Shown here piece by piece: positions 1-64,000 of a DNA stretch of 64,000 nt. The notes beneath the pieces were generated by a model that made no database searches, was not told the DNA's origin, and saw only the letters and a program-made list of their open reading frames with translations. Source of the DNA: Patescibacteria group bacterium (GTDB taxonomy: Bacteria > Patescibacteriota > Minisyncoccia > UBA6257 > UBA9933); contig JBBTPY010000007.1 in assembly GCA_038065955.1 (NCBI GenBank), positions 29,232 to 93,231 on the forward strand. The letters run 5' to 3'. The translations under genes and the position numbers were made by a program. Each line of letters opens with the position of its first letter. Positions within the stretch are counted from its first letter, which is position 1.

Positions 1-88
1 ATTTATTCCCAATTTTAAGACCAACCTCTTCTAAAAGGCTTTTTGGCAAAGTTATCTGATGTTTGCTTGAAATAGTTGTTTTTGGCAT
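1..88 (-). CDS. AbrB/MazE/SpoVT-family (swapped-hairpin) antitoxin-like protein, 5' portion only (truncated by window start)
   Basis: Minus-strand ATG at 88-86; translation MPKTTISSKHQITLPKSLLEEVGLKIGNK resembles the ISSKGQITIPK...LGLKPGD motif of MazE/AbrB antitoxins; absent from ORF track because it runs off the window. Confidence 0.45.
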   Translation of the reverse strand, partial: MPKTTISSKHQITLPKSLLEEVGLKIGNK

Positions 89-310
89 ATTTACTTTACT
101 ATTATTATTTACGCTTTACATTGTATATCTAAGTAAAGCGCTTGTTAATTCATTCAAGCCATTCTGCGTGTGAACTTTTGTTCGATGCCAAGTTCAAAAA
201 TTTCACTGCTTAATTTTAAAGTCAACCGTACTTTTTCATCCGCGGACATTTTTTTAAAATTTTCGTCTTGAATATCCTGAATTGATTTTTTTGAAAATTG
301 TGAATTTTTG

Positions 311-901
311 TTAAGCATTTTTCATTTTTTTATATGCCACATAAACCAGCGCAAAAAGCGCGATACCTAAAATTATAAACCTTAAATAATCCTGCATCGC
401 GGACCAATAACCAATCGTACCGATAAGAAGAGACAATAAACCAGAAAACATAAAACTTACCGAAAGCATTGAAACGGCAACTAAAGAAAAACTTCCGACA
501 ATGGCCGCCACTCCGGCAATAATCCAAACTACAAAAACATTTCTTTTATAAATATCGTTCTCTGTATTAAATTCTTTCTGGCAAGTAAAATACGCGTTGC
601 ACCAGCCGGCTGGTTCGCCAATCGCTGTCTGCTGAGTCGGCGGCGGTAATAATCGTTTTTCCACATCTCCTTCATAACTTCTGCCATAATAAAGATTATC
701 CGACCATAATCCGCCAACAACTTCGCACTCTTCTTTTGCCGCTATATTTTTCCCGACAATTTCCGGCTTACAAAAATCATCATGCTCCGGCGCTTTGTAA
801 AAAGTGCCTATGCCGTAATTCACAAACAAATTAAAAACAATAATTATCGCAATTCCCAATCCTATTTTTTTAAGATTAAATTTTTCAAATATATTATTCA
901 T
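311..901 (-). CDS. hypothetical membrane protein (N-terminal TM helix, Cys-containing extracytoplasmic segment, 3 C-terminal TM helices)
   Basis: ORF track 196 aa; hydrophobic segments at both ends; no recognisable catalytic motif. Confidence 0.5.
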   Translation of the reverse strand: MNNIFEKFNLKKIGLGIAIIIVFNLFVNYGIGTFYKAPEHDDFCKPEIVGKNIAAKEECEVVGGLWSDNLYYGRSYEGDVEKRLLPPPTQQTAIGEPAGWCNAYFTCQKEFNTENDIYKRNVFVVWIIAGVAAIVGSFSLVAVSMLSVSFMFSGLLSLLIGTIGYWSAMQDYLRFIILGIALFALVYVAYKKMKNA

Positions 902-907
902 AGAAAT

Positions 908-1768
908 TTATTCATGTTCCGATTTTATTTTTCCTCCCAATGTTCTTAATTGATGTAAGGCCTTCTTCGCCTCTTCCGGTTTCGGCGGCTTGCCGTGCCA
1001 GTTATAATCCCATTCCATAAAATCAATGCCTTTACCGGGAATGGTGTGAGCGATAATGACCGTCGGTTTTTCGTAAATCGCCCGGGCGATATTGGCCGCG
1101 TCAACGATATGCTCTATGTTATGGCCGTCAACTTCCAAAACATGCCAGTTAAAAGCTTCGTATTTTTCTTTTAACGATTCTAACGGCATCACGTCTTCGG
1201 TAAAACCGTCTATTTGAATATTGTTTCTGTCTATTATAAGCGTCAGATTGCTTAAACGGTTTTTGGCGGCAAGCATCGCCGCCTCCCAGATTATTCCCGT
1301 GTCGTGCTCGCCGTCCGAAGTCAGACAATAAATCCGGTGTTTTTTCCCGTCCATTCGTGCCGCCAAAGCCATACCAACCGCCTGTGGCAAGCCGTCGCCC
1401 AATGGCCCGCTCGTCACCTCTATCCCCGGCAAAGAGCCGCGATGCGGATGTCCTTGTAAACGAGTACCTAATTTACGCAAAGTTTTTAATTCTTCAACCG
1501 GAAAATAACCGGCATGAGCCATTACCGCATATTGAACCGGACAATAATGACCGCAGGACAAAACAAACCTATCTCTATCCGGCCAATCTGGATTTTTCGG
1601 TTCATGATTTAAAATATGAAAATATAAAGCCGTAAAAATATCGGCGGTACCTAGTGGGCTGGCGGAATGGCCGGAACCGGCTTCGGTAAGTATCTTAATA
1701 ATGTCCTGGCGGACAATATTCGCCATTGACTCAAGAAATTTCAGTTTTTTATCGTGCAAAATTTCCAT
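908..1768 (-). CDS. transketolase, N-terminal (thiamine-diphosphate-binding) subunit of a split transketolase
   Basis: 286 aa; motifs GHSASPLGTADI, HYCPVQYAVMAHAGYFP, GSLPGIEVTSGPLGDGL, CLTSDGEHDTG typical of the TPP-binding half of Tkt; protein ends where the Pyr/C-terminal half would begin. Confidence 0.85.
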   Translation of the reverse strand: MEILHDKKLKFLESMANIVRQDIIKILTEAGSGHSASPLGTADIFTALYFHILNHEPKNPDWPDRDRFVLSCGHYCPVQYAVMAHAGYFPVEELKTLRKLGTRLQGHPHRGSLPGIEVTSGPLGDGLPQAVGMALAARMDGKKHRIYCLTSDGEHDTGIIWEAAMLAAKNRLSNLTLIIDRNNIQIDGFTEDVMPLESLKEKYEAFNWHVLEVDGHNIEHIVDAANIARAIYEKPTVIIAHTIPGKGIDFMEWDYNWHGKPPKPEEAKKALHQLRTLGGKIKSEHE

Positions 1769-1780
1769 ATAATTAATTTA

Positions 1781-2476
1781 TCAAATTTTCGCCAATTCAT
1801 CAAACGCCGCTTTGGGATTTTGATTTTCCCAGATATAACTGGCCGCCGCCAAAATGTCCGCGCCGGCTTCTTTACATAGTTTAGCGGTTTCTAAATTTAC
1901 CCCGCCGTCAACTTCAACCGCAATATCAGCATATTCGCCGTCCAAACTTTTTAAAAATTTTATTTTATCAAAAATTTTCTCCTGGAATTTCTGGCCGGCC
2001 AAACCCGGCTCAACGGCTAAAATTTGGATAAAACTTATTTTATTCAAATAAGGAATAAGTTCTTCAACCGGCGTTTTGGGCGCGAGCGCCAAACCGACTT
2101 CAACATTTTTCGGCTCGCATTTCTCCAAAATAAAATTCAAAATATCGCTGAAATCGTTCAGTGGATTTTTCTCCGCCGTTTTTACCAGCGCCTCAAAATG
2201 AACAATTATTCTTTTCGCGCCGGCATCAAGCCAATCGTCGATCGCTTCCTGCGGATTTTCAACCATTAAGTGAACCTCGATATTTACATTTGACATTTTA
2301 CTGCTGACATCTGACAACTCTGACGGGTTATTCCAAGTTTTCCAATTAGTGAATTTGCCGTCAGCAATGTCAATCTGCGCCCATCTATTTGCCGGCGAAA
2401 AAAATTTCGCGGCTTTTTGGAGTTTTTCTTTAACGCATTCAAAATTTCCGCAATTTATCGCCGGAACGATTTGCAT
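1781..2476 (-). CDS. rpe: ribulose-phosphate 3-epimerase
   Basis: 231 aa; VHLMVENP and EPGLAGQKF motifs, (beta/alpha)8 RPE family. Confidence 0.85.
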   Translation of the reverse strand: MQIVPAINCGNFECVKEKLQKAAKFFSPANRWAQIDIADGKFTNWKTWNNPSELSDVSSKMSNVNIEVHLMVENPQEAIDDWLDAGAKRIIVHFEALVKTAEKNPLNDFSDILNFILEKCEPKNVEVGLALAPKTPVEELIPYLNKISFIQILAVEPGLAGQKFQEKIFDKIKFLKSLDGEYADIAVEVDGGVNLETAKLCKEAGADILAAASYIWENQNPKAAFDELAKI

Positions 2477-2480
2477 AAAC

Positions 2481-3044
2481 TTAAAATTTCACTTTAACCG
2501 GCTCTTTTTCTTCTTCTCTCTCTAATCCGAAAAATTCCTCTTTAACAAAACCAAACAGGCCGGCAATTAAATTGATCGGGAAAACTTCTATTTTCACGTT
2601 ATATTCCATCACATTGCCGTTATAAAATCTTCTGGCCGCCTGAATTTTATTTTCCGTGTCCGCCAGTTCCCTTTGTAAATCCAAAAAATTGACGTTGGCC
2701 TTAAGTTCCGGATAATTTTCCGCCACCGCGAACAAAGTTTTTAAAGTATCTGTTAAAGCGTTTTCGGCGCCTGCTTTTTCCGATTTTCCGGCGGCGCCGA
2801 GAGCGTTAGTCCGCGCTTCCGTCACTTTTTCAAAAACCGTCCGCTCGTGCGCCATATAACCCTTAACGGCTTCAACAAAATTAGGAATTAAATCATAGCG
2901 GCGTTTTAACTGCGCTTCAATATCCGACCACGCTTCGCGAACCCGATAACGGCGCCTTATAAGACCGTTATAGGTCAAAATAATCCAAAAAGCGGCGACA
3001 ATAACAATAAAAAGAATAATATTTAAAAAATTAAAATAATACAT
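2481..3044 (-). CDS. LemA family membrane-anchored protein
   Basis: 187 aa; N-terminal TM helix then REAWSDIEAQLKRRYDLIPNFVEAVKGY, a near-consensus LemA motif. Confidence 0.8.
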   Translation of the reverse strand: MYYFNFLNIILFIVIVAAFWIILTYNGLIRRRYRVREAWSDIEAQLKRRYDLIPNFVEAVKGYMAHERTVFEKVTEARTNALGAAGKSEKAGAENALTDTLKTLFAVAENYPELKANVNFLDLQRELADTENKIQAARRFYNGNVMEYNVKIEVFPINLIAGLFGFVKEEFFGLEREEEKEPVKVKF

Positions 3045-3057
3045 TTACAAAATAAAT

Positions 3058-4050
3058 TTATAAATTCTCCGCGACCTTTAAAACATGTTTCAAAAGCATT
3101 GCCGCGTATCCCCATTCATTGTCATACCACGATAAAACTTTTACTAAATCGCCGTCGACGACTTTGGTAAAATTCAAATCAACGAGCGCGCCGTACGGCT
3201 CGCCGACGATATCCGATGAAACAACTTGCTCGTCAACGGTTTTTAAAATTCCGCGCCATTTCGGCGAATCCGCCGCCTTTTTCAAAATTTCATTAATCTC
3301 TTCAACTGAAGTTTTTCTTTTGGAAATAAAAGTAATGTCGGCGATTGACCCCGCAATGACGGGCACTCTTAAAGCGATGCCGTCAAATTTTCCTTCTAAT
3401 TCTTTAATTACCTTGGTAACGGCAATGGCCGCTCCGGTGGTTGAAGGAATAATATTCTGCGCTCCGGCCCGGCCGCGCCGAAAATCGTTTCCTTTTACCG
3501 GCGAATCAATTATTGTTTGCGTATTAGTGTAAGCGTGAACCGTGTTTAAAATCGCTTTTTCAATGCCCGGATTTTCTAATAAAACCGCGATTACCGGCGA
3601 AGCGGCGTTAGTGGTGCAGGAAGCGTTGGAAGAAATTTGGCAAGTTTTCAAATCTTTTTCGTTTAAGCCGACTAAAACCGTTTTGCCGAGCGTTCCGTCG
3701 GCGTCTTTCGCCGGCGCGCTCAAAACCACCCTTTTTGCTCCGGCGTCCAAATGCGCTTTGGCTTTTTCATAAGTTTCAAAAACGCCGGTTGACTCAATAA
3801 CGATGTCAACGCCCAAATCTTTCCATGGCAGTTTCGCCGGGTCTTTTTCTTGTAAAAATTTTACATTGCCGATAGGCGATTCAAAGCGTCCATAAACCGA
3901 ATCGTGTTTTAATAAATAAAGCAGATTTTCAACGTCGCTTAAATCGTTAATCGCGACCACTTCAATATCGGGCTCATTTATCGCCTGCCTTAAAAATAAT
4001 CTGCCTATCCGGCCGAAACCGTTAATCGCTATTTTAGTTTTCTTTTTCAT
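3058..4050 (-). CDS. gap: type I glyceraldehyde-3-phosphate dehydrogenase
   Basis: 330 aa; INGFGRIGR NAD-binding motif and SNASCTTN catalytic-Cys motif. Confidence 0.9.
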   Translation of the reverse strand: MKKKTKIAINGFGRIGRLFLRQAINEPDIEVVAINDLSDVENLLYLLKHDSVYGRFESPIGNVKFLQEKDPAKLPWKDLGVDIVIESTGVFETYEKAKAHLDAGAKRVVLSAPAKDADGTLGKTVLVGLNEKDLKTCQISSNASCTTNAASPVIAVLLENPGIEKAILNTVHAYTNTQTIIDSPVKGNDFRRGRAGAQNIIPSTTGAAIAVTKVIKELEGKFDGIALRVPVIAGSIADITFISKRKTSVEEINEILKKAADSPKWRGILKTVDEQVVSSDIVGEPYGALVDLNFTKVVDGDLVKVLSWYDNEWGYAAMLLKHVLKVAENL

Positions 4051-4486
4051 ATTCGTTTATTTTAGCAAGCCGCCTTTTATATTTTTCTTCTTTTGAAAAC
4101 GGCGTTTCCAGCCAAGCCGTTAAAATTTTCTTCGCCTCTTCTTCGTTTATGAATTCCGCGGCCAAAGCCAAAACATTGGCGTCATCGTCCTTGCGGCTTA
4201 AAATCGCCTGCCGGACATTATTGGCCAAAGCCGAACGAATGCCGTCAAATTTATTCGCCACGATGTCAACGCCGACTCCGGAACCGCAAATAACTATTCC
4301 CCGGCGATTTTCCAGATTTTCGGAAACCGCTTTCGCCGCCGCTTTGGCGAAATCAGGATAATCATCATTTTCATTATACTCCGCGTTGCCGACGTCAACA
4401 ACTTCGCGCCCGGATTCTTTTAAAAATTTTTTTACGAATTCTTTCAAATGAAATCCCCGATGGTCCGCGCCGATGTAAATTAACAT
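4034..4486 (-). CDS. rpiB: ribose-5-phosphate isomerase B (RpiB/LacA/LacB family)
   Basis: ORF track 4034..4507; likely start at internal Met giving MLIYIGADHRGF; GSGVG motif conserved in RpiB. Confidence 0.75.
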   Translation of the reverse strand: MLIYIGADHRGFHLKEFVKKFLKESGREVVDVGNAEYNENDDYPDFAKAAAKAVSENLENRRGIVICGSGVGVDIVANKFDGIRSALANNVRQAILSRKDDDANVLALAAEFINEEEAKKILTAWLETPFSKEEKYKRRLAKINEYEKEN

Positions 4487-4493
4487 ATAGATA

Positions 4494-5540
4494 TTATAAC
4501 CCGCCAATCTCCGGCTGAAAAGAATCGTTGATTTTTACTTCAATCGGTTCAACTTCAATGATTTTTTTGTTTTGAATTTTGACTTTGAGCAACAACCCCT
4601 TCATTGTTTCTTCGGAAAAATTCTGGTCAAAAATAAAATTACCGAGAGAATAAGCTATCCAGCCATTTTTATATCTTTCAATTTCCTGAACCACGTGCGG
4701 ATGGTGGCCGACGATTAAATCCGCGCCCGATTCCACAAGCGAACGACCGATTTCCTGCTGTTTTTTATTTGAACGCTGCTGATATTCCTCACCCCAATGA
4801 AAAGAAACAATGACAATATCGGCGATTTCCAACTGCTTCACCGCATAAATTTCTTCTTTTATTCTCTCGCTATCAAAAGAGCTCCTGCCGGCTTTGTCTT
4901 TTGTCGCTTCAAACACTTGAGCGTTTGGTTCAAGATTACTGTAAGCGAAAAACGCGATTTTTATGTCGCCTATTTCTTTAATAACCGGATTATTCGCTTC
5001 TAGATAATCTTTTCCCGCGCCAACCGACTCGATGCCGTTTGTTTTTAAAATAGAAACCGTGTCTTCAATCGCGTCTCTTCCCCAATCAAAAATATGATTG
5101 TTTGCCAAAGACAAAACGTCAAAGCCGGCGAATTTCAAACCGTCAACCGTTTCCGAAGCGAAACGAAAGGAGTATTTTATTTTATGATTTGTTCCGCGTT
5201 CCGATATCGGCCCTTCCAAATTTCCGAAAGCCAAATCCGCTCTGTTTATTTCTCCGGCGATTTTCAAAAACGAAAAGCGACTATCGCCATATTTCCGCCA
5301 AATATTTTCAACTCCGCGGCCAAGCATAATATCACCGACAAAAACAATGTTAATTTCTTTTTGTTGCTTGGATTCTGATTGATTTAAAATTTCATTCACT
5401 CTAATCGTCGATAAATTCGCCTGAAGATTGGAAGATAAAGAACTTGAATACGCGTCAGAAAATTCCTGTCCAAAATAAATCGCCGAGCCGGCGACCAGCG
5501 ACAAAATTAAAATAAAAATGGAAAAATAGAAATTCCTCAT
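4494..5540 (-). CDS. CapA-family metallophosphoesterase (poly-gamma-glutamate synthesis CapA-like), membrane anchored
   Basis: 348 aa; N-terminal TM; VFVGDIMLGRG and GADLIVGHHPHVVQ calcineurin-like/CapA motifs. Confidence 0.75.
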   Translation of the reverse strand: MRNFYFSIFILILSLVAGSAIYFGQEFSDAYSSSLSSNLQANLSTIRVNEILNQSESKQQKEINIVFVGDIMLGRGVENIWRKYGDSRFSFLKIAGEINRADLAFGNLEGPISERGTNHKIKYSFRFASETVDGLKFAGFDVLSLANNHIFDWGRDAIEDTVSILKTNGIESVGAGKDYLEANNPVIKEIGDIKIAFFAYSNLEPNAQVFEATKDKAGRSSFDSERIKEEIYAVKQLEIADIVIVSFHWGEEYQQRSNKKQQEIGRSLVESGADLIVGHHPHVVQEIERYKNGWIAYSLGNFIFDQNFSEETMKGLLLKVKIQNKKIIEVEPIEVKINDSFQPEIGGL

Positions 5541-5554
5541 AAATTTAACTTACA

Positions 5555-6061
5555 TCAGTTTATCAAATTAAAAGCGATAATTCCAAACGCCACCGACACG
5601 TTAAGCGATTCTTTCTTGCCACGCATCGGAATTTCCAGAATCCGTTCGGCGCGGCTCAGGATTGACGGCGGCAAACCTTTAATTTCGCCGCCTAATACTA
5701 AAACAACTTTTTTACATCCGACATTCGATTTTTGCCGCCTTCGGCGAGCCTCGCTTTTAGCGGGACATTTGACCAGATAATACGGAATTGATTTTTTTGA
5801 TTGCTCAATCGCAAATATTTTATATCCCTCTTTTTTTAATTGAGCAATCAAGCGCGCCGAAGATTTACAATATTCCCACTCAACGTATTTTTCCGCAGCC
5901 AAAGAAACTTTCGTTAATTGCGTTCTCGGTCGGCCGAAAGCGTCAACCGGCGTCGGCGTAAAACCGCAAAGATAAATTTTTTCAACGCCGGCTGCGTCAG
6001 CGGTGCGAAAAATGGAACCGACGTTGTGAAGACTGCGGATGTTATGAAGAATAACGAACAT
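5555..6061 (-). CDS. SpoU/TrmH-family RNA 2'-O-methyltransferase
   Basis: ORF track 5555..6268 overlaps upstream gene by 206 nt. Met at 6061 gives MFVILHNIRSLHNVGSIFRTADAAG (SpoU motif 1) and starts 1 nt after the stop of the 1619-aa gene. Confidence 0.7.
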   Translation of the reverse strand: MFVILHNIRSLHNVGSIFRTADAAGVEKIYLCGFTPTPVDAFGRPRTQLTKVSLAAEKYVEWEYCKSSARLIAQLKKEGYKIFAIEQSKKSIPYYLVKCPAKSEARRRRQKSNVGCKKVVLVLGGEIKGLPPSILSRAERILEIPMRGKKESLNVSVAFGIIAFNLIN

Positions 6062-6062
6062 A

Positions 6063-9000
6063 TTATTCAAGAAAAACCGGATAAAACCACTCCGTTGAAA
6101 TAACTTCTGAATAATTTCCAAATTCATCTTTGGCGCGAATATAAATTTTATAAGAATTGTCGAATAAAACCGGAATAGCGGGAGCAGTTTGAATAATAGG
6201 ACTAATATTGCCAGCATCATTCCTAATTTGATAACCGGCTTTAACGGCTTCTCCCCAATTATTTTCATCTAACTCTTCATCTATTAAATGATAATTTAAT
6301 TCATATTTAATTGAACCGTCAATCGTATCCGGATCCGTTGAATTATCCCAGCTAATAATTAAATTTGAAGAAGTTCCATTAAAAATAGTTGTTAAATTTA
6401 AAGGCACGGTTGGCGGCCGATGAATCGGCTCGTTGCCGAAATAATATTTTGTTTTATCAACGGCCACGAGCCTAAAATTATCCGTGCCGCCAGACCAGCG
6501 GGAAGAATTGACGAAAGAATAATAAGCCACGGTTAAATAATCGCCCGAAACAAAATTTATATTATTATCGTTAGCATTAAAACCGACGTCATTTGCTTTT
6601 ATAATAAAATGATTATCTTCTAAATCGCCGTATTGCATCGCGCTGTTCATCATACCTCCCCAAACTCCGCACTGCTCTTTAATATCTGGCAAAATCAGCA
6701 TTTCCCGATTTGAAGAATTGCCGCCGGAGCAAATATTAAACTGAACTTTTAAAACTTTGTCTAAAATTTCCTGCGGCCAGGCGCTGGGCCAAGTGGGGAA
6801 AGATGAAGTAATGGAGCTGTAAATATATTCTCGTTTTTCCGCTTTATTATTAAGATAAAAAACTAAAATTTTCCAACTGGTATTTTGTCCGTTTTGATAA
6901 ACATCCGGCACAAAAGGATATTGACCGTAAAAAGATTCTATCAGATAATCCGCGTCTGAATAATTGGGATTTTTGTAAAAATAAAGATTAGAAAGAAAAC
7001 TGGGAATGGAAATTGACGAAATCGCGGTTTCCGAAGCTAATCCTTCTTTGTCAAACGCCTGAACGGAAAAATTATAATTGCGGCCGACTTCGTCAATGAA
7101 AACAGCGGTACTGGTTAAAGCTGTTTCAATAATTGAAACATTAAATTCTGAATAACCGCCATTCAAATTGTATGTTCGTATTCTGTAAGTTGAACTGGCA
7201 TTGTTTGGCTCTTTGATTCTATAAATTAGAGTTGAGGTTCCGCCGGAAAAATCTTGCGACTCCTGCCAGTTAAAAATTAATTGCATTGTACTGGTACTGT
7301 AATCAATATTGAAATTTTGAGGAATTACGGGTGCGTTGCGCGGCTCCGGAAAATTTTGCGAATTTTGCGGATTAGAGACGCCGCGGATTTCAAAGTCGGT
7401 CGCGCCATCGGTATCGCAACTATTGCCTAAAAATTCGTTTTCATTTTGAGCTGAAACGCAATCGCCGTCCGAAAAAGCTTTTCGCTCCAAACTTTGGCCG
7501 GCATCCGGCACGGTTGAAGTGGCGATGCCGACGGTTAATAGAAAATCGCCGTAAGACAAACTGTCAATAATCGCCGAATCATTAATGTCCGAAATAACGG
7601 TCGTGGCGCTAACTAAAAAAATCGCGCCGCCGCTTGAAATTCCAGACAAAGAAAAAGCGCTGTAAGTCATATCCGCCTTGTCTTTTAAAGACGAAGTGGC
7701 ATTTGAATTAATCACTAAATAAAAACTTTTGGCGGCAATTTCACTGTCGTTTGAAAAATTTTTCTTGCTGATTTTATCCGTTGAAGTAGCCGTTCCGCTT
7801 AAATATTGAATTGAATAATCAGCTAAAGAAATCGCGTTGTCGGTCGGATTATAAATTTCTATAAATTCATCGTTTTGATTTTCTCCCTTAACTTGAATCT
7901 CGCTGATTGCAAGATTATTAACAAAAAAGGCGCTTGGCGCCTGATTTGTTTGATTCGTCTGACAGGCCGCGGTTTGAGTTTTTGGACTCGGACAATTTTG
8001 GATTTCAAAATCTTGCGCGTTATTGTCTGTGTCAATAAATTCGTCGTTCTGAAATTTTCTTTGAATACTTTGGCTTGACAACGGTTCGGCCGCGCAAGAA
8101 CCTTCGCAATCGCTCGCTTGGCCCCATCCGACTTTATCAACCGCCTCGCCGTTTGAATTTTTAAGTTGAATCGCGTTTGATTCGGTTAAAGTCAAATCAT
8201 CTAAAATAATGTCGCCGCCGCTTAACGAATTGCGCGAAATTAAAAAATAACCGTAAGCGGAAATTACTTTGTTCACAAAATAAGTTTTTGAGACCGACGA
8301 ACCGAAATTGGCGCCCGTTTGAGTTTTTCTCTGAAGATACCAATCTGTTAAATCAACCGCCGAATTATTGGGATTATAAAGTTCTATGAACCTGTTCCCC
8401 GTTGGATAAATTTGAATTTCTGAAATTAAAATTTTTGCCGGCGGATTATTCGTTATCGGTGGCTGATTATTAGTTGGCGTTCCGCCGCCGCTTGCGGCGG
8501 CGGTTGGAGCCGAATTTTCCCTTTTCGGCGTGCCCAAAATCCCGTTTTGGGCAATACCATTATAAGTATGCCAAGAAAAATCAGGGCTTCGCTCCATCGT
8601 TCTTTTTTGGCCGTTATCGCCGGCCGGCCAATTTGGCGCCGCAAAAACCTCATCAATTAAATTACACTGCTCATCAAAAAGCCGTATGCCCTCGTCGCTG
8701 TTATTTAAAGTGCCGTTATAAATTTTATCAGCCGAAATATTCGGCGCGGAACCGTCATCCGTTCTTTCTAAGAGATAAAATCCATTGGTTGAAATTTTTG
8801 TTCCACTATTAAAAATTATTTTTATATTTTCCGATTTATCAATTACTTGCCAACCGTTTAAATTAATTTCGTTGTTGGAAATGTTTTTTAATTCAAACCA
8901 TTCGTCTGCCGCGGTCAAGCCAAAATCGCCCGAGCCGCCCATCCATGAGACTTCGTTGATAATAACTTTTTGGCGAGACGACGATTGAGCCGTATTAAAA

Positions 9001-17782: not shown

Positions 17783-18781
17783 TTAAATTTTTTTATTGTA
17801 TTTTTTCCATATTTTCATATCACAAAAAAAATTAATAATTCCGCTCATCCACGCTATCGTCCTTAGTATAATAAAAATAGGCATAAAAATCCCGATAAAT
17901 ATTTTTTTATTCTTAAAGAAAAAACAAATCTCATTAAACTGAAAAAAATAAATTAAAATAGCAACGAGAACAACCACCGGGAAAAAACTAGAATAAAATA
18001 AAAGAGAGATTAAGGACAAAATAAAAACTAACCCCAGTGGCAATTCTAAAAAATAACGCAAACTTGAAACCTGATCTCCAGCCAATCGTTTCGGATGCTT
18101 TTTAATCAACATTACTCTGGCCCATGCGCCATGTATTCGTTGTTTCATAAAGCCCATAAAGCTTTCTGGCCAAAAATGAAGGCAAAATGTTTTTTTGGAA
18201 AGAACTAATTTATAACCGGCTGCTATAATTCTATAACTCACTTCGTTATCTTGACCATATATGAATTCTGGATCAAATAAACCAATTTTATCCAAAACGG
18301 CTTTTCTGTAAATAACATTTGTTGTACTAAGATGATCAACAAAATCTCCTTCTATTTTAAATTGTCTATATTCCACATTATACCCAGATAAAGCCGCCCA
18401 AATATTTTTGGGATTCATTATTTTTGTCAAACCGGAAACAGCTGCAATTTTTTCGTTCTCAAAATATGGCATTAATTTTGAAAGCCAATCTTTATCGAGT
18501 GAGACATCTCCATCGAGCACTGCAATAAAATCAGTATTTGCCATTTTTAATCCCACATTCAAAGATTTAGCCACGCCCTGATTATTTTGGAAAATATATT
18601 TTATATTTTTATGCTTTTTCATAAATCCCTTTACTATTTCGGCCGAATTATCAATACTTCCATCGTCTACAACGATTATTTCTTCAAATTTTCTCGGCTG
18701 AGACAACAAAGATCCCAATGTTTTAGTAATTGTATTTTGTTTGTTATAAAGCGTAATGAGAGCGCTAATAGAGTTATTCAT
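17783..18781 (-). CDS. family 2 glycosyltransferase with C-terminal TM helices
   Basis: ORF track 17783..18835; start likely MNNSISALITLYNKQ; VVDDGSIDNS and DGD motifs (GT-A fold); 3-4 C-terminal TM helices. Confidence 0.75.
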   Translation of the reverse strand: MNNSISALITLYNKQNTITKTLGSLLSQPRKFEEIIVVDDGSIDNSAEIVKGFMKKHKNIKYIFQNNQGVAKSLNVGLKMANTDFIAVLDGDVSLDKDWLSKLMPYFENEKIAAVSGLTKIMNPKNIWAALSGYNVEYRQFKIEGDFVDHLSTTNVIYRKAVLDKIGLFDPEFIYGQDNEVSYRIIAAGYKLVLSKKTFCLHFWPESFMGFMKQRIHGAWARVMLIKKHPKRLAGDQVSSLRYFLELPLGLVFILSLISLLFYSSFFPVVVLVAILIYFFQFNEICFFFKNKKIFIGIFMPIFIILRTIAWMSGIINFFCDMKIWKKYNKKI

Positions 18782-18791
18782 ATTGTTGCCA

Positions 18792-19685
18792 CTAACGGGA
18801 TTTTTTAATTCTACTCTCGTAAATTTTCGCGTCAACCAAAAACCTGTACCAAAAAGCGTGCAGAAAGTGGAATATCAACCCCTCTTTGCCATCCAAAAAT
18901 CCGAATCGCAAGAAATAACGATAGCAGAAATAAGCGCAAGCGCGGAAAAATAACGGTAGCCGGTAATAAAAATTCTTTTTACTGATTCCGAAATCGCCGG
19001 CCAAAACCGCCGCCGCTTCGCGCGTAGAATAATTATTATGCTTGCTAACCCAGTCCGCTAATCCTTTCTTATTGTCGTCAATAAAATCATTTTTCAATTT
19101 TCCGGATTTTCCCTCTAATAAAACAATATGCTCGTCCATTTCTCTTTGCTCGGAACGCGCCTTACCCTTCCTAAATAATCTTAAAAACCAAAATGGATAA
19201 TAATCGCCGTGTTTTATCCAACGGCCCATAAAATAAACTCTGCGCTTGATAAAATAACCATTTATATTTATTGAAAAAAATTTTTCTCTTTTTTCAATCC
19301 GCTCACGCCCGACTGCCGCCTTCGGCGGCAAATTAACGGGCTGCGCTTCCGTTAAGGTTTCAGAAATAGAAAAATTTTCTTCCAATGCCTTATTAATTTC
19401 GCTTTTAAGTTCTTCGGTCAAATACTCATCCGCGTCCAAACGCAAAATCCATTCGTTTTTTATTTTTAAATTATCCAGCGCCCAATTAAACTGCTGCGCC
19501 TGATTTTCAAATTTATGCTGAAAAATTTTACAGCCGTATTTTTCGGCGATTTCCAAAGTTTTATCAGTTGAAAAAGAATCAACGATAAAAATTTCATCCG
19601 CCCAATCACCGATGTTTTTCAGCAATCGCCCAATATGGATTTCTTCATTAAAAGTTAAAATTATAACGCTAAGAGAAATTTTCAT
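18792..19685 (-). CDS. family 2 glycosyltransferase
   Basis: 297 aa; LSVIILTFNEEIHIGRLL, IVDSFSTDKT, RLDADE (DxD). Confidence 0.8.
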   Translation of the reverse strand: MKISLSVIILTFNEEIHIGRLLKNIGDWADEIFIVDSFSTDKTLEIAEKYGCKIFQHKFENQAQQFNWALDNLKIKNEWILRLDADEYLTEELKSEINKALEENFSISETLTEAQPVNLPPKAAVGRERIEKREKFFSININGYFIKRRVYFMGRWIKHGDYYPFWFLRLFRKGKARSEQREMDEHIVLLEGKSGKLKNDFIDDNKKGLADWVSKHNNYSTREAAAVLAGDFGISKKNFYYRLPLFFRACAYFCYRYFLRFGFLDGKEGLIFHFLHAFWYRFLVDAKIYESRIKKSR

Positions 19686-19696
19686 GATTCATTAAG

Positions 19697-20179
19697 CTAA
19701 AAATCAAATAATTCTAATTGTTTGTTTTTATGTTTTAGATATTTTTTAACGACCAGCCAATATTCTTTCGCCAAATTTAAAATTCCAGCAGCTTCATTTT
19801 TTGAAATAAAATCAATCGGCTGATAAACGGCATTATTCCTTTTAATTCTACAGCGGTCAATTTTCCCAATCAATTCGGAAAAATTACCGCCGAGTAAGGC
19901 GCCGGAAACTAAAAACGTCGTTTTATGCTGTTCGCCGTCATCGGGACGAAAACCATTCAAAAATAAAATAACGCGCGATATCTGCAACACTCCGTCATAA
20001 GCGGATTTAAAAGCGGTCTCCGAAAACTCATTTTTTAAATTAAATTCCGCCGCTAAAAAATTCTGGCGCGCCGCCGCCAATAATCCGTTTAAAAAATCAA
20101 CATCCGTATTTTGCTTTCTAATTTTCCCTTCCTTTAATAATTTATCTAATAAAATTTTCAAATTCATTTTTATCGCCAA
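19697..20179 (-). CDS. HEPN-domain protein (putative toxin of a HEPN/MNT pair)
   Basis: 160 aa, all-helical by composition; candidate R-x(6)-H motif RPDDGEQH; overlaps upstream MNT gene by 38 nt. Confidence 0.5.
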   Translation of the reverse strand: MAIKMNLKILLDKLLKEGKIRKQNTDVDFLNGLLAAARQNFLAAEFNLKNEFSETAFKSAYDGVLQISRVILFLNGFRPDDGEQHKTTFLVSGALLGGNFSELIGKIDRCRIKRNNAVYQPIDFISKNEAAGILNLAKEYWLVVKKYLKHKNKQLELFDF

Positions 20180-20726
20180 TCACCAAAACATATTTAGATA
20201 AAATTTCTTTATGAAAAAACGATTGTTTTGATTTTTTTTGAAATTCTTCCCGCGTTGATAAATGATAATTGATTTCCCTGTGAATTTGTTCTTCCGCTTT
20301 TCTTATTTTTTTATACAAATCGCTTTCTTTAATTTCCCCGATAACATACAAATCAATGTCGGAATTTGATTTAAAATTTTCTTTCGCGTAAGAACCGAAT
20401 AAAAAAACGAAATCAATATCTTTTGCCCCGCGCAGTTCTTTTTCCAAAATCCGCCTCAAACCGATTGTTTTGCCAATAATGTTTTTAATGTCCGACAAAA
20501 GAGGATTCGCGGCGTTTATTTTAAAATAAGCCAGATTAGCTTTTTTTTCTTTCAATAAAAAATCGCTTTTTGCCAGTCGTTCCAATTCTCGCTGCGCCGT
20601 GCCGGCCGAAGTTTTAATCAATTTGGCCGTTTCATTTATATAATAAGATTTTTCAGGATTATAAACGAATAATAAAATAATTTCCCGCCTTATTTTTGAT
20701 TTGGTTATTAAATTTAATATACTCAT
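20142..20726 (-). CDS. winged-HTH + minimal nucleotidyltransferase (MNT) domain protein (putative antitoxin / HepT-modifying MntA-like)
   Basis: 194 aa; N-terminal HTH NETAKLIKTSAGTAQRELERLAKSDFL; MNT motif LFGSYAKENFKSNSDIDLYVIG. Confidence 0.7.
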   Translation of the reverse strand: MSILNLITKSKIRREIILLFVYNPEKSYYINETAKLIKTSAGTAQRELERLAKSDFLLKEKKANLAYFKINAANPLLSDIKNIIGKTIGLRRILEKELRGAKDIDFVFLFGSYAKENFKSNSDIDLYVIGEIKESDLYKKIRKAEEQIHREINYHLSTREEFQKKSKQSFFHKEILSKYVLVIGDKNEFENFIR

Positions 20727-20757
20727 AATTGAGTATAATTATACTCAATTATGAGTA
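20720..20757. promoter_or_regulatory. perfect 38-bp palindrome (TACTCATAATTGAGTATAATTATACTCAATTATGAGTA) overlapping the start codon of the HTH-MNT gene; putative autoregulatory operator
   Basis: Read directly: each half is the reverse complement of the other, centre TATAATTATA; minus-strand ATG at 20726-20724 lies inside the left arm. Confidence 0.5.
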
Positions 20758-20768
20758 AGAATCAACAA

Positions 20769-20840
20769 TTAAAATCTTAACCGCTCAATGTGAATTTCTT
20801 CGTTGTAGGTAAGAATTATGATACTAAGAGGAATTTTCAT
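20769..20840 (-). pseudogene. 5' remnant of a family-2 glycosyltransferase paralog (23 codons: MKIPLSIIILTYNEEIHIERLRF*)
   Basis: Nucleotide and peptide similarity to the start of the intact GT2 at 19685 (MKISLSVIILTFNEEIHIGRLL); both begin ...aagag(a/g)aattttcat. Confidence 0.55.
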
Positions 20841-20890
20841 TTTAATACCTAATTTTTCAATTTAAAGCGGTCCGCTTTTGCCTCCATAAT

Positions 20891-23668
20891 TTATCTCAAC
20901 GAAATAATAGCCGTGTAAAACTTGCCGTCGTTGAGAACGACTCTGAACTGCCAACTTCCGACAGATAAATTATCAGTGGCCAAATTATAAACATATTGAT
21001 TATTTTCCGAATCGTATCGGAACGTATTTCCCGCATCCGCCGCTGATGTTGAAAAAGCTATTTCATCCGTACCAACAACGCCATCAGAAATTTTAGCCAA
21101 ATAAAGATAAGCTGTAGCCGTTGATATATAATTGTTATTGATATCGGTTAATTGAAACTTAATCGGCAAAGTTATCCTTAATTTATAAATACCGGAACCA
21201 TCGGCTTTAATCGGAGACAAAAAACCGCCAAATCTGTAAGCGGTATTAAAATAAATAATTTTGGTTGAAATATTCCCATCATAATCTACGGCGGTAATTT
21301 TAAGAACATTTAAGCCGAGTTTGGTTAAAACAACAATTTGCCCGTTATTCACTACAACATCATTTAATAACGCTTCCACGCCGGCTATGCCGGAAATTTT
21401 ATCCGTCGCGCTAAATTGAATTTGTAATTGAGAATTAAGCAAATATTCACCCGCGATCGGCGATACGTTTATCTGCGGTGGCTCAATATCGTGCAATTCC
21501 GCATCGGAATCAATTGTTTGGTCTATTACGCCGTCTCCTTCGTAATCTATGTTTAATTTTACGCCCCTTTCGCCCCTGTTAAGCGCGTCCCAATCAATCC
21601 GGTATTGATGAATTTCTCCTTCCGTAATGGATAAATTAATGGCGCTGAATCCGGAAAAAATTCCGTGTTGCGCATTAACAATATCCAAACCGTATTTCCC
21701 GCTGGCGGTTCCAATAATGCTATAAACATAAGAATCGTTTTGGAAAAATATCGCCGCTCCTTTCACATTTGCGTCATAAACGGAAAAAGGAATTTCTTCT
21801 TTTACGAGATTATCAAAAACGCCTGTTTTTCGTCCTTGAGAATCAGTGATTTGCAATTCTCCCGGGCTGTTTAATTTCACAAGGATTTTATTATTATTCA
21901 CCGTTTTCAACTTACGGCTTAATGTTTCTATGGCGATTTTATTGGCGTCATTGATAATTCCGGCAAAATAATTATTTAAATAACTTAATCTAATAGCCAC
22001 ACCACCTAAATAATCGCCGTATAAACCTTTTTCATTTTTAACAATGCCGTTATAACCCCACACTATAAGCGATATTTTAATGTCAGCACAAGTTAAATTA
22101 ACACCGTCTATTGTTAACGGACAAGAAGTAATAATTCGCGGATTAGCCATTAATCTTAATGCTTGGTCGTATTTATTTTGTAAAACTCTGAATCCGTCTT
22201 TTATGTTCGCGTATATTCCCTGCAAAGCGTTAGAATAATATTTACTGAATCTGCCAACCCATTCTTCTCCTTTACAATCATCGCGTTTAGAATTTATATC
22301 TAATCCGCTTCCCAATCCTTTGGAATTCGGCGACGTGATTTGCATAATTCCAATTCCGCCGTCAAAAGCGCCGGCGCAAATTTCATTATTAAATTCAGGC
22401 CCGGATTCTTCGGCTCCAACGGCTAAAATAAGCTCTTTTGGAAATTCCGAATCTATGATAAATTTTTGAAAATTATTCTTATTATCCCTGCCTCCGCCTC
22501 CATCATAAAGAGAATTTTCAGAATTATTTTTTGCGTAATAATTATTTACCGCGTCCAAAATAACTGGTTTTCTTTTATCAGCCGTATCTAATTGCGTTTC
22601 CGCTTTATTTTGTAAATCGCTTTGATTATTCGGATTGTAATCTAAATATATTGTTCCGTTTGTTAAATTTTTTGCCGCCATCCAACCAATAACTCCGTCA
22701 ATTTTGTCTTCAACTTGATACCAACGATAACCGTCTATATCTATATTATTGCCGTTATCGTCAATGATTTTTATAACTTTGAGCGCCCAACTATTGGGAA
22801 GAGTTTTTAATAAAACACCGGAAATACCGGCGCTTTGACGAAAATTCAATCTGGCAGATTGAATTTCAGACCAAAATTGCGTTGGCTGATTTGCCAAAGC
22901 ATAATTTAAAGCTATTTCTTCGGCCGAACGAGCGATATTAGAAATACGAATCTCGTCAATTAACCCCTGCATTCTTCCTTGTGAACTTGAATAACCTCCA
23001 CCCCAAGTATGACGATTAATATATAATGAATCTATTGTGGTTGTAATAAAATTAGGAGAATAAGAACTTATTGCTTCCAATACTCCATTAACATAAAGTT
23101 TTGCGTAACTATCATCATAAATAAAAACTACATAATACCATTGGTTTGGATTAAATAAACGAGTACTGACACTTATGCCCTGAAAATTTCCATTAAAATA
23201 AATTTCTCGAAAACTATTAGCGCTTGCGCACCAACTATCGGAATTACGCCATAATTTTAAACTATAAGCATTAATTTCATCGCCTTTACCTTTTTGAATA
23301 ATAGATTCATTATTATCCCAACAACCTAAATCAAAACCGCTCGGATAAACCCATGCTTCAAGAGTTAATTGAGAAAAATTTCTTAAAGAAGGGTTGTCTG
23401 GCACAGTAATATAATCTGTTTGGCCGTTAAAATATCTCGCTTTACCGAATTTACCGTCTATGATTGTTGCGCCAATGGCGGTTCCGTTATTTATTCCGGT
23501 TTCATCGGTTGCCGTATTGCCGGAAATATCGTTAAATCTCCAAAGAGCCGCTGTGTTGGCGTCAATGATAAATAAACTTTCAGGACCTGCAGCCCAAGCT
23601 TTGCTAAAATTAAAATAAATAAAACTCAATAATAAAATAATAAAAACTGGCGTGATTTTTTTAAACAT
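20891..23668 (-). CDS. secreted multidomain protein: LamG/ConA-like lectin domain + lytic-transglycosylase (SLT)-like domain + C-terminal Ig-like beta-sandwich repeats
   Basis: 925 aa; N-terminal signal peptide; LamG hallmark LTLEAWVYP...GLIDEIRISNIARSAEEI; SLT-like AEESGPEF...GGIGIMQITS and VWGYNG (E-S...GxMQ...YNxG); T/S/G-rich Ig-like C-terminus. Confidence 0.6.
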   Translation of the reverse strand: MFKKITPVFIILLLSFIYFNFSKAWAAGPESLFIIDANTAALWRFNDISGNTATDETGINNGTAIGATIIDGKFGKARYFNGQTDYITVPDNPSLRNFSQLTLEAWVYPSGFDLGCWDNNESIIQKGKGDEINAYSLKLWRNSDSWCASANSFREIYFNGNFQGISVSTRLFNPNQWYYVVFIYDDSYAKLYVNGVLEAISSYSPNFITTTIDSLYINRHTWGGGYSSSQGRMQGLIDEIRISNIARSAEEIALNYALANQPTQFWSEIQSARLNFRQSAGISGVLLKTLPNSWALKVIKIIDDNGNNIDIDGYRWYQVEDKIDGVIGWMAAKNLTNGTIYLDYNPNNQSDLQNKAETQLDTADKRKPVILDAVNNYYAKNNSENSLYDGGGGRDNKNNFQKFIIDSEFPKELILAVGAEESGPEFNNEICAGAFDGGIGIMQITSPNSKGLGSGLDINSKRDDCKGEEWVGRFSKYYSNALQGIYANIKDGFRVLQNKYDQALRLMANPRIITSCPLTIDGVNLTCADIKISLIVWGYNGIVKNEKGLYGDYLGGVAIRLSYLNNYFAGIINDANKIAIETLSRKLKTVNNNKILVKLNSPGELQITDSQGRKTGVFDNLVKEEIPFSVYDANVKGAAIFFQNDSYVYSIIGTASGKYGLDIVNAQHGIFSGFSAINLSITEGEIHQYRIDWDALNRGERGVKLNIDYEGDGVIDQTIDSDAELHDIEPPQINVSPIAGEYLLNSQLQIQFSATDKISGIAGVEALLNDVVVNNGQIVVLTKLGLNVLKITAVDYDGNISTKIIYFNTAYRFGGFLSPIKADGSGIYKLRITLPIKFQLTDINNNYISTATAYLYLAKISDGVVGTDEIAFSTSAADAGNTFRYDSENNQYVYNLATDNLSVGSWQFRVVLNDGKFYTAIISLR

Positions 23669-23707
23669 ATTTTTTATATTTTTATTTATATTCCGACTTT
23701 TTATAAT

Positions 23708-24322
23708 TTAATTTTCGGCTAAAACAAAAATTGAATGATTAATCGGCCAAAATCTGCCGTAATAACCGTAATTTAAAATGTTAAAATTATTTCTATTCAA
23801 TAAATCAAACAATGTTTTCTTTGTAAAAAATCTTATATGCGCCCCTACTGGATTAAAATGTTTATTAAAAGCAAAAAGCGTGATTAATAAATTTTTAATA
23901 AACCCGTGATAAGGCGTTGTAAGTAATATTTTCCCGCCCGGCCGCAAAATGCGCGCCACTTCTTTAAGGGCGTTTTCCACATCATAAATATGTTCAATAA
24001 CTTCTGAAGAAAAAATAAAGTCAACACAACCGTTATTTAATGGGAATTTCTCGCCGTCATTAATTTTATAAAATTCAATACTCGGTAAATCTTTTTTTGC
24101 CCGCTGCAAAGCTGTTTCAGAAACATCTAACCCTATTAATTTTGCCTTAGAATTTATTTTTCGTATTTCTTCTAAAATTTTTCCGTTTCCGCATCCAAAA
24201 TCAATAATTACAATATCGCTGTCTAATGGAATAAATTTCTTCAATTTCGGCCATTTAAGTTCAAAATCGCTTAAATAACTATTTTGCCCATCCCAATAAT
24301 TTTCATAGAATTTATTACTCAT
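23708..24322 (-). CDS. class I SAM-dependent methyltransferase
   Basis: 204 aa; VIIDFGCGNGK motif I, LRPGGKILLTTP motif. Confidence 0.8.
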   Translation of the reverse strand: MSNKFYENYWDGQNSYLSDFELKWPKLKKFIPLDSDIVIIDFGCGNGKILEEIRKINSKAKLIGLDVSETALQRAKKDLPSIEFYKINDGEKFPLNNGCVDFIFSSEVIEHIYDVENALKEVARILRPGGKILLTTPYHGFIKNLLITLFAFNKHFNPVGAHIRFFTKKTLFDLLNRNNFNILNYGYYGRFWPINHSIFVLAEN

Positions 24323-24330
24323 ATAAATAA

Positions 24331-25593
24331 TTATAATTCAATACTTTTATAAAACAAATTATTATATTCTTTTATCCATTTCTCCGCCACTCCATCGCAG
24401 GAAAATTCTTTTTCAACCAATTTACGGCCGTTTTCGCCCATTTTTTTCGCCAAATCCGGATTATTTAAAATTTTCAAAATCGCTTCGGTTAATTGTTTTT
24501 CGTTTTTTTCAATCACGATACCGGCTCCGACCTTATTAATACTTGGCGAAATTCCAACGCCTTTTGTAATCACGACCGGCAAACCGAAATACATCGCTTC
24601 AACAACCGCCATCCCAAAATTTTCCGAATAAGACGGCAAAACAAAAACATCGCTTTCGCGATAAGCCGCGATTTTATCGTTTCCTAAAAGCATTCCGGTA
24701 AAAATGACATTGGCATCTTTAATATTTTGAACGTCCGACGTCCTCAATATCAATGGTCTCAATTTATGGACGTCGGACGTCCTTATATTAATTCCATTGA
24801 TAAATTTTAAAACTTCTCCCTGATAGTCATTGTCCGGCCCAGCCAAAACCAAAACCGCGTTCGGCTCTTTTTTAACAACTTCCGCGAAAGCCGGAATTAA
24901 AGTGTCCAAACCCTTAATCCAATGCAGGCGCCCAAAAAAAAGAATTATTTTTTTACCAGCGTTAATGCCAAATTTATCTCTAAAAATTAATTTCGTTTCG
25001 TATTGATTTTGTATTTCGTAGCCACTTATATCAATACTATTCGGAATAACAACCGTTTTTTTAAACGGCAATCCGGCTTTTAAATATTCTTCTTTTTCCG
25101 CTTCAACCGTAAAATGAATCGCTGCCGCGTTTTTAAAATCTCTCTTTGATATCAGCCAAAAATAAAGCCTTTTTTTAAAAGAACTTTTTTTCGCGAGCGG
25201 CTCCTTCATTAAAGAACCCCGCGGAGAAATAATATATGGCTTTTTATAAAATCTCGCCCAGAAAGCCGCGGCGATAACCGGAAAATTCCAAACTCCGGTG
25301 ATATGAATTAAATCGAAATTCTTAATATTTTTTCTTATCGCCCAGCACAAAACCGGCGAAAAAGTCCAATGAATATAGCCGTAATAAGGGAAATAAAACA
25401 CTTTAACGCCGTCTATGCCGGTTTCTCTGCCTAAAACAATGTTTTCTTTATTTTTTAATCCGGCGTTAGTAGTGTAAACGGTTACCTCAACGCCTTTTTT
25501 TGATAACCATTTATTCAATTGATGGACGCTTTCTATGGGACCGCCCATCTCAAATGCCGGCCAGTATGAAGAAGATATATGAAGAATTTTCAT
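24331..25593 (-). CDS. family 4 (GT-B) glycosyltransferase
   Basis: 420 aa; N-terminal MKILHISSSYWPAFEMGGP; C-terminal E-x7-E region FGMAVVEAMYFGLPVVITKGVG. Confidence 0.85.
   Translation of the reverse strand: MKILHISSSYWPAFEMGGPIESVHQLNKWLSKKGVEVTVYTTNAGLKNKENIVLGRETGIDGVKVFYFPYYGYIHWTFSPVLCWAIRKNIKNFDLIHITGVWNFPVIAAAFWARFYKKPYIISPRGSLMKEPLAKKSSFKKRLYFWLISKRDFKNAAAIHFTVEAEKEEYLKAGLPFKKTVVIPNSIDISGYEIQNQYETKLIFRDKFGINAGKKIILFFGRLHWIKGLDTLIPAFAEVVKKEPNAVLVLAGPDNDYQGEVLKFINGINIRTSDVHKLRPLILRTSDVQNIKDANVIFTGMLLGNDKIAAYRESDVFVLPSYSENFGMAVVEAMYFGLPVVITKGVGISPSINKVGAGIVIEKNEKQLTEAILKILNNPDLAKKMGENGRKLVEKEFSCDGVAEKWIKEYNNLFYKSIEL
24729..24782. repeat. GC-rich inverted repeat (13-bp stems ACGTCCGACGTCC / GGACGTCGGACGT, 24-nt loop) embedded in-frame in the GT4 gene
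   Basis: Read directly; encodes duplicated peptide RTSDV...RTSDV; far more GC-rich than flanking sequence. Confidence 0.7.
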
Positions 25594-27047
25594 TTATTTT
25601 TAAATGTTATAAAAATTTCTTTTAATATTTTTTCTTTTAATAGATAAAGAATAATAAAATAAAATATCCCGGAAACCGCAATATTTATTAAAATATGAAT
25701 CCCCGCTTCTTTAATAACGTAGACAAAAACTCCCATTATCGAAGCGGCAATCGCTGGTTTTATTAACCCGGAAAAAATTTTAAAATCGTAAATCTTTTTC
25801 CATTCCTGCCAAAGCAAAATAATATAAATAAAAAATGAAATCAGAGTTGCCAGCGCGGCTCCTTCTATTCCATATTTCGGAATAAATAAAAAATTTAAAA
25901 TTATATTACTCGATGAAGAAATAAGAGCGTATTTTATCATTTTTGAATGCTTGTCTAACGCAAATAATAAATTAGATATGATTGCCAAAGGATGAACCGC
26001 TAAAATAGAAAAAAGAAGAATTATAAAAGTATTGGCAGCCGGCACATAACTTTGGCCGAATAAAAATTCCATAATGGAATCGCTAAGTAAAAATCCTCCG
26101 ATTATTAACGGAATAACGGCAATAAAAATTATTTTTAAAGCATTTTCAAAAAGATTCCCCATCTTTTGGCTATCGGAATGCGCCAGTCGCGACAAACTCG
26201 GAAAAGTAGCTGTCGCGACAAACCCGGGGAATATCGCCAACATACCGACAATTTTTTGCGCCGCTGAATAAAGGCCTATTTCTCCCGTTGTCCGCCACCA
26301 GCCGAGCATAACAATATCAATATTAAATAAAAAAGCGCTAGCAAGGCCGCCAACGGCAAAAGGCCAGGCGGATTTTAATATTGGCGCCACTAAATTTTTA
26401 GAAAAATCTTTGAATATGCCCCTCATGAAAGATTTTAATAAAAAAATAGCGGCAATAACCCCAACAAGAGAAGCTATTGCGTTTGATATTGTAAAAGATT
26501 TCGGACTTGCCCAAAAATATAACGCGATAAAACCAAAAAACACTAAGGCAATATTGCCAGCCACAACAACAATCGCCTCTAATTCCATTTTTTCTTTTCC
26601 TCTGAAAAAAGCCACGAAAAGATCTTTTAAATCGTCAAAAATAAGAATCAAAGCCACAAAAGGAAGCAAGGCGATCGCCGCTTTAATTCCGCTGAATAAC
26701 GGCGCGATAAAAATAATTAGAAACGCGGTAATAACCAATAAAACAATTTCTATCCAAAAAGCCGTTGATAAATAATAATGCTGTTCTTCTGGTTTTTTCG
26801 CCACTTCGCGAGTTAAGATGGAATCAACTCCGATATTTTTAAAAAAAACAAAAAAACCGGCCAAACCAAGGGCGTAAGAAAAAACACCGTATCCTTCAAC
26901 GCCAAGTTTTCTTGCGGCATAGATAATAATTATCGCCTTTAATAAGCGACTGCCACTATTACCAACCAATAACCAAAGAAAATTCTTTAAAATCTTAGCT
27001 TTTAAAGTTGTATCAATTAAAAAGATATTTTTAATTCTCTTTATCAT
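25590..27047 (-). CDS. Wzx-type flippase (MOP family), paralog of 14580..16049
   Basis: 485 aa; N-terminal FLWLLVGNSGSRLLKAIIIIYAARKLGVEGYGVFSYALGLAGFF aligns with VFWLGIGQVGSRLIRAAIIIYAARILGAAEYGVFSYVLSLAGFF of the other copy. Confidence 0.8.
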   Translation of the reverse strand: MIKRIKNIFLIDTTLKAKILKNFLWLLVGNSGSRLLKAIIIIYAARKLGVEGYGVFSYALGLAGFFVFFKNIGVDSILTREVAKKPEEQHYYLSTAFWIEIVLLVITAFLIIFIAPLFSGIKAAIALLPFVALILIFDDLKDLFVAFFRGKEKMELEAIVVVAGNIALVFFGFIALYFWASPKSFTISNAIASLVGVIAAIFLLKSFMRGIFKDFSKNLVAPILKSAWPFAVGGLASAFLFNIDIVMLGWWRTTGEIGLYSAAQKIVGMLAIFPGFVATATFPSLSRLAHSDSQKMGNLFENALKIIFIAVIPLIIGGFLLSDSIMEFLFGQSYVPAANTFIILLFSILAVHPLAIISNLLFALDKHSKMIKYALISSSSNIILNFLFIPKYGIEGAALATLISFFIYIILLWQEWKKIYDFKIFSGLIKPAIAASIMGVFVYVIKEAGIHILINIAVSGIFYFIILYLLKEKILKEIFITFKNK

Positions 27048-28359
27048 AATTACCGCGCCTTATTAAAAAATAATGCACTATCAATAATAATATAAAAATT
27101 TTGACAAGCCCTGCGTAAACCGGCGCAATCCAATCTTCCATTCCCTTAATAATGTTAATCCAAAAAATACTGTAAATCATAACTCCGGAAAATGAAGCAT
27201 TTGTTTTTTTAATAAGACATTCATAAATCAAACGAAACAACATTCCCATAAAAAACATTCCAAGAATAATGCCGGCGAGTCCAAAATTCATATACCAATC
27301 TCCGATTATAGTCACCCCAACGGTTGATTTAACATCCGGCGCTAAAAGACCGGAACGATGACCAAAATCACCGCCACCGCTAATCACTGGCTTATTATGC
27401 CAAATAAATCTTGGCGGCCCTAAGCTAATAAAGAAATTTAATAATGATTTTCCATACAAAAGAGGCTCATTCATTTCAACTATTCTGAAAAAAACGACGG
27501 ATTGGTCTAATCTGGAAAAAACGCTATTAGAAATAAGGTCTCTTGAATTTTTAATATTTCTCATGGTTTTATGATTTGTCGCAATATTCTCATTAATTGA
27601 TTTTTTATTTAAATAAAGATTTACAATTGCCGGATTGCGGCAAATATTGCCAAGAGGAAAAATTATAATAATAATTCCGATGGCGACAATAAAAACCTGC
27701 TTCCATGAAACATTTAAAATGTAAGATTTTAGAATAAGATAAAAAACAATCGGCATTATCATAATAGTCCGATTACATGATGGCAGAGCATAAATAATTT
27801 CTAATATAAATGTTCCCCACGCTATTTTCTGCCATAAATAATAACGCGCGTCGTTATTTTTTTTAAAATAAAAATAGCTCGTAAACGCGATTATCAAAGC
27901 GACATAAGAAAACCAATCAAAAATCCCCAATAAGCTGAAAAAAGAACTTTTTTCCAGCCAAGAATTTTGCTGCCAATAAGCATAAGCGCCGCCGAAAATT
28001 TTTAAAATTTTTATTCCCAAGCCAAAAATAAATGCGGCGGCAAAAATCCATGGCGTTTTTTTAAAATCCCATTCCGATTTTAATCTCAAAAATTTAGATA
28101 TCCGACCGGCAACAGAAAAAGTCTGACAACAATAATAACCAATAATAAAAAAGGCAAATCCGCAAATTAAGTAAAAAAATGCTAAATAATTAATATTATA
28201 CTCACCCGAAGCGATTCCTGGCCATCTTATCAAATCCCCGATAATCATCGTAATCGGCGCTGATAAAAAAAGAAATAAATAATACAGCGCAAAAGAATTG
28301 CCGATTTCAAAAATATTAAAAGAGCTTATTTTATTTTTTAACCAATCCGCTGTTTTCAT
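27031..28359 (-). CDS. polytopic membrane protein, possible Wzy-type glycan polymerase
   Basis: 442 aa, about 10-12 TM helices, sits between flippase and GT genes; no diagnostic motif. Confidence 0.4.
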   Translation of the reverse strand: MKTADWLKNKISSFNIFEIGNSFALYYLFLFLSAPITMIIGDLIRWPGIASGEYNINYLAFFYLICGFAFFIIGYYCCQTFSVAGRISKFLRLKSEWDFKKTPWIFAAAFIFGLGIKILKIFGGAYAYWQQNSWLEKSSFFSLLGIFDWFSYVALIIAFTSYFYFKKNNDARYYLWQKIAWGTFILEIIYALPSCNRTIMIMPIVFYLILKSYILNVSWKQVFIVAIGIIIIIFPLGNICRNPAIVNLYLNKKSINENIATNHKTMRNIKNSRDLISNSVFSRLDQSVVFFRIVEMNEPLLYGKSLLNFFISLGPPRFIWHNKPVISGGGDFGHRSGLLAPDVKSTVGVTIIGDWYMNFGLAGIILGMFFMGMLFRLIYECLIKKTNASFSGVMIYSIFWINIIKGMEDWIAPVYAGLVKIFILLLIVHYFLIRRGNYDKEN

Positions 28360-28365
28360 ATATTT

Positions 28366-30102
28366 TTAAAGCTGAAAGTTGTCTTTTTGCTCTTTAATGG
28401 AATCGACAATCTTATTATTTTTAACAGTTTCTATAAGAACGCCGTATCCCCTTAAAAACGGATACCTAAATCTGAAAATACTGTTTATTTTTTCCTGCTT
28501 GCCAAATAATACATGCAAACGATAAAAAAATTTATTTACCATTAAAAGCGCTTTTTCACCAAAAATAGGAAATAGCAATAAGGCCATTAAGGCGACAATT
28601 TCATTAGTGACGGCAATTGCTAATCCCTTGTATTGCGCCTCAACAATCGAAAATCCACTATGTTTTAATAAAAGGAAAATTGTTTTTGGAGAATAAATAT
28701 GATAATGATAGTCGGCAAAATCATGAAACAAAGGCACACTCATTAATAACTTCCCATCCCGAAACAACACTCTGTGAAGTTCTTTTAAAACAGCTTTGTC
28801 CTCCCACACATGCTCGAGCACTTCCGCAATTACCACATACTGAAAATAATTATCGGAAAATTTAATTAGCTCCGTAATGGATTGATTGATAAAAAATTTA
28901 TTGTCCGCGATATTATTATCAACAATATCCAGAAGATATGTCTCTTTTATTTTTTCTTTAATCGCAGGATAATCGCGACCCGCATAATCACCAACCACTA
29001 ACACAGGACCTTTATCTATTCGGCTTAAAAAAAATCTGTTAGGAATATATCCGGCGGGAAAATCAATTTTTGTCTTATGTGAAAAAATTTTTCTAAACAA
29101 TAATCTATGAGGGCGTTGTTTTAAAAACTTATAAATTTTATAAGTAAATTTTAATATCGACCTTGGCGCAAGAAATAATGGCAGAGCAATATAAAACTCC
29201 GGATAATTCCAATAATATTGAAACATTTGTTTTATTTTCGGAGCTTTAGATCCAAAACCAGTTGTAAATCCCATTGCCCGCTCAACAACAACCGCTCGCC
29301 AAACTTTTCTAAAATTATGAGCCAGCGCTTGACACATCAACTGTTCATCAAATTTATCTCTAAATTCTCTAACTATCTTATATAAATTAATGCCGAATAC
29401 TTGAAACGGGTCATACCACCGCGGCGCTCCCGCTGATTTTGACTCTGAAAAAACATAAGGGGTTCTGAAAAAATAAAATTTTCCTTCTTGCGAAATAACG
29501 TGGAAGATCAAATATAAATTAACAAAAGCTGAACCGATATATTTTTTGGAAGACTCTATCCCAGATAATGCCTTTTCTCTTTTAAAAACAGTAGCTGCAA
29601 TAAATCCCAATATGCCAATATCTTTCTCTACTATTTTTATAATTTGATTACGATTGTTAAAAAACTCATTTTTCCCAAAATTAAAAGCTGTGTCGATTTT
29701 ATTCTGTATGTCGCAAGAATTTACTAAGATAAAAGAAATATCCGGAAATTTTTTAACCAAATCAATTAATTGACATATAGCTTTATCTGCTAAAACATCA
29801 TCGCCAATCCACCAAACATACTTACCCCTTGCTTCTTGCGTTAAAAATATAATTACGATATCTAGCCCCTCTTTTTTACCTTTAAAATATCTAATTGGAA
29901 CGGAAATTTTTTTAGAATAATTCTTTATTAAATTTTCTGTTTCCAAACCAGCGCTGTCATCGCGAACCACTATTTCAATCTGCGACGCAATTTCTAAAGT
30001 TAATTGAGGAATTAAACTTTCAAAAAATCTCTCAACTTTATCCGGTTGGTTATAAGTAGCCAAGCAAATACTTAAAATAATGTTTGAATGATTATTAATC
30101 AT
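28366..30102 (-). CDS. fusion protein: GT2-like N-terminal domain + class I SAM methyltransferase C-terminal domain
   Basis: 578 aa; N-terminal ILSICLATYNQPDKVERFFESLIPQ...IEIVVRDDS; C-terminal VVIAEVLEHVWEDKAVLKELHRVLFRDGKLLMSVP (Methyltransf_11-like); the N-domain is a paralog of 36626..37642. Confidence 0.6.
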   Translation of the reverse strand: MINNHSNIILSICLATYNQPDKVERFFESLIPQLTLEIASQIEIVVRDDSAGLETENLIKNYSKKISVPIRYFKGKKEGLDIVIIFLTQEARGKYVWWIGDDVLADKAICQLIDLVKKFPDISFILVNSCDIQNKIDTAFNFGKNEFFNNRNQIIKIVEKDIGILGFIAATVFKREKALSGIESSKKYIGSAFVNLYLIFHVISQEGKFYFFRTPYVFSESKSAGAPRWYDPFQVFGINLYKIVREFRDKFDEQLMCQALAHNFRKVWRAVVVERAMGFTTGFGSKAPKIKQMFQYYWNYPEFYIALPLFLAPRSILKFTYKIYKFLKQRPHRLLFRKIFSHKTKIDFPAGYIPNRFFLSRIDKGPVLVVGDYAGRDYPAIKEKIKETYLLDIVDNNIADNKFFINQSITELIKFSDNYFQYVVIAEVLEHVWEDKAVLKELHRVLFRDGKLLMSVPLFHDFADYHYHIYSPKTIFLLLKHSGFSIVEAQYKGLAIAVTNEIVALMALLLFPIFGEKALLMVNKFFYRLHVLFGKQEKINSIFRFRYPFLRGYGVLIETVKNNKIVDSIKEQKDNFQL

Positions 30103-30130
30103 AATTCTAACCAGCTCTATTTAATAAAAA

Positions 30131-31294
30131 TTATTTTTTTAACAATCTAACAAGTAAATTTATTTCATCATCATTTAATTCCGGATTATTCGGAAAATAA
30201 AAACTGTTTTTATGTATAAATTGAGCATTGGGACAATTTATGATATCTGAAACATATTTTTTATAAAATGGCTGTTGCGTAATATCTCCGGCGATAATCG
30301 GCCTAATTTCAACATTATTGCTTAAAAATTTATCTTTATATTTTTTCAAATCACTTTGATTTTTACAAATAACCGGCATGGCAAAATTAGAAACAATATC
30401 CATATGGCCGACATCAAGAGTTAAAAAATCGTCATTCTTTTCTTCCGCCTCATGGAATACTCTAAAATTATTCTGTCTATTTAAAACAATTTCATTCCAA
30501 TAATTTATCTGAATATTCCCCAAAAAACCACTGATTTCGGTCGGACGAACATTAAACCCCAATTCATAAAAAGCGTATTTTGAATAAAATTCATCAATAT
30601 TATATTTATTTCTTAATTCTTGCTGTTTTTTAATTGGCAAATTACGATCCCAGCCATGCGCTCTTGCCATTATTAACGAAAAATAAAGCTTTTCGTCATC
30701 CGTGCAAATCATTCCGCCCTCAATAGTTGAAATATGATGTCCGACAAAAAAAGAAAATGTTGAAGCAACGCCAAAATTGCCCAAAAGCGTTCCGCTTACC
30801 CTTGAACCAAGCGCCTCACAATTATCTTCTATAAAAATAATATTTTTTTTAGAACAAATATCTTTAATCTTTGATATGTTATGTGAAAATCCAAGCGCGT
30901 TTGTTAAAAATAATCCGTTTAGCTCATTAATCCGTTCGTTTAATGTTCTACTTGAAACATTTAAAGATTCTATTTCACAATCAATCGCAATAGGTATTAA
31001 TCCCATTTGGATTATCGGCATAACATTTGTCCCCCAAGTAAGCGCTGAAACTCCTATTTTATCTCCTTTTTTAAACTTTCCCAAATTCATCAAAGACTGC
31101 AACAGAATAAGATTCGCGCTACTCCCGCTATTAACAAAAACGGCAAATTTCCTTCCTTGTTTTTTAGCAAATTTTTCTTCAAATTTCTTGCATTCTTGAG
31201 CCATGCTTAACATTTCAGCGTTTAATATAAAATCATAAAGTTTCTTTTTGGTTTCTTGCTCATTAAAAAAAGTTGATTTGATAAGTTTTATCAT
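30131..31294 (-). CDS. DegT/DnrJ/EryC1/StrS-family PLP-dependent sugar aminotransferase/dehydratase (e.g. GDP-perosamine-synthase-like)
   Basis: 387 aa; N-terminal substrate-arm and FVNSGSSANLILLQ PLP-fold motifs typical of the family. Confidence 0.8.
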   Translation of the reverse strand: MIKLIKSTFFNEQETKKKLYDFILNAEMLSMAQECKKFEEKFAKKQGRKFAVFVNSGSSANLILLQSLMNLGKFKKGDKIGVSALTWGTNVMPIIQMGLIPIAIDCEIESLNVSSRTLNERINELNGLFLTNALGFSHNISKIKDICSKKNIIFIEDNCEALGSRVSGTLLGNFGVASTFSFFVGHHISTIEGGMICTDDEKLYFSLIMARAHGWDRNLPIKKQQELRNKYNIDEFYSKYAFYELGFNVRPTEISGFLGNIQINYWNEIVLNRQNNFRVFHEAEEKNDDFLTLDVGHMDIVSNFAMPVICKNQSDLKKYKDKFLSNNVEIRPIIAGDITQQPFYKKYVSDIINCPNAQFIHKNSFYFPNNPELNDDEINLLVRLLKK

Positions 31295-31339
31295 GTATAT
31301 AATAATTAAATTAATATAAAATCAGTATAAAATAAAAAA

Positions 31340-31882
31340 ATGAAAATATCAAAAATTAAGGGAATATATATTGAAAATAACCATCAAATGAAAAAAGTCC
31401 AATTAGAAGAGAATATATATTCAAAAGCAATATCATCTTTAATCCTTGTTTGTTCGGATATAATAATATTTAATAATAAAGAAAAAATAATTTATCTTGC
31501 CAAACGCCGAGTTGAACCGATGAAAGGATGGTGGGAAATTGGAGGAAGAAGATTCGCCGGAGAAACGGCTTTGGAAGCCGCAATAAAAAATTTTACGCGC
31601 GAAACAACTTTAAAATTAAAACCGTCTCGATTCAAGTTTATAACAACCATTGAAAATATTTGGAAAGACAGGGAAAAAAAGCCAAAAAAAATAGGAAAAC
31701 ATGATTTAATATTTGTTTTTGCTCTTCAATTAAATAACAAGGAAATTAAAATTGTTTCTGAAAATTTGGACAAAAAAGAATATTATCCTAATTCTCTTGA
31801 AAAATTTGATAAAAAAAGACTATTGAAAGAAAAAGTTCATCCCGCGCTGATAGAAATTTACAATAAAATTTTTGAAAAATAG
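31340..31882 (+). CDS. NUDIX-like hydrolase with degenerate Nudix box (possibly GDP-sugar hydrolase, NudD/WcaH-like by context)
   Basis: 180 aa; GWWEIGGRRFAGETALEAAIKNFTRETTL contains E-x7-RE but lacks the EE pair; adjacent to gmd-family genes as in colanic-acid-type loci. Confidence 0.4.
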   Translation: MKISKIKGIYIENNHQMKKVQLEENIYSKAISSLILVCSDIIIFNNKEKIIYLAKRRVEPMKGWWEIGGRRFAGETALEAAIKNFTRETTLKLKPSRFKFITTIENIWKDREKKPKKIGKHDLIFVFALQLNNKEIKIVSENLDKKEYYPNSLEKFDKKRLLKEKVHPALIEIYNKIFEK

Positions 31883-31883
31883 C

Positions 31884-32846
31884 TTATTTTTCTTCCTTAA
31901 TAATTTTAATATCTTCCTCGACCATCATTTTAATTAAATCTTCAAATTTTGTTTTTGGTTGCCAACTTAATTCATTTTTTATTTTTGAAATATCGGCGAC
32001 CATTGGAATATCTCCTTCTTTTCTAAAAAACTCTTTACTAATGACGACATATTTTTGCCAATCAAGCCCGACTTCTCCAAATGCTATATCTAAAATATCT
32101 TTTACTGAATGGATTTCGCCCGTTCCGATAATATAATCTTCCGGTTTATTGGCTTGAAGCATCAACCACATTGCTTCAACATAATCGCCGGCGAATCCCC
32201 AATCTCTTTTCGCCTCTATATTCCCAAGCTCAAGTTTTTTTTCTTTGCCAAATTTTATTTTTGCCGCCATTGAAGTGATTTTTCTAGGAAGAAAATTCAA
32301 ATCTCGCCTTGGAGATTCATGATTATATAAAATTCCGGTACATGCGGATATTCCGTAAGCTTCGCGATACATTTTTACAAGATAAAATCCCGCTGTTTTT
32401 GCAATTCCATACGGATTATTTGGATAAAAAGGCGTATTTTCGTTTTGAGGAGATTTTTTAGCGTCGCCAAACATCAAACTTGAACCAGCCAAAAAAAATT
32501 TAGATTTAACTGAATATAATTTAATGGCTCTAAGAAAAAAAAGAGTGCTTTCAAAATTTGTTTTTAAAATATCTTGCTCTTCTTCAAAAATAATGCGCGG
32601 CTCTACTCGGGAAGCTAAATGATAAATTTCATCTGGAGAAATTAATTTGACTAATTCAATAATTCTTTCTTCATCTTTTATATCACATTCATAAAGCTTA
32701 ATTTTTGCTTTGATATTTTCTATTCTCCATAAATTATCGGATTTTCTACGAATTGTACCATGCACCTCATGTCCTTTTTCAAGTAAAAATTCAGCCAAAT
32801 AAGAGCCATCTTGGCCGGTTATACCAGTAATCAAAGCTTTTTTCAT
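31884..32846 (-). CDS. GDP-mannose 4,6-dehydratase-like extended SDR (divergent paralog; possibly Rmd-type reductase)
   Basis: 320 aa; [27 protein letters not shown] identical motif to Gmd but shorter and divergent downstream. Confidence 0.65.
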   Translation of the reverse strand: MKKALITGITGQDGSYLAEFLLEKGHEVHGTIRRKSDNLWRIENIKAKIKLYECDIKDEERIIELVKLISPDEIYHLASRVEPRIIFEEEQDILKTNFESTLFFLRAIKLYSVKSKFFLAGSSLMFGDAKKSPQNENTPFYPNNPYGIAKTAGFYLVKMYREAYGISACTGILYNHESPRRDLNFLPRKITSMAAKIKFGKEKKLELGNIEAKRDWGFAGDYVEAMWLMLQANKPEDYIIGTGEIHSVKDILDIAFGEVGLDWQKYVVISKEFFRKEGDIPMVADISKIKNELSWQPKTKFEDLIKMMVEEDIKIIKEEK

Positions 32847-32853
32847 ATAAAAT

Positions 32854-33894
32854 TTAACGCGTTATTTCTCCGCTTAATTCCGCTTCAACCATAATTTTCA
32901 CAAGTTCTTTAAATTTCACCTTCGGTTCCCAGCCGAGTTTTTCTTTAGCTTTTGAATAATCGCCGATTAAAAAATCAACTTCCGTCGGCCTAAAATACAT
33001 CTGGTCAATCCCAATAATCATTTTCCCGCTTTTACGGTTAATTCCTTTTTCTTCTAACCCTTCTCCCTCCCAAACCAAATCAAAATCAAGTAATTTGCAC
33101 GCCTCTTCAACAAATTCTCTTACAGAATGTGTTTCATTAGTAGCTAATATATAATCATCCGGTTTATCTTGTTGGAGCATTAGCCACATCCCTTCAATAT
33201 AGTCCTTTGCGTATCCCCAATCCCTTTTGGCGTTAAGATTTCCTAAATATAATTTTTCCATTCCTCCGCGCTTAATTTTAACCAAACTGTTAGTTATTTT
33301 CCTGGTTACAAAATTTTCTCCTCTACGAGGACTTTCATGATTAAATAAAATTCCATTACAAGCGAACATATTATAACTTTCACGATAATTAACCGTCATC
33401 CAATAAGCGTAAACTTTAGCCACGCCATAAGGACTCCGAGGATAAAACGGAGTTGTTTCTTTTTGAGGAGTTTCCTTAACTTTTCCAAACATTTCAGAAC
33501 TAGACGCCTGATAAAAACGCGTATTAGGACTATCGTGCCAAATAGCTTCAAGCAACCTTGTCGTTGAAAGACCAGTAGAATTGCCGGTAAATTCCGGAAT
33601 ATCAAAACTTATCCTTACATGACTTTGAGCGCCTAAATTATAAACTTCATCCGGCCGTAAATCTCTCATAATCCGATGAAGAGAACTTGCGTCTGTTAAA
33701 TCTCCGTAATGTAGAAAAATTTTATGCTCCGGTCGATGAATATCGGGCGTTAAATGTTCAATTCTTTGGCGATTAAAAGTGCTCACCCTGCGAACAATTC
33801 CATGCACCTCATATCCTTTTTCAAGCAAAAATTCAGCCAAATAAGAGCCATCTTGGCCGGTAATACCAGTGATTAATGCTATTTTCTTATCCAT
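32854..33894 (-). CDS. gmd: GDP-mannose 4,6-dehydratase
   Basis: ORF track 32854..33915; start probably [36 protein letters not shown]; [15 protein letters not shown], catalytic YxxxK region conserved. Confidence 0.85.
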
Positions 33895-33898
33895 ATTT

Positions 33899-34606
33899 TT
33901 ATTGAAAATTATCAATTCTTTCTTTTAATTTTTCTTTTATAAAATCTATTAATGCGTCTTGTTTAATATTTAACGCTTTTTCAAATTCATCTTGTTCTAT
34001 TGCCGCTACTTCTTGTTGTAATTCAAAAAGACTTTTTCCGTCATATTGGGAACGAAATGATTCTGAAAATTCTATATTATGCTTCTTTTGCCCCACAATA
34101 CGAATGCGTTCTTCATAATTAACAAATTCGGAGCCACTCGTAATTATATCAATATAATGTATAATTTTTTCTTCAAGAGAACGATTTTTTAAATATTCCA
34201 CATCAGCTGATTCCGGAATATTAGAATGAGAAATTTTTATAATTTTTTCATCTACCCCATATTCTTTTAAAAAATTAACATCTTCCACGGACGTATCTTG
34301 ATATCCTTTTCCCCCGCCTTCTTGTTTCATTTTTTCAATTTCTCTTCTTTTATACCAATCATGAATTAGCGCCGCTTTTGATATTGCTCCTCTATCAGCC
34401 TTAAGATGTTCGGCAAGAATATCAGCGCCAACAGCCTCAGCAAGACAATGCTCAGAAATATTCCTCCAATCTTTATTTTCTTTTCCTAAAATTCCTCCCT
34501 TTTTAAGAATTTTCATTTCGCTAAAATGTTTAATGGCAAAATCGGAAAAATATCTGGTTTTTGCCAGATTTTCTTTATTATCTATTTTAAAGTTTTCTTT
34601 ATTCAT
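33899..34606 (-). CDS. HD-domain phosphohydrolase-like protein
   Basis: 235 aa; SEH...LIHDW gives H...HD spacing of HD domain. Confidence 0.5.
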
Positions 34607-34617
34607 ATTATTATATA

Positions 34618-35313
34618 TTACCAGTTTTTAATCGCTTTTTCCAAACTATCAAAAGTTCCGCAATCAAAAAAACGGCTTTTCCTAATTTTTATTCCCATTA
34701 TCTTGTTATCTTTAATAAGTTTTAAGAAAATACCTGATTCAATATTAATAAATTTTTTAGAGGACTCATCGTAATCAAATATTTTTGGTTGAAAAATATA
34801 CGGACCACCAGAGATAAATTCTCCTGCGATAATATTTTCTCTTTTAAATTTTTTAACAAAATTATCATTCATTTCAACAATTCCATAATTACCGGAAGTA
34901 TTAACTTTTAATATTGGAACACTTACTATTGGTTTATATTTATTATGAAATCTCATTAATTTATTTAAATCAAAATCAACAAGGCAATCGCCATTAGCCA
35001 CAATAAAACTATCCTTTTTAATCCAATTTTTAACAATTCTTAAACAACCGAAAGTTCCGCCTCGCTTATTTTCAATAAAAAATTTAATTTTTGATTTTTG
35101 CTTGTTTTTTAAAAATTTTTTCCAATTATCAAAATCTTTTTTCTGACGACGCTCAATAATAATTCCGATTTCCGATGCGCCATATTTATTAAAAAAATCA
35201 ATTATGTGGCTAATAACCGCTTTCCTCTTTACTGGAAAAAGCGGCTTGGGAATTTCATAGGTTATTGGACGAAGCCGTGTTCCTTCTCCTCCCGCTAAAA
35301 TAACAACTTTCAT
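34618..35313 (-). CDS. sugar-1-phosphate nucleotidyltransferase (NTP_transferase family)
   Basis: 231 aa; MKVVILAGGEGTRLRPITYEIPKPLFPV signature. Confidence 0.8.
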   Translation of the reverse strand: MKVVILAGGEGTRLRPITYEIPKPLFPVKRKAVISHIIDFFNKYGASEIGIIIERRQKKDFDNWKKFLKNKQKSKIKFFIENKRGGTFGCLRIVKNWIKKDSFIVANGDCLVDFDLNKLMRFHNKYKPIVSVPILKVNTSGNYGIVEMNDNFVKKFKRENIIAGEFISGGPYIFQPKIFDYDESSKKFINIESGIFLKLIKDNKIMGIKIRKSRFFDCGTFDSLEKAIKNW

Positions 35314-35315
35314 AA

Positions 35316-36590
35316 TTAAACTTTATCAATGATTTCAAATTTCGGCAATGGGATAATAAATTTCCCTCCGCCCTTTAAATATTCCGCCTCTCTTTCTTTA
35401 AATTCTTTAAGAAAATGCCATGGTAAGATTAAAAAATAATCCGGCTTTTCGGCGCGCGCTTGTTCCTCGGAAATAATCGGGATATTTGTTCCAACGGTTT
35501 TTTTACCCCACTTTGTTGAATTTCGCTCGGCCGCGGCCGCAATCAAAGAATTATCCAAATTAAAATACTGCAAAAGCGTATTACCTTTTGTAGATGCCCC
35601 ATAAACATAAACCCTTTTACCACCTTCAACTTCATTTTTTATAAAATTAAAAACGTCTTTTTTGATTGTTTCCACTCGCTCCGCAAAATCATCGTATATT
35701 TTTTTGTCATTCAGGCCTAAATTTTTTTCGCTTTCTCTTAAATTATTAATTCTTTCCCGCGCGCCTTCCGGAATTTTGATTGACTCGCCGCCGCCTTGAT
35801 GCCTGATATAAATACGGAAACTTCCGCCATTAATGTCATTTAGCTCTACATCAAAGACCCCCAGTCCGTGCCGCTTCAAAAGATTTTCCAGCGATAAAAG
35901 AGAGTAATATTCCAGATGCTCGTGGCAGATATTATCAAACATATTTTTCAAAAGCATGGACGGCAAATATGCCATCTGAATAATAAAAATTCCTTCTTTG
36001 TCCAAACATCTCACAATATCACTGACAAATTTATTCGGATCGTCTAAATCATAAAACATCGCAATAGCGGTAATTCCCTTAGCCCTAATATCGCCGAATT
36101 CCTTTCGCCAATCTTCGTAATTAAAAAAATTATTGATGATTTTTTTCGTTCCAACACTATTAAATTTTTCCAAATTCCTTGCCGGTTCAAAACCCGTACA
36201 ATTAAGTCCGATTGTTTTATAACCGCGCAATAAAGTTCCATCATTCACTCCTATATCCATAACATAATCACCATCTTTTAAATCAATCAACGATTCGACC
36301 TTACTGGCAATGCCTATCAATTCATCTGCCATTGTTTTATTTGTGCCAGAAAAATACCAATACCGCCTATACATTACTTCATTCGAAACAGTGTGTTTAA
36401 GCTGTAAAAGCCCGCAACCACCATCATCTTCGTTACAAAGAACCAAATCCAAAGGAGCTTTTTCCGCTTCATTCATTTCGCTTTCTTCTAAAAAATCCGA
36501 AATATACAAATCACCGAGAGATAAAATTGGCATTAATTTTTTAAATCCGCAAACGCGACAACTATCTATAATTCTTGAAATAACATTCAT
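35316..36590 (-). CDS. NDP-hexose C-methyltransferase-type enzyme (zinc-ribbon + SAM MTase + C-methyltransferase C-terminal domain; TylCIII/NovU-like)
   Basis: 424 aa; CRVCGFKKLMPILSLGDLYISDF (Methyltransf_13 zinc-binding head), central VMDIGVNDG SAM motif, long C-terminal domain. Confidence 0.65.
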   Translation of the reverse strand: MNVISRIIDSCRVCGFKKLMPILSLGDLYISDFLEESEMNEAEKAPLDLVLCNEDDGGCGLLQLKHTVSNEVMYRRYWYFSGTNKTMADELIGIASKVESLIDLKDGDYVMDIGVNDGTLLRGYKTIGLNCTGFEPARNLEKFNSVGTKKIINNFFNYEDWRKEFGDIRAKGITAIAMFYDLDDPNKFVSDIVRCLDKEGIFIIQMAYLPSMLLKNMFDNICHEHLEYYSLLSLENLLKRHGLGVFDVELNDINGGSFRIYIRHQGGGESIKIPEGARERINNLRESEKNLGLNDKKIYDDFAERVETIKKDVFNFIKNEVEGGKRVYVYGASTKGNTLLQYFNLDNSLIAAAAERNSTKWGKKTVGTNIPIISEEQARAEKPDYFLILPWHFLKEFKEREAEYLKGGGKFIIPLPKFEIIDKV

Positions 36591-36625
36591 AATTAAAAAA
36601 TAATATCAAATTTATAAAATAATGT

Positions 36626-37642
36626 CTATTTTTTATTTTTAAAGAATAATTTAAAATTTTCTATAAAAACAAATTTCCTATGGCTAAAAAATATTTTATA
36701 AATTCTATAAAAAATTTTGTTAATGGGAAGCGGTATTAAAAATAACACAAAAGCAATATATGCCTCCGGAAAATATCGAAAAAATCTTAACATTTTGATT
36801 CTCTTTCCTTTCGGCGTATCCCATCCACCAACCCATCCAACTAATAAACCGCGCCAAGTTTGACCAAAAACTTTTTTAATCGCTTCTTCTATGGCCGCAG
36901 AAGAAAATGGTCCCCTAAAACTTCTAAGTATATTTGCAAAATTAAAACCAAAAACCTCCATGGCGCGATTATTTATATTTCCATTCTTAACTGTTATCTT
37001 TTTGATTTCTTCACTAGTCGCTGGATAATTAATAATAATCGGCTCTTTAATATAATAATTTTTTCTTGATTGGGCGATCGTATGCATTGTGAGATATAAA
37101 TTTGAAAATTCCGTGCCAATATGCTTGCGAGCTCCATTTAGACCCGTTAATGCCAATTCGCGCTTAAGAATATTTGCGGAAATAAATCCAAGCCCGGCAA
37201 GAGCTTTCTCAAGAATCTCATCGCGACTGCTAAAAAAACCGCTCTTAGGCAAATCTATAGTTAATTTTTTTATACCTGAAATATAAAAATTAGCCCAAAT
37301 AAAACCAATTTCCGGATTATTTTTTATAACATTAAGAACATTGCCAATTCCGTCGGCTAATATAATTTCGTCTCCAATTAGCCAAATAAAATCTCCCTTA
37401 GCTTGTTCAATAAGAAAAATTATTGCCTTATCTATTCCTTCTTTGATGCCATGAAAATATCTTATTGGCATTTTCTTATTGAATAATTCAACCACTTTTT
37501 CAATGTCTTGATTCGTACTATCATCTCGTATAATAATTTCTATCTCCGGCGTTGCTTGCGGGATAATGCTATTAAGTAATTTTCTTAATTCATCGGGCTG
37601 ATTATATACCGGCAGACAAATACTTAATTTTAAGTTGTCCAT
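36626..37642 (-). CDS. GT2-like glycosyltransferase, paralog of the N-domain of 28366..30102
   Basis: 338 aa; LSICLPVYNQPDELRKLLNSIIPQ...IEIIIRDDS...PIRYFHG parallels the other copy. Confidence 0.65.
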   Translation of the reverse strand: MDNLKLSICLPVYNQPDELRKLLNSIIPQATPEIEIIIRDDSTNQDIEKVVELFNKKMPIRYFHGIKEGIDKAIIFLIEQAKGDFIWLIGDEIILADGIGNVLNVIKNNPEIGFIWANFYISGIKKLTIDLPKSGFFSSRDEILEKALAGLGFISANILKRELALTGLNGARKHIGTEFSNLYLTMHTIAQSRKNYYIKEPIIINYPATSEEIKKITVKNGNINNRAMEVFGFNFANILRSFRGPFSSAAIEEAIKKVFGQTWRGLLVGWVGGWDTPKGKRIKMLRFFRYFPEAYIAFVLFLIPLPINKIFYRIYKIFFSHRKFVFIENFKLFFKNKK

Positions 37643-37654
37643 AATTAATAAAAT

Positions 37655-38686
37655 TTATAAAATTATTTTTTTAATAATGATTTGAAGCTGATTTTGAGTA
37701 TTATATCCGCTTTTTATGCATCTTTCTCTTCCATTTGCCGCTATTTTTAAACGCGCTTTATCATCAATGAGATATTTTTTAACTTTTTCCAAAAGCTCTT
37801 TTTCTGTTTCAAAAAAAACTGCTTCTTTGTCTTCTTCAAAAAAATCCAAGTGTCTTTTGGTCCGCTCCGCTATCATAAACCCGCCACAAGCCGGAATTTC
37901 CACGCTCCTGCTTGTTATTTCATCTCTGTTTATTTTTCTCAAAAAACAAAGGTTAATTTTCGCGGCGCTTATGGCTTTTGCGTAATCATCGCTATAAAGC
38001 GGTTTATTTTTTATGATTAAATTAGGATTTTTATCAATCCACGCGCCCCAACCGTTGCCCCAAACAACAACTTTAATTCCGTTTTCAGCGAGAAACAACA
38101 TCTTTTCAGCCCTGTCATTTTCAAAAGTTCCGATAAATCCGACATCGCAGCTAAAATTTTTTATATCTTCATCGGTTAAATTCATCGGCCAGTGGGCATT
38201 TTCATCATACGAATCTAAAAATAATTCGGTTCTTTTTGCTCCTAATATTTTTAACTCTTCTAAATTGTAAACCTTAGTAGTAAAAACAATATCATAATAT
38301 TTAAGCCCCAAATCATAATAAAAAGAACGGTTGTGTTTAGCGTACATATCATCTTCGGAAACAGAAACCAGCTTCGCTTGCGGCTGATTTTTTTTGATAA
38401 AACTCAATGTTTTGGGCTTAATTGTATTTCCTTTTTCAATCCAAATAATATCAAATTTTTCATTTTTAATCGCTTGATGAATTTTTTTATTAACGCCCGT
38501 TGAATCAATAGGCAATTTTAATTTCCAAAATAATCGCTCTAAAAAAATTGATTTATCTATACCGGGCACAAAAGGAACTGGAACCATTGAAAAACCCTTA
38601 ACTTCATTGCCCAAGTCGGCTAGCGCGCGGAATCTTTGAAAACTTCTGCCATATTCATTTAAATCTCCAATAAATAAAATTTTCAT
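37655..38686 (-). CDS. GT-B glycosyltransferase, CgeB-like (Glyco_trans_1_2 type)
   Basis: 343 aa; C-terminal DVGFIGTFENDRAEKM...EIPACGGFMIAERT similar to CgeB/DUF3880-type transferases. Confidence 0.5.
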   Translation of the reverse strand: MKILFIGDLNEYGRSFQRFRALADLGNEVKGFSMVPVPFVPGIDKSIFLERLFWKLKLPIDSTGVNKKIHQAIKNEKFDIIWIEKGNTIKPKTLSFIKKNQPQAKLVSVSEDDMYAKHNRSFYYDLGLKYYDIVFTTKVYNLEELKILGAKRTELFLDSYDENAHWPMNLTDEDIKNFSCDVGFIGTFENDRAEKMLFLAENGIKVVVWGNGWGAWIDKNPNLIIKNKPLYSDDYAKAISAAKINLCFLRKINRDEITSRSVEIPACGGFMIAERTKRHLDFFEEDKEAVFFETEKELLEKVKKYLIDDKARLKIAANGRERCIKSGYNTQNQLQIIIKKIIL

Positions 38687-38687
38687 T

Positions 38688-40937
38688 TTATTTGATGCTG
38701 TTTTTTAATGCCTTTAAAATTCCCTCAATGTCTTTTTCGTGGCTGTAATTTTGAATAATTTCAAAAGACTTTTCCCCAAATTTTTTTCTTTTTTCCAAAT
38801 TCTTAATTAAATCTTTTAAATAATCTGCCAATTTTCCAACATTGCCGACTGGAAAAATATAACCATTTCCATCATTTTTAACTAAATCCGAACCGCAGCC
38901 AACCATATCAGAAATAATAACCGGCAAGCCAAAACACATTGCTTCATTGACTACCAGCCCCCATGTTTCGCCTATCCCTGACGGCAAAACAAAAATATCG
39001 GCCATTGCGTAATATTGCGACAATTCTGTTTGATTTTTAAAACCAACGAAGTGAACATTTTGAAGATTATTTTCTTGTGTATATTTTTCAAGCTCCGGCC
39101 TCAATAAACCATCACCAACGAAAATTAAATGAATATTATGTATTGTGTATTTAGTATTTAGTATTTCGTATGCCTTCAATAAATCTATTGGCCGTTTTTT
39201 TTCTATAAATTTTCCTACAAAAAGAATGGCAATATCATTTTCTTTAATTCCCAATTCATCTCTAAATTTCTGTCTTTTATTTTTTAAATTTTCAGCCGCC
39301 GCCATATATCGCTCATTATCCACCGCATAAGGAACGAAAAACAATTTTTCTTCCGGCACGCCGTAATATTGATAAAATTTTTTGTTTTCTTCGCCAATAT
39401 ACAAAAAAGCGCTGATATGTTTAAAAAATCTTTTCAACACAACCGTTTTAATTTTCTGCTTCCATCCGTTTTTTAACAACTCCTGATTTAAAGGGCTTTC
39501 TCCTTGTAAAATAACCGGCGTATTAATAATTAAAGCCGTTAAAAACGCCAACCAATTTGTAAATAAATTCCAGCCGTAAATTAAAACAGTGCCGTAACGA
39601 TTTTGAATCAATTCTTTAATAATGCCGAAATTCAACTGCCCCCAAAAATTACTTGAAGGGCGCAGTGAAAAATTTTTAAGAAATTTATATCTATAACCTT
39701 CTAAAATCGGTATATCCCATTGCACTTTTGCCTTAAATTCCGGATCAATTGACTTTTGATTTACGCCAAAATCCCAATTAAAATACGCCGTTAAATCAAT
39801 TTTGCCGGAAGCGGCAATTTTACGAAGCAAAGGCGCCTGATATTGGATTGCATGCGACATAATAATCGCCAATTTCGGAATTTCCAATAAATTCAAGATT
39901 TCTTTTACGCGCTTTTTAAAATTATCTTTGCCGTATTCATTAAGAATTGCTTTTCTGATTAAGGGAGCGTTAAAAAATATTTTTGGCGCCTTGCCATTTA
40001 AAATGCCAATTATTGAATTTTTTAATTCTTGCTGATTATCGGAATTAATAATATATCCCAATTTATCATTAAAAATTTCTTTTTCCGAACTCTCTCCTTG
40101 GCTGCCGCCGATTATAGGCTTGCCGCAAGCAAGCGCTTCAAGCAAAACAATCGCGGGAAATCCTTCTTTTTTTGAAGGATAAGCAAAAACGTCCGCTAAA
40201 TTATAATAATCAACCATTTCCTCGTCTTTAGCGGGGCCCGGCAAAATAACATTTTTTTCCAAACCCAGTTCTTTTACGAGATTTTTTACGCGCTCCGCGT
40301 CATTGCCTCCGCCGACAAGCAAATATTTCGCATTTGGAATTTCTTTTACAACATCGGGCATCGCCCTTACCACTCTTTCATAGCCCTTATTATCCGCTTC
40401 CGAATAAGAAAGGCGGCAAATAGTCAAAATTATTTTTGAATTTTTTAAATTATGCCTTTCAATTAAATTCTGCGATTTCTCTTTGATATAAAATCTTTCG
40501 CCGTCAACGGAATTCGGCAAAGTAAGAATTTTTCCCGCCACTTCCGGAATTTGTCTAATAACATTTTTAGCGGCTTGGTCAAAAAGTTTAATGATAAATT
40601 TCGCCGATTTTAGCGCCCGCTTATGCAAGGCAGATTCAATATTAACAACTTCAATACCATAAACATTGACTGTATATTCTATGCCTAATATTTTTTTTAC
40701 AAAATAACAGATTGGAGCAAACGCGATATGCGAAGAACAGATGATATCCGGCTTTTCTCTGACGGATTCCAAAAAAACTCTAAAAATAAAAAATAGTTTC
40801 TGAAATAAGCCGATACCGTAAAGCGGAACAAAAAAAATATCCGCTTCGGCTTCTTGAAGCGCGCCCATAAATTCTCTGTTATATTTTTCAATTCCGCCAA
40901 TTTTATTCGTATCAGCGGCGATAAAAAGAATTTTCAT
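38688..40937 (-). CDS. tandem double-GT4 glycosyltransferase (two GT-B modules fused)
   Basis: 749 aa; first module MKILFIAADTNKIGGIEKY...GFPAIVLLEALACGKPIIG; second module from about aa 350, ...GETWGLVVNEAMCFGLPVIISD. Confidence 0.8.
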   Translation of the reverse strand: MKILFIAADTNKIGGIEKYNREFMGALQEAEADIFFVPLYGIGLFQKLFFIFRVFLESVREKPDIICSSHIAFAPICYFVKKILGIEYTVNVYGIEVVNIESALHKRALKSAKFIIKLFDQAAKNVIRQIPEVAGKILTLPNSVDGERFYIKEKSQNLIERHNLKNSKIILTICRLSYSEADNKGYERVVRAMPDVVKEIPNAKYLLVGGGNDAERVKNLVKELGLEKNVILPGPAKDEEMVDYYNLADVFAYPSKKEGFPAIVLLEALACGKPIIGGSQGESSEKEIFNDKLGYIINSDNQQELKNSIIGILNGKAPKIFFNAPLIRKAILNEYGKDNFKKRVKEILNLLEIPKLAIIMSHAIQYQAPLLRKIAASGKIDLTAYFNWDFGVNQKSIDPEFKAKVQWDIPILEGYRYKFLKNFSLRPSSNFWGQLNFGIIKELIQNRYGTVLIYGWNLFTNWLAFLTALIINTPVILQGESPLNQELLKNGWKQKIKTVVLKRFFKHISAFLYIGEENKKFYQYYGVPEEKLFFVPYAVDNERYMAAAENLKNKRQKFRDELGIKENDIAILFVGKFIEKKRPIDLLKAYEILNTKYTIHNIHLIFVGDGLLRPELEKYTQENNLQNVHFVGFKNQTELSQYYAMADIFVLPSGIGETWGLVVNEAMCFGLPVIISDMVGCGSDLVKNDGNGYIFPVGNVGKLADYLKDLIKNLEKRKKFGEKSFEIIQNYSHEKDIEGILKALKNSIK

Positions 40938-41638
40938 GATTTAAATTGCTTTTTTAAATTTATGCTAAATAATACCATTCTTTTAATGAATTTCCATTTT
41001 GAATACAAATTTTTATTCCAATTGGATTCACCGTAAAGTCTTTTATTAAAAAAAACGGGAAAACGAATAATTTCAAGGTTTTGTCTTTTTGCCATATAAA
41101 AAGCGTATAAATCCAATGAAAAATCATAAGGCGGATTGTTCCATTTTTCAAAAAAACTTCTATGAAAAATGTTCGGCTGAGCGTTTATGTCATAAAATAT
41201 TCCGCTGAAATACATTGATTCAAACACGCTCATTCCAAAAGTGAAAAATCTATCTATTAACGGCCGCCCTTTGCGTCTGCCCTTCATATAAATATTTTTC
41301 GGATTATTATTTTTTTCTATAATTTCTAACGCCTTTAAAATATCGTTCGGCGGCGTTTGCATATCACCGTGAGTCCAGCCAATATATTCCCCCTTTGCCC
41401 CTTTTAATCCGCTTAAAATTCCAAAACCATATCCTTGATTTTTTTCAACCCCAATAACTCTCGCAAAAGAATATTGAGGCAGTAAATTATTTAACATATC
41501 TTTACTGTTATCTGTTGAACCATTATTAATAATAATTACTTCAACATCGTTTCTTTTAATAACCCCCTGAAAACCGCTCAATATAAGAGGAATATTTTTT
41601 TCTTCATTATAACAAGGTATGACTATGGATAATTTCAT
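40934..41638 (-). CDS. GT2 polyprenyl-phosphate sugar synthase-like (DPM1/GtrB-like)
   Basis: 234 aa; LSIVIPCYNEEKNIPLILSGF, IINNGSTDNS, DMQTPP (D-x-D region). Confidence 0.75.
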   Translation of the reverse strand: MKLSIVIPCYNEEKNIPLILSGFQGVIKRNDVEVIIINNGSTDNSKDMLNNLLPQYSFARVIGVEKNQGYGFGILSGLKGAKGEYIGWTHGDMQTPPNDILKALEIIEKNNNPKNIYMKGRRKGRPLIDRFFTFGMSVFESMYFSGIFYDINAQPNIFHRSFFEKWNNPPYDFSLDLYAFYMAKRQNLEIIRFPVFFNKRLYGESNWNKNLYSKWKFIKRMVLFSINLKKQFKS

Positions 41639-43509
41639 AAAGCTCTTATTAAACCAAATATTGTTGACCCATATTGTTTATTTTTAAATTCCTTCCAGTT
41701 TTTCCATCCTAAATTTTCCAAATCGTTTTTTAATTTATCACCGCCATAAAAATCCGAAATCAAAACCAATTGGATTTTATTATTTTTATTAATATTTTCA
41801 GAGAAAAAATCAGAAGGTATTTCTTTATAAATATCTCTTTCAGATTTTACTTCTGAAACGGTAAAATTATTTAATATTTCTCCAAAAACGCCGTAGGTTA
41901 CGCCTGCTACAAAAATATTTCCCGCATATCCGGCTTTTTTAGCTTCTGTAAATGCTTTTTTATATTCATAAGGAAATTCTGACAAAATAGCATATTGACT
42001 ACGAACTTTAATATCTTGATTAAAAGATATTTTTAACTGATCTATCGGCTTGTTAAAGCCGGCCAAATTTTTAAAAACATAAATATTATTAATAATTAAA
42101 ATAGTAAAAATTACCGGCAAAAGTTTATGCGCCAAATTATAACGTTTGACTGCAAAATTCACAATCAGAAAAAATCCTAGAATTATAAAAGGAATAATAT
42201 ATTCCGCTTGATATCTACCAATTCCCCAAAGACCGGGAGCAATCATATAAAAAACATACACTCCGGCAATAAAAAAAATTAAAACCGCTGAAATTTTAAG
42301 CGAATTTTTAATAAAAAATAATAAAGGGATAAATAAAAATATAACCCAGGGCCAACCAATAGAATTCATAATCGCATTAAAAACAATTTCTGAATCCAAA
42401 GCAACTAAAACTCTTTGAAAGCTGGGAATATCCCCCAGATAACTCGCCGAAGTGCCATTAATAACGCTACTAAATAAGAAAGGAAGCATTAAAAAAATCG
42501 GACTTATTAAAATAAAAATTTCTTTTATTTTAAATTCTTTTCTCTTAAACAAATCAACAATGATAATTAAAAATAATGGTAATAGAGCCACAAAAACGGA
42601 TTGCCTTAATAAGGTAAAAATAGAAATTATAGAAATCCACCTTATATAATTAAATTTTTCGCTATAAGCAAAAACATAAAACAAAAACGCTGTCCAGGAT
42701 ACGGCTGTCCAAACAGATTGTTCCGCAAGAACTCCGACATGCCATAAAACCGGTATTGTACCAACAGCCAAAGCAAATAACCATGAATTAATAAAATTTA
42801 ATTTTAGATTGGCGATTCTTTGAATAAACAACATTAATCCAATCAAACCGACAAATTGAGCTAATCTGAAATTAAAATCCGCGCTGGTAAAAATAGCGCT
42901 GGAAAACCACAATGGAAATAATCTAAAAGACGGATGAGGCCCGGCGCTCCCGCCAAACGCCATAATGATAAATCTAAAAACTAAAAACAGCGATGAAAAA
43001 ACAGCTACTTTAAATAACCAACTTCTATTTTTTGTGAATTTATAAAATAAAAATCCAACAAAAATTATCAACAAATCAACAATATAAATAAGCCATTTAA
43101 AACTAAAATTATTTAAAAATCCGGTTTGGTTAGATAAAAAATCAATCAACGTGATACTGTGAAGTTTTGATTGCTGGCTATGAGCCAATTGATCGCCATT
43201 AAGCGACATCATTAAATTGCCTAAAGATAAAACAAGCATTATCAGAAAAAAAGACGCAAATACCAAAATATCTTTGTTTTTTATAATAATTCCGTCTTTA
43301 TACGAATTGTCATTTTTCCAAAGCCACAGAAATAAAATAAAAATTCCGCAAAGAATAAAAGAAATTAAAATATTCGCAGTAAAGCCAAAACTTTTTGCCG
43401 TAAGCGCGCCAAAAAATCCATAAGACCAAAACGCGACAAAAGCGAGAATCGCCGCCCAATTTAAATTTATAATAAATATCTCTTTATTTAAATCAAATCT
43501 ATTATTCAT
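41635..43509 (-). CDS. large polytopic membrane protein with C-terminal soluble domain; candidate GT-C fold glycosyltransferase (GtrC/YfhO-like role)
   Basis: 624 aa; about 13-14 TM helices then about 150-aa hydrophilic C-terminus; 4-nt overlap with GtrB-like gene. Confidence 0.4.
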   Translation of the reverse strand: MNNRFDLNKEIFIINLNWAAILAFVAFWSYGFFGALTAKSFGFTANILISFILCGIFILFLWLWKNDNSYKDGIIIKNKDILVFASFFLIMLVLSLGNLMMSLNGDQLAHSQQSKLHSITLIDFLSNQTGFLNNFSFKWLIYIVDLLIIFVGFLFYKFTKNRSWLFKVAVFSSLFLVFRFIIMAFGGSAGPHPSFRLFPLWFSSAIFTSADFNFRLAQFVGLIGLMLFIQRIANLKLNFINSWLFALAVGTIPVLWHVGVLAEQSVWTAVSWTAFLFYVFAYSEKFNYIRWISIISIFTLLRQSVFVALLPLFLIIIVDLFKRKEFKIKEIFILISPIFLMLPFLFSSVINGTSASYLGDIPSFQRVLVALDSEIVFNAIMNSIGWPWVIFLFIPLLFFIKNSLKISAVLIFFIAGVYVFYMIAPGLWGIGRYQAEYIIPFIILGFFLIVNFAVKRYNLAHKLLPVIFTILIINNIYVFKNLAGFNKPIDQLKISFNQDIKVRSQYAILSEFPYEYKKAFTEAKKAGYAGNIFVAGVTYGVFGEILNNFTVSEVKSERDIYKEIPSDFFSENINKNNKIQLVLISDFYGGDKLKNDLENLGWKNWKEFKNKQYGSTIFGLIRAL

Positions 43510-43521
43510 ATTCGTTTCGAA

Positions 43522-44319
43522 TTAAATTTTTTGCAAAATAATTTGCCGTTGTAATGCAAATATTCTTGGGGATATTATTGTTAAAATATCATCTATGAGC
43601 TTGATTAACCGCAATAAAAATATCGGCAACGGAATATAAAAAGTTTTTGCGATTACTCCTCCCGAATTCAAAAAAATAAAAAATTCACAATATTTATCAC
43701 TGATAATTTTAAAATAAGGAATTTTTTGTTTAAATTTATTTTTATTATCAAAAAGCAGATTAGGAATTGCGCAATTGGCCGACCATAAATCATTCGGATT
43801 GGTACAAACAGCTTCTTCATTAAAAACATCAACGTCAAAAGAATATCCCTCGTGCCTCATTAATCTTAAAAATAATCGCATAAAAAAAGACGCGTTTATC
43901 TCTTGGATTAATAAAACTCCGCCCGGCCTTAAAATACGATTCATCTCTTGAAAAAATTTCAAAGGATATGGAACATGATGAATCATATTGCTTGAAACAA
44001 TAAAATCGAAGCTTTTGTTTTCAAATGGCGTATTTAAAGCATCAACATTTTTTATATCTAACCAATCATTATCTAAATAATCGGTTAATATAAAATTTCT
44101 CGCCTTGATATAAAATTTGCTTATTCCAGTACCACAGCCGACTTCAACGCCCCTTGAATCATATTTAATATATTCATTCATCCATTTATATCTATTTCCC
44201 AATAAAAATTTCAAATTATTGTTTTTTGATTTTATAAAATACTCTCTTGCCTTTATGACATTCCCCTCATTTTTCATCCTATTATTTTTATGCAACGGTA
44301 TATATGTTTTTGTAAACAT
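43522..44319 (-). CDS. class I SAM-dependent methyltransferase
   Basis: 265 aa; GVEVGCGTGIS motif I, LRPGGVLLIQE. Confidence 0.75.
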   Translation of the reverse strand: MFTKTYIPLHKNNRMKNEGNVIKAREYFIKSKNNNLKFLLGNRYKWMNEYIKYDSRGVEVGCGTGISKFYIKARNFILTDYLDNDWLDIKNVDALNTPFENKSFDFIVSSNMIHHVPYPLKFFQEMNRILRPGGVLLIQEINASFFMRLFLRLMRHEGYSFDVDVFNEEAVCTNPNDLWSANCAIPNLLFDNKNKFKQKIPYFKIISDKYCEFFIFLNSGGVIAKTFYIPLPIFLLRLIKLIDDILTIISPRIFALQRQIILQKI

Positions 44320-44327
44320 TGTTAAAT

Positions 44328-44699
44328 TTAAGAATTAAAAACAAACCGCTTTTGACCGATGAAATTTAATGACGCGCTTGCTCCAGTCGCCACGACATAT
44401 GAAAAAACAAAAGAATTACTCAAAGATAATACCAAAGAATTCATGGCCACATTAACAACTATCGCCACCATATATAAAATAATGAATTTAATTAATTCTT
44501 TTTTAGAATAGCCAGGCTTTTTAAATGTCCAAAATTTATTTGCAACATACGCAACTATTGTTCCACAGATAAAAGCAAACGCCTTTGCCAACCACGGCTC
44601 TAAAAAAAATAATGAAGAATAATAAACAGCAGCATCTGCCGCCACGATAAAAATTCCAACTATTAAAAATCTTGATATTTCTTTTTTAAAATTATTCAT
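44328..44699 (-). CDS. GtrA-family small membrane protein (lipid-linked sugar translocation)
   Basis: 123 aa, 4 TM helices, FLIVGIFIVAADAAVYY...VAYVANKFWTFKK typical GtrA. Confidence 0.8.
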   Translation of the reverse strand: MNNFKKEISRFLIVGIFIVAADAAVYYSSLFFLEPWLAKAFAFICGTIVAYVANKFWTFKKPGYSKKELIKFIILYMVAIVVNVAMNSLVLSLSNSFVFSYVVATGASASLNFIGQKRFVFNS

Positions 44700-45453
44700 T
44701 GAATATTTCCGACCAGTATTTATACTCTTCCAGATCCTCTGACGTTCCCCACTGGCAAAAATGCGGCACTTTATCGTAAATAAAAACTTTCAACCCGTCC
44801 CCGACAAGCAAATTATAAACCAAACTTACATAGTATTCCCCGTTAAGTGCGATTTTCTCATCCATTAACTGCTGAAAGTATTTTTTAACATAAGCGCCGC
44901 GCTTAAAATAATAAGTTCCGCCAGATTGCGGAGAATCCATCTTATTCTCAGTGAAAGAATATTTTTCCTTAATTTCAAGCATATAATTATTTTCATCAAC
45001 CCTCATACTGGCGTAATAATTATCTTTATGAAGCAAATGCGGATGAAATCCTTTATATGCCACCACTGCGCCATCGCATTTATTTTCCGTGACAAATTTT
45101 TTAAAATCATTATAATCCCAATCTATAAAAAAATCGCAATAATTGACAATAACAGGTTCATTGTCGTGAATTAAATCAAAAATACTAGAAACCGCCCAGA
45201 CAGATCCTAATTTTCGATTTTTTATGCTTATAATTTTAGCCGTTGGTTTTGCGGACAATAAAATTTCCCGCATTTTTGTTGTTTCCAGATGTTCTTCATT
45301 GCAAATAAAAATAAAGTTCTCTTCTCCCGGGAATAAATCAATAATATGCTCTATAATTGTCTTATTGTTTATCCGAATAAGCGGTTTTGGTTCAAGATAG
45401 CCGGCTTTTTTAAATCGTTCGCCGGTTCCGGACATTGGTATAATAATCTTCAT
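44692..45453 (-). CDS. nucleotidyltransferase (GT-A-like NTP-transferase/cytidylyltransferase family, LicC-like size)
   Basis: 253 aa; MKIIIPMSGTGERFKKAGYLEPKPLIRINNKTIIEHIID; paralog of 49876..50694. Confidence 0.6.
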   Translation of the reverse strand: MKIIIPMSGTGERFKKAGYLEPKPLIRINNKTIIEHIIDLFPGEENFIFICNEEHLETTKMREILLSAKPTAKIISIKNRKLGSVWAVSSIFDLIHDNEPVIVNYCDFFIDWDYNDFKKFVTENKCDGAVVAYKGFHPHLLHKDNYYASMRVDENNYMLEIKEKYSFTENKMDSPQSGGTYYFKRGAYVKKYFQQLMDEKIALNGEYYVSLVYNLLVGDGLKVFIYDKVPHFCQWGTSEDLEEYKYWSEIFNE

Positions 45454-46445
45454 CTTTTTATTAATTTTTGCCGATATTTTTCACTTTCCATATTATTTAT
45501 ATAATCCAAATCTTTTTGAGAAAGCGGATTCAAAACTAAGCCGCAATCTTTTGCACAATCAACAATATATAGCCAAGCAATTAAATTTTCCTCAATTGCC
45601 CGCTCTTCTTTTTTATTTATTTTATAATTGATATTTCCGGCGCTTTCGTCAATTGAAATTTTATCGTTAATATTGTCACAAAAAACAATTTGGTCGGGAA
45701 ATAAAATATTTTTTGAGAAATTTTCAATTAAATCACCGTTATTTTTTATAAACTTTTTTAAAAAATTAATTTTATCTTTTTTATTCTTAGGAAAAACTTT
45801 TTTAAAATTCAAGTATTGCTTAATAAATATTTGAATTTCATTATGTAAATCAAAAACATGCTTCAAATTATTGCCAGAAACAATAAGGCCGTGATTTTGA
45901 ATTAAAATTACTTCCGGAATTTTGTTGTATTTATTTTTATGCCTATCTATTGCTTCTTTTACGCATAAAGTCAAATGAAGCCCGGGATTGCTATATGGCA
46001 ACCAAATTATATCTATGCCAGAATCTTGAAATATTTTTTTAAACAAGTTCTCGCCGTCCAAAGCGCAAGTAATAATGTTTGCGTATACTGAATGCGTATG
46101 TATGACATATTTTCCGAGCAAAGCGTGAAAACCCGTTTCTATTGAGGGCTTAATGTTTCCAGAACCGATTTTTCCCAATATACAGGAATCAATGAAATCC
46201 GCGCTATCTGGTTCAAAAACATCGGAAAAATCTTGAGTATTATAATATTTTGATAATTTATCATAATCGACCGCCACTAATCCGTTATTTTCTAAAACCT
46301 CTAAAAATCTGAAACCCGATGCCTTAATAAGCATTTTCCGGTCGTCGATTTTAATGGAAAAATTTCCGCCGGCGCCCTGAACCAAATCAGGACATTGTCC
46401 GATATCACGGGATATATCAATTATTTTTTTTAATTCATCTTTCAT
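45450..46445 (-). CDS. class II aldolase/adducin-family protein with C-terminal extension
   Basis: 331 aa; GNFSIKI, LIKASGF, PSIETGFHALL, VIHTHSVYANI follow the class II aldolase fold signature (Zn-binding H-x-H). Confidence 0.75.
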   Translation of the reverse strand: MKDELKKIIDISRDIGQCPDLVQGAGGNFSIKIDDRKMLIKASGFRFLEVLENNGLVAVDYDKLSKYYNTQDFSDVFEPDSADFIDSCILGKIGSGNIKPSIETGFHALLGKYVIHTHSVYANIITCALDGENLFKKIFQDSGIDIIWLPYSNPGLHLTLCVKEAIDRHKNKYNKIPEVILIQNHGLIVSGNNLKHVFDLHNEIQIFIKQYLNFKKVFPKNKKDKINFLKKFIKNNGDLIENFSKNILFPDQIVFCDNINDKISIDESAGNINYKINKKEERAIEENLIAWLYIVDCAKDCGLVLNPLSQKDLDYINNMESEKYRQKLIKR

Positions 46446-48564
46446 GCTCTTCTATCCTCATTTTTTCAAAAATATAGCAACAAACAAATAATTGTATGAG
46501 CCCCTTATGATTAAACGCCCATTCCGGTTCTTTAACTATTATCTCGCGTAATTCAGGAATAATTGTGTCTGCAATCTTGCCGATTATTTCCGAATTTATT
46601 TCACCTCCGACCTGAAATAACTGATAATTGTCATAAATCTTATAGTCAACGCTTAAATTTTCTTTTACTAATTGATCAAACAAAAATTCTAGATTTATGT
46701 CATTAACGCATTTAAATTCCAAACAAATATCAACCGATTCTTTTTCGTCCCCGATACTCTTTATAGAATCTTTGCTTTTAAGATAAATGGAAATATCCGC
46801 GTATTGTTCTTGAGATTTAATATATTGGTCAGAATCGCTCTGTCTTTTTTTAATTTGCTCAATAACTTTTTCCCTGCTATATCCCCTTTCTTTAACATCT
46901 CTGAGCGCTTTCCAATGAAGCCGTATTTGATCATCTGAATTAATGAAAATCTTAAGATCAAGAATGTTCCTCATTTTATTTAAAAATAAAGCGTGCAACC
47001 CCTCAAAAATAATTATCTTTTTTGATTCCAGGTTCTTCGGCAAAGTAAATTTTCCCGCGCTATGGTCATAATGGCGACGCTCGATCATCTTTCCGTTTTT
47101 TAAATGCAAGGCGTTTTTTAATTCAGTATAAAGCCCATTTGCTTTCGGATTTAAATGAGTCAATTTGTCCCACATTTTATGACCCCGCTCCCATTTATGC
47201 ATGTCGTCTCCTTCAAGTATGACAGTATTCTTTTCACTAAATATATCTTTAATAAGACCGGCAAAAGTGGTTTTCCCACTACCCGAATCGCCTGTCAAAC
47301 CTATCAAATAAGGCTGATATTTTATTTTATATTGAATATTGCTTTCTATTCCTTTTCTGTATATCCACAAAATATTTAATAATAATGTTGTTTGCAATAA
47401 TGTAAATATTATATTTACTAATTTATCGGCGTTAATGCCATAACTAATCAGAAAGTGATATAAATTGGGAATAGCGGCGATATTTTTTGAAATAAATTGA
47501 AATATTTCAAAAAAATCAGAATTTTTTATCACCAAAAAATAACTAAAATAAAATATATTAAGTAAAATGAAAGTGAATTTAGGCGCGTTATCTTGTTTAA
47601 TATAAAAATATATAAAAAACGGGATTATCCAATAATACCATCCCTGCATCGGAGGTATAAATAGGGTTAAAATACCAAAGCTAAAACCCAAAAACATTAA
47701 AAAAATGTCACGGTTAAATATTTTATAGGTCAGACTTTTAATAAACAATATCAAATAAGCCAAAGGAACGAAATATATCACAAAACTGTCGCTAATCTTA
47801 TAATTGAAATCAAATATCTTAAATTGTTCCTTATTATTCAGAACCAATTCAAAAAAACCGGGAGAAAATAAATAATTGAGATTTATAATCGCGAACAGGG
47901 CGAAAGGAACAAGCGACAACGAAATAATTTGACTGATTTTTACTCTTTTTAAAATCAAATAAACTAAAGCGAGGGGGATAGCAATTAAAATACCGGCTTT
48001 AGCGGAAATAGCCATGCCTAAAAAAATAAAAGCCCGATAAAATTTTTCCTTAAACAAAAAATAAAGAAAAATAAATAAAAACATTATTGGCAGCGCGTCC
48101 AATTGGCCATGCATATAACTAATGTAAAACAATATCGGCGAACACCAATAATATTTTAAAACTTTATCTTCTTTTCCCTTAAGCCAACGAACTAAGATGA
48201 GAAAAATAACTATGTCCGCAAAAATAATCGGCAAACGGTAAATAAAAACGTGCCAATTAGAAACAAAATTATAATCCAAACTTAAAAATGGGCTGAAAAT
48301 AAATCTTGGCGCCGCTAAAAGCCAAAGCATTACTTTTGGATAAGGGAAAATAATCAGCTCTTTCAATCCATAAAAAAAGTCATATGGATTTTGAAACCCG
48401 CTTACAACATAATAATTTACAAATCTGGAAAATAAATTAACCAAAAAATTAGAGGCAAAGAAAAAAGAAAATATAATTTTCAATCCCAAAACAGTTAAAA
48501 AAAGCGGAGATGAACAAAATTGAACACAATAACTTTTAATTTTTCCGATAATATCTCTATCCAT
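46435..48564 (-). CDS. fusion: N-terminal polytopic membrane domain (about 400 aa, at least 10 TM) + C-terminal phosphoribulokinase/uridine-kinase-family P-loop kinase domain
   Basis: 709 aa; Walker A LIGLTGDSGSGKTTFAGLI followed by ILEGDDMHKWER and PRK/Udk-type lid region. Confidence 0.6.
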   Translation of the reverse strand: MDRDIIGKIKSYCVQFCSSPLFLTVLGLKIIFSFFFASNFLVNLFSRFVNYYVVSGFQNPYDFFYGLKELIIFPYPKVMLWLLAAPRFIFSPFLSLDYNFVSNWHVFIYRLPIIFADIVIFLILVRWLKGKEDKVLKYYWCSPILFYISYMHGQLDALPIMFLFIFLYFLFKEKFYRAFIFLGMAISAKAGILIAIPLALVYLILKRVKISQIISLSLVPFALFAIINLNYLFSPGFFELVLNNKEQFKIFDFNYKISDSFVIYFVPLAYLILFIKSLTYKIFNRDIFLMFLGFSFGILTLFIPPMQGWYYWIIPFFIYFYIKQDNAPKFTFILLNIFYFSYFLVIKNSDFFEIFQFISKNIAAIPNLYHFLISYGINADKLVNIIFTLLQTTLLLNILWIYRKGIESNIQYKIKYQPYLIGLTGDSGSGKTTFAGLIKDIFSEKNTVILEGDDMHKWERGHKMWDKLTHLNPKANGLYTELKNALHLKNGKMIERRHYDHSAGKFTLPKNLESKKIIIFEGLHALFLNKMRNILDLKIFINSDDQIRLHWKALRDVKERGYSREKVIEQIKKRQSDSDQYIKSQEQYADISIYLKSKDSIKSIGDEKESVDICLEFKCVNDINLEFLFDQLVKENLSVDYKIYDNYQLFQVGGEINSEIIGKIADTIIPELREIIVKEPEWAFNHKGLIQLFVCCYIFEKMRIEEHER

Positions 48565-48573
48565 AAAGAAATT

Positions 48574-49227
48574 TTAGGAATTATTTATTAAAATTGTTTT
48601 AATGCCCATTTTTTCTCCGCCGGCCAAGTCTTTTTCATAATCATCGCCTATTAAAACAACATCGCTTGGTTGCATTTTTAATTTTTCAAGCGCGATTTTA
48701 AAAATGTTTTGATGCGGTTTGTCGCGCCCAGCCTCTTCTGAAGAAACAATAAAATTAAGATATTTCCCGATTTTTAAACGATGAATTTTTTCAAACTGAA
48801 TCTTAGCGGTTAAATCAGTAATTAAACATATCTTTATATTATTTTTACGGCATTTTTTCAAAAAATCCAATACGCCGTCAAATAATTTCATTTTCTTGAA
48901 AAAGCTGTCCCAATATAATTTTTCAAATTTAACGGTTAAATTTATATCTGTTTTGCCATAAATTTTTTCAAAAAGCCGCTGAAAATACAAAAAGCGGGAA
49001 TGAGAAGCTGCTTGGCCAAAAGTATATTTTTTAATACCCTGCCTTGCTGTTTTATAATTCTTCTTAAATTGCGCAAAAGAAATTAAATTATTTTTTTGAA
49101 AATGCCGCCAACAAGCTTTTAGAGCATACTGATGACATTGCTCATATTCGTATAAAGTATTATCTAAATCAAGTAAAATGGCTTTTTCACCGCTTTTTTT
49201 AATTTTTTCAAAATTAATAAAAAACAT
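48574..49227 (-). CDS. HAD-superfamily hydrolase (subfamily IA-like)
   Basis: 217 aa; motif I ILLDLDNTLY, motif IV LIGDDYEKDLAGG. Confidence 0.75.
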   Translation of the reverse strand: MFFINFEKIKKSGEKAILLDLDNTLYEYEQCHQYALKACWRHFQKNNLISFAQFKKNYKTARQGIKKYTFGQAASHSRFLYFQRLFEKIYGKTDINLTVKFEKLYWDSFFKKMKLFDGVLDFLKKCRKNNIKICLITDLTAKIQFEKIHRLKIGKYLNFIVSSEEAGRDKPHQNIFKIALEKLKMQPSDVVLIGDDYEKDLAGGEKMGIKTILINNS

Positions 49228-49248
49228 AAATAACTCAATATTACTAAT

Positions 49249-49872
49249 TTATTTAATTAATTTTTCCCATTGTTCAGTATATTTTCTGGCAGTCATCACA
49301 GCGTCGAGCTTAAAATTCAAATCCTTTATCTTTTGTGCGTAGGGCACGATATCCTGCGGCCGGCCCCAACGCTCCGGACATACCAAGCAGGTTTTAAAAT
49401 TTTTTAGACGACTGACAATATTTTCGTTTAATGGAAGAATGGTGTTAGTGTCAATCCAAACCCAGTCCAAAAGCGATTTGCCATTAACTATTTGCGATTC
49501 TACTGCCTCAATTGGCTCGGCCTCGCTATAGCGCACCGCAATGCTACGCACGCCTTCTTTTCTGGTAGCCCGGTATAAATAAGAGAATTCAGCATCTAAA
49601 AGAAAATATTTATCTTTTGGAATGCCATATTTTTCAGCAATATCTATAACTCTTTGTTCATAACCCGCTTCTTTTATGTTAAAAATGATAAAAGCGTGAT
49701 TAAAATTTTGAAGATACAACTCTAATTCATCGTATTTAGACGCATTGTCGATCGGGTCGTGATTCAACAACATTTTTTCTCCATAGCCCCTAATATCAAT
49801 TTCCACGCCATATTTCTGCGGGATTTCTTTCAATTGCTCAATTTTGTTAACGCGATGGATAATTATTTGCAT
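49249..49872 (-). CDS. hypothetical protein, possible minimal glycerophosphodiester-phosphodiesterase-like domain
   Basis: 207 aa; IIHRVN...VEIDIRGYGEKMLLNHD loosely follows GDPD pattern; weak. Confidence 0.3.
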   Translation of the reverse strand: MQIIIHRVNKIEQLKEIPQKYGVEIDIRGYGEKMLLNHDPIDNASKYDELELYLQNFNHAFIIFNIKEAGYEQRVIDIAEKYGIPKDKYFLLDAEFSYLYRATRKEGVRSIAVRYSEAEPIEAVESQIVNGKSLLDWVWIDTNTILPLNENIVSRLKNFKTCLVCPERWGRPQDIVPYAQKIKDLNFKLDAVMTARKYTEQWEKLIK

Positions 49873-49875
49873 GTT

Positions 49876-50694
49876 TTAATTTTTCTTCCTTAATTCAAAA
49901 TCGTACTTTTTGAAAAATTCCTTCCAATACTGATATTTTTTAAGGTCATCGGGCGTGCCCCAGCAAATATATTTTTCAACTTCAAAAACTTTTACTTGAT
50001 AACCGGCTTCTATAACTTCGTTGATAACCGAATCAACGTAAAACTCATTATTCACTTTTATATTTTTGCGAATCATATTTTCCGCGGCTTCAACAAAAAT
50101 TTTTCCTTTTTTAAACCAAAAAGTTCCAACAATGGCATGATCTTTTATCGGATTATCGCTAATCGGAATTTTTACAAAAGTTTTTAAAACGTTATTTTTA
50201 TCATCAACAACAGTCCAACCATACGCCTGTGGTTTTTTCTTCACCGCAACATTATTTCTAAATGTCCAAACTAAACAATCCGCTTCTTTTTTTAATTCTT
50301 CAAATTTTTCTTTATTCCAAACCATTCCATTATCGCAGGCGCCAATCAATAACTCTTCATTATTATTGATTAAATTTTTCGCCAAAAGACAAGTGCTCGC
50401 CTGACCTTCGGTAAGTTTATCAATAATCACAATTTTAGCATTTGGAAAATAAGATTTTAACGCTTTATCAATTTTATAATTATCAATATGTTCTTTACGA
50501 CAAATAAAAATCCATTTATCCGGCTTTGGCAAAGATTCAGCCGCCATAACCGCCATCGGCTTTCCAGAAACCAAAATTAATGGCTTGGGAATTTTATAAT
50601 TTTCATCTTTATATCTTTTTCCTTCACCAGCCATTGGAATTAAATTAATCATAGTTGTTTTTTTAATATTTCTTTGGCCCACTGTCGCGACCAA
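49876..50694 (-). CDS. nucleotidyltransferase (NTP-transferase family), paralog of 44692..45453
   Basis: 272 aa; MINLIPMAGEGKRYKDENYKIPKPLILVSGKPM. Confidence 0.6.
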   Translation of the reverse strand: MVATVGQRNIKKTTMINLIPMAGEGKRYKDENYKIPKPLILVSGKPMAVMAAESLPKPDKWIFICRKEHIDNYKIDKALKSYFPNAKIVIIDKLTEGQASTCLLAKNLINNNEELLIGACDNGMVWNKEKFEELKKEADCLVWTFRNNVAVKKKPQAYGWTVVDDKNNVLKTFVKIPISDNPIKDHAIVGTFWFKKGKIFVEAAENMIRKNIKVNNEFYVDSVINEVIEAGYQVKVFEVEKYICWGTPDDLKKYQYWKEFFKKYDFELRKKN

Positions 50695-52409
50695 TGCGTC
50701 TTAACATTTGATATTTGACCTTTAACATCTGACGAAAGCCATTTTTCAAACGGAAAAGTGAAGCCCATTTTCGGGCGAGTGAATATTTCTTCGGGCAATA
50801 AATCGCGCGTCGCTTCAACTAATAATGATTTATTTATGTCTTTTCCTAATTTTATTTCCGGCGGCAAACTGCTTAAATATTCAACGAGCGGATGATCTAG
50901 AAACGGCACCCGGACTTCAATGGAATGATACATTGACATAAAATCAGTGTCTTTAAGAAGCTGATTTTGAAGATAAAATTTTAGTTCTAAATAAGAAAGT
51001 AAATCAACAGAATGAAGCGTTTCGGCAGCCGAAACGCCGTAAGAAAACTCATCTATAAAATCTTTCACCTCGCTTAAATTGATATCTAAAATTTTCGCAA
51101 CTTCTTGCGACGCAAATAACCCTCTAACGCCCAAATAAAAACTTAAAATATCATTATTGGCGAAATAACTTAATTTTGAATATTTATCGCCGAATAAATC
51201 GCTTAATTTTAGCGGTGATTTTAACAATCGCGGCAAATTTTGAATTTTTCTCAATACTTTCGCTTTCTTAAAATGCGAATAGCCGCAAAAAATTTCATCT
51301 GATCCAAGTCCGGAAAGCACGGCTTTTAGCCCCGCTTCTTTAGCGGCTTTGGCAATAAAGAAAGTATTGACGCCGTCAATAGTCGGCTGGTCCATTGCTT
51401 CAAAAATTTCGTCGAACGAATTAAAAAAATCCTGTTTTGTAATTTTTATTTCCCGATGATTACTTTTTATTTTTTGCGCGACCAATCGCTGATATTTTTG
51501 CTCGGAAAATTCCGGTTCGTCAAAAATAATTGAAAGAGTGGTTATTGGATTTTTTCTTGATTGCGCCGCCAAAGCCGCAACAACGGACGAATCCAATCCT
51601 CCGCTTAAAAACACGCCCAGCGGCGCGTCACTGATTAAATGATAATTAATTGATTTATCAAGCAATTGCTTTACATTCTCCGCCGCTTTTCCAAAACTAA
51701 TGTTGTTTTTATTATGGAAAAATTCCAATGAATCATAATACTGAACCAACTTTTGCCTGCCATCAGCTTCGCGAACCAAATAATTACCTGCCGGTATCGC
51801 AAAAACATCTTTAATGGTTGTCATTGGCAATGGCACGGACCCGAACAATAAAAACCCGATATAAGCCTTAGGATTTTTAACAACCGGAATTAAACCGCTT
51901 CCAGTAATCGCTTTAACCGTTGAAGCAAAAACCAGTTTTTCGGTGTCGCTGAAATAATAAAGCGGTTTAATGCCGTAACGGTCTTTGACCAGAAAAAGTT
52001 TTTTATTTTTATCGTCCCATAATCCAAAAGCGAACATTCCCCTTAACATTGAAAAAGATTTTTCGCCGTATTCCGAATAAAGCGCCAAAATCATTTCGGT
52101 ATCGGTTTTTGTTTTGAATTTATATCCTTTTTTCTCTAAATCTTTTTTTAATTCTAAAAAATTATAAATTTCACCGTTAAAAGTAATTGATAACTTGCCA
52201 TATTTCATCGGTTGATGACCAGCTTTTGATAAATCCAAAATAGAAAGCCGCCGGTGGCCAAGAAAAATACCGTTTTTTTTATCGGAAAAAATTCCTTTAT
52301 CGTCCGGGCCGCGGTCTTTCTGCGAAAAATTCATTACTTCAACCGCTATTTCAAAATCTTTTATATTTTTGGCTTTTCCGCCGTAATAAACGCCAGAGAT
52401 TCCGCACAT
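50649..52409 (-). CDS. asnB: asparagine synthase (glutamine-hydrolysing)-family amidotransferase
   Basis: 586 aa; N-terminal MCGI (Cys2 nucleophile), PP-loop LSGGLDSS. Confidence 0.85.
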   Translation of the reverse strand: MCGISGVYYGGKAKNIKDFEIAVEVMNFSQKDRGPDDKGIFSDKKNGIFLGHRRLSILDLSKAGHQPMKYGKLSITFNGEIYNFLELKKDLEKKGYKFKTKTDTEMILALYSEYGEKSFSMLRGMFAFGLWDDKNKKLFLVKDRYGIKPLYYFSDTEKLVFASTVKAITGSGLIPVVKNPKAYIGFLLFGSVPLPMTTIKDVFAIPAGNYLVREADGRQKLVQYYDSLEFFHNKNNISFGKAAENVKQLLDKSINYHLISDAPLGVFLSGGLDSSVVAALAAQSRKNPITTLSIIFDEPEFSEQKYQRLVAQKIKSNHREIKITKQDFFNSFDEIFEAMDQPTIDGVNTFFIAKAAKEAGLKAVLSGLGSDEIFCGYSHFKKAKVLRKIQNLPRLLKSPLKLSDLFGDKYSKLSYFANNDILSFYLGVRGLFASQEVAKILDINLSEVKDFIDEFSYGVSAAETLHSVDLLSYLELKFYLQNQLLKDTDFMSMYHSIEVRVPFLDHPLVEYLSSLPPEIKLGKDINKSLLVEATRDLLPEEIFTRPKMGFTFPFEKWLSSDVKGQISNVKTHWSRQWAKEILKKQL

Positions 52410-52410
52410 T

Positions 52411-52989
52411 TTATTCGCTAATTATTTTTTTAATTCTCTCGTCTTCCGGCCAAAGTTGAATAATTTTTTCGCCGATTGATTTAGCCTTTTCAAGCTCGCC
52501 GGTTTGCCGATAAATACCAAATAATCCGTAAAGCGGCATCGGCAATTTCGGGCCGAAATTTAAAGTCGCCCGATAATATTCTTCCGCCTTTTTTAAATCT
52601 TCAATTTTTTGATAACGGCGCCAACGCGTTTCATATATTGAAGCCACCAATAACAACTGCTTTGTATTATTTTTTAAAATATGTTTTTCAATATAATTCG
52701 TCAATTCCGTTGAAACATTTTTCGGTATATTTTCCTGACTGACAATATTTAAAAAAGTCTGCCCGGTAAAACGCGCCGATTCCTCTCCGCCAACCGGCGA
52801 ATAATAATCAAAAACTTTGTCAAAATTTTTCTTTAATTCGTCAACTGTTCTGATTGAACCGAGGTTATTCACCGCCCGGACATATTGTTGAGCTTTGCCG
52901 AAAGGCAAAAAAGCGCCAAAAATCAAGCCGAGAACGGTCAAAATAATAAAAATAATTATAATAAATTGTGTAATGAATAACTTTGCCAT
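52411..52989 (-). CDS. membrane-anchored TPR-repeat protein
   Basis: 192 aa; N-terminal TM; TPR-like YYRATLNFGP...GIYRQTGELEKAKSIGEKII. Confidence 0.55.
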   Translation of the reverse strand: MAKLFITQFIIIIFIILTVLGLIFGAFLPFGKAQQYVRAVNNLGSIRTVDELKKNFDKVFDYYSPVGGEESARFTGQTFLNIVSQENIPKNVSTELTNYIEKHILKNNTKQLLLVASIYETRWRRYQKIEDLKKAEEYYRATLNFGPKLPMPLYGLFGIYRQTGELEKAKSIGEKIIQLWPEDERIKKIISE

Positions 52990-52993
52990 AATT

Positions 52994-54421
52994 TTAAAAT
53001 TTAGAATTTTGAGTTTTGAATTTATAATTAGCGAACGCTAAAAATAAAAACAAATTTATATAGGTCGGCAAAATGTCAAAAAGCACCAGCCCTTGAATTA
53101 AATAAGCTGTCGGAACGGCGAAAATTAAAGCTCTTTGAATCAGTAAACTGCGGCCGCTAAGTTGATTTTTCTCATTATTACTGACTAGTAGTTTCAAGGA
53201 GCGCCAATAAAATACCGCCCAAATTCCAATAAAGCTTAACAATCCCAAAATGCCGGCTTGCGTCAGGTAATCCAAAAAGATATTATGAGCCCGATCATAC
53301 CACGCGCCGAAACCTTCTTTAACGGAATAATGTTTCGGATTGTAATATTCGTCAAAGGTGTAAGAAAAATTTTCCGCTCCCCATCCTAAAATCGGCCGTT
53401 CTTTAAATCCGTCAACGGCGATTTTCCAAATAACCGTCCGGTTTTGAAAATTTTCGGCTTTAAAAGAAATGTCAAAAATCCGCGAACCGGGAATATTCTG
53501 AATAAATCGGCTGTCACGTAATAAAATCACCGAACCGACGAATAAAATAACCAAAAAGCCGATTATTAAAGCGAATTTTCTAAATCGCTTCAAAGAAAAA
53601 CCAAGATAAGCCAAAGCCGTTAAAATGGCCGCGATTAATCCCACGAAAGCGCCGCGCGTCGCCGCCAAAAAAAAGAAAATTGCGAAAACCACCGCCAGCG
53701 AACCAAGAATAATCGCCAATTTTTTTTTCTCCTCTTTTATGCAATCAACTAAAAGATAGAAAACATAAAAAAGAATAAATACCAGATAAGTCGCCACATA
53801 GGCCGGATTGCCGATTGAGCCGGCAAAACGAAAACCGCTTTCCCTAAAATCGGGACCGATAAAAGATTTAAACGTTTGGTATAAAAAACCTCCTTCGCCG
53901 GTTAATACTTCTTGAGAAACGCCGCCGATATTTCTGACAGCCGTTTCGGCGTCAAGATATTTCAAACCAGCGCCAACGCCGTAAAAAATCATCAAACCGG
54001 CCGCGATAATGGAAACCCAAAACATTATCCGCCAATCTTTTTTTTCAAAAAGCAAAACCGAAAGCAGGAAAAAAACATAAAGGCAGATAATTTGCAAAGA
54101 ACCTTCGCCACGCTCAAAATTTGACCAAAAAGAAAAAGCCGGGTCAACGCCGAAAAAACCGGCTAAAACGAAAATAAAAACAAACAAAGAAACGGCGATA
54201 ACTAAAGGCCGTTTAAAAACGACTGACGACTGACGACTGACGACTGACGACTTATCCTGAAGCAATAAACCCAAAAGATAAAATATCAACGCCAAACCGA
54301 TTGTCGTTCTGAAAAACGCGTATTTGCCGACGATGAACGGAAAAAGCGTTGAGACGCTTACTACTACAACGGCAAACGGGACTAAATAAAGAAAAAATTT
54401 GGAGATTTTAAAATAATCCAT
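52994..54421 (-). CDS. O-antigen ligase/Wzy_C-family polytopic membrane protein (WaaL / PglL-PilO O-oligosaccharyltransferase superfamily)
   Basis: 475 aa, about 11-12 TM helices with large extracytoplasmic loop; N-terminal half paralogous to 54425..56800. Confidence 0.65.
   Translation of the reverse strand: MDYFKISKFFLYLVPFAVVVVSVSTLFPFIVGKYAFFRTTIGLALIFYLLGLLLQDKSSVVSRQSSVVFKRPLVIAVSLFVFIFVLAGFFGVDPAFSFWSNFERGEGSLQIICLYVFFLLSVLLFEKKDWRIMFWVSIIAAGLMIFYGVGAGLKYLDAETAVRNIGGVSQEVLTGEGGFLYQTFKSFIGPDFRESGFRFAGSIGNPAYVATYLVFILFYVFYLLVDCIKEEKKKLAIILGSLAVVFAIFFFLAATRGAFVGLIAAILTALAYLGFSLKRFRKFALIIGFLVILFVGSVILLRDSRFIQNIPGSRIFDISFKAENFQNRTVIWKIAVDGFKERPILGWGAENFSYTFDEYYNPKHYSVKEGFGAWYDRAHNIFLDYLTQAGILGLLSFIGIWAVFYWRSLKLLVSNNEKNQLSGRSLLIQRALIFAVPTAYLIQGLVLFDILPTYINLFLFLAFANYKFKTQNSKF
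54219..54253. repeat. heptanucleotide tandem repeat (ACGACTG)x4 + ACGACTT inside the Wzy_C gene; candidate slipped-strand contingency tract
   Basis: Read directly at 54219-54253; encodes KSSVVSRQSSVV on minus strand; unit length not divisible by 3. Confidence 0.8.
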
Positions 54422-54424
54422 AGC

Positions 54425-64000: not shown

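What the first reader, a model, noticed from the sequence alone, without database searches (positions are those of the whole stretch)
44328..52409. Unusual sub-cluster: membrane-domain/PRK-type kinase fusion with class II aldolase-like, HAD, GDPD-like, two nucleotidyltransferases, GtrA and AsnB
These eight co-oriented genes do not match any standard nucleotide-sugar pathway. A 709-aa protein fuses about 400 aa of polytopic membrane domain to a phosphoribulokinase/uridine-kinase-family P-loop kinase, an architecture I do not recognise from characterised systems. It is flanked by a class II aldolase/epimerase-family enzyme (zinc H-x-H motif), a HAD phosphatase, two small LicC-sized nucleotidyltransferases and a possible GDPD-like protein. 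One reading is a salvage-and-activation route: uptake or transmembrane handling, then kinase, then aldolase/epimerase/dehydratase, then phosphatase, then nucleotidyl activation. The product would be a non-canonical phospho-alcohol or sugar-phosphate substituent (phosphocholine-, ribitol-P- or glycerol-P-like) installed on the glycan via the adjacent GtrA/GT-C module. The nearby secreted PLC would generate phospho-head groups from phospholipids, a speculative link.
Basis: inference. Interest (0 to 1): 0.6.

Follow-up and report, generated by a model that had tools for sequence, protein, structure and literature searches.

The report
Widespread uncharacterised surface-glycan decoration cassette
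The flagged genes are real and belong to a gene cassette found in thousands of bacteria, including on an E. coli plasmid. It joins a Calvin-cycle-type sugar kinase to membrane machinery that decorates cell-surface sugars, probably to make and attach an unusual five-carbon sugar by a route nobody has described.

Summary
All eight minus-strand ORFs and their domain calls are confirmed.

**The 709-aa protein.**
- It is a GT-C-type (GT87/ALG-like) polytopic membrane domain fused to a complete phosphoribulokinase (PRK).
- Every PRK catalytic and Ru5P-binding residue is invariant across the family.

**The cluster.**
- It is not peculiar to CPR. It is the core of a conserved, mobile cassette found in at least 10 phyla.
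- It also sits on plasmids of cultured E. coli, Azospirillum brasilense and Hirschia baltica.
- Core members: PLC/GDPD-fold enzyme, HAD, GtrA, GT-C–PRK, class II aldolase, two paralogous nucleotidyltransferases (NTases) and a GT2.
- Four independent gene fusions tie members together: GtrA–GT-C–PRK, GT-C–PRK–aldolase, NTase–NTase and NTase–GT2.
- The HAD's closest characterised relative is the haloarchaeal ribulose-1,5-bisphosphate 5-phosphatase.
- AsnB is not core. The cassette extends downstream to 40934.

**Best reading.** This is a Gtr-type three-component glycan-modification system with its own precursor pathway:
1. Ru5P is converted to RuBP and then to a pentulose-1-phosphate.
2. That is tailored and nucleotide-activated.
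3. It is loaded on a lipid carrier and transferred outside the membrane.

The sugar identity and the later steps are inferred, not shown. No paper describing the cassette was found. The transporter and phosphocholine ideas are not supported.

The parts
40934..41638 (-). Proposed polyprenyl-phosphate sugar synthase.
   Evidence: PF00535. Weak best NCBIfam hits are PgfS and PgaC (ArnC ranks fifth). It is the orthologue of the GT2 in the E. coli plasmid cassette (phmmer E 1.4e-84). A GT2 of about 235-250 aa is present in 62 of 85 loci. It is fused to NTase B in L019, L020, L023, L025 and L026.
41635..43509 (-). Second polytopic membrane protein (624 aa, about 11 hydrophobic segments), possibly a second GT-C-type transferase.
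   Evidence: No Pfam or NCBIfam hit. A homologue in L008 gives a weak PMT_2 hit. It is related to a 649-aa protein in the Hirschia cassette. Sequence-diverse polytopic proteins occupy the equivalent position in most cassettes.
43522..44319 (-). SAM-dependent methyltransferase (265 aa); accessory, not core.
   Evidence: Methyltransf_11/23. It is shared only with close relatives. Unrelated TylF-type methyltransferases occur in other cassettes.
44328..44699 (-). GtrA-family small membrane protein; proposed flippase or accessory for the lipid-linked sugar.
   Evidence: PF04138, 72.9 bits. Found beside the fusion in 26 loci. In other organisms it is fused to the N-terminus of the GT-C–PRK protein (about 830 aa).
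44692..45453 (-). Nucleotidyltransferase A (253 aa).
   Evidence: GxGxR and PKPL motifs; G9, G11, R13 and K23 are invariant in 31 homologues. Best solved relative is 4evw, an uncharacterised NDP-sugar pyrophosphorylase. It is 30% identical to NTase B. It is fused to NTase B in Flavobacteriaceae, E. coli, Azospirillum and Hirschia.
45450..46445 (-). Class II aldolase-family Zn enzyme (331 aa) with a conserved C-terminal extension.
   Evidence: PF00596, 72 bits. Best NCBIfam hit is the N-terminal RhaD-like domain of bifunctional aldolase/SDR. These residues are at least 95% conserved in 69 homologues: the phosphate loop G26/G27/N28/S30, S43/G44, E103, and Zn ligands H116/H118/H185. It is fused to the C-terminus of the GT-C–PRK protein in 1058-aa homologues.
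47329..48564 (-). Fusion protein residues 1-412: GT-C-like polytopic membrane domain.
   Evidence: The AlphaFold model is all-helical with high confidence. Pfam hits among homologues are GT87 (8 of 18), Alg6_Alg8, ALG3 and PMT_2. GT87 exceeds its gathering score in P0097, P0372 and P0441. Invariant acidic residues are D117, D156 and D350. The window protein itself gives no Pfam hit, and no fold search of this domain alone was possible.
46435..47322 (-). Fusion protein residues 415-709: complete phosphoribulokinase domain.
   Evidence: PF00485, 133 bits. NCBIfam PRK07429 scores 186 bits, below its cut-off of 236. About 40% identical to Synechococcus PRK over 180 aa. Whole-PRK fold match to 9qko/9qkp and 5b3f (TM 0.7-0.8). 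The residues equivalent to CrPRK D57, R64, Y103, H105, R159, D160 and R164 are D453, R460, Y499, H501, R555, D556 and R560. All are invariant in 72 homologues.
48574..49227 (-). HAD-IA phosphatase (217 aa); proposed pentulose-1,5-bisphosphate 5-phosphatase.
   Evidence: HAD_2/Hydrolase. Top NCBIfam hit is NF053830, haloarchaeal RuBP 5-phosphatase: 192 bits against 126 for the next family, below the cut-off of 330. The same top hit appears for HADs of four distant cassettes. The DxD nucleophile motif D20/D22, K170 and D195/D200 are conserved.
49249..49872 (-). PLC/GDPD-fold TIM-barrel enzyme (207 aa); role unresolved.
   Evidence: No Pfam, NCBIfam or PDB sequence hit. AlphaFold pLDDT is 96. The second- to seventh-ranked Foldseek matches are GDPD/GlpQ structures (E 8e-6 to 3e-4); rank 1 is a β-1,3(4)-glucanase at E 4e-6. 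The H6-R7…E24-x-D26…H38-D39 motif is conserved. PGAP calls the plasmid orthologues 'PI-PLC/GDPD family'. The family has at least 1633 members. It is present in 65 of 85 loci.
49876..50652 (-). Nucleotidyltransferase B (258 aa from ATG 50652; the listed ORF starts at TTG 50694).
   Evidence: RmlA-long/GlmU-like. G23, G25, R27 and K37 are invariant in 27 homologues. ATGA overlap with the AsnB stop. Fused to the GT2 in five loci.
50649..52409 (-). AsnB-type glutamine amidotransferase (586 aa); a neighbour, not a core cassette member.
   Evidence: TIGR01536, 464 bits. Present within 10 kb of the fusion in only 18 of 85 loci.

Best explanation
The genes belong to a conserved, horizontally mobile cassette. 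In this window it spans about 40934-50694. It combines a private cytoplasmic pathway for an unusual pentulose-derived sugar donor with a Gtr-type 'three-component' machinery that decorates a surface glycan outside the membrane.

**Proposed steps**
1. The PRK domain of the fusion phosphorylates C1 of ribulose-5-phosphate, or a very similar pentulose-5-phosphate. The product is the 1,5-bisphosphate.
2. The HAD removes the 5-phosphate, leaving a pentulose-1-phosphate. The net effect is an ATP-driven move of the phosphate from C5 to C1. This is the same kinase/phosphatase logic as the HldE/GmhB steps of NDP-heptose synthesis.
3. The class II aldolase-family Zn enzyme tailors this ketose-1-phosphate. 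The most likely reaction is retro-aldol/aldol epimerisation at C4, for example D-ribulose-1-P to L-xylulose-1-P. This step is optional, because some cassettes lack the enzyme.
4. The two paralogous NTases, with the PLC/GDPD-fold enzyme, convert the sugar phosphate into a nucleotide-activated donor.
5. The GT2 loads the sugar on polyprenyl phosphate.
6. GtrA helps move it across the membrane.
7. The GT-C domain of the fusion, and/or the second polytopic protein, transfers it to the glycan. That glycan is built by the surrounding Wzx/Wzy locus.

**What is shown**
- Domain identities and conservation of catalytic residues.
- Synteny across phyla.
- The gene fusions.

**What is inferred**
- The substrates, the order of steps 3-4, the lipid carrier, the acceptor and the identity of the final sugar.
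For: **PRK domain**
- Sequence and fold are closer to PRKs than to uridine kinases.
- The catalytic Asp/His dyad and the Arg/Tyr residues that bind the Ru5P phosphate are invariant in 72 homologues.

**HAD**
- The clear top hit is the experimentally characterised, RuBP-specific 5-phosphatase family. This holds in four distant cassettes.

**Aldolase**
- It keeps the Zn ligands, the catalytic Glu and the phosphate-binding loops. Among characterised class II aldolases such as FucA and RhaD, these features bind ketose-1-phosphates (my own knowledge).

**Synteny**
- Among 54 loci with at least 5 kb on both sides, 45 carry aldolase plus the PLC-like gene. Most of these also carry HAD, two NTases and GT2.

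**Fusions**
- GT-C–PRK in all members.
- GT-C–PRK–aldolase.
- GtrA–GT-C–PRK.
- NTase A–NTase B.
- NTase B–GT2.

**Membrane domain**
- It hits GT-C families.

**Mobility and context**
- In E. coli the whole eight-gene cassette sits on an IncR plasmid about 1.6 kb from an IS26.
- In A. brasilense it lies beside an ABC transporter (unnamed in the annotation; Wzm/Wzt-like in my reading), gmd and GDP-L-fucose synthase genes.
- In this window it sits inside a large Wzx/Wzy glycan locus with no convincing internal terminator.
Against: - No enzyme activity has been measured for any member.
- PRK, HAD and NTase A score below the curated cut-offs of their nearest named families: 186 vs 236, 192 vs 330, and 24 vs 27 bits.
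- A ketose phosphorylated at C1 is not an anomeric phosphate. A plain NDP-1-pentulose would therefore not be a glycosyl donor for a GT2, so an extra step is needed that I can only guess at.
- The role of the PLC/GDPD-fold enzyme is unexplained.
- In eight Bacteroidota loci a canonical GDPD replaces both the aldolase and the PLC-like gene. The aldolase is therefore not essential to the scheme.
- The GT-C assignment rests on weak profile hits. No fold search of the membrane domain alone could be run.
- Most cassettes hold a second polytopic membrane protein, so which protein is the final transferase is open.
Confidence: 0.55

Rival explanations
1. The cassette installs a phosphodiester-linked substituent rather than a glycosidic sugar. 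On this reading the NTases make an NDP-1-pentulose, or an NDP-pentitol after reduction elsewhere. This would be analogous to CDP-ribitol, CDP-5-xylulose or CDP-6-fructose. A phospho-sugar would then be transferred to the glycan, with the PLC/GDPD-fold enzyme handling the phosphodiester.
For: - The kinase product is a primary phosphate ester, which follows from the conserved PRK chemistry.
- NTases of this superfamily do activate non-anomeric sugar phosphates. Examples are CDP-6-D-fructose in C. jejuni HS:5 (PMC10918830, listed) and TarI and AbpA (my own knowledge).
- A phosphodiesterase-fold enzyme is a core member.
Against: - No LicD, TagF, CDP-alcohol phosphotransferase or Stealth-type phosphotransferase is found in the core.
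- No reductase is conserved.
- NTase B is fused to a GT2, and GtrA to the GT-C domain. Both point to a lipid-linked glycosyl donor.
Confidence: 0.17
2. The kinase, HAD and aldolase form a catabolic or salvage shunt like the haloarchaeal non-carboxylating pentose bisphosphate pathway: Ru5P to RuBP to Ru1P to DHAP plus glycolaldehyde. The link to glycan genes would then be incidental, or would serve only to supply DHAP or glycolaldehyde.
For: The HAD is closest to the RuBP 5-phosphatase. In haloarchaea that enzyme forms an operon with a class II Ru1P aldolase.
Against: - The route would waste ATP as catabolism.
- The aldolase is not the FucA*-type Ru1P aldolase. NF053831 scores only 20 bits against a cut-off of 300.
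- The kinase is always fused to a GT-C-like membrane domain, and sometimes also to GtrA.
- NTases and GT2 are as conserved as the HAD.
- Eight loci lack the aldolase altogether.
Confidence: 0.06
3. The kinase domain is a uridine or nucleoside kinase, as many databases annotate it. On this reading it supplies or regulates nucleotides for the adjacent NTases and does not act on a sugar phosphate.
For: JGI and PGAP name many homologues 'uridine kinase'. The P-loop core also aligns to uridine kinases.
Against: - PRKs match far better: E about 1e-34 against 1e-15, and the whole 300-residue fold including the PRK C-terminal region.
- PRK-specific residues for the catalytic dyad and for binding the Ru5P phosphate are invariant.
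Confidence: 0.05

Closest known systems
Three-component periplasmic glycan modification systems (GtrA/GtrB/GtrC, ArnC/ArnEF/ArnT, CsbB/GtcA/YfhO, Klebsiella GmlABC)
   Same: A GtrA-family protein, a small GT2 resembling polyprenyl-phosphate glycosyltransferases, and a GT-C-type polytopic membrane protein are encoded together. They sit inside or beside a glycan locus, and on mobile DNA in E. coli.
   Different: - Known systems draw on housekeeping or separately made NDP-sugars.
- This cassette carries its own five- to six-enzyme precursor pathway.
- The GT-C domain is covalently fused to a cytoplasmic PRK, and in some organisms also to GtrA or the aldolase.
- Most cassettes hold a second large membrane protein.
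Phosphoribulokinase of the plant/cyanobacterial/archaeal type (PDB 6hzk, 5b3f, 9qko)
   Same: About 40% identity over the P-loop core. The full PRK fold is present. All catalytic and Ru5P-binding residues are conserved.
   Different: - It is fused behind a roughly 410-aa membrane domain.
- It lacks the redox-regulatory cysteine context of photosynthetic PRKs.
- It occurs in heterotrophs inside glycan clusters, with no link to RuBisCO.
- It scores below the NCBIfam PRK07429 cut-off.
Haloarchaeal non-carboxylating pentose bisphosphate pathway (RuBP 5-phosphatase plus Ru1P aldolase; Sato et al. 2022, PMC9700705)
   Same: A HAD most similar to the RuBP 5-phosphatase is encoded next to a class II aldolase. 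This implies RuBP and ribulose-1-phosphate as intermediates.
   Different: - RuBP would come from PRK, not from R15P isomerase.
- The aldolase is RhaD-like, not FucA*-like.
- The setting is anabolic (NTases, GT2, GtrA, GT-C), not nucleoside catabolism.
NDP-heptose pathway (GmhA, HldE/HddA kinase, GmhB HAD phosphatase, HldC/HddC NTase)
   Same: The same logic applies. A sugar ω-phosphate is phosphorylated at C1, a HAD removes the ω-phosphate, and an NTase activates the sugar-1-phosphate.
   Different: - The kinase family is unrelated: PRK against ribokinase/GHMP.
- The substrate is a ketopentose, so the C1 phosphate is not anomeric.
- The aldolase-family and PLC/GDPD-fold enzymes and a second NTase have no counterpart.
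Glycerophosphodiester phosphodiesterases (GlpQ/UgpQ, PF03009)
   Same: The 207-aa ORF has the same TIM-barrel fold and the H-R…E-x-D…H-D catalytic pattern. In eight loci a true PF03009 GDPD takes its place.
   Different: - It is shorter and lacks the P-E-N-T loop.
- It has no detectable sequence-profile similarity to GDPDs (hhalign probability below 1%).
- It forms its own highly conserved family of at least 1633 'hypothetical' proteins.

Membership tests
Phosphoribulokinase (PF00485 / NCBIfam PRK07429) | Pfam PRK domain above the gathering score | tested here: met
   133.3 bits against a cut-off of 22, residues 420-594.
Phosphoribulokinase (PF00485 / NCBIfam PRK07429) | NCBIfam phosphoribulokinase subfamily cut-off | tested here: not met
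   185.9 bits against a cut-off of 236. It is still the best named family, well ahead of uridine kinase at 92 bits.
Phosphoribulokinase (PF00485 / NCBIfam PRK07429) | Catalytic Asp/His dyad and Ru5P phosphate-binding residues (CrPRK D57, H105, R64, Y103, R159, D160, R164) | tested here: met
   D453, H501, R460, Y499, R555, D556 and R560 align to them. All are invariant in 72 homologues. Residue roles are taken from PMC9978339 and bioRxiv 10.1101/422709.
Phosphoribulokinase (PF00485 / NCBIfam PRK07429) | ATP-dependent conversion of Ru5P to RuBP | not testable with these tools
   Needs an enzyme assay.
GT-C glycosyltransferases (GT87 / ALG-type) | Profile match to a GT-C family above threshold | tested here: inconclusive
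   The window protein gives no hit. Among homologues, GT87 hits 8 of 18, Alg6_Alg8 4, ALG3 3 and PMT_2 1. GT87 exceeds its cut-off of 25 bits in P0097 (26.1), P0372 (26.5) and P0441 (32.6).
GT-C glycosyltransferases (GT87 / ALG-type) | GT-C fold with a conserved acidic residue in the first extracytoplasmic loop | tested here: inconclusive
Haloarchaeal RuBP 5-phosphatase (NF053830) | Score above the curated equivalog cut-off | tested here: not met
   192.4 bits against 330, and 166-186 bits for four other cassette HADs. It is the top hit in every case, 50-70 bits ahead of the next family.
Haloarchaeal RuBP 5-phosphatase (NF053830) | HAD catalytic motifs | tested here: met
   D20-x-D22, K170 and D195/D200 are at least 95% conserved in 68 homologues.
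Class II aldolase/adducin (PF00596) | Domain above threshold, with three Zn-binding His, a catalytic Glu and a phosphate-binding loop | tested here: met
   72 bits against a cut-off of 22.2. H116, H118, H185, E103 and G26-G27-N28-x-S30 are at least 95% conserved.
Haloarchaeal Ru1P aldolase (NF053831) | Equivalog cut-off | tested here: not met
   20.4 bits against 300. The closest family is the RhaD-like N-terminal domain of bifunctional aldolase/SDR, at 70 bits.
GDPD / PI-PLC-like phosphodiesterases (PF03009) | Sequence-profile match | tested here: not met
   No Pfam, NCBIfam or PDB sequence hit. hhalign against a canonical GDPD gives a probability of 0.6%.
GDPD / PI-PLC-like phosphodiesterases (PF03009) | TIM-barrel fold with two catalytic His and acidic metal ligands | tested here: met
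   Foldseek matches to 1zcc, 3i10, 4r7o and GlpQ 5t91 have E 8e-6 to 1.5e-4 and TM 0.6-0.7. H6, R7, E24, D26, H38 and D39 are conserved. The assignment of roles to these residues is by motif analogy only.
Sugar-phosphate nucleotidyltransferases (RmlA/GlmU/LicC superfamily) | Profile match and the G-x-G-x-R / K signature | tested here: met
   NTase A scores 24.1 against 27 for NTP_transf_3, just below threshold. NTase B gives no Pfam hit. Both match RmlA/GlmU models in NCBIfam. An NTase A profile hits 4evw at 1e-13, and GlmU, RfbF and HddC more weakly. The signature residues are invariant.
Three-component (Gtr-type) glycan modification system | GtrA-family protein, polyprenyl-phosphate GT2 and GT-C transferase encoded together | tested here: met
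   All three gene types are present and syntenic. They are linked by fusions.
Three-component (Gtr-type) glycan modification system | The GT2 makes a polyprenyl-phosphate sugar that the GT-C uses outside the membrane | not testable with these tools
   Only weak similarity to PgfS, ArnC and Dol-P-hexose transferases.

The most novel reading that the evidence does not exclude
The cassette may be the missing biosynthetic and transfer system for ketopentofuranose side chains on bacterial polysaccharides, meaning xylulofuranose or ribulofuranose.

**The open question**
- Xulf occurs in E. coli O95 and O97. The review cited here notes that no precursor genes exist in their O-antigen clusters.
- Xulf also decorates the Y. 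enterocolitica O:10 D-rhamnan.
- No donor or pathway for Xulf is known.

**Proposed route**
1. D-Ru5P goes to RuBP via the PRK domain.
2. RuBP goes to D-Ru1P via the HAD.
3. D-Ru1P goes to L-Xu1P by retro-aldol/aldol C4 epimerisation on the RhaD-like aldolase.
4. NTase A makes NDP-1-pentulose.
5. The PI-PLC/GDPD-fold enzyme forms and opens a 1,2-cyclic phosphate, which moves the phosphate to the anomeric C2.
6. NTase B makes the true glycosyl donor.
7. GT2, GtrA and the GT-C domain then deliver and attach the sugar.

This is the only scheme I found that uses every core enzyme. It would also make RuBP an intermediate of glycan biosynthesis. It is entirely inferred.
Probability: 0.15. Interest if true: 0.85.

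Novelty: new variant of a known kind. Interest (0 to 1): 0.7.

Why it matters
**Scale.**
- PRK is regarded as a Calvin-cycle marker.
- Here a catalytically intact PRK is hard-wired to a glycosyltransferase-type membrane domain.
- At 50% identity the fusion forms 448 protein clusters at E ≤ 1e-30.
- Its hosts span Patescibacteria, Bacteroidota, Proteobacteria, Bdellovibrionota, a spirochaete endosymbiont, Melainabacteria, Elusimicrobiota and DPANN archaea.

**If the reading is right.**
- RuBP and ribulose-1-phosphate would be intermediates of a new sugar-activation pathway.
- A common, mobile glycan-decoration system would have gone unnoticed under the labels 'uridine kinase' and 'hypothetical protein'.
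- PRK-based calls of Calvin-cycle potential in metagenomes would need care.

**Testability.**
- The cassette exists in tractable organisms: an E. coli IncR plasmid, Azospirillum brasilense, Hirschia baltica and cultured Flavobacteriaceae.
- The question is therefore directly testable. It might also resolve where ketopentofuranose residues in O-antigens come from.

Tried and rejected
**Membrane domain**
- A profile of the membrane domain found nothing among PDB sequences.
- Simple hydropathy analysis could not settle the topology.

**PLC/GDPD-fold ORF**
- Sequence searches against Pfam, NCBIfam and PDB were empty.
- hhalign against a canonical GDPD was negative.

**Literature**
- Searches for the fusion or the cassette found nothing relevant.
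- Jaffe et al. 2018 report only stand-alone PRK homologues in CPR.

**Xylulose idea**
- Only 2 of 5426 complete E. coli genomes carry the cassette, both on plasmids, even in distant blastn mode. I could not examine O95/O97 or Yersinia strains.

**Phage carriage**
- Looked for and not found.

**Taxonomy**
- Cluster look-up gave no organism names for the closest homologues.

**Readings rejected**
- Transporter or uptake role for the membrane domain.
- Phosphocholine or glycerol-phosphate pathway.
- AsnB as a core member.
- Catabolic pentose-bisphosphate shunt.

**Not done**

Full report
**Observation**

The region 44328-52409 holds eight co-oriented minus-strand ORFs at exactly the stated coordinates. 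Junctions are short gaps or overlaps. The NTase B ORF is listed from TTG 50694. An ATG at 50652 overlaps the AsnB stop as ATGA and is the more likely start.

- GtrA.
- Two small RmlA/GlmU-like nucleotidyltransferases.
- A class II aldolase with the H-x-H motif.
- A HAD-IA phosphatase.
- AsnB.
- A 709-aa protein whose residues 420-594 are a PRK/uridine-kinase domain, preceded by about 410 residues of hydrophobic helices.

The 207-aa ORF has no sequence-family hit. Its AlphaFold model has mean pLDDT 96 and is a TIM barrel. GDPD/GlpQ enzymes are its second- to seventh-ranked structural matches, at E 8e-6 to 3e-4 and TM 0.6-0.7. The top hit is a β-1,3(4)-glucanase at E 4e-6. The 'GDPD-like' guess is therefore right at the level of fold.

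**The fusion protein: kinase half**

- It is much closer to phosphoribulokinases than to uridine kinases. Against solved structures the E-value is about 1e-34 for cyanobacterial and archaeal PRKs and 1e-15 for uridine kinases.
- It is about 40% identical to Synechococcus PRK over 180 residues.
- The model (pLDDT 90.8) matches whole PRK chains, including their C-terminal region, with TM 0.7-0.8 normalised to the PRK.
- Published work names these functional residues in Chlamydomonas numbering: the catalytic dyad D57/H105; the phosphate-binding residues R64 and Y103; and the loop residues R159, D160 and R164.
- In the alignments these correspond to D453, H501, R460, Y499, R555, D556 and R560. All seven are invariant in an alignment of 72 family members that are 42-84% identical to the window protein.
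- The inference that the domain phosphorylates Ru5P, or something very like it, is therefore strong. It remains an inference. The domain scores 186 bits against a curated cut-off of 236 for the NCBIfam PRK subfamily.

**The fusion protein: membrane half**

- In the window protein it gives no Pfam hit.
- Its homologues repeatedly hit GT-C glycosyltransferase families: GT87 in 8 of 18, Alg6/Alg8 in 4, ALG3 in 3 and PMT_2 in 1.
- GT87 passes Pfam's own threshold in three homologues.
- Several acidic residues (D117, D156, D350) are invariant.
- I could not run a fold search on this domain alone. I therefore call it GT-C-like with moderate confidence.
- It is not a transporter by any evidence I found.

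**Distribution**

The fusion is not a CPR curiosity.
- A word-indexed search returned 999 hits at E ≤ 1e-5 among the 8000 candidates scored.
- An exhaustive profile search with the membrane domain alone found 448 clusters (50% identity) at E ≤ 1e-30 and 822 at E ≤ 1e-10. Nearly all of the best 150 are fusions of about 700 aa.
- A scan of one genome per species gave 106 confirmed loci, of which 80 were fetched. They cover many Patescibacteria lineages, Bacteroidota, Melainabacteria, Bdellovibrionota, a spirochaete endosymbiont, a Woesearchaeote, Elusimicrobiota and others.
- The Bacteroidota include the cultured Eudoraea adriatica, Zeaxanthinibacter enoshimensis and Geojedonia litorea.
- Some MAG labels in that list look unreliable.
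- A more distant branch, 27-29% identical, is abundant in Proteobacteria: 1814 hits at E ≤ 1e-20 among the 8000 candidates scored, including Orrella and Crenobacter.
- That branch sits on plasmids of E. coli, Azospirillum brasilense MTCC4039 and Hirschia baltica ATCC 49814.
- In E. coli it is present in 2 of 5426 complete genomes, on near-identical plasmids of about 33 kb; the one typed is IncR, about 1.6 kb from an IS26.
- It was not found in viral contigs or phage records.

**Synteny and fusions**

I called ORFs in 85 loci and compared them with the window proteins and with each other.

Families that accompany the fusion:

| Family | Loci (of 85) |
|---|---|
| NTases (136 ORFs, about two per locus) | 78 |
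| HAD | 65 |
| PLC/GDPD-fold protein | 65 |
| Aldolase (plus cases fused to the kinase) | 65 |
| GT2 of about 235-250 aa | 62 |
| GtrA | 26 |
| AsnB | 18 |

- Wzy-like proteins, the methyltransferase and the GT4s are shared only with close relatives, so they are not core.
- The usual order is PLC-like, HAD, (GtrA), fusion, aldolase, NTase A, NTase B, GT2, then a sequence-diverse polytopic membrane protein.
- The window's GT2 at 40934-41638 is the clear orthologue of the cassette GT2 in E. coli (E 1.4e-84).

Four kinds of gene fusion link the members physically:
- GT-C–PRK–aldolase (1058 aa).
- GtrA–GT-C–PRK (about 830 aa).
- NTase A–NTase B (about 550 aa).
- NTase B–GT2 (about 500 aa).

Together with the synteny, this makes a single shared function close to certain.

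**The soluble enzymes**

- *HAD.* Its best NCBIfam match by a wide margin is NF053830 (192 bits; the next family scores 126). This is the haloarchaeal ribulose-1,5-bisphosphate 5-phosphatase. The same holds for the HADs of the E. coli, Azospirillum, Bacteroidia and Eudoraea cassettes. That enzyme was shown experimentally to be strictly specific for RuBP and to yield ribulose-1-phosphate. In haloarchaea it is co-operonic with a class II aldolase that cleaves Ru1P. The scores here are below the curated cut-off of 330, so this is 'closest relative', not membership.
- *Aldolase.* It keeps the three Zn histidines, the catalytic glutamate and both phosphate-binding loops in 69 homologues. It also has a conserved C-terminal extension. 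Its nearest family is the RhaD-like N-terminal domain of bifunctional rhamnulose-1-phosphate aldolase/dehydrogenases, not the haloarchaeal Ru1P aldolase.
- *NTases.* The two are paralogues at 30% identity. Both keep the G-x-G-x-R and lysine signature. Their nearest solved relative, 4evw, is uncharacterised.
- *PLC/GDPD-fold protein.* It forms a very conserved family of at least 1633 'hypothetical' proteins with an H-R…E-x-D…H-D pattern.

**An informative variant**

Eight Bacteroidota loci lack both the aldolase and this protein. In the aldolase position they carry a canonical cytoplasmic GDPD (PF03009, 97 bits), in otherwise identical clusters. A phosphodiesterase-fold enzyme therefore appears to be required, while the aldolase is dispensable.

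**Most likely mechanism**

The pieces fit a Gtr-type three-component modification system (GtrA, GT2, GT-C) with a dedicated precursor pathway.
1. PRK would make a pentulose-1,5-bisphosphate.
2. The HAD would remove the 5-phosphate. The resulting ketose-1-phosphate is exactly the substrate class of class II aldolases.
3. The aldolase would tailor it. C4 epimerisation by retro-aldol/aldol is the obvious chemistry. From established aldolase stereochemistry (FucA acts on D-ribulose-1-P, RhaD on L-xylulose-1-P), this would interconvert D-ribulose-1-P and L-xylulose-1-P.
4. The NTase pair would activate it.
5. The GT2, which is fused to NTase B in some genomes, would load it on polyprenyl phosphate.
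6. GtrA and the GT-C domain, which are fused to each other in some genomes, would move and transfer it.

The kinase/phosphatase/NTase logic mirrors NDP-heptose synthesis.

*The weak point.* A C1 phosphate on a ketose is not anomeric, so something must convert it into a true glycosyl donor. My speculative solution runs as follows. NTase A activates the C1 phosphate. The PI-PLC-like enzyme forms and reopens a 1,2-cyclic phosphate, moving the phosphate to the anomeric C2. NTase B then activates that. This uses every core enzyme and explains the duplicated NTase, but nothing tests it.

**Link to an open question**

- A review of E. coli O antigens states that xylulofuranose occurs in O95 and O97. 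It also states that no genes for its precursor are found in those O-antigen clusters.
- Y. enterocolitica O:10 has a D-rhamnan made by a Wzm/Wzt system, with L-Xulf side branches of unassigned genetics.
- A plasmid- or island-borne three-component cassette built around pentulose phosphates is an attractive candidate. In Azospirillum the cassette sits next to an ABC-transporter pair (unnamed in the annotation) and gmd.
- I could not check those strains, so I rate this reading at about 15%.

**Context in the window**

- The cassette lies inside a long run of minus-strand glycan genes. These include an initiating phosphoglycosyl transferase, two Wzx-type flippases, Wzy-type proteins and several GT4/GT2 enzymes.
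- A strong terminator sits at 56839-56870, upstream of the run. No convincing terminator follows down to 37655.
- The closest homologues of the fusion (85-60% identity) come from Patescibacteria-labelled MAGs and unnamed metagenome contigs. The window has 28-35% G+C across the glycan locus. Both fit a CPR origin, which I did not prove.

**Verdict**

- The feature is a real, widespread and apparently uncharacterised variant of a known kind of system.
- What is new: the obligatory fusion of a catalytically intact PRK to a GT-C-type domain, and the implied use of RuBP and pentulose-1-phosphate in glycan precursor synthesis.

Noticed in passing
window 28000-56000 versus 1-10000 and 56000-64000: The glycan locus has a markedly lower G+C content (0.28-0.35) than the flanks (0.38-0.49). 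GC skew is negative almost throughout, matching the one-strand gene orientation. This may mark a variable or horizontally exchanged surface-glycan island.
   Followed up: no
window 56839-56870: A perfect 14-bp G+C-rich hairpin with T-runs on both strands forms a bidirectional terminator. It lies between the 1164-aa PG_binding_1 protein gene and the first Wzy_C/TPR gene. It is the only convincing terminator in 37.5-57.4 kb.
   Followed up: partly
window 6063-10922 (-): A 1619-aa protein with four lamin-tail domains and a weak fibronectin-III hit. It is probably a large surface protein.
   Followed up: no
window 52994-54421 and 54425-56800 (-): Two adjacent Wzy_C (O-antigen ligase/polymerase-like) proteins, the second with C-terminal TPR repeats. 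A 192-aa single-pass protein of no known family lies at 52411-52989. The trio is conserved with the cassette only in close relatives.
   Followed up: partly
window 13258-16049 (+) and 25590-27047 (-): An initiating Bac_transf phosphoglycosyl transferase and two separate Wzx-type (Polysacc_synt) flippases lie in one locus. This suggests more than one lipid-linked glycan is exported.
   Followed up: no
L046, L055, L057, L058, L066, L069, L073, L076 (Bacteroidota loci): In these cassettes a canonical 241-aa cytoplasmic GDPD (PF03009) sits where the aldolase normally is. Both the aldolase and the 200-aa PLC-like gene are absent. This looks like a non-orthologous replacement and constrains any mechanism.
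   Followed up: partly
L086 (E. coli plasmid NZ_CP145712.1) 9456-11438: The E. coli copy of the fusion is annotated as a 660-aa 'uridine kinase'. Its many 83-97% identical metagenomic homologues are 683 aa. The annotated start is therefore probably 23 codons too late.
   Followed up: no
locus titles (e.g. L007, L019, L020, L029): Several MAG records carrying CPR-like versions of the cassette are titled 'uncultured Gammaproteobacteria', 'Rhizobium sp.' or 'Rickettsia typhi'. Given their 45-60% identity to Patescibacteria proteins, these labels look like placeholder or erroneous taxonomy.
   Followed up: no
neighbourhoods of the cassette in 27 and 12 of 85 loci: UDP-glucuronate-decarboxylase-like SDRs occur in 27 loci and UDP-glucose 6-dehydrogenases in 12. 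They often lie next to the cassette, and Hirschia has a UXS-family gene inside it. This hints that UDP-pentose chemistry is frequently co-located.
   Followed up: partly

Follow-up and report, generated by a model that had tools for sequence, protein, structure and literature searches.

Can a surface-glycan gene of a bacterium with a minimal genome be switched on and off by slippage of a short DNA repeat within its coding sequence? The question is raised here by a heptanucleotide repeat in a 64-kb stretch of DNA from a Patescibacteria group bacterium, hereafter the window, which the original prediction had read as a potential phase-variation switch. Patescibacteria are mostly uncultured and have very small genomes, and many of them live attached to host cells, which makes a role of their surface glycans in attachment and phage evasion probable. 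In a full-text literature search, neither phase variation nor contingency loci were found to be reported for Patescibacteria, and confirmed switching would be new for the phylum, although not a new kind of mechanism. The gene in question and the repeats that it carries are as follows.

52994 to 54421, minus strand: gene for a 475-aa protein of the Wzy_C (O-antigen ligase/polymerase) family, assigned by Pfam, which carries the tract.
54219 to 54252, minus strand: perfect heptanucleotide tract, AGTCGT(CAGTCGT)x4 in gene orientation, 4.9 units.
52993 to 53029, minus strand: imperfect period-7 tract, TTTAGAA x5.3 with 80% matches, at the C-terminal tail and stop codon of the same gene.

The presence of a 7-nt tandem repeat within the Wzy_C coding sequence was confirmed, and the repeat is perfect, (ACGACTG)x4.9. 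On the plus strand, four copies of ACGACTG and a final ACGACT make up its 34 nt, with 100% matches and a TRF score of 68, and it is the longest perfect tandem repeat of the window, the runner-up being 13 nt long. Its unique flanks are GGATAAG... and ...TTTTTAAACGGCC. The tract occupies codons 57-68 of the gene and codes for KSSVVSRQSSVV, with codons 58-68 giving SSVVSRQSSVV. When 716 kb of related sequence was shuffled with a second-order Markov model, only about 0.2 tracts of period 7 reached a self-match run of 12 or more, whereas the run of the tract itself is 27. The tract is highly non-random and made by replication slippage. Its 4.9 uninterrupted units inside an open reading frame also lie above the three-unit threshold used for heptanucleotide repeats (PMC2651432). 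A structural, RNA, or promoter role was considered and rejected on the basis of the DNA fold z-score of the tract (-0.8, no sign of a structural role on either strand), the lack of an Rfam family match near it, and promoter-like and terminator-like sites around it that occur at chance level only.

The host protein matches Pfam Wzy_C (PF04932) over residues 243-398 with E=1.1e-22 and 80.9 bits against a cut-off of 31.7. A single-sequence search for a structurally characterized relative gave no match; with a profile built from 22 orthologs, matches were obtained to a WaaL-type structure, 7TPG, at E=1.4e-7 and to an oligosaccharyltransferase, 9RMK, at E=2.9e-4. Among the 22 sequences, Arg-256, Arg-314, and Asp-317 are invariant, and His-379 is nearly so. 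The exact 475-aa protein is recorded at NCBI as an O-antigen ligase family protein from a Patescibacteria-group metagenome-assembled genome and is present in many groundwater assemblies from the Hainich aquifer. Hydropathy predicts about 12 transmembrane segments. When the sides of the loops are assigned from hydropathy and the positive-inside rule, the loop encoded by the tract (residues 55-73, between TM2 and TM3, with four Lys/Arg) is predicted to be cytoplasmic, as is a second variable loop (residues 410-431), and a 79-aa loop (residues 302-380) is predicted to be extracytoplasmic. This predicted topology agrees with that of WaaL-type proteins. The AF2/AlphaFold model is of low confidence (pLDDT 59) and draws residues 58-68 as a short helix. 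Judging from its sequence, the gene would encode a putative enzyme of the glycan ligase/polymerase family, its role being placed by genomic context.

That context is a co-directional cluster. Its first gene encodes a 1164-aa protein in which a PG_binding domain is combined with a (TTP)n linker, and next come the two Wzy_C genes and a gene for a small TPR protein. An AsnB-like amidotransferase gene is found after these, then genes of the HAD, PRK-family, aldolase, NTP-transferase, and methyltransferase types, and the last part of the cluster is made up of GT2, double-GT4, and GT1-like genes. The two-gene Wzy_C arrangement is conserved in many related genomes. The paralog and the further repeats found in the cluster are listed below.

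54425 to 56800, minus strand: paralog immediately upstream of the 475-aa gene, 791 aa, matching Wzy_C and TPR in Pfam.
56605 to 56631, minus strand: TTTAAACW-family tract of period 8, imperfect, where the paralog encodes the corresponding TM2-TM3 loop.
56197 to 56226 and 56807 to 56827: further tracts related to the TTTAAACW family.
39147 to 39171, minus strand: second period-7 tract of the window, 3.6 units with 94% matches, in a loop of a 749-aa double GT4 glycosyltransferase.

It is of note that the only other period-7 tract in the window lies in the double-GT4 gene, in the same cluster as the 475-aa gene, and that octamer tracts of the TTTAAACW family also occur upstream of glycan genes. 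The 791-aa paralog appears split in two contigs (L001 and L010), which was rejected as evidence of switching and attributed to sequencing error. Since L001 and L008 differ from the window solely by single-base homopolymer deletions, with zero substitutions, the apparent gene breaks in these two contigs are likewise sequencing error.

Since 7 is not a multiple of 3, gaining or losing a single unit truncates the product, and this part of the original prediction was borne out when alleles with 1 to 12 units were rebuilt in silico. Only alleles with 2, 5, 8, and 11 units are in frame. Those with 1, 3, 4, 6, 7, 9, and 10 units give products of 63-85 aa with two transmembrane helices only (70 aa for four units and 71 aa for six), so the figure of about 55 residues originally put forward for the truncation was slightly too low. 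Gain or loss of one unit brings a stop codon into frame at most six codons past the tract.

54213 to 54215, minus strand: TAA stop codon, entering the frame with 6 or 9 units (one gained).
54202 to 54204, minus strand: TAG stop codon, entering the frame with 4 or 7 units (one lost).

The earliest codons at which translation could restart downstream are a TTG at codon 79 and an ATG at codon 133, the products of which lack TM1 and TM2. Such truncation would be expected to abolish function.

The original prediction would be refuted by a copy number identical in all reads and strains, and in the assembled consensus sequences, this is the outcome: at least 16 contigs from many samples span the tract, and all of them carry exactly five units. 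These contigs represent at least five SNP haplotypes about 0.2-0.3% apart. At least 14 of these contigs encode the exact 475-aa protein. A variant differing by one residue (L009) also has five units, as does a 695-kb long-read contig (L008, from ERZ1286166), which is unbiased regarding the tract because it was retrieved via a C-terminal fragment. No OFF genotype was found in any assembly examined, and all 80 orthologs examined are intact open reading frames, these being the best 80 of 551 matches and therefore subject to selection bias. Exact look-up in about 15 billion proteins found neither the predicted products of the 1-4- and 6-11-unit alleles nor any of the five possible downstream restart open reading frames; this is only weak negative evidence, since gene callers may omit such short reading frames. 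A similarity search with the 71-aa product of the six-unit allele returned three candidates, among which the protein P0001 did not appear, making the search uninformative; its single match, P0124, comes from a contig of another species that ends just before the equivalent loop, with no repeat visible.

Indirect signs of possible variation come from the k=31 contigs of Logan. In a survey of 14 samples picked irrespective of the tract, through look-up of the neighboring 192-aa protein and of a 629-aa partial sequence of the paralog, contigs have one of their ends precisely at the tract in eight samples (L012, L013, L014, which accounts for four samples, L015, and L096; runs include SRR32696680, SRR32696690, ERR3858111, ERR3858128, and SRR24529256) and read through it in the other six (SRR32696692/695/697/699/702 and ERR3858110). 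A pure five-unit population should not break contigs at this position because the 34-nt tract holds no repeated 31-mer. The contig L096 ends in AAG+(TCGTCAG)x4, and L014 and L015 start with GTCAGTC... and contain 30 nt of the tract. When the break positions were modeled by simulating the k=31 de Bruijn graph, mixtures of five with six, seven, or eight units, or six units alone, reproduced these ends exactly; five units alone or mixed with four or three did not. SNP heterogeneity was rejected as the cause of the breaks, the nearest SNP (position 54283) being placed such that the break would fall about 29 nt further upstream, and the SNP haplotype of the broken contigs is that of some of the contigs reading through. 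The k-mer evidence points indirectly to a tract of at least six units in these eight samples.

Where that longer tract resides is a separate matter. A simulated foreign tract of at least six units with different flanks gives identical contig ends, and k=31 assemblies cannot show the flanks of the longer tract since they are never able to span six or more units. The CAGTCGT unit itself is found at 3-13 units in unrelated environmental contigs, including tracts of 6-13 units at GC contents of 36-71%. A scan of JGI metagenomes for at least three units of the heptamer gave at least 120 stretches, and among those listed, none lies in a Wzy gene and none in the species of the window. What argues against a foreign origin is that, among the 80 loci scanned, no other Wzy locus of this aquifer has two or more units of the heptamer of the tract, and one further Wzy locus from there (L222) has a degenerate tract only. 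We infer that the longer tract belongs to the locus of the 475-aa gene, where an allele of at least six units probably co-exists at low frequency.

The history of the tract can be followed in related genomes. Orthologs at 57-72% identity (L217, L221, L222, and L016) carry a degenerate version in the same loop, equal to five units in the first three and 9 nt shorter in L016. For example, the tract of L217 reads TCGTTAG TCGTCAG TCGTTGG TTGTCGG, giving SLVVSRWLSVI, and that of L221 reads TCGTCGG TTGTTGG TCGTCAG TTGTTGG, with L222 and L016 resembling these two; vestiges of the pattern ("QDKLSVVSGQLL...") are present in homologs down to about 50% identity. The tract is therefore old, and it has decayed at about the gene-wide rate everywhere but in the lineage of the window. 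There the tract is perfect and shows Ser at positions where the relatives show Leu, a combination that points to homogenization at the DNA level, whereby variant units were lost and one unit was re-duplicated. Because re-expansion from two to five units proceeds one unit at a time, it passes through out-of-frame states. We infer that slippage has been active in the lineage of the window and that OFF intermediates were tolerated at least transiently.

Repeats of this kind recur in the family. A survey of 80 genome loci (652 kb, the best 80 of 551 matches) showed that the perfect tandem tracts in the orthologs are mostly of period 7 and less often of period 8, with periods 2-6 and 9-12 nearly absent. 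Perfect period-7 tracts number 12 in 110.6 kb of ortholog sequence, 3 in 70 kb of paralog sequence, and 9 in 535 kb of other (flanking) sequence, which corresponds to a 6.4-fold enrichment in orthologs over other sequence (p=4e-5). Within orthologs, nearly all of the tracts map to one of the two loops predicted to be cytoplasmic or to the C-terminal tail, and their unit sequences are unrelated, among them AAATCTC x4.4 (L059), GTATCAG x4.3 (L072), AATTTTC, CAATTTT, and AGTCAAT. The AsnB-like gene has period-7 tracts at one site in three genomes, with AGGTGTC, AAAGTCA x4.7 (L020), and AAGCGTC as units. The same two loops of the Wzy_C orthologs also hold other repeat types and an in-frame insertion of a GxxExxY domain (in P0010 and P0022), and the segment between the two conserved motifs flanking the tract-encoded loop has a modal length of 63 aa in most of 113 homologs, with a conserved Lys/Arg-rich pattern. 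A 10-aa difference in the loop between P0007 and P0010 was considered as a change in unit number; at the peptide level, the only level available for this pair, it appears to be an in-frame, hexamer-like repeat. The recurrence of repeats in these loops could reflect a convergent gain of switchable tracts or a piling up of repeats in tolerant loops. The first is favored by the orthologs having no tracts with unit lengths that keep the frame (3, 6, or 9) and the second by the other repeats and the GxxExxY domain in the same loops, as well as by the reported slippage bias toward heptanucleotides (PMC4679880). Given this bias, the excess of period 7 by itself needs no selection for switching.

Our preferred explanation, to which we give an even chance, is that of a low-rate frameshift switch with a dominant ON state and a one-unit-gain allele present at low frequency. 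Replication slippage would make the tract and keep it perfect, in a part of the gene encoding a predicted cytoplasmic loop that appears tolerant of sequence change. Five units hold the gene in frame, and the dominant allele in the sampled groundwater populations is always this five-unit ON state. After a slip of one or two units, translation would meet the TAA or the TAG no more than six codons past the tract, such that the slipped allele would yield only the 63-85-aa product, turning off the 475-aa paralog and leaving the adjacent 791-aa paralog intact. The locus would then behave as a low-rate frameshift switch of the kind known from neuO and pglE, and not as a fast, high-copy contingency locus. 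The position of the tract near the 5' end of a glycan-cluster gene with a neighboring paralog, typical of neuO and pglE, is in support of a switch (PMC13001214, PMC7157529). Switching may have adaptive value. The idea of a phase-variation switch thus holds as regards the frame logic, past slippage, and the k-mer signs of a longer tract, and it fails to find a counterpart in polymorphism or an OFF allele. With no polymorphism among assembled strains and no OFF genotype, the tract cannot yet be filed as a contingency locus; the repeat is real and slippage-derived, and it is a plausible low-rate switch, not a demonstrated contingency locus.

The alternative that deserves most attention, and that we regard as a tenable if less than even possibility, is that slippage left a stable and effectively neutral repeat in a tolerant loop, an in-frame remnant that is now frozen and does not switch at a rate of biological relevance. 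The contig breaks would then stem from an unrelated (CAGTCGT)n tract of at least six units, located in another member of the community or at a different place in this genome. It would account for the invariance of five units across at least 16 contigs and five or more haplotypes, for the intact state of the 80 orthologs and the failure to find OFF-allele products, and for the tolerance of the same two loops to other repeats and to the GxxExxY domain. It also draws on the identical contig ends produced by a simulated foreign tract, on the occurrence of the heptamer at 6-13 units in unrelated contigs, and on the heptanucleotide slippage bias, as far as it is described in PMC4679880. What speaks against it is that the tract is perfect whereas its counterparts in the orthologs have decayed, a difference implying that slippage turned the tract over recently, and that unit lengths of 3, 6, and 9 should build up more easily in a tolerant loop, yet are absent from the orthologs. 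Breaks in eight of 14 k=31 assemblies, and same-aquifer Wzy loci that were scanned without yielding two or more heptamer units, L222 being degenerate only, also argue against a neutral repeat with a foreign source of the breaks.

Selection might otherwise act on the peptide, with the SSVVSRQ heptad loop or its length tuning activity or interactions in three-unit steps, as the repeat-encoded N-terminal heptads of NeuO do. The modal 63-aa segment with its conserved Lys/Arg-rich pattern and the short helix drawn at residues 58-68 in the low-confidence AF2 model are compatible with this idea, which we nevertheless find improbable: the loop sequence is not conserved in the family, unrelated repeat-derived peptides taking its place, homogenization in the lineage of the window swapped the Leu of relatives for Ser, and the protein collection contains none of the in-frame products expected from 2, 8, and 11 units. 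That the tract is an assembly or sequencing artifact is more improbable by far; nothing specific speaks for it apart from the homopolymer indel errors that L001 and L008 do have, and the identical tract is found in independent assemblies made with different assemblers and platforms from many samples, so that an artifact can be considered effectively excluded.

If the tract does switch, minimal genomes would share with host-adapted pathogens a cheap, stochastic strategy of turning surface genes ON and OFF. A much broader and speculative proposition, which we think unlikely to hold in this form, is that the glycan clusters of Patescibacteria (CPR) systematically use non-triplet repeats of 7 and 8 nt as family-wide contingency switches that arose independently, with differing unit sequences, at the same sites. 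The sites proposed are the cytoplasmic loops of Wzy_C proteins, AsnB-like amidotransferases, glycosyltransferases, and the regions just upstream. Were this true, the putative unit-gain allele would be a first glimpse of phase variation in uncultured episymbionts. If, on the other hand, there is no switching, the locus exemplifies how repeats made by slippage gather in tolerant loops of membrane proteins, and it cautions against taking non-triplet repeats in glycan genes, by themselves, as evidence of contingency loci.

Among known systems, the closest analogue is neuO, the O-acetyltransferase gene of the E. coli K1 capsule carried by the CUS-3 prophage, which has an AAGACTC heptanucleotide repeat in its 5' coding region and yields a full-length product only at every third unit number, through strand slippage (PMC13001214). 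The two share a heptanucleotide repeat inside the 5' coding region of a surface-glycan gene and an ON state at every third unit number. They differ in that neuO is a long and highly polymorphic array of 3-53 units (mode 20), is OFF in 65.6% of 64 complete genomes, and has had subpopulations of 20, 21, and 22 units measured within a single culture (PMC13001214), whereas the tract described here has five units, is monomorphic in the assemblies that span it, comes with no OFF genotype, and belongs to a Wzy_C family gene of Patescibacteria. The pglE gene of Neisseria meningitidis, encoding a glycosyltransferase of protein/pilin O-glycosylation, phase-varies by an intragenic heptanucleotide repeat and belongs to a glycan module with several genes that can switch; its own switching is documented in longitudinal isolates (PMC7157529). 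It resembles the 475-aa gene in having such a repeat within a glycan pathway gene; unlike this soluble glycosyltransferase with its documented switching, the Wzy_C protein is a membrane protein for which switching is only predicted. In H. influenzae, heptanucleotide repeats are counted from three units, the promoter tracts of hmw1A and hmw2A have 13-38 units, an intragenic (AATTTTG)14 is found in hmw1a, and tetranucleotide repeats characterize the lic and lgt genes; Haemophilus tracts differ between strains (PMC2651432), and tetranucleotide slippage occurs at about 1e-4 per generation, a rate measured on long tracts. With these loci, the tract has in common an uninterrupted non-triplet repeat in or beside a gene for a surface structure, but it is far shorter, and no difference between strains is seen in the assemblies. 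Finally, heptanucleotides are reported to be the commonest class of long-unit repeats in many bacteria, which is attributed to a bias of polymerase slippage (Mrazek 2007, as cited in PMC4679880), and in free-living bacteria, long repeats with units of 5-11 nt are ascribed to the mechanics of slippage and not to host-pathogen phase variation, at least where PMC4679880 treats them. The tract shares with these repeats its heptanucleotide unit and the occurrence of CAGTCGT at 3-13 units in unrelated contigs; unlike them, insofar as they are described in that source, the period-7 tracts reported here are concentrated in two loops of the Wzy_C orthologs and in neighboring glycan genes.

The two predicted cytoplasmic loops of the 475-aa protein (TM2-TM3, residues 55-73, and residues 410-431) are sites at which Wzy_C orthologs of different Patescibacteria repeatedly hold perfect period-7 tandem tracts, as seen in 80 ortholog loci (L016-L095; the best 80 of 551 matches). 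The repeat units at these same two loops are unrelated to one another in sequence. Across the same best 80 of 551 loci, the orthologs carry 12 period-7 tracts in 110 kb, against ~0.2 by chance as judged from second-order Markov shuffles of related sequence, and any other period is far rarer than period 7. Perfect period-7 tracts in this ortholog set include:

L059 4160-4190
L072 4172-4201
L081 4169-4188
L016 5293-5312
L020 1466-1486

The heptamer of the window tract itself (CAGTCGT in gene orientation) recurs in identical form among the JGI metagenome matches listed: more than 120 environmental contigs, unrelated and with GC contents between 0.36 and 0.71, carry it in 3-13 tandem units. Of the 80 such loci examined among these matches (L097-L176), none has the tract inside a Wzy gene. 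Long degenerate CAGTCGT arrays are present in L130, L139, L148, and L168.

Within the 475-aa gene, all three strain-haplotype SNPs (window 54283, 54289, and 54308) lie 31-56 nt from the tract, and the remaining ~1.3 kb shows no variation among the contigs compared; this clustering could reflect repeat-associated mutagenesis or a small recombination patch. Relative to window 51292-56794, contigs L001 and L008 carry 4 and 10 single-base deletions, respectively, all in A/T homopolymers, and no substitutions. These deletions split the gene calls of the 791-aa paralog, the 475-aa gene, and the AsnB-like gene; they are assembly errors that make the genes look like pseudogenes. In another Patescibacteria MAG, contig L224 (2501-2682, P0124) stops right where the corresponding loop between TM2 and TM3 begins in the ortholog. 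This would fit an assembly broken by a loop repeat, as at the window tract, but the contig itself shows no repeat sequence.

The AsnB-like amidotransferase gene of the Wzy_C cluster also contains period-7 tracts, at a single insertion site shared by three genomes and flanked by QPM.Y and ITFNGE:

L016 7615-7636, AGGTGTC
L020 4234-4266, AAAGTCA x4.7
L048 6308-6332, AAGCGTC

The window copy has no insertion between these two motifs. At the head of the window cluster, a 9-nt in-frame repeat (GGTTGTCGG x6.7, 86% matches; window 59857-59916) encodes a (TTP)n linker in a 1164-aa PG_binding-domain protein, which could plausibly be glycosylated.

Tandem arrays of an octamer family, TTTAAAC(A/T), occupy loops of the 791-aa-type paralog as well as intergenic DNA directly upstream of Wzy genes in several genomes:

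window 56197-56226, 56605-56631, and 56807-56827
L221 2700-2870, ~170 nt
L031 3461-3480 and 3952-3982
L016 119-141, 366-388, and 1110-1131

Three perfect units would place a stop codon in all frames, so the copies within coding regions are interrupted.

Other kinds of sequence also occur in ortholog loops. In P0010 and P0022 (L031 4001-5917), the predicted cytoplasmic loop near the C terminus has gained a complete in-frame GxxExxY domain (PF13366, PDDEXK_3), and the peptides bordering this domain repeat with a 7-aa period (TRTQADF..., SPLKSVL...). Further orthologs carry loop peptides such as RINTDKK... and KIRINPC..., which may resemble translated hairpin/MITE-like repeat elements.
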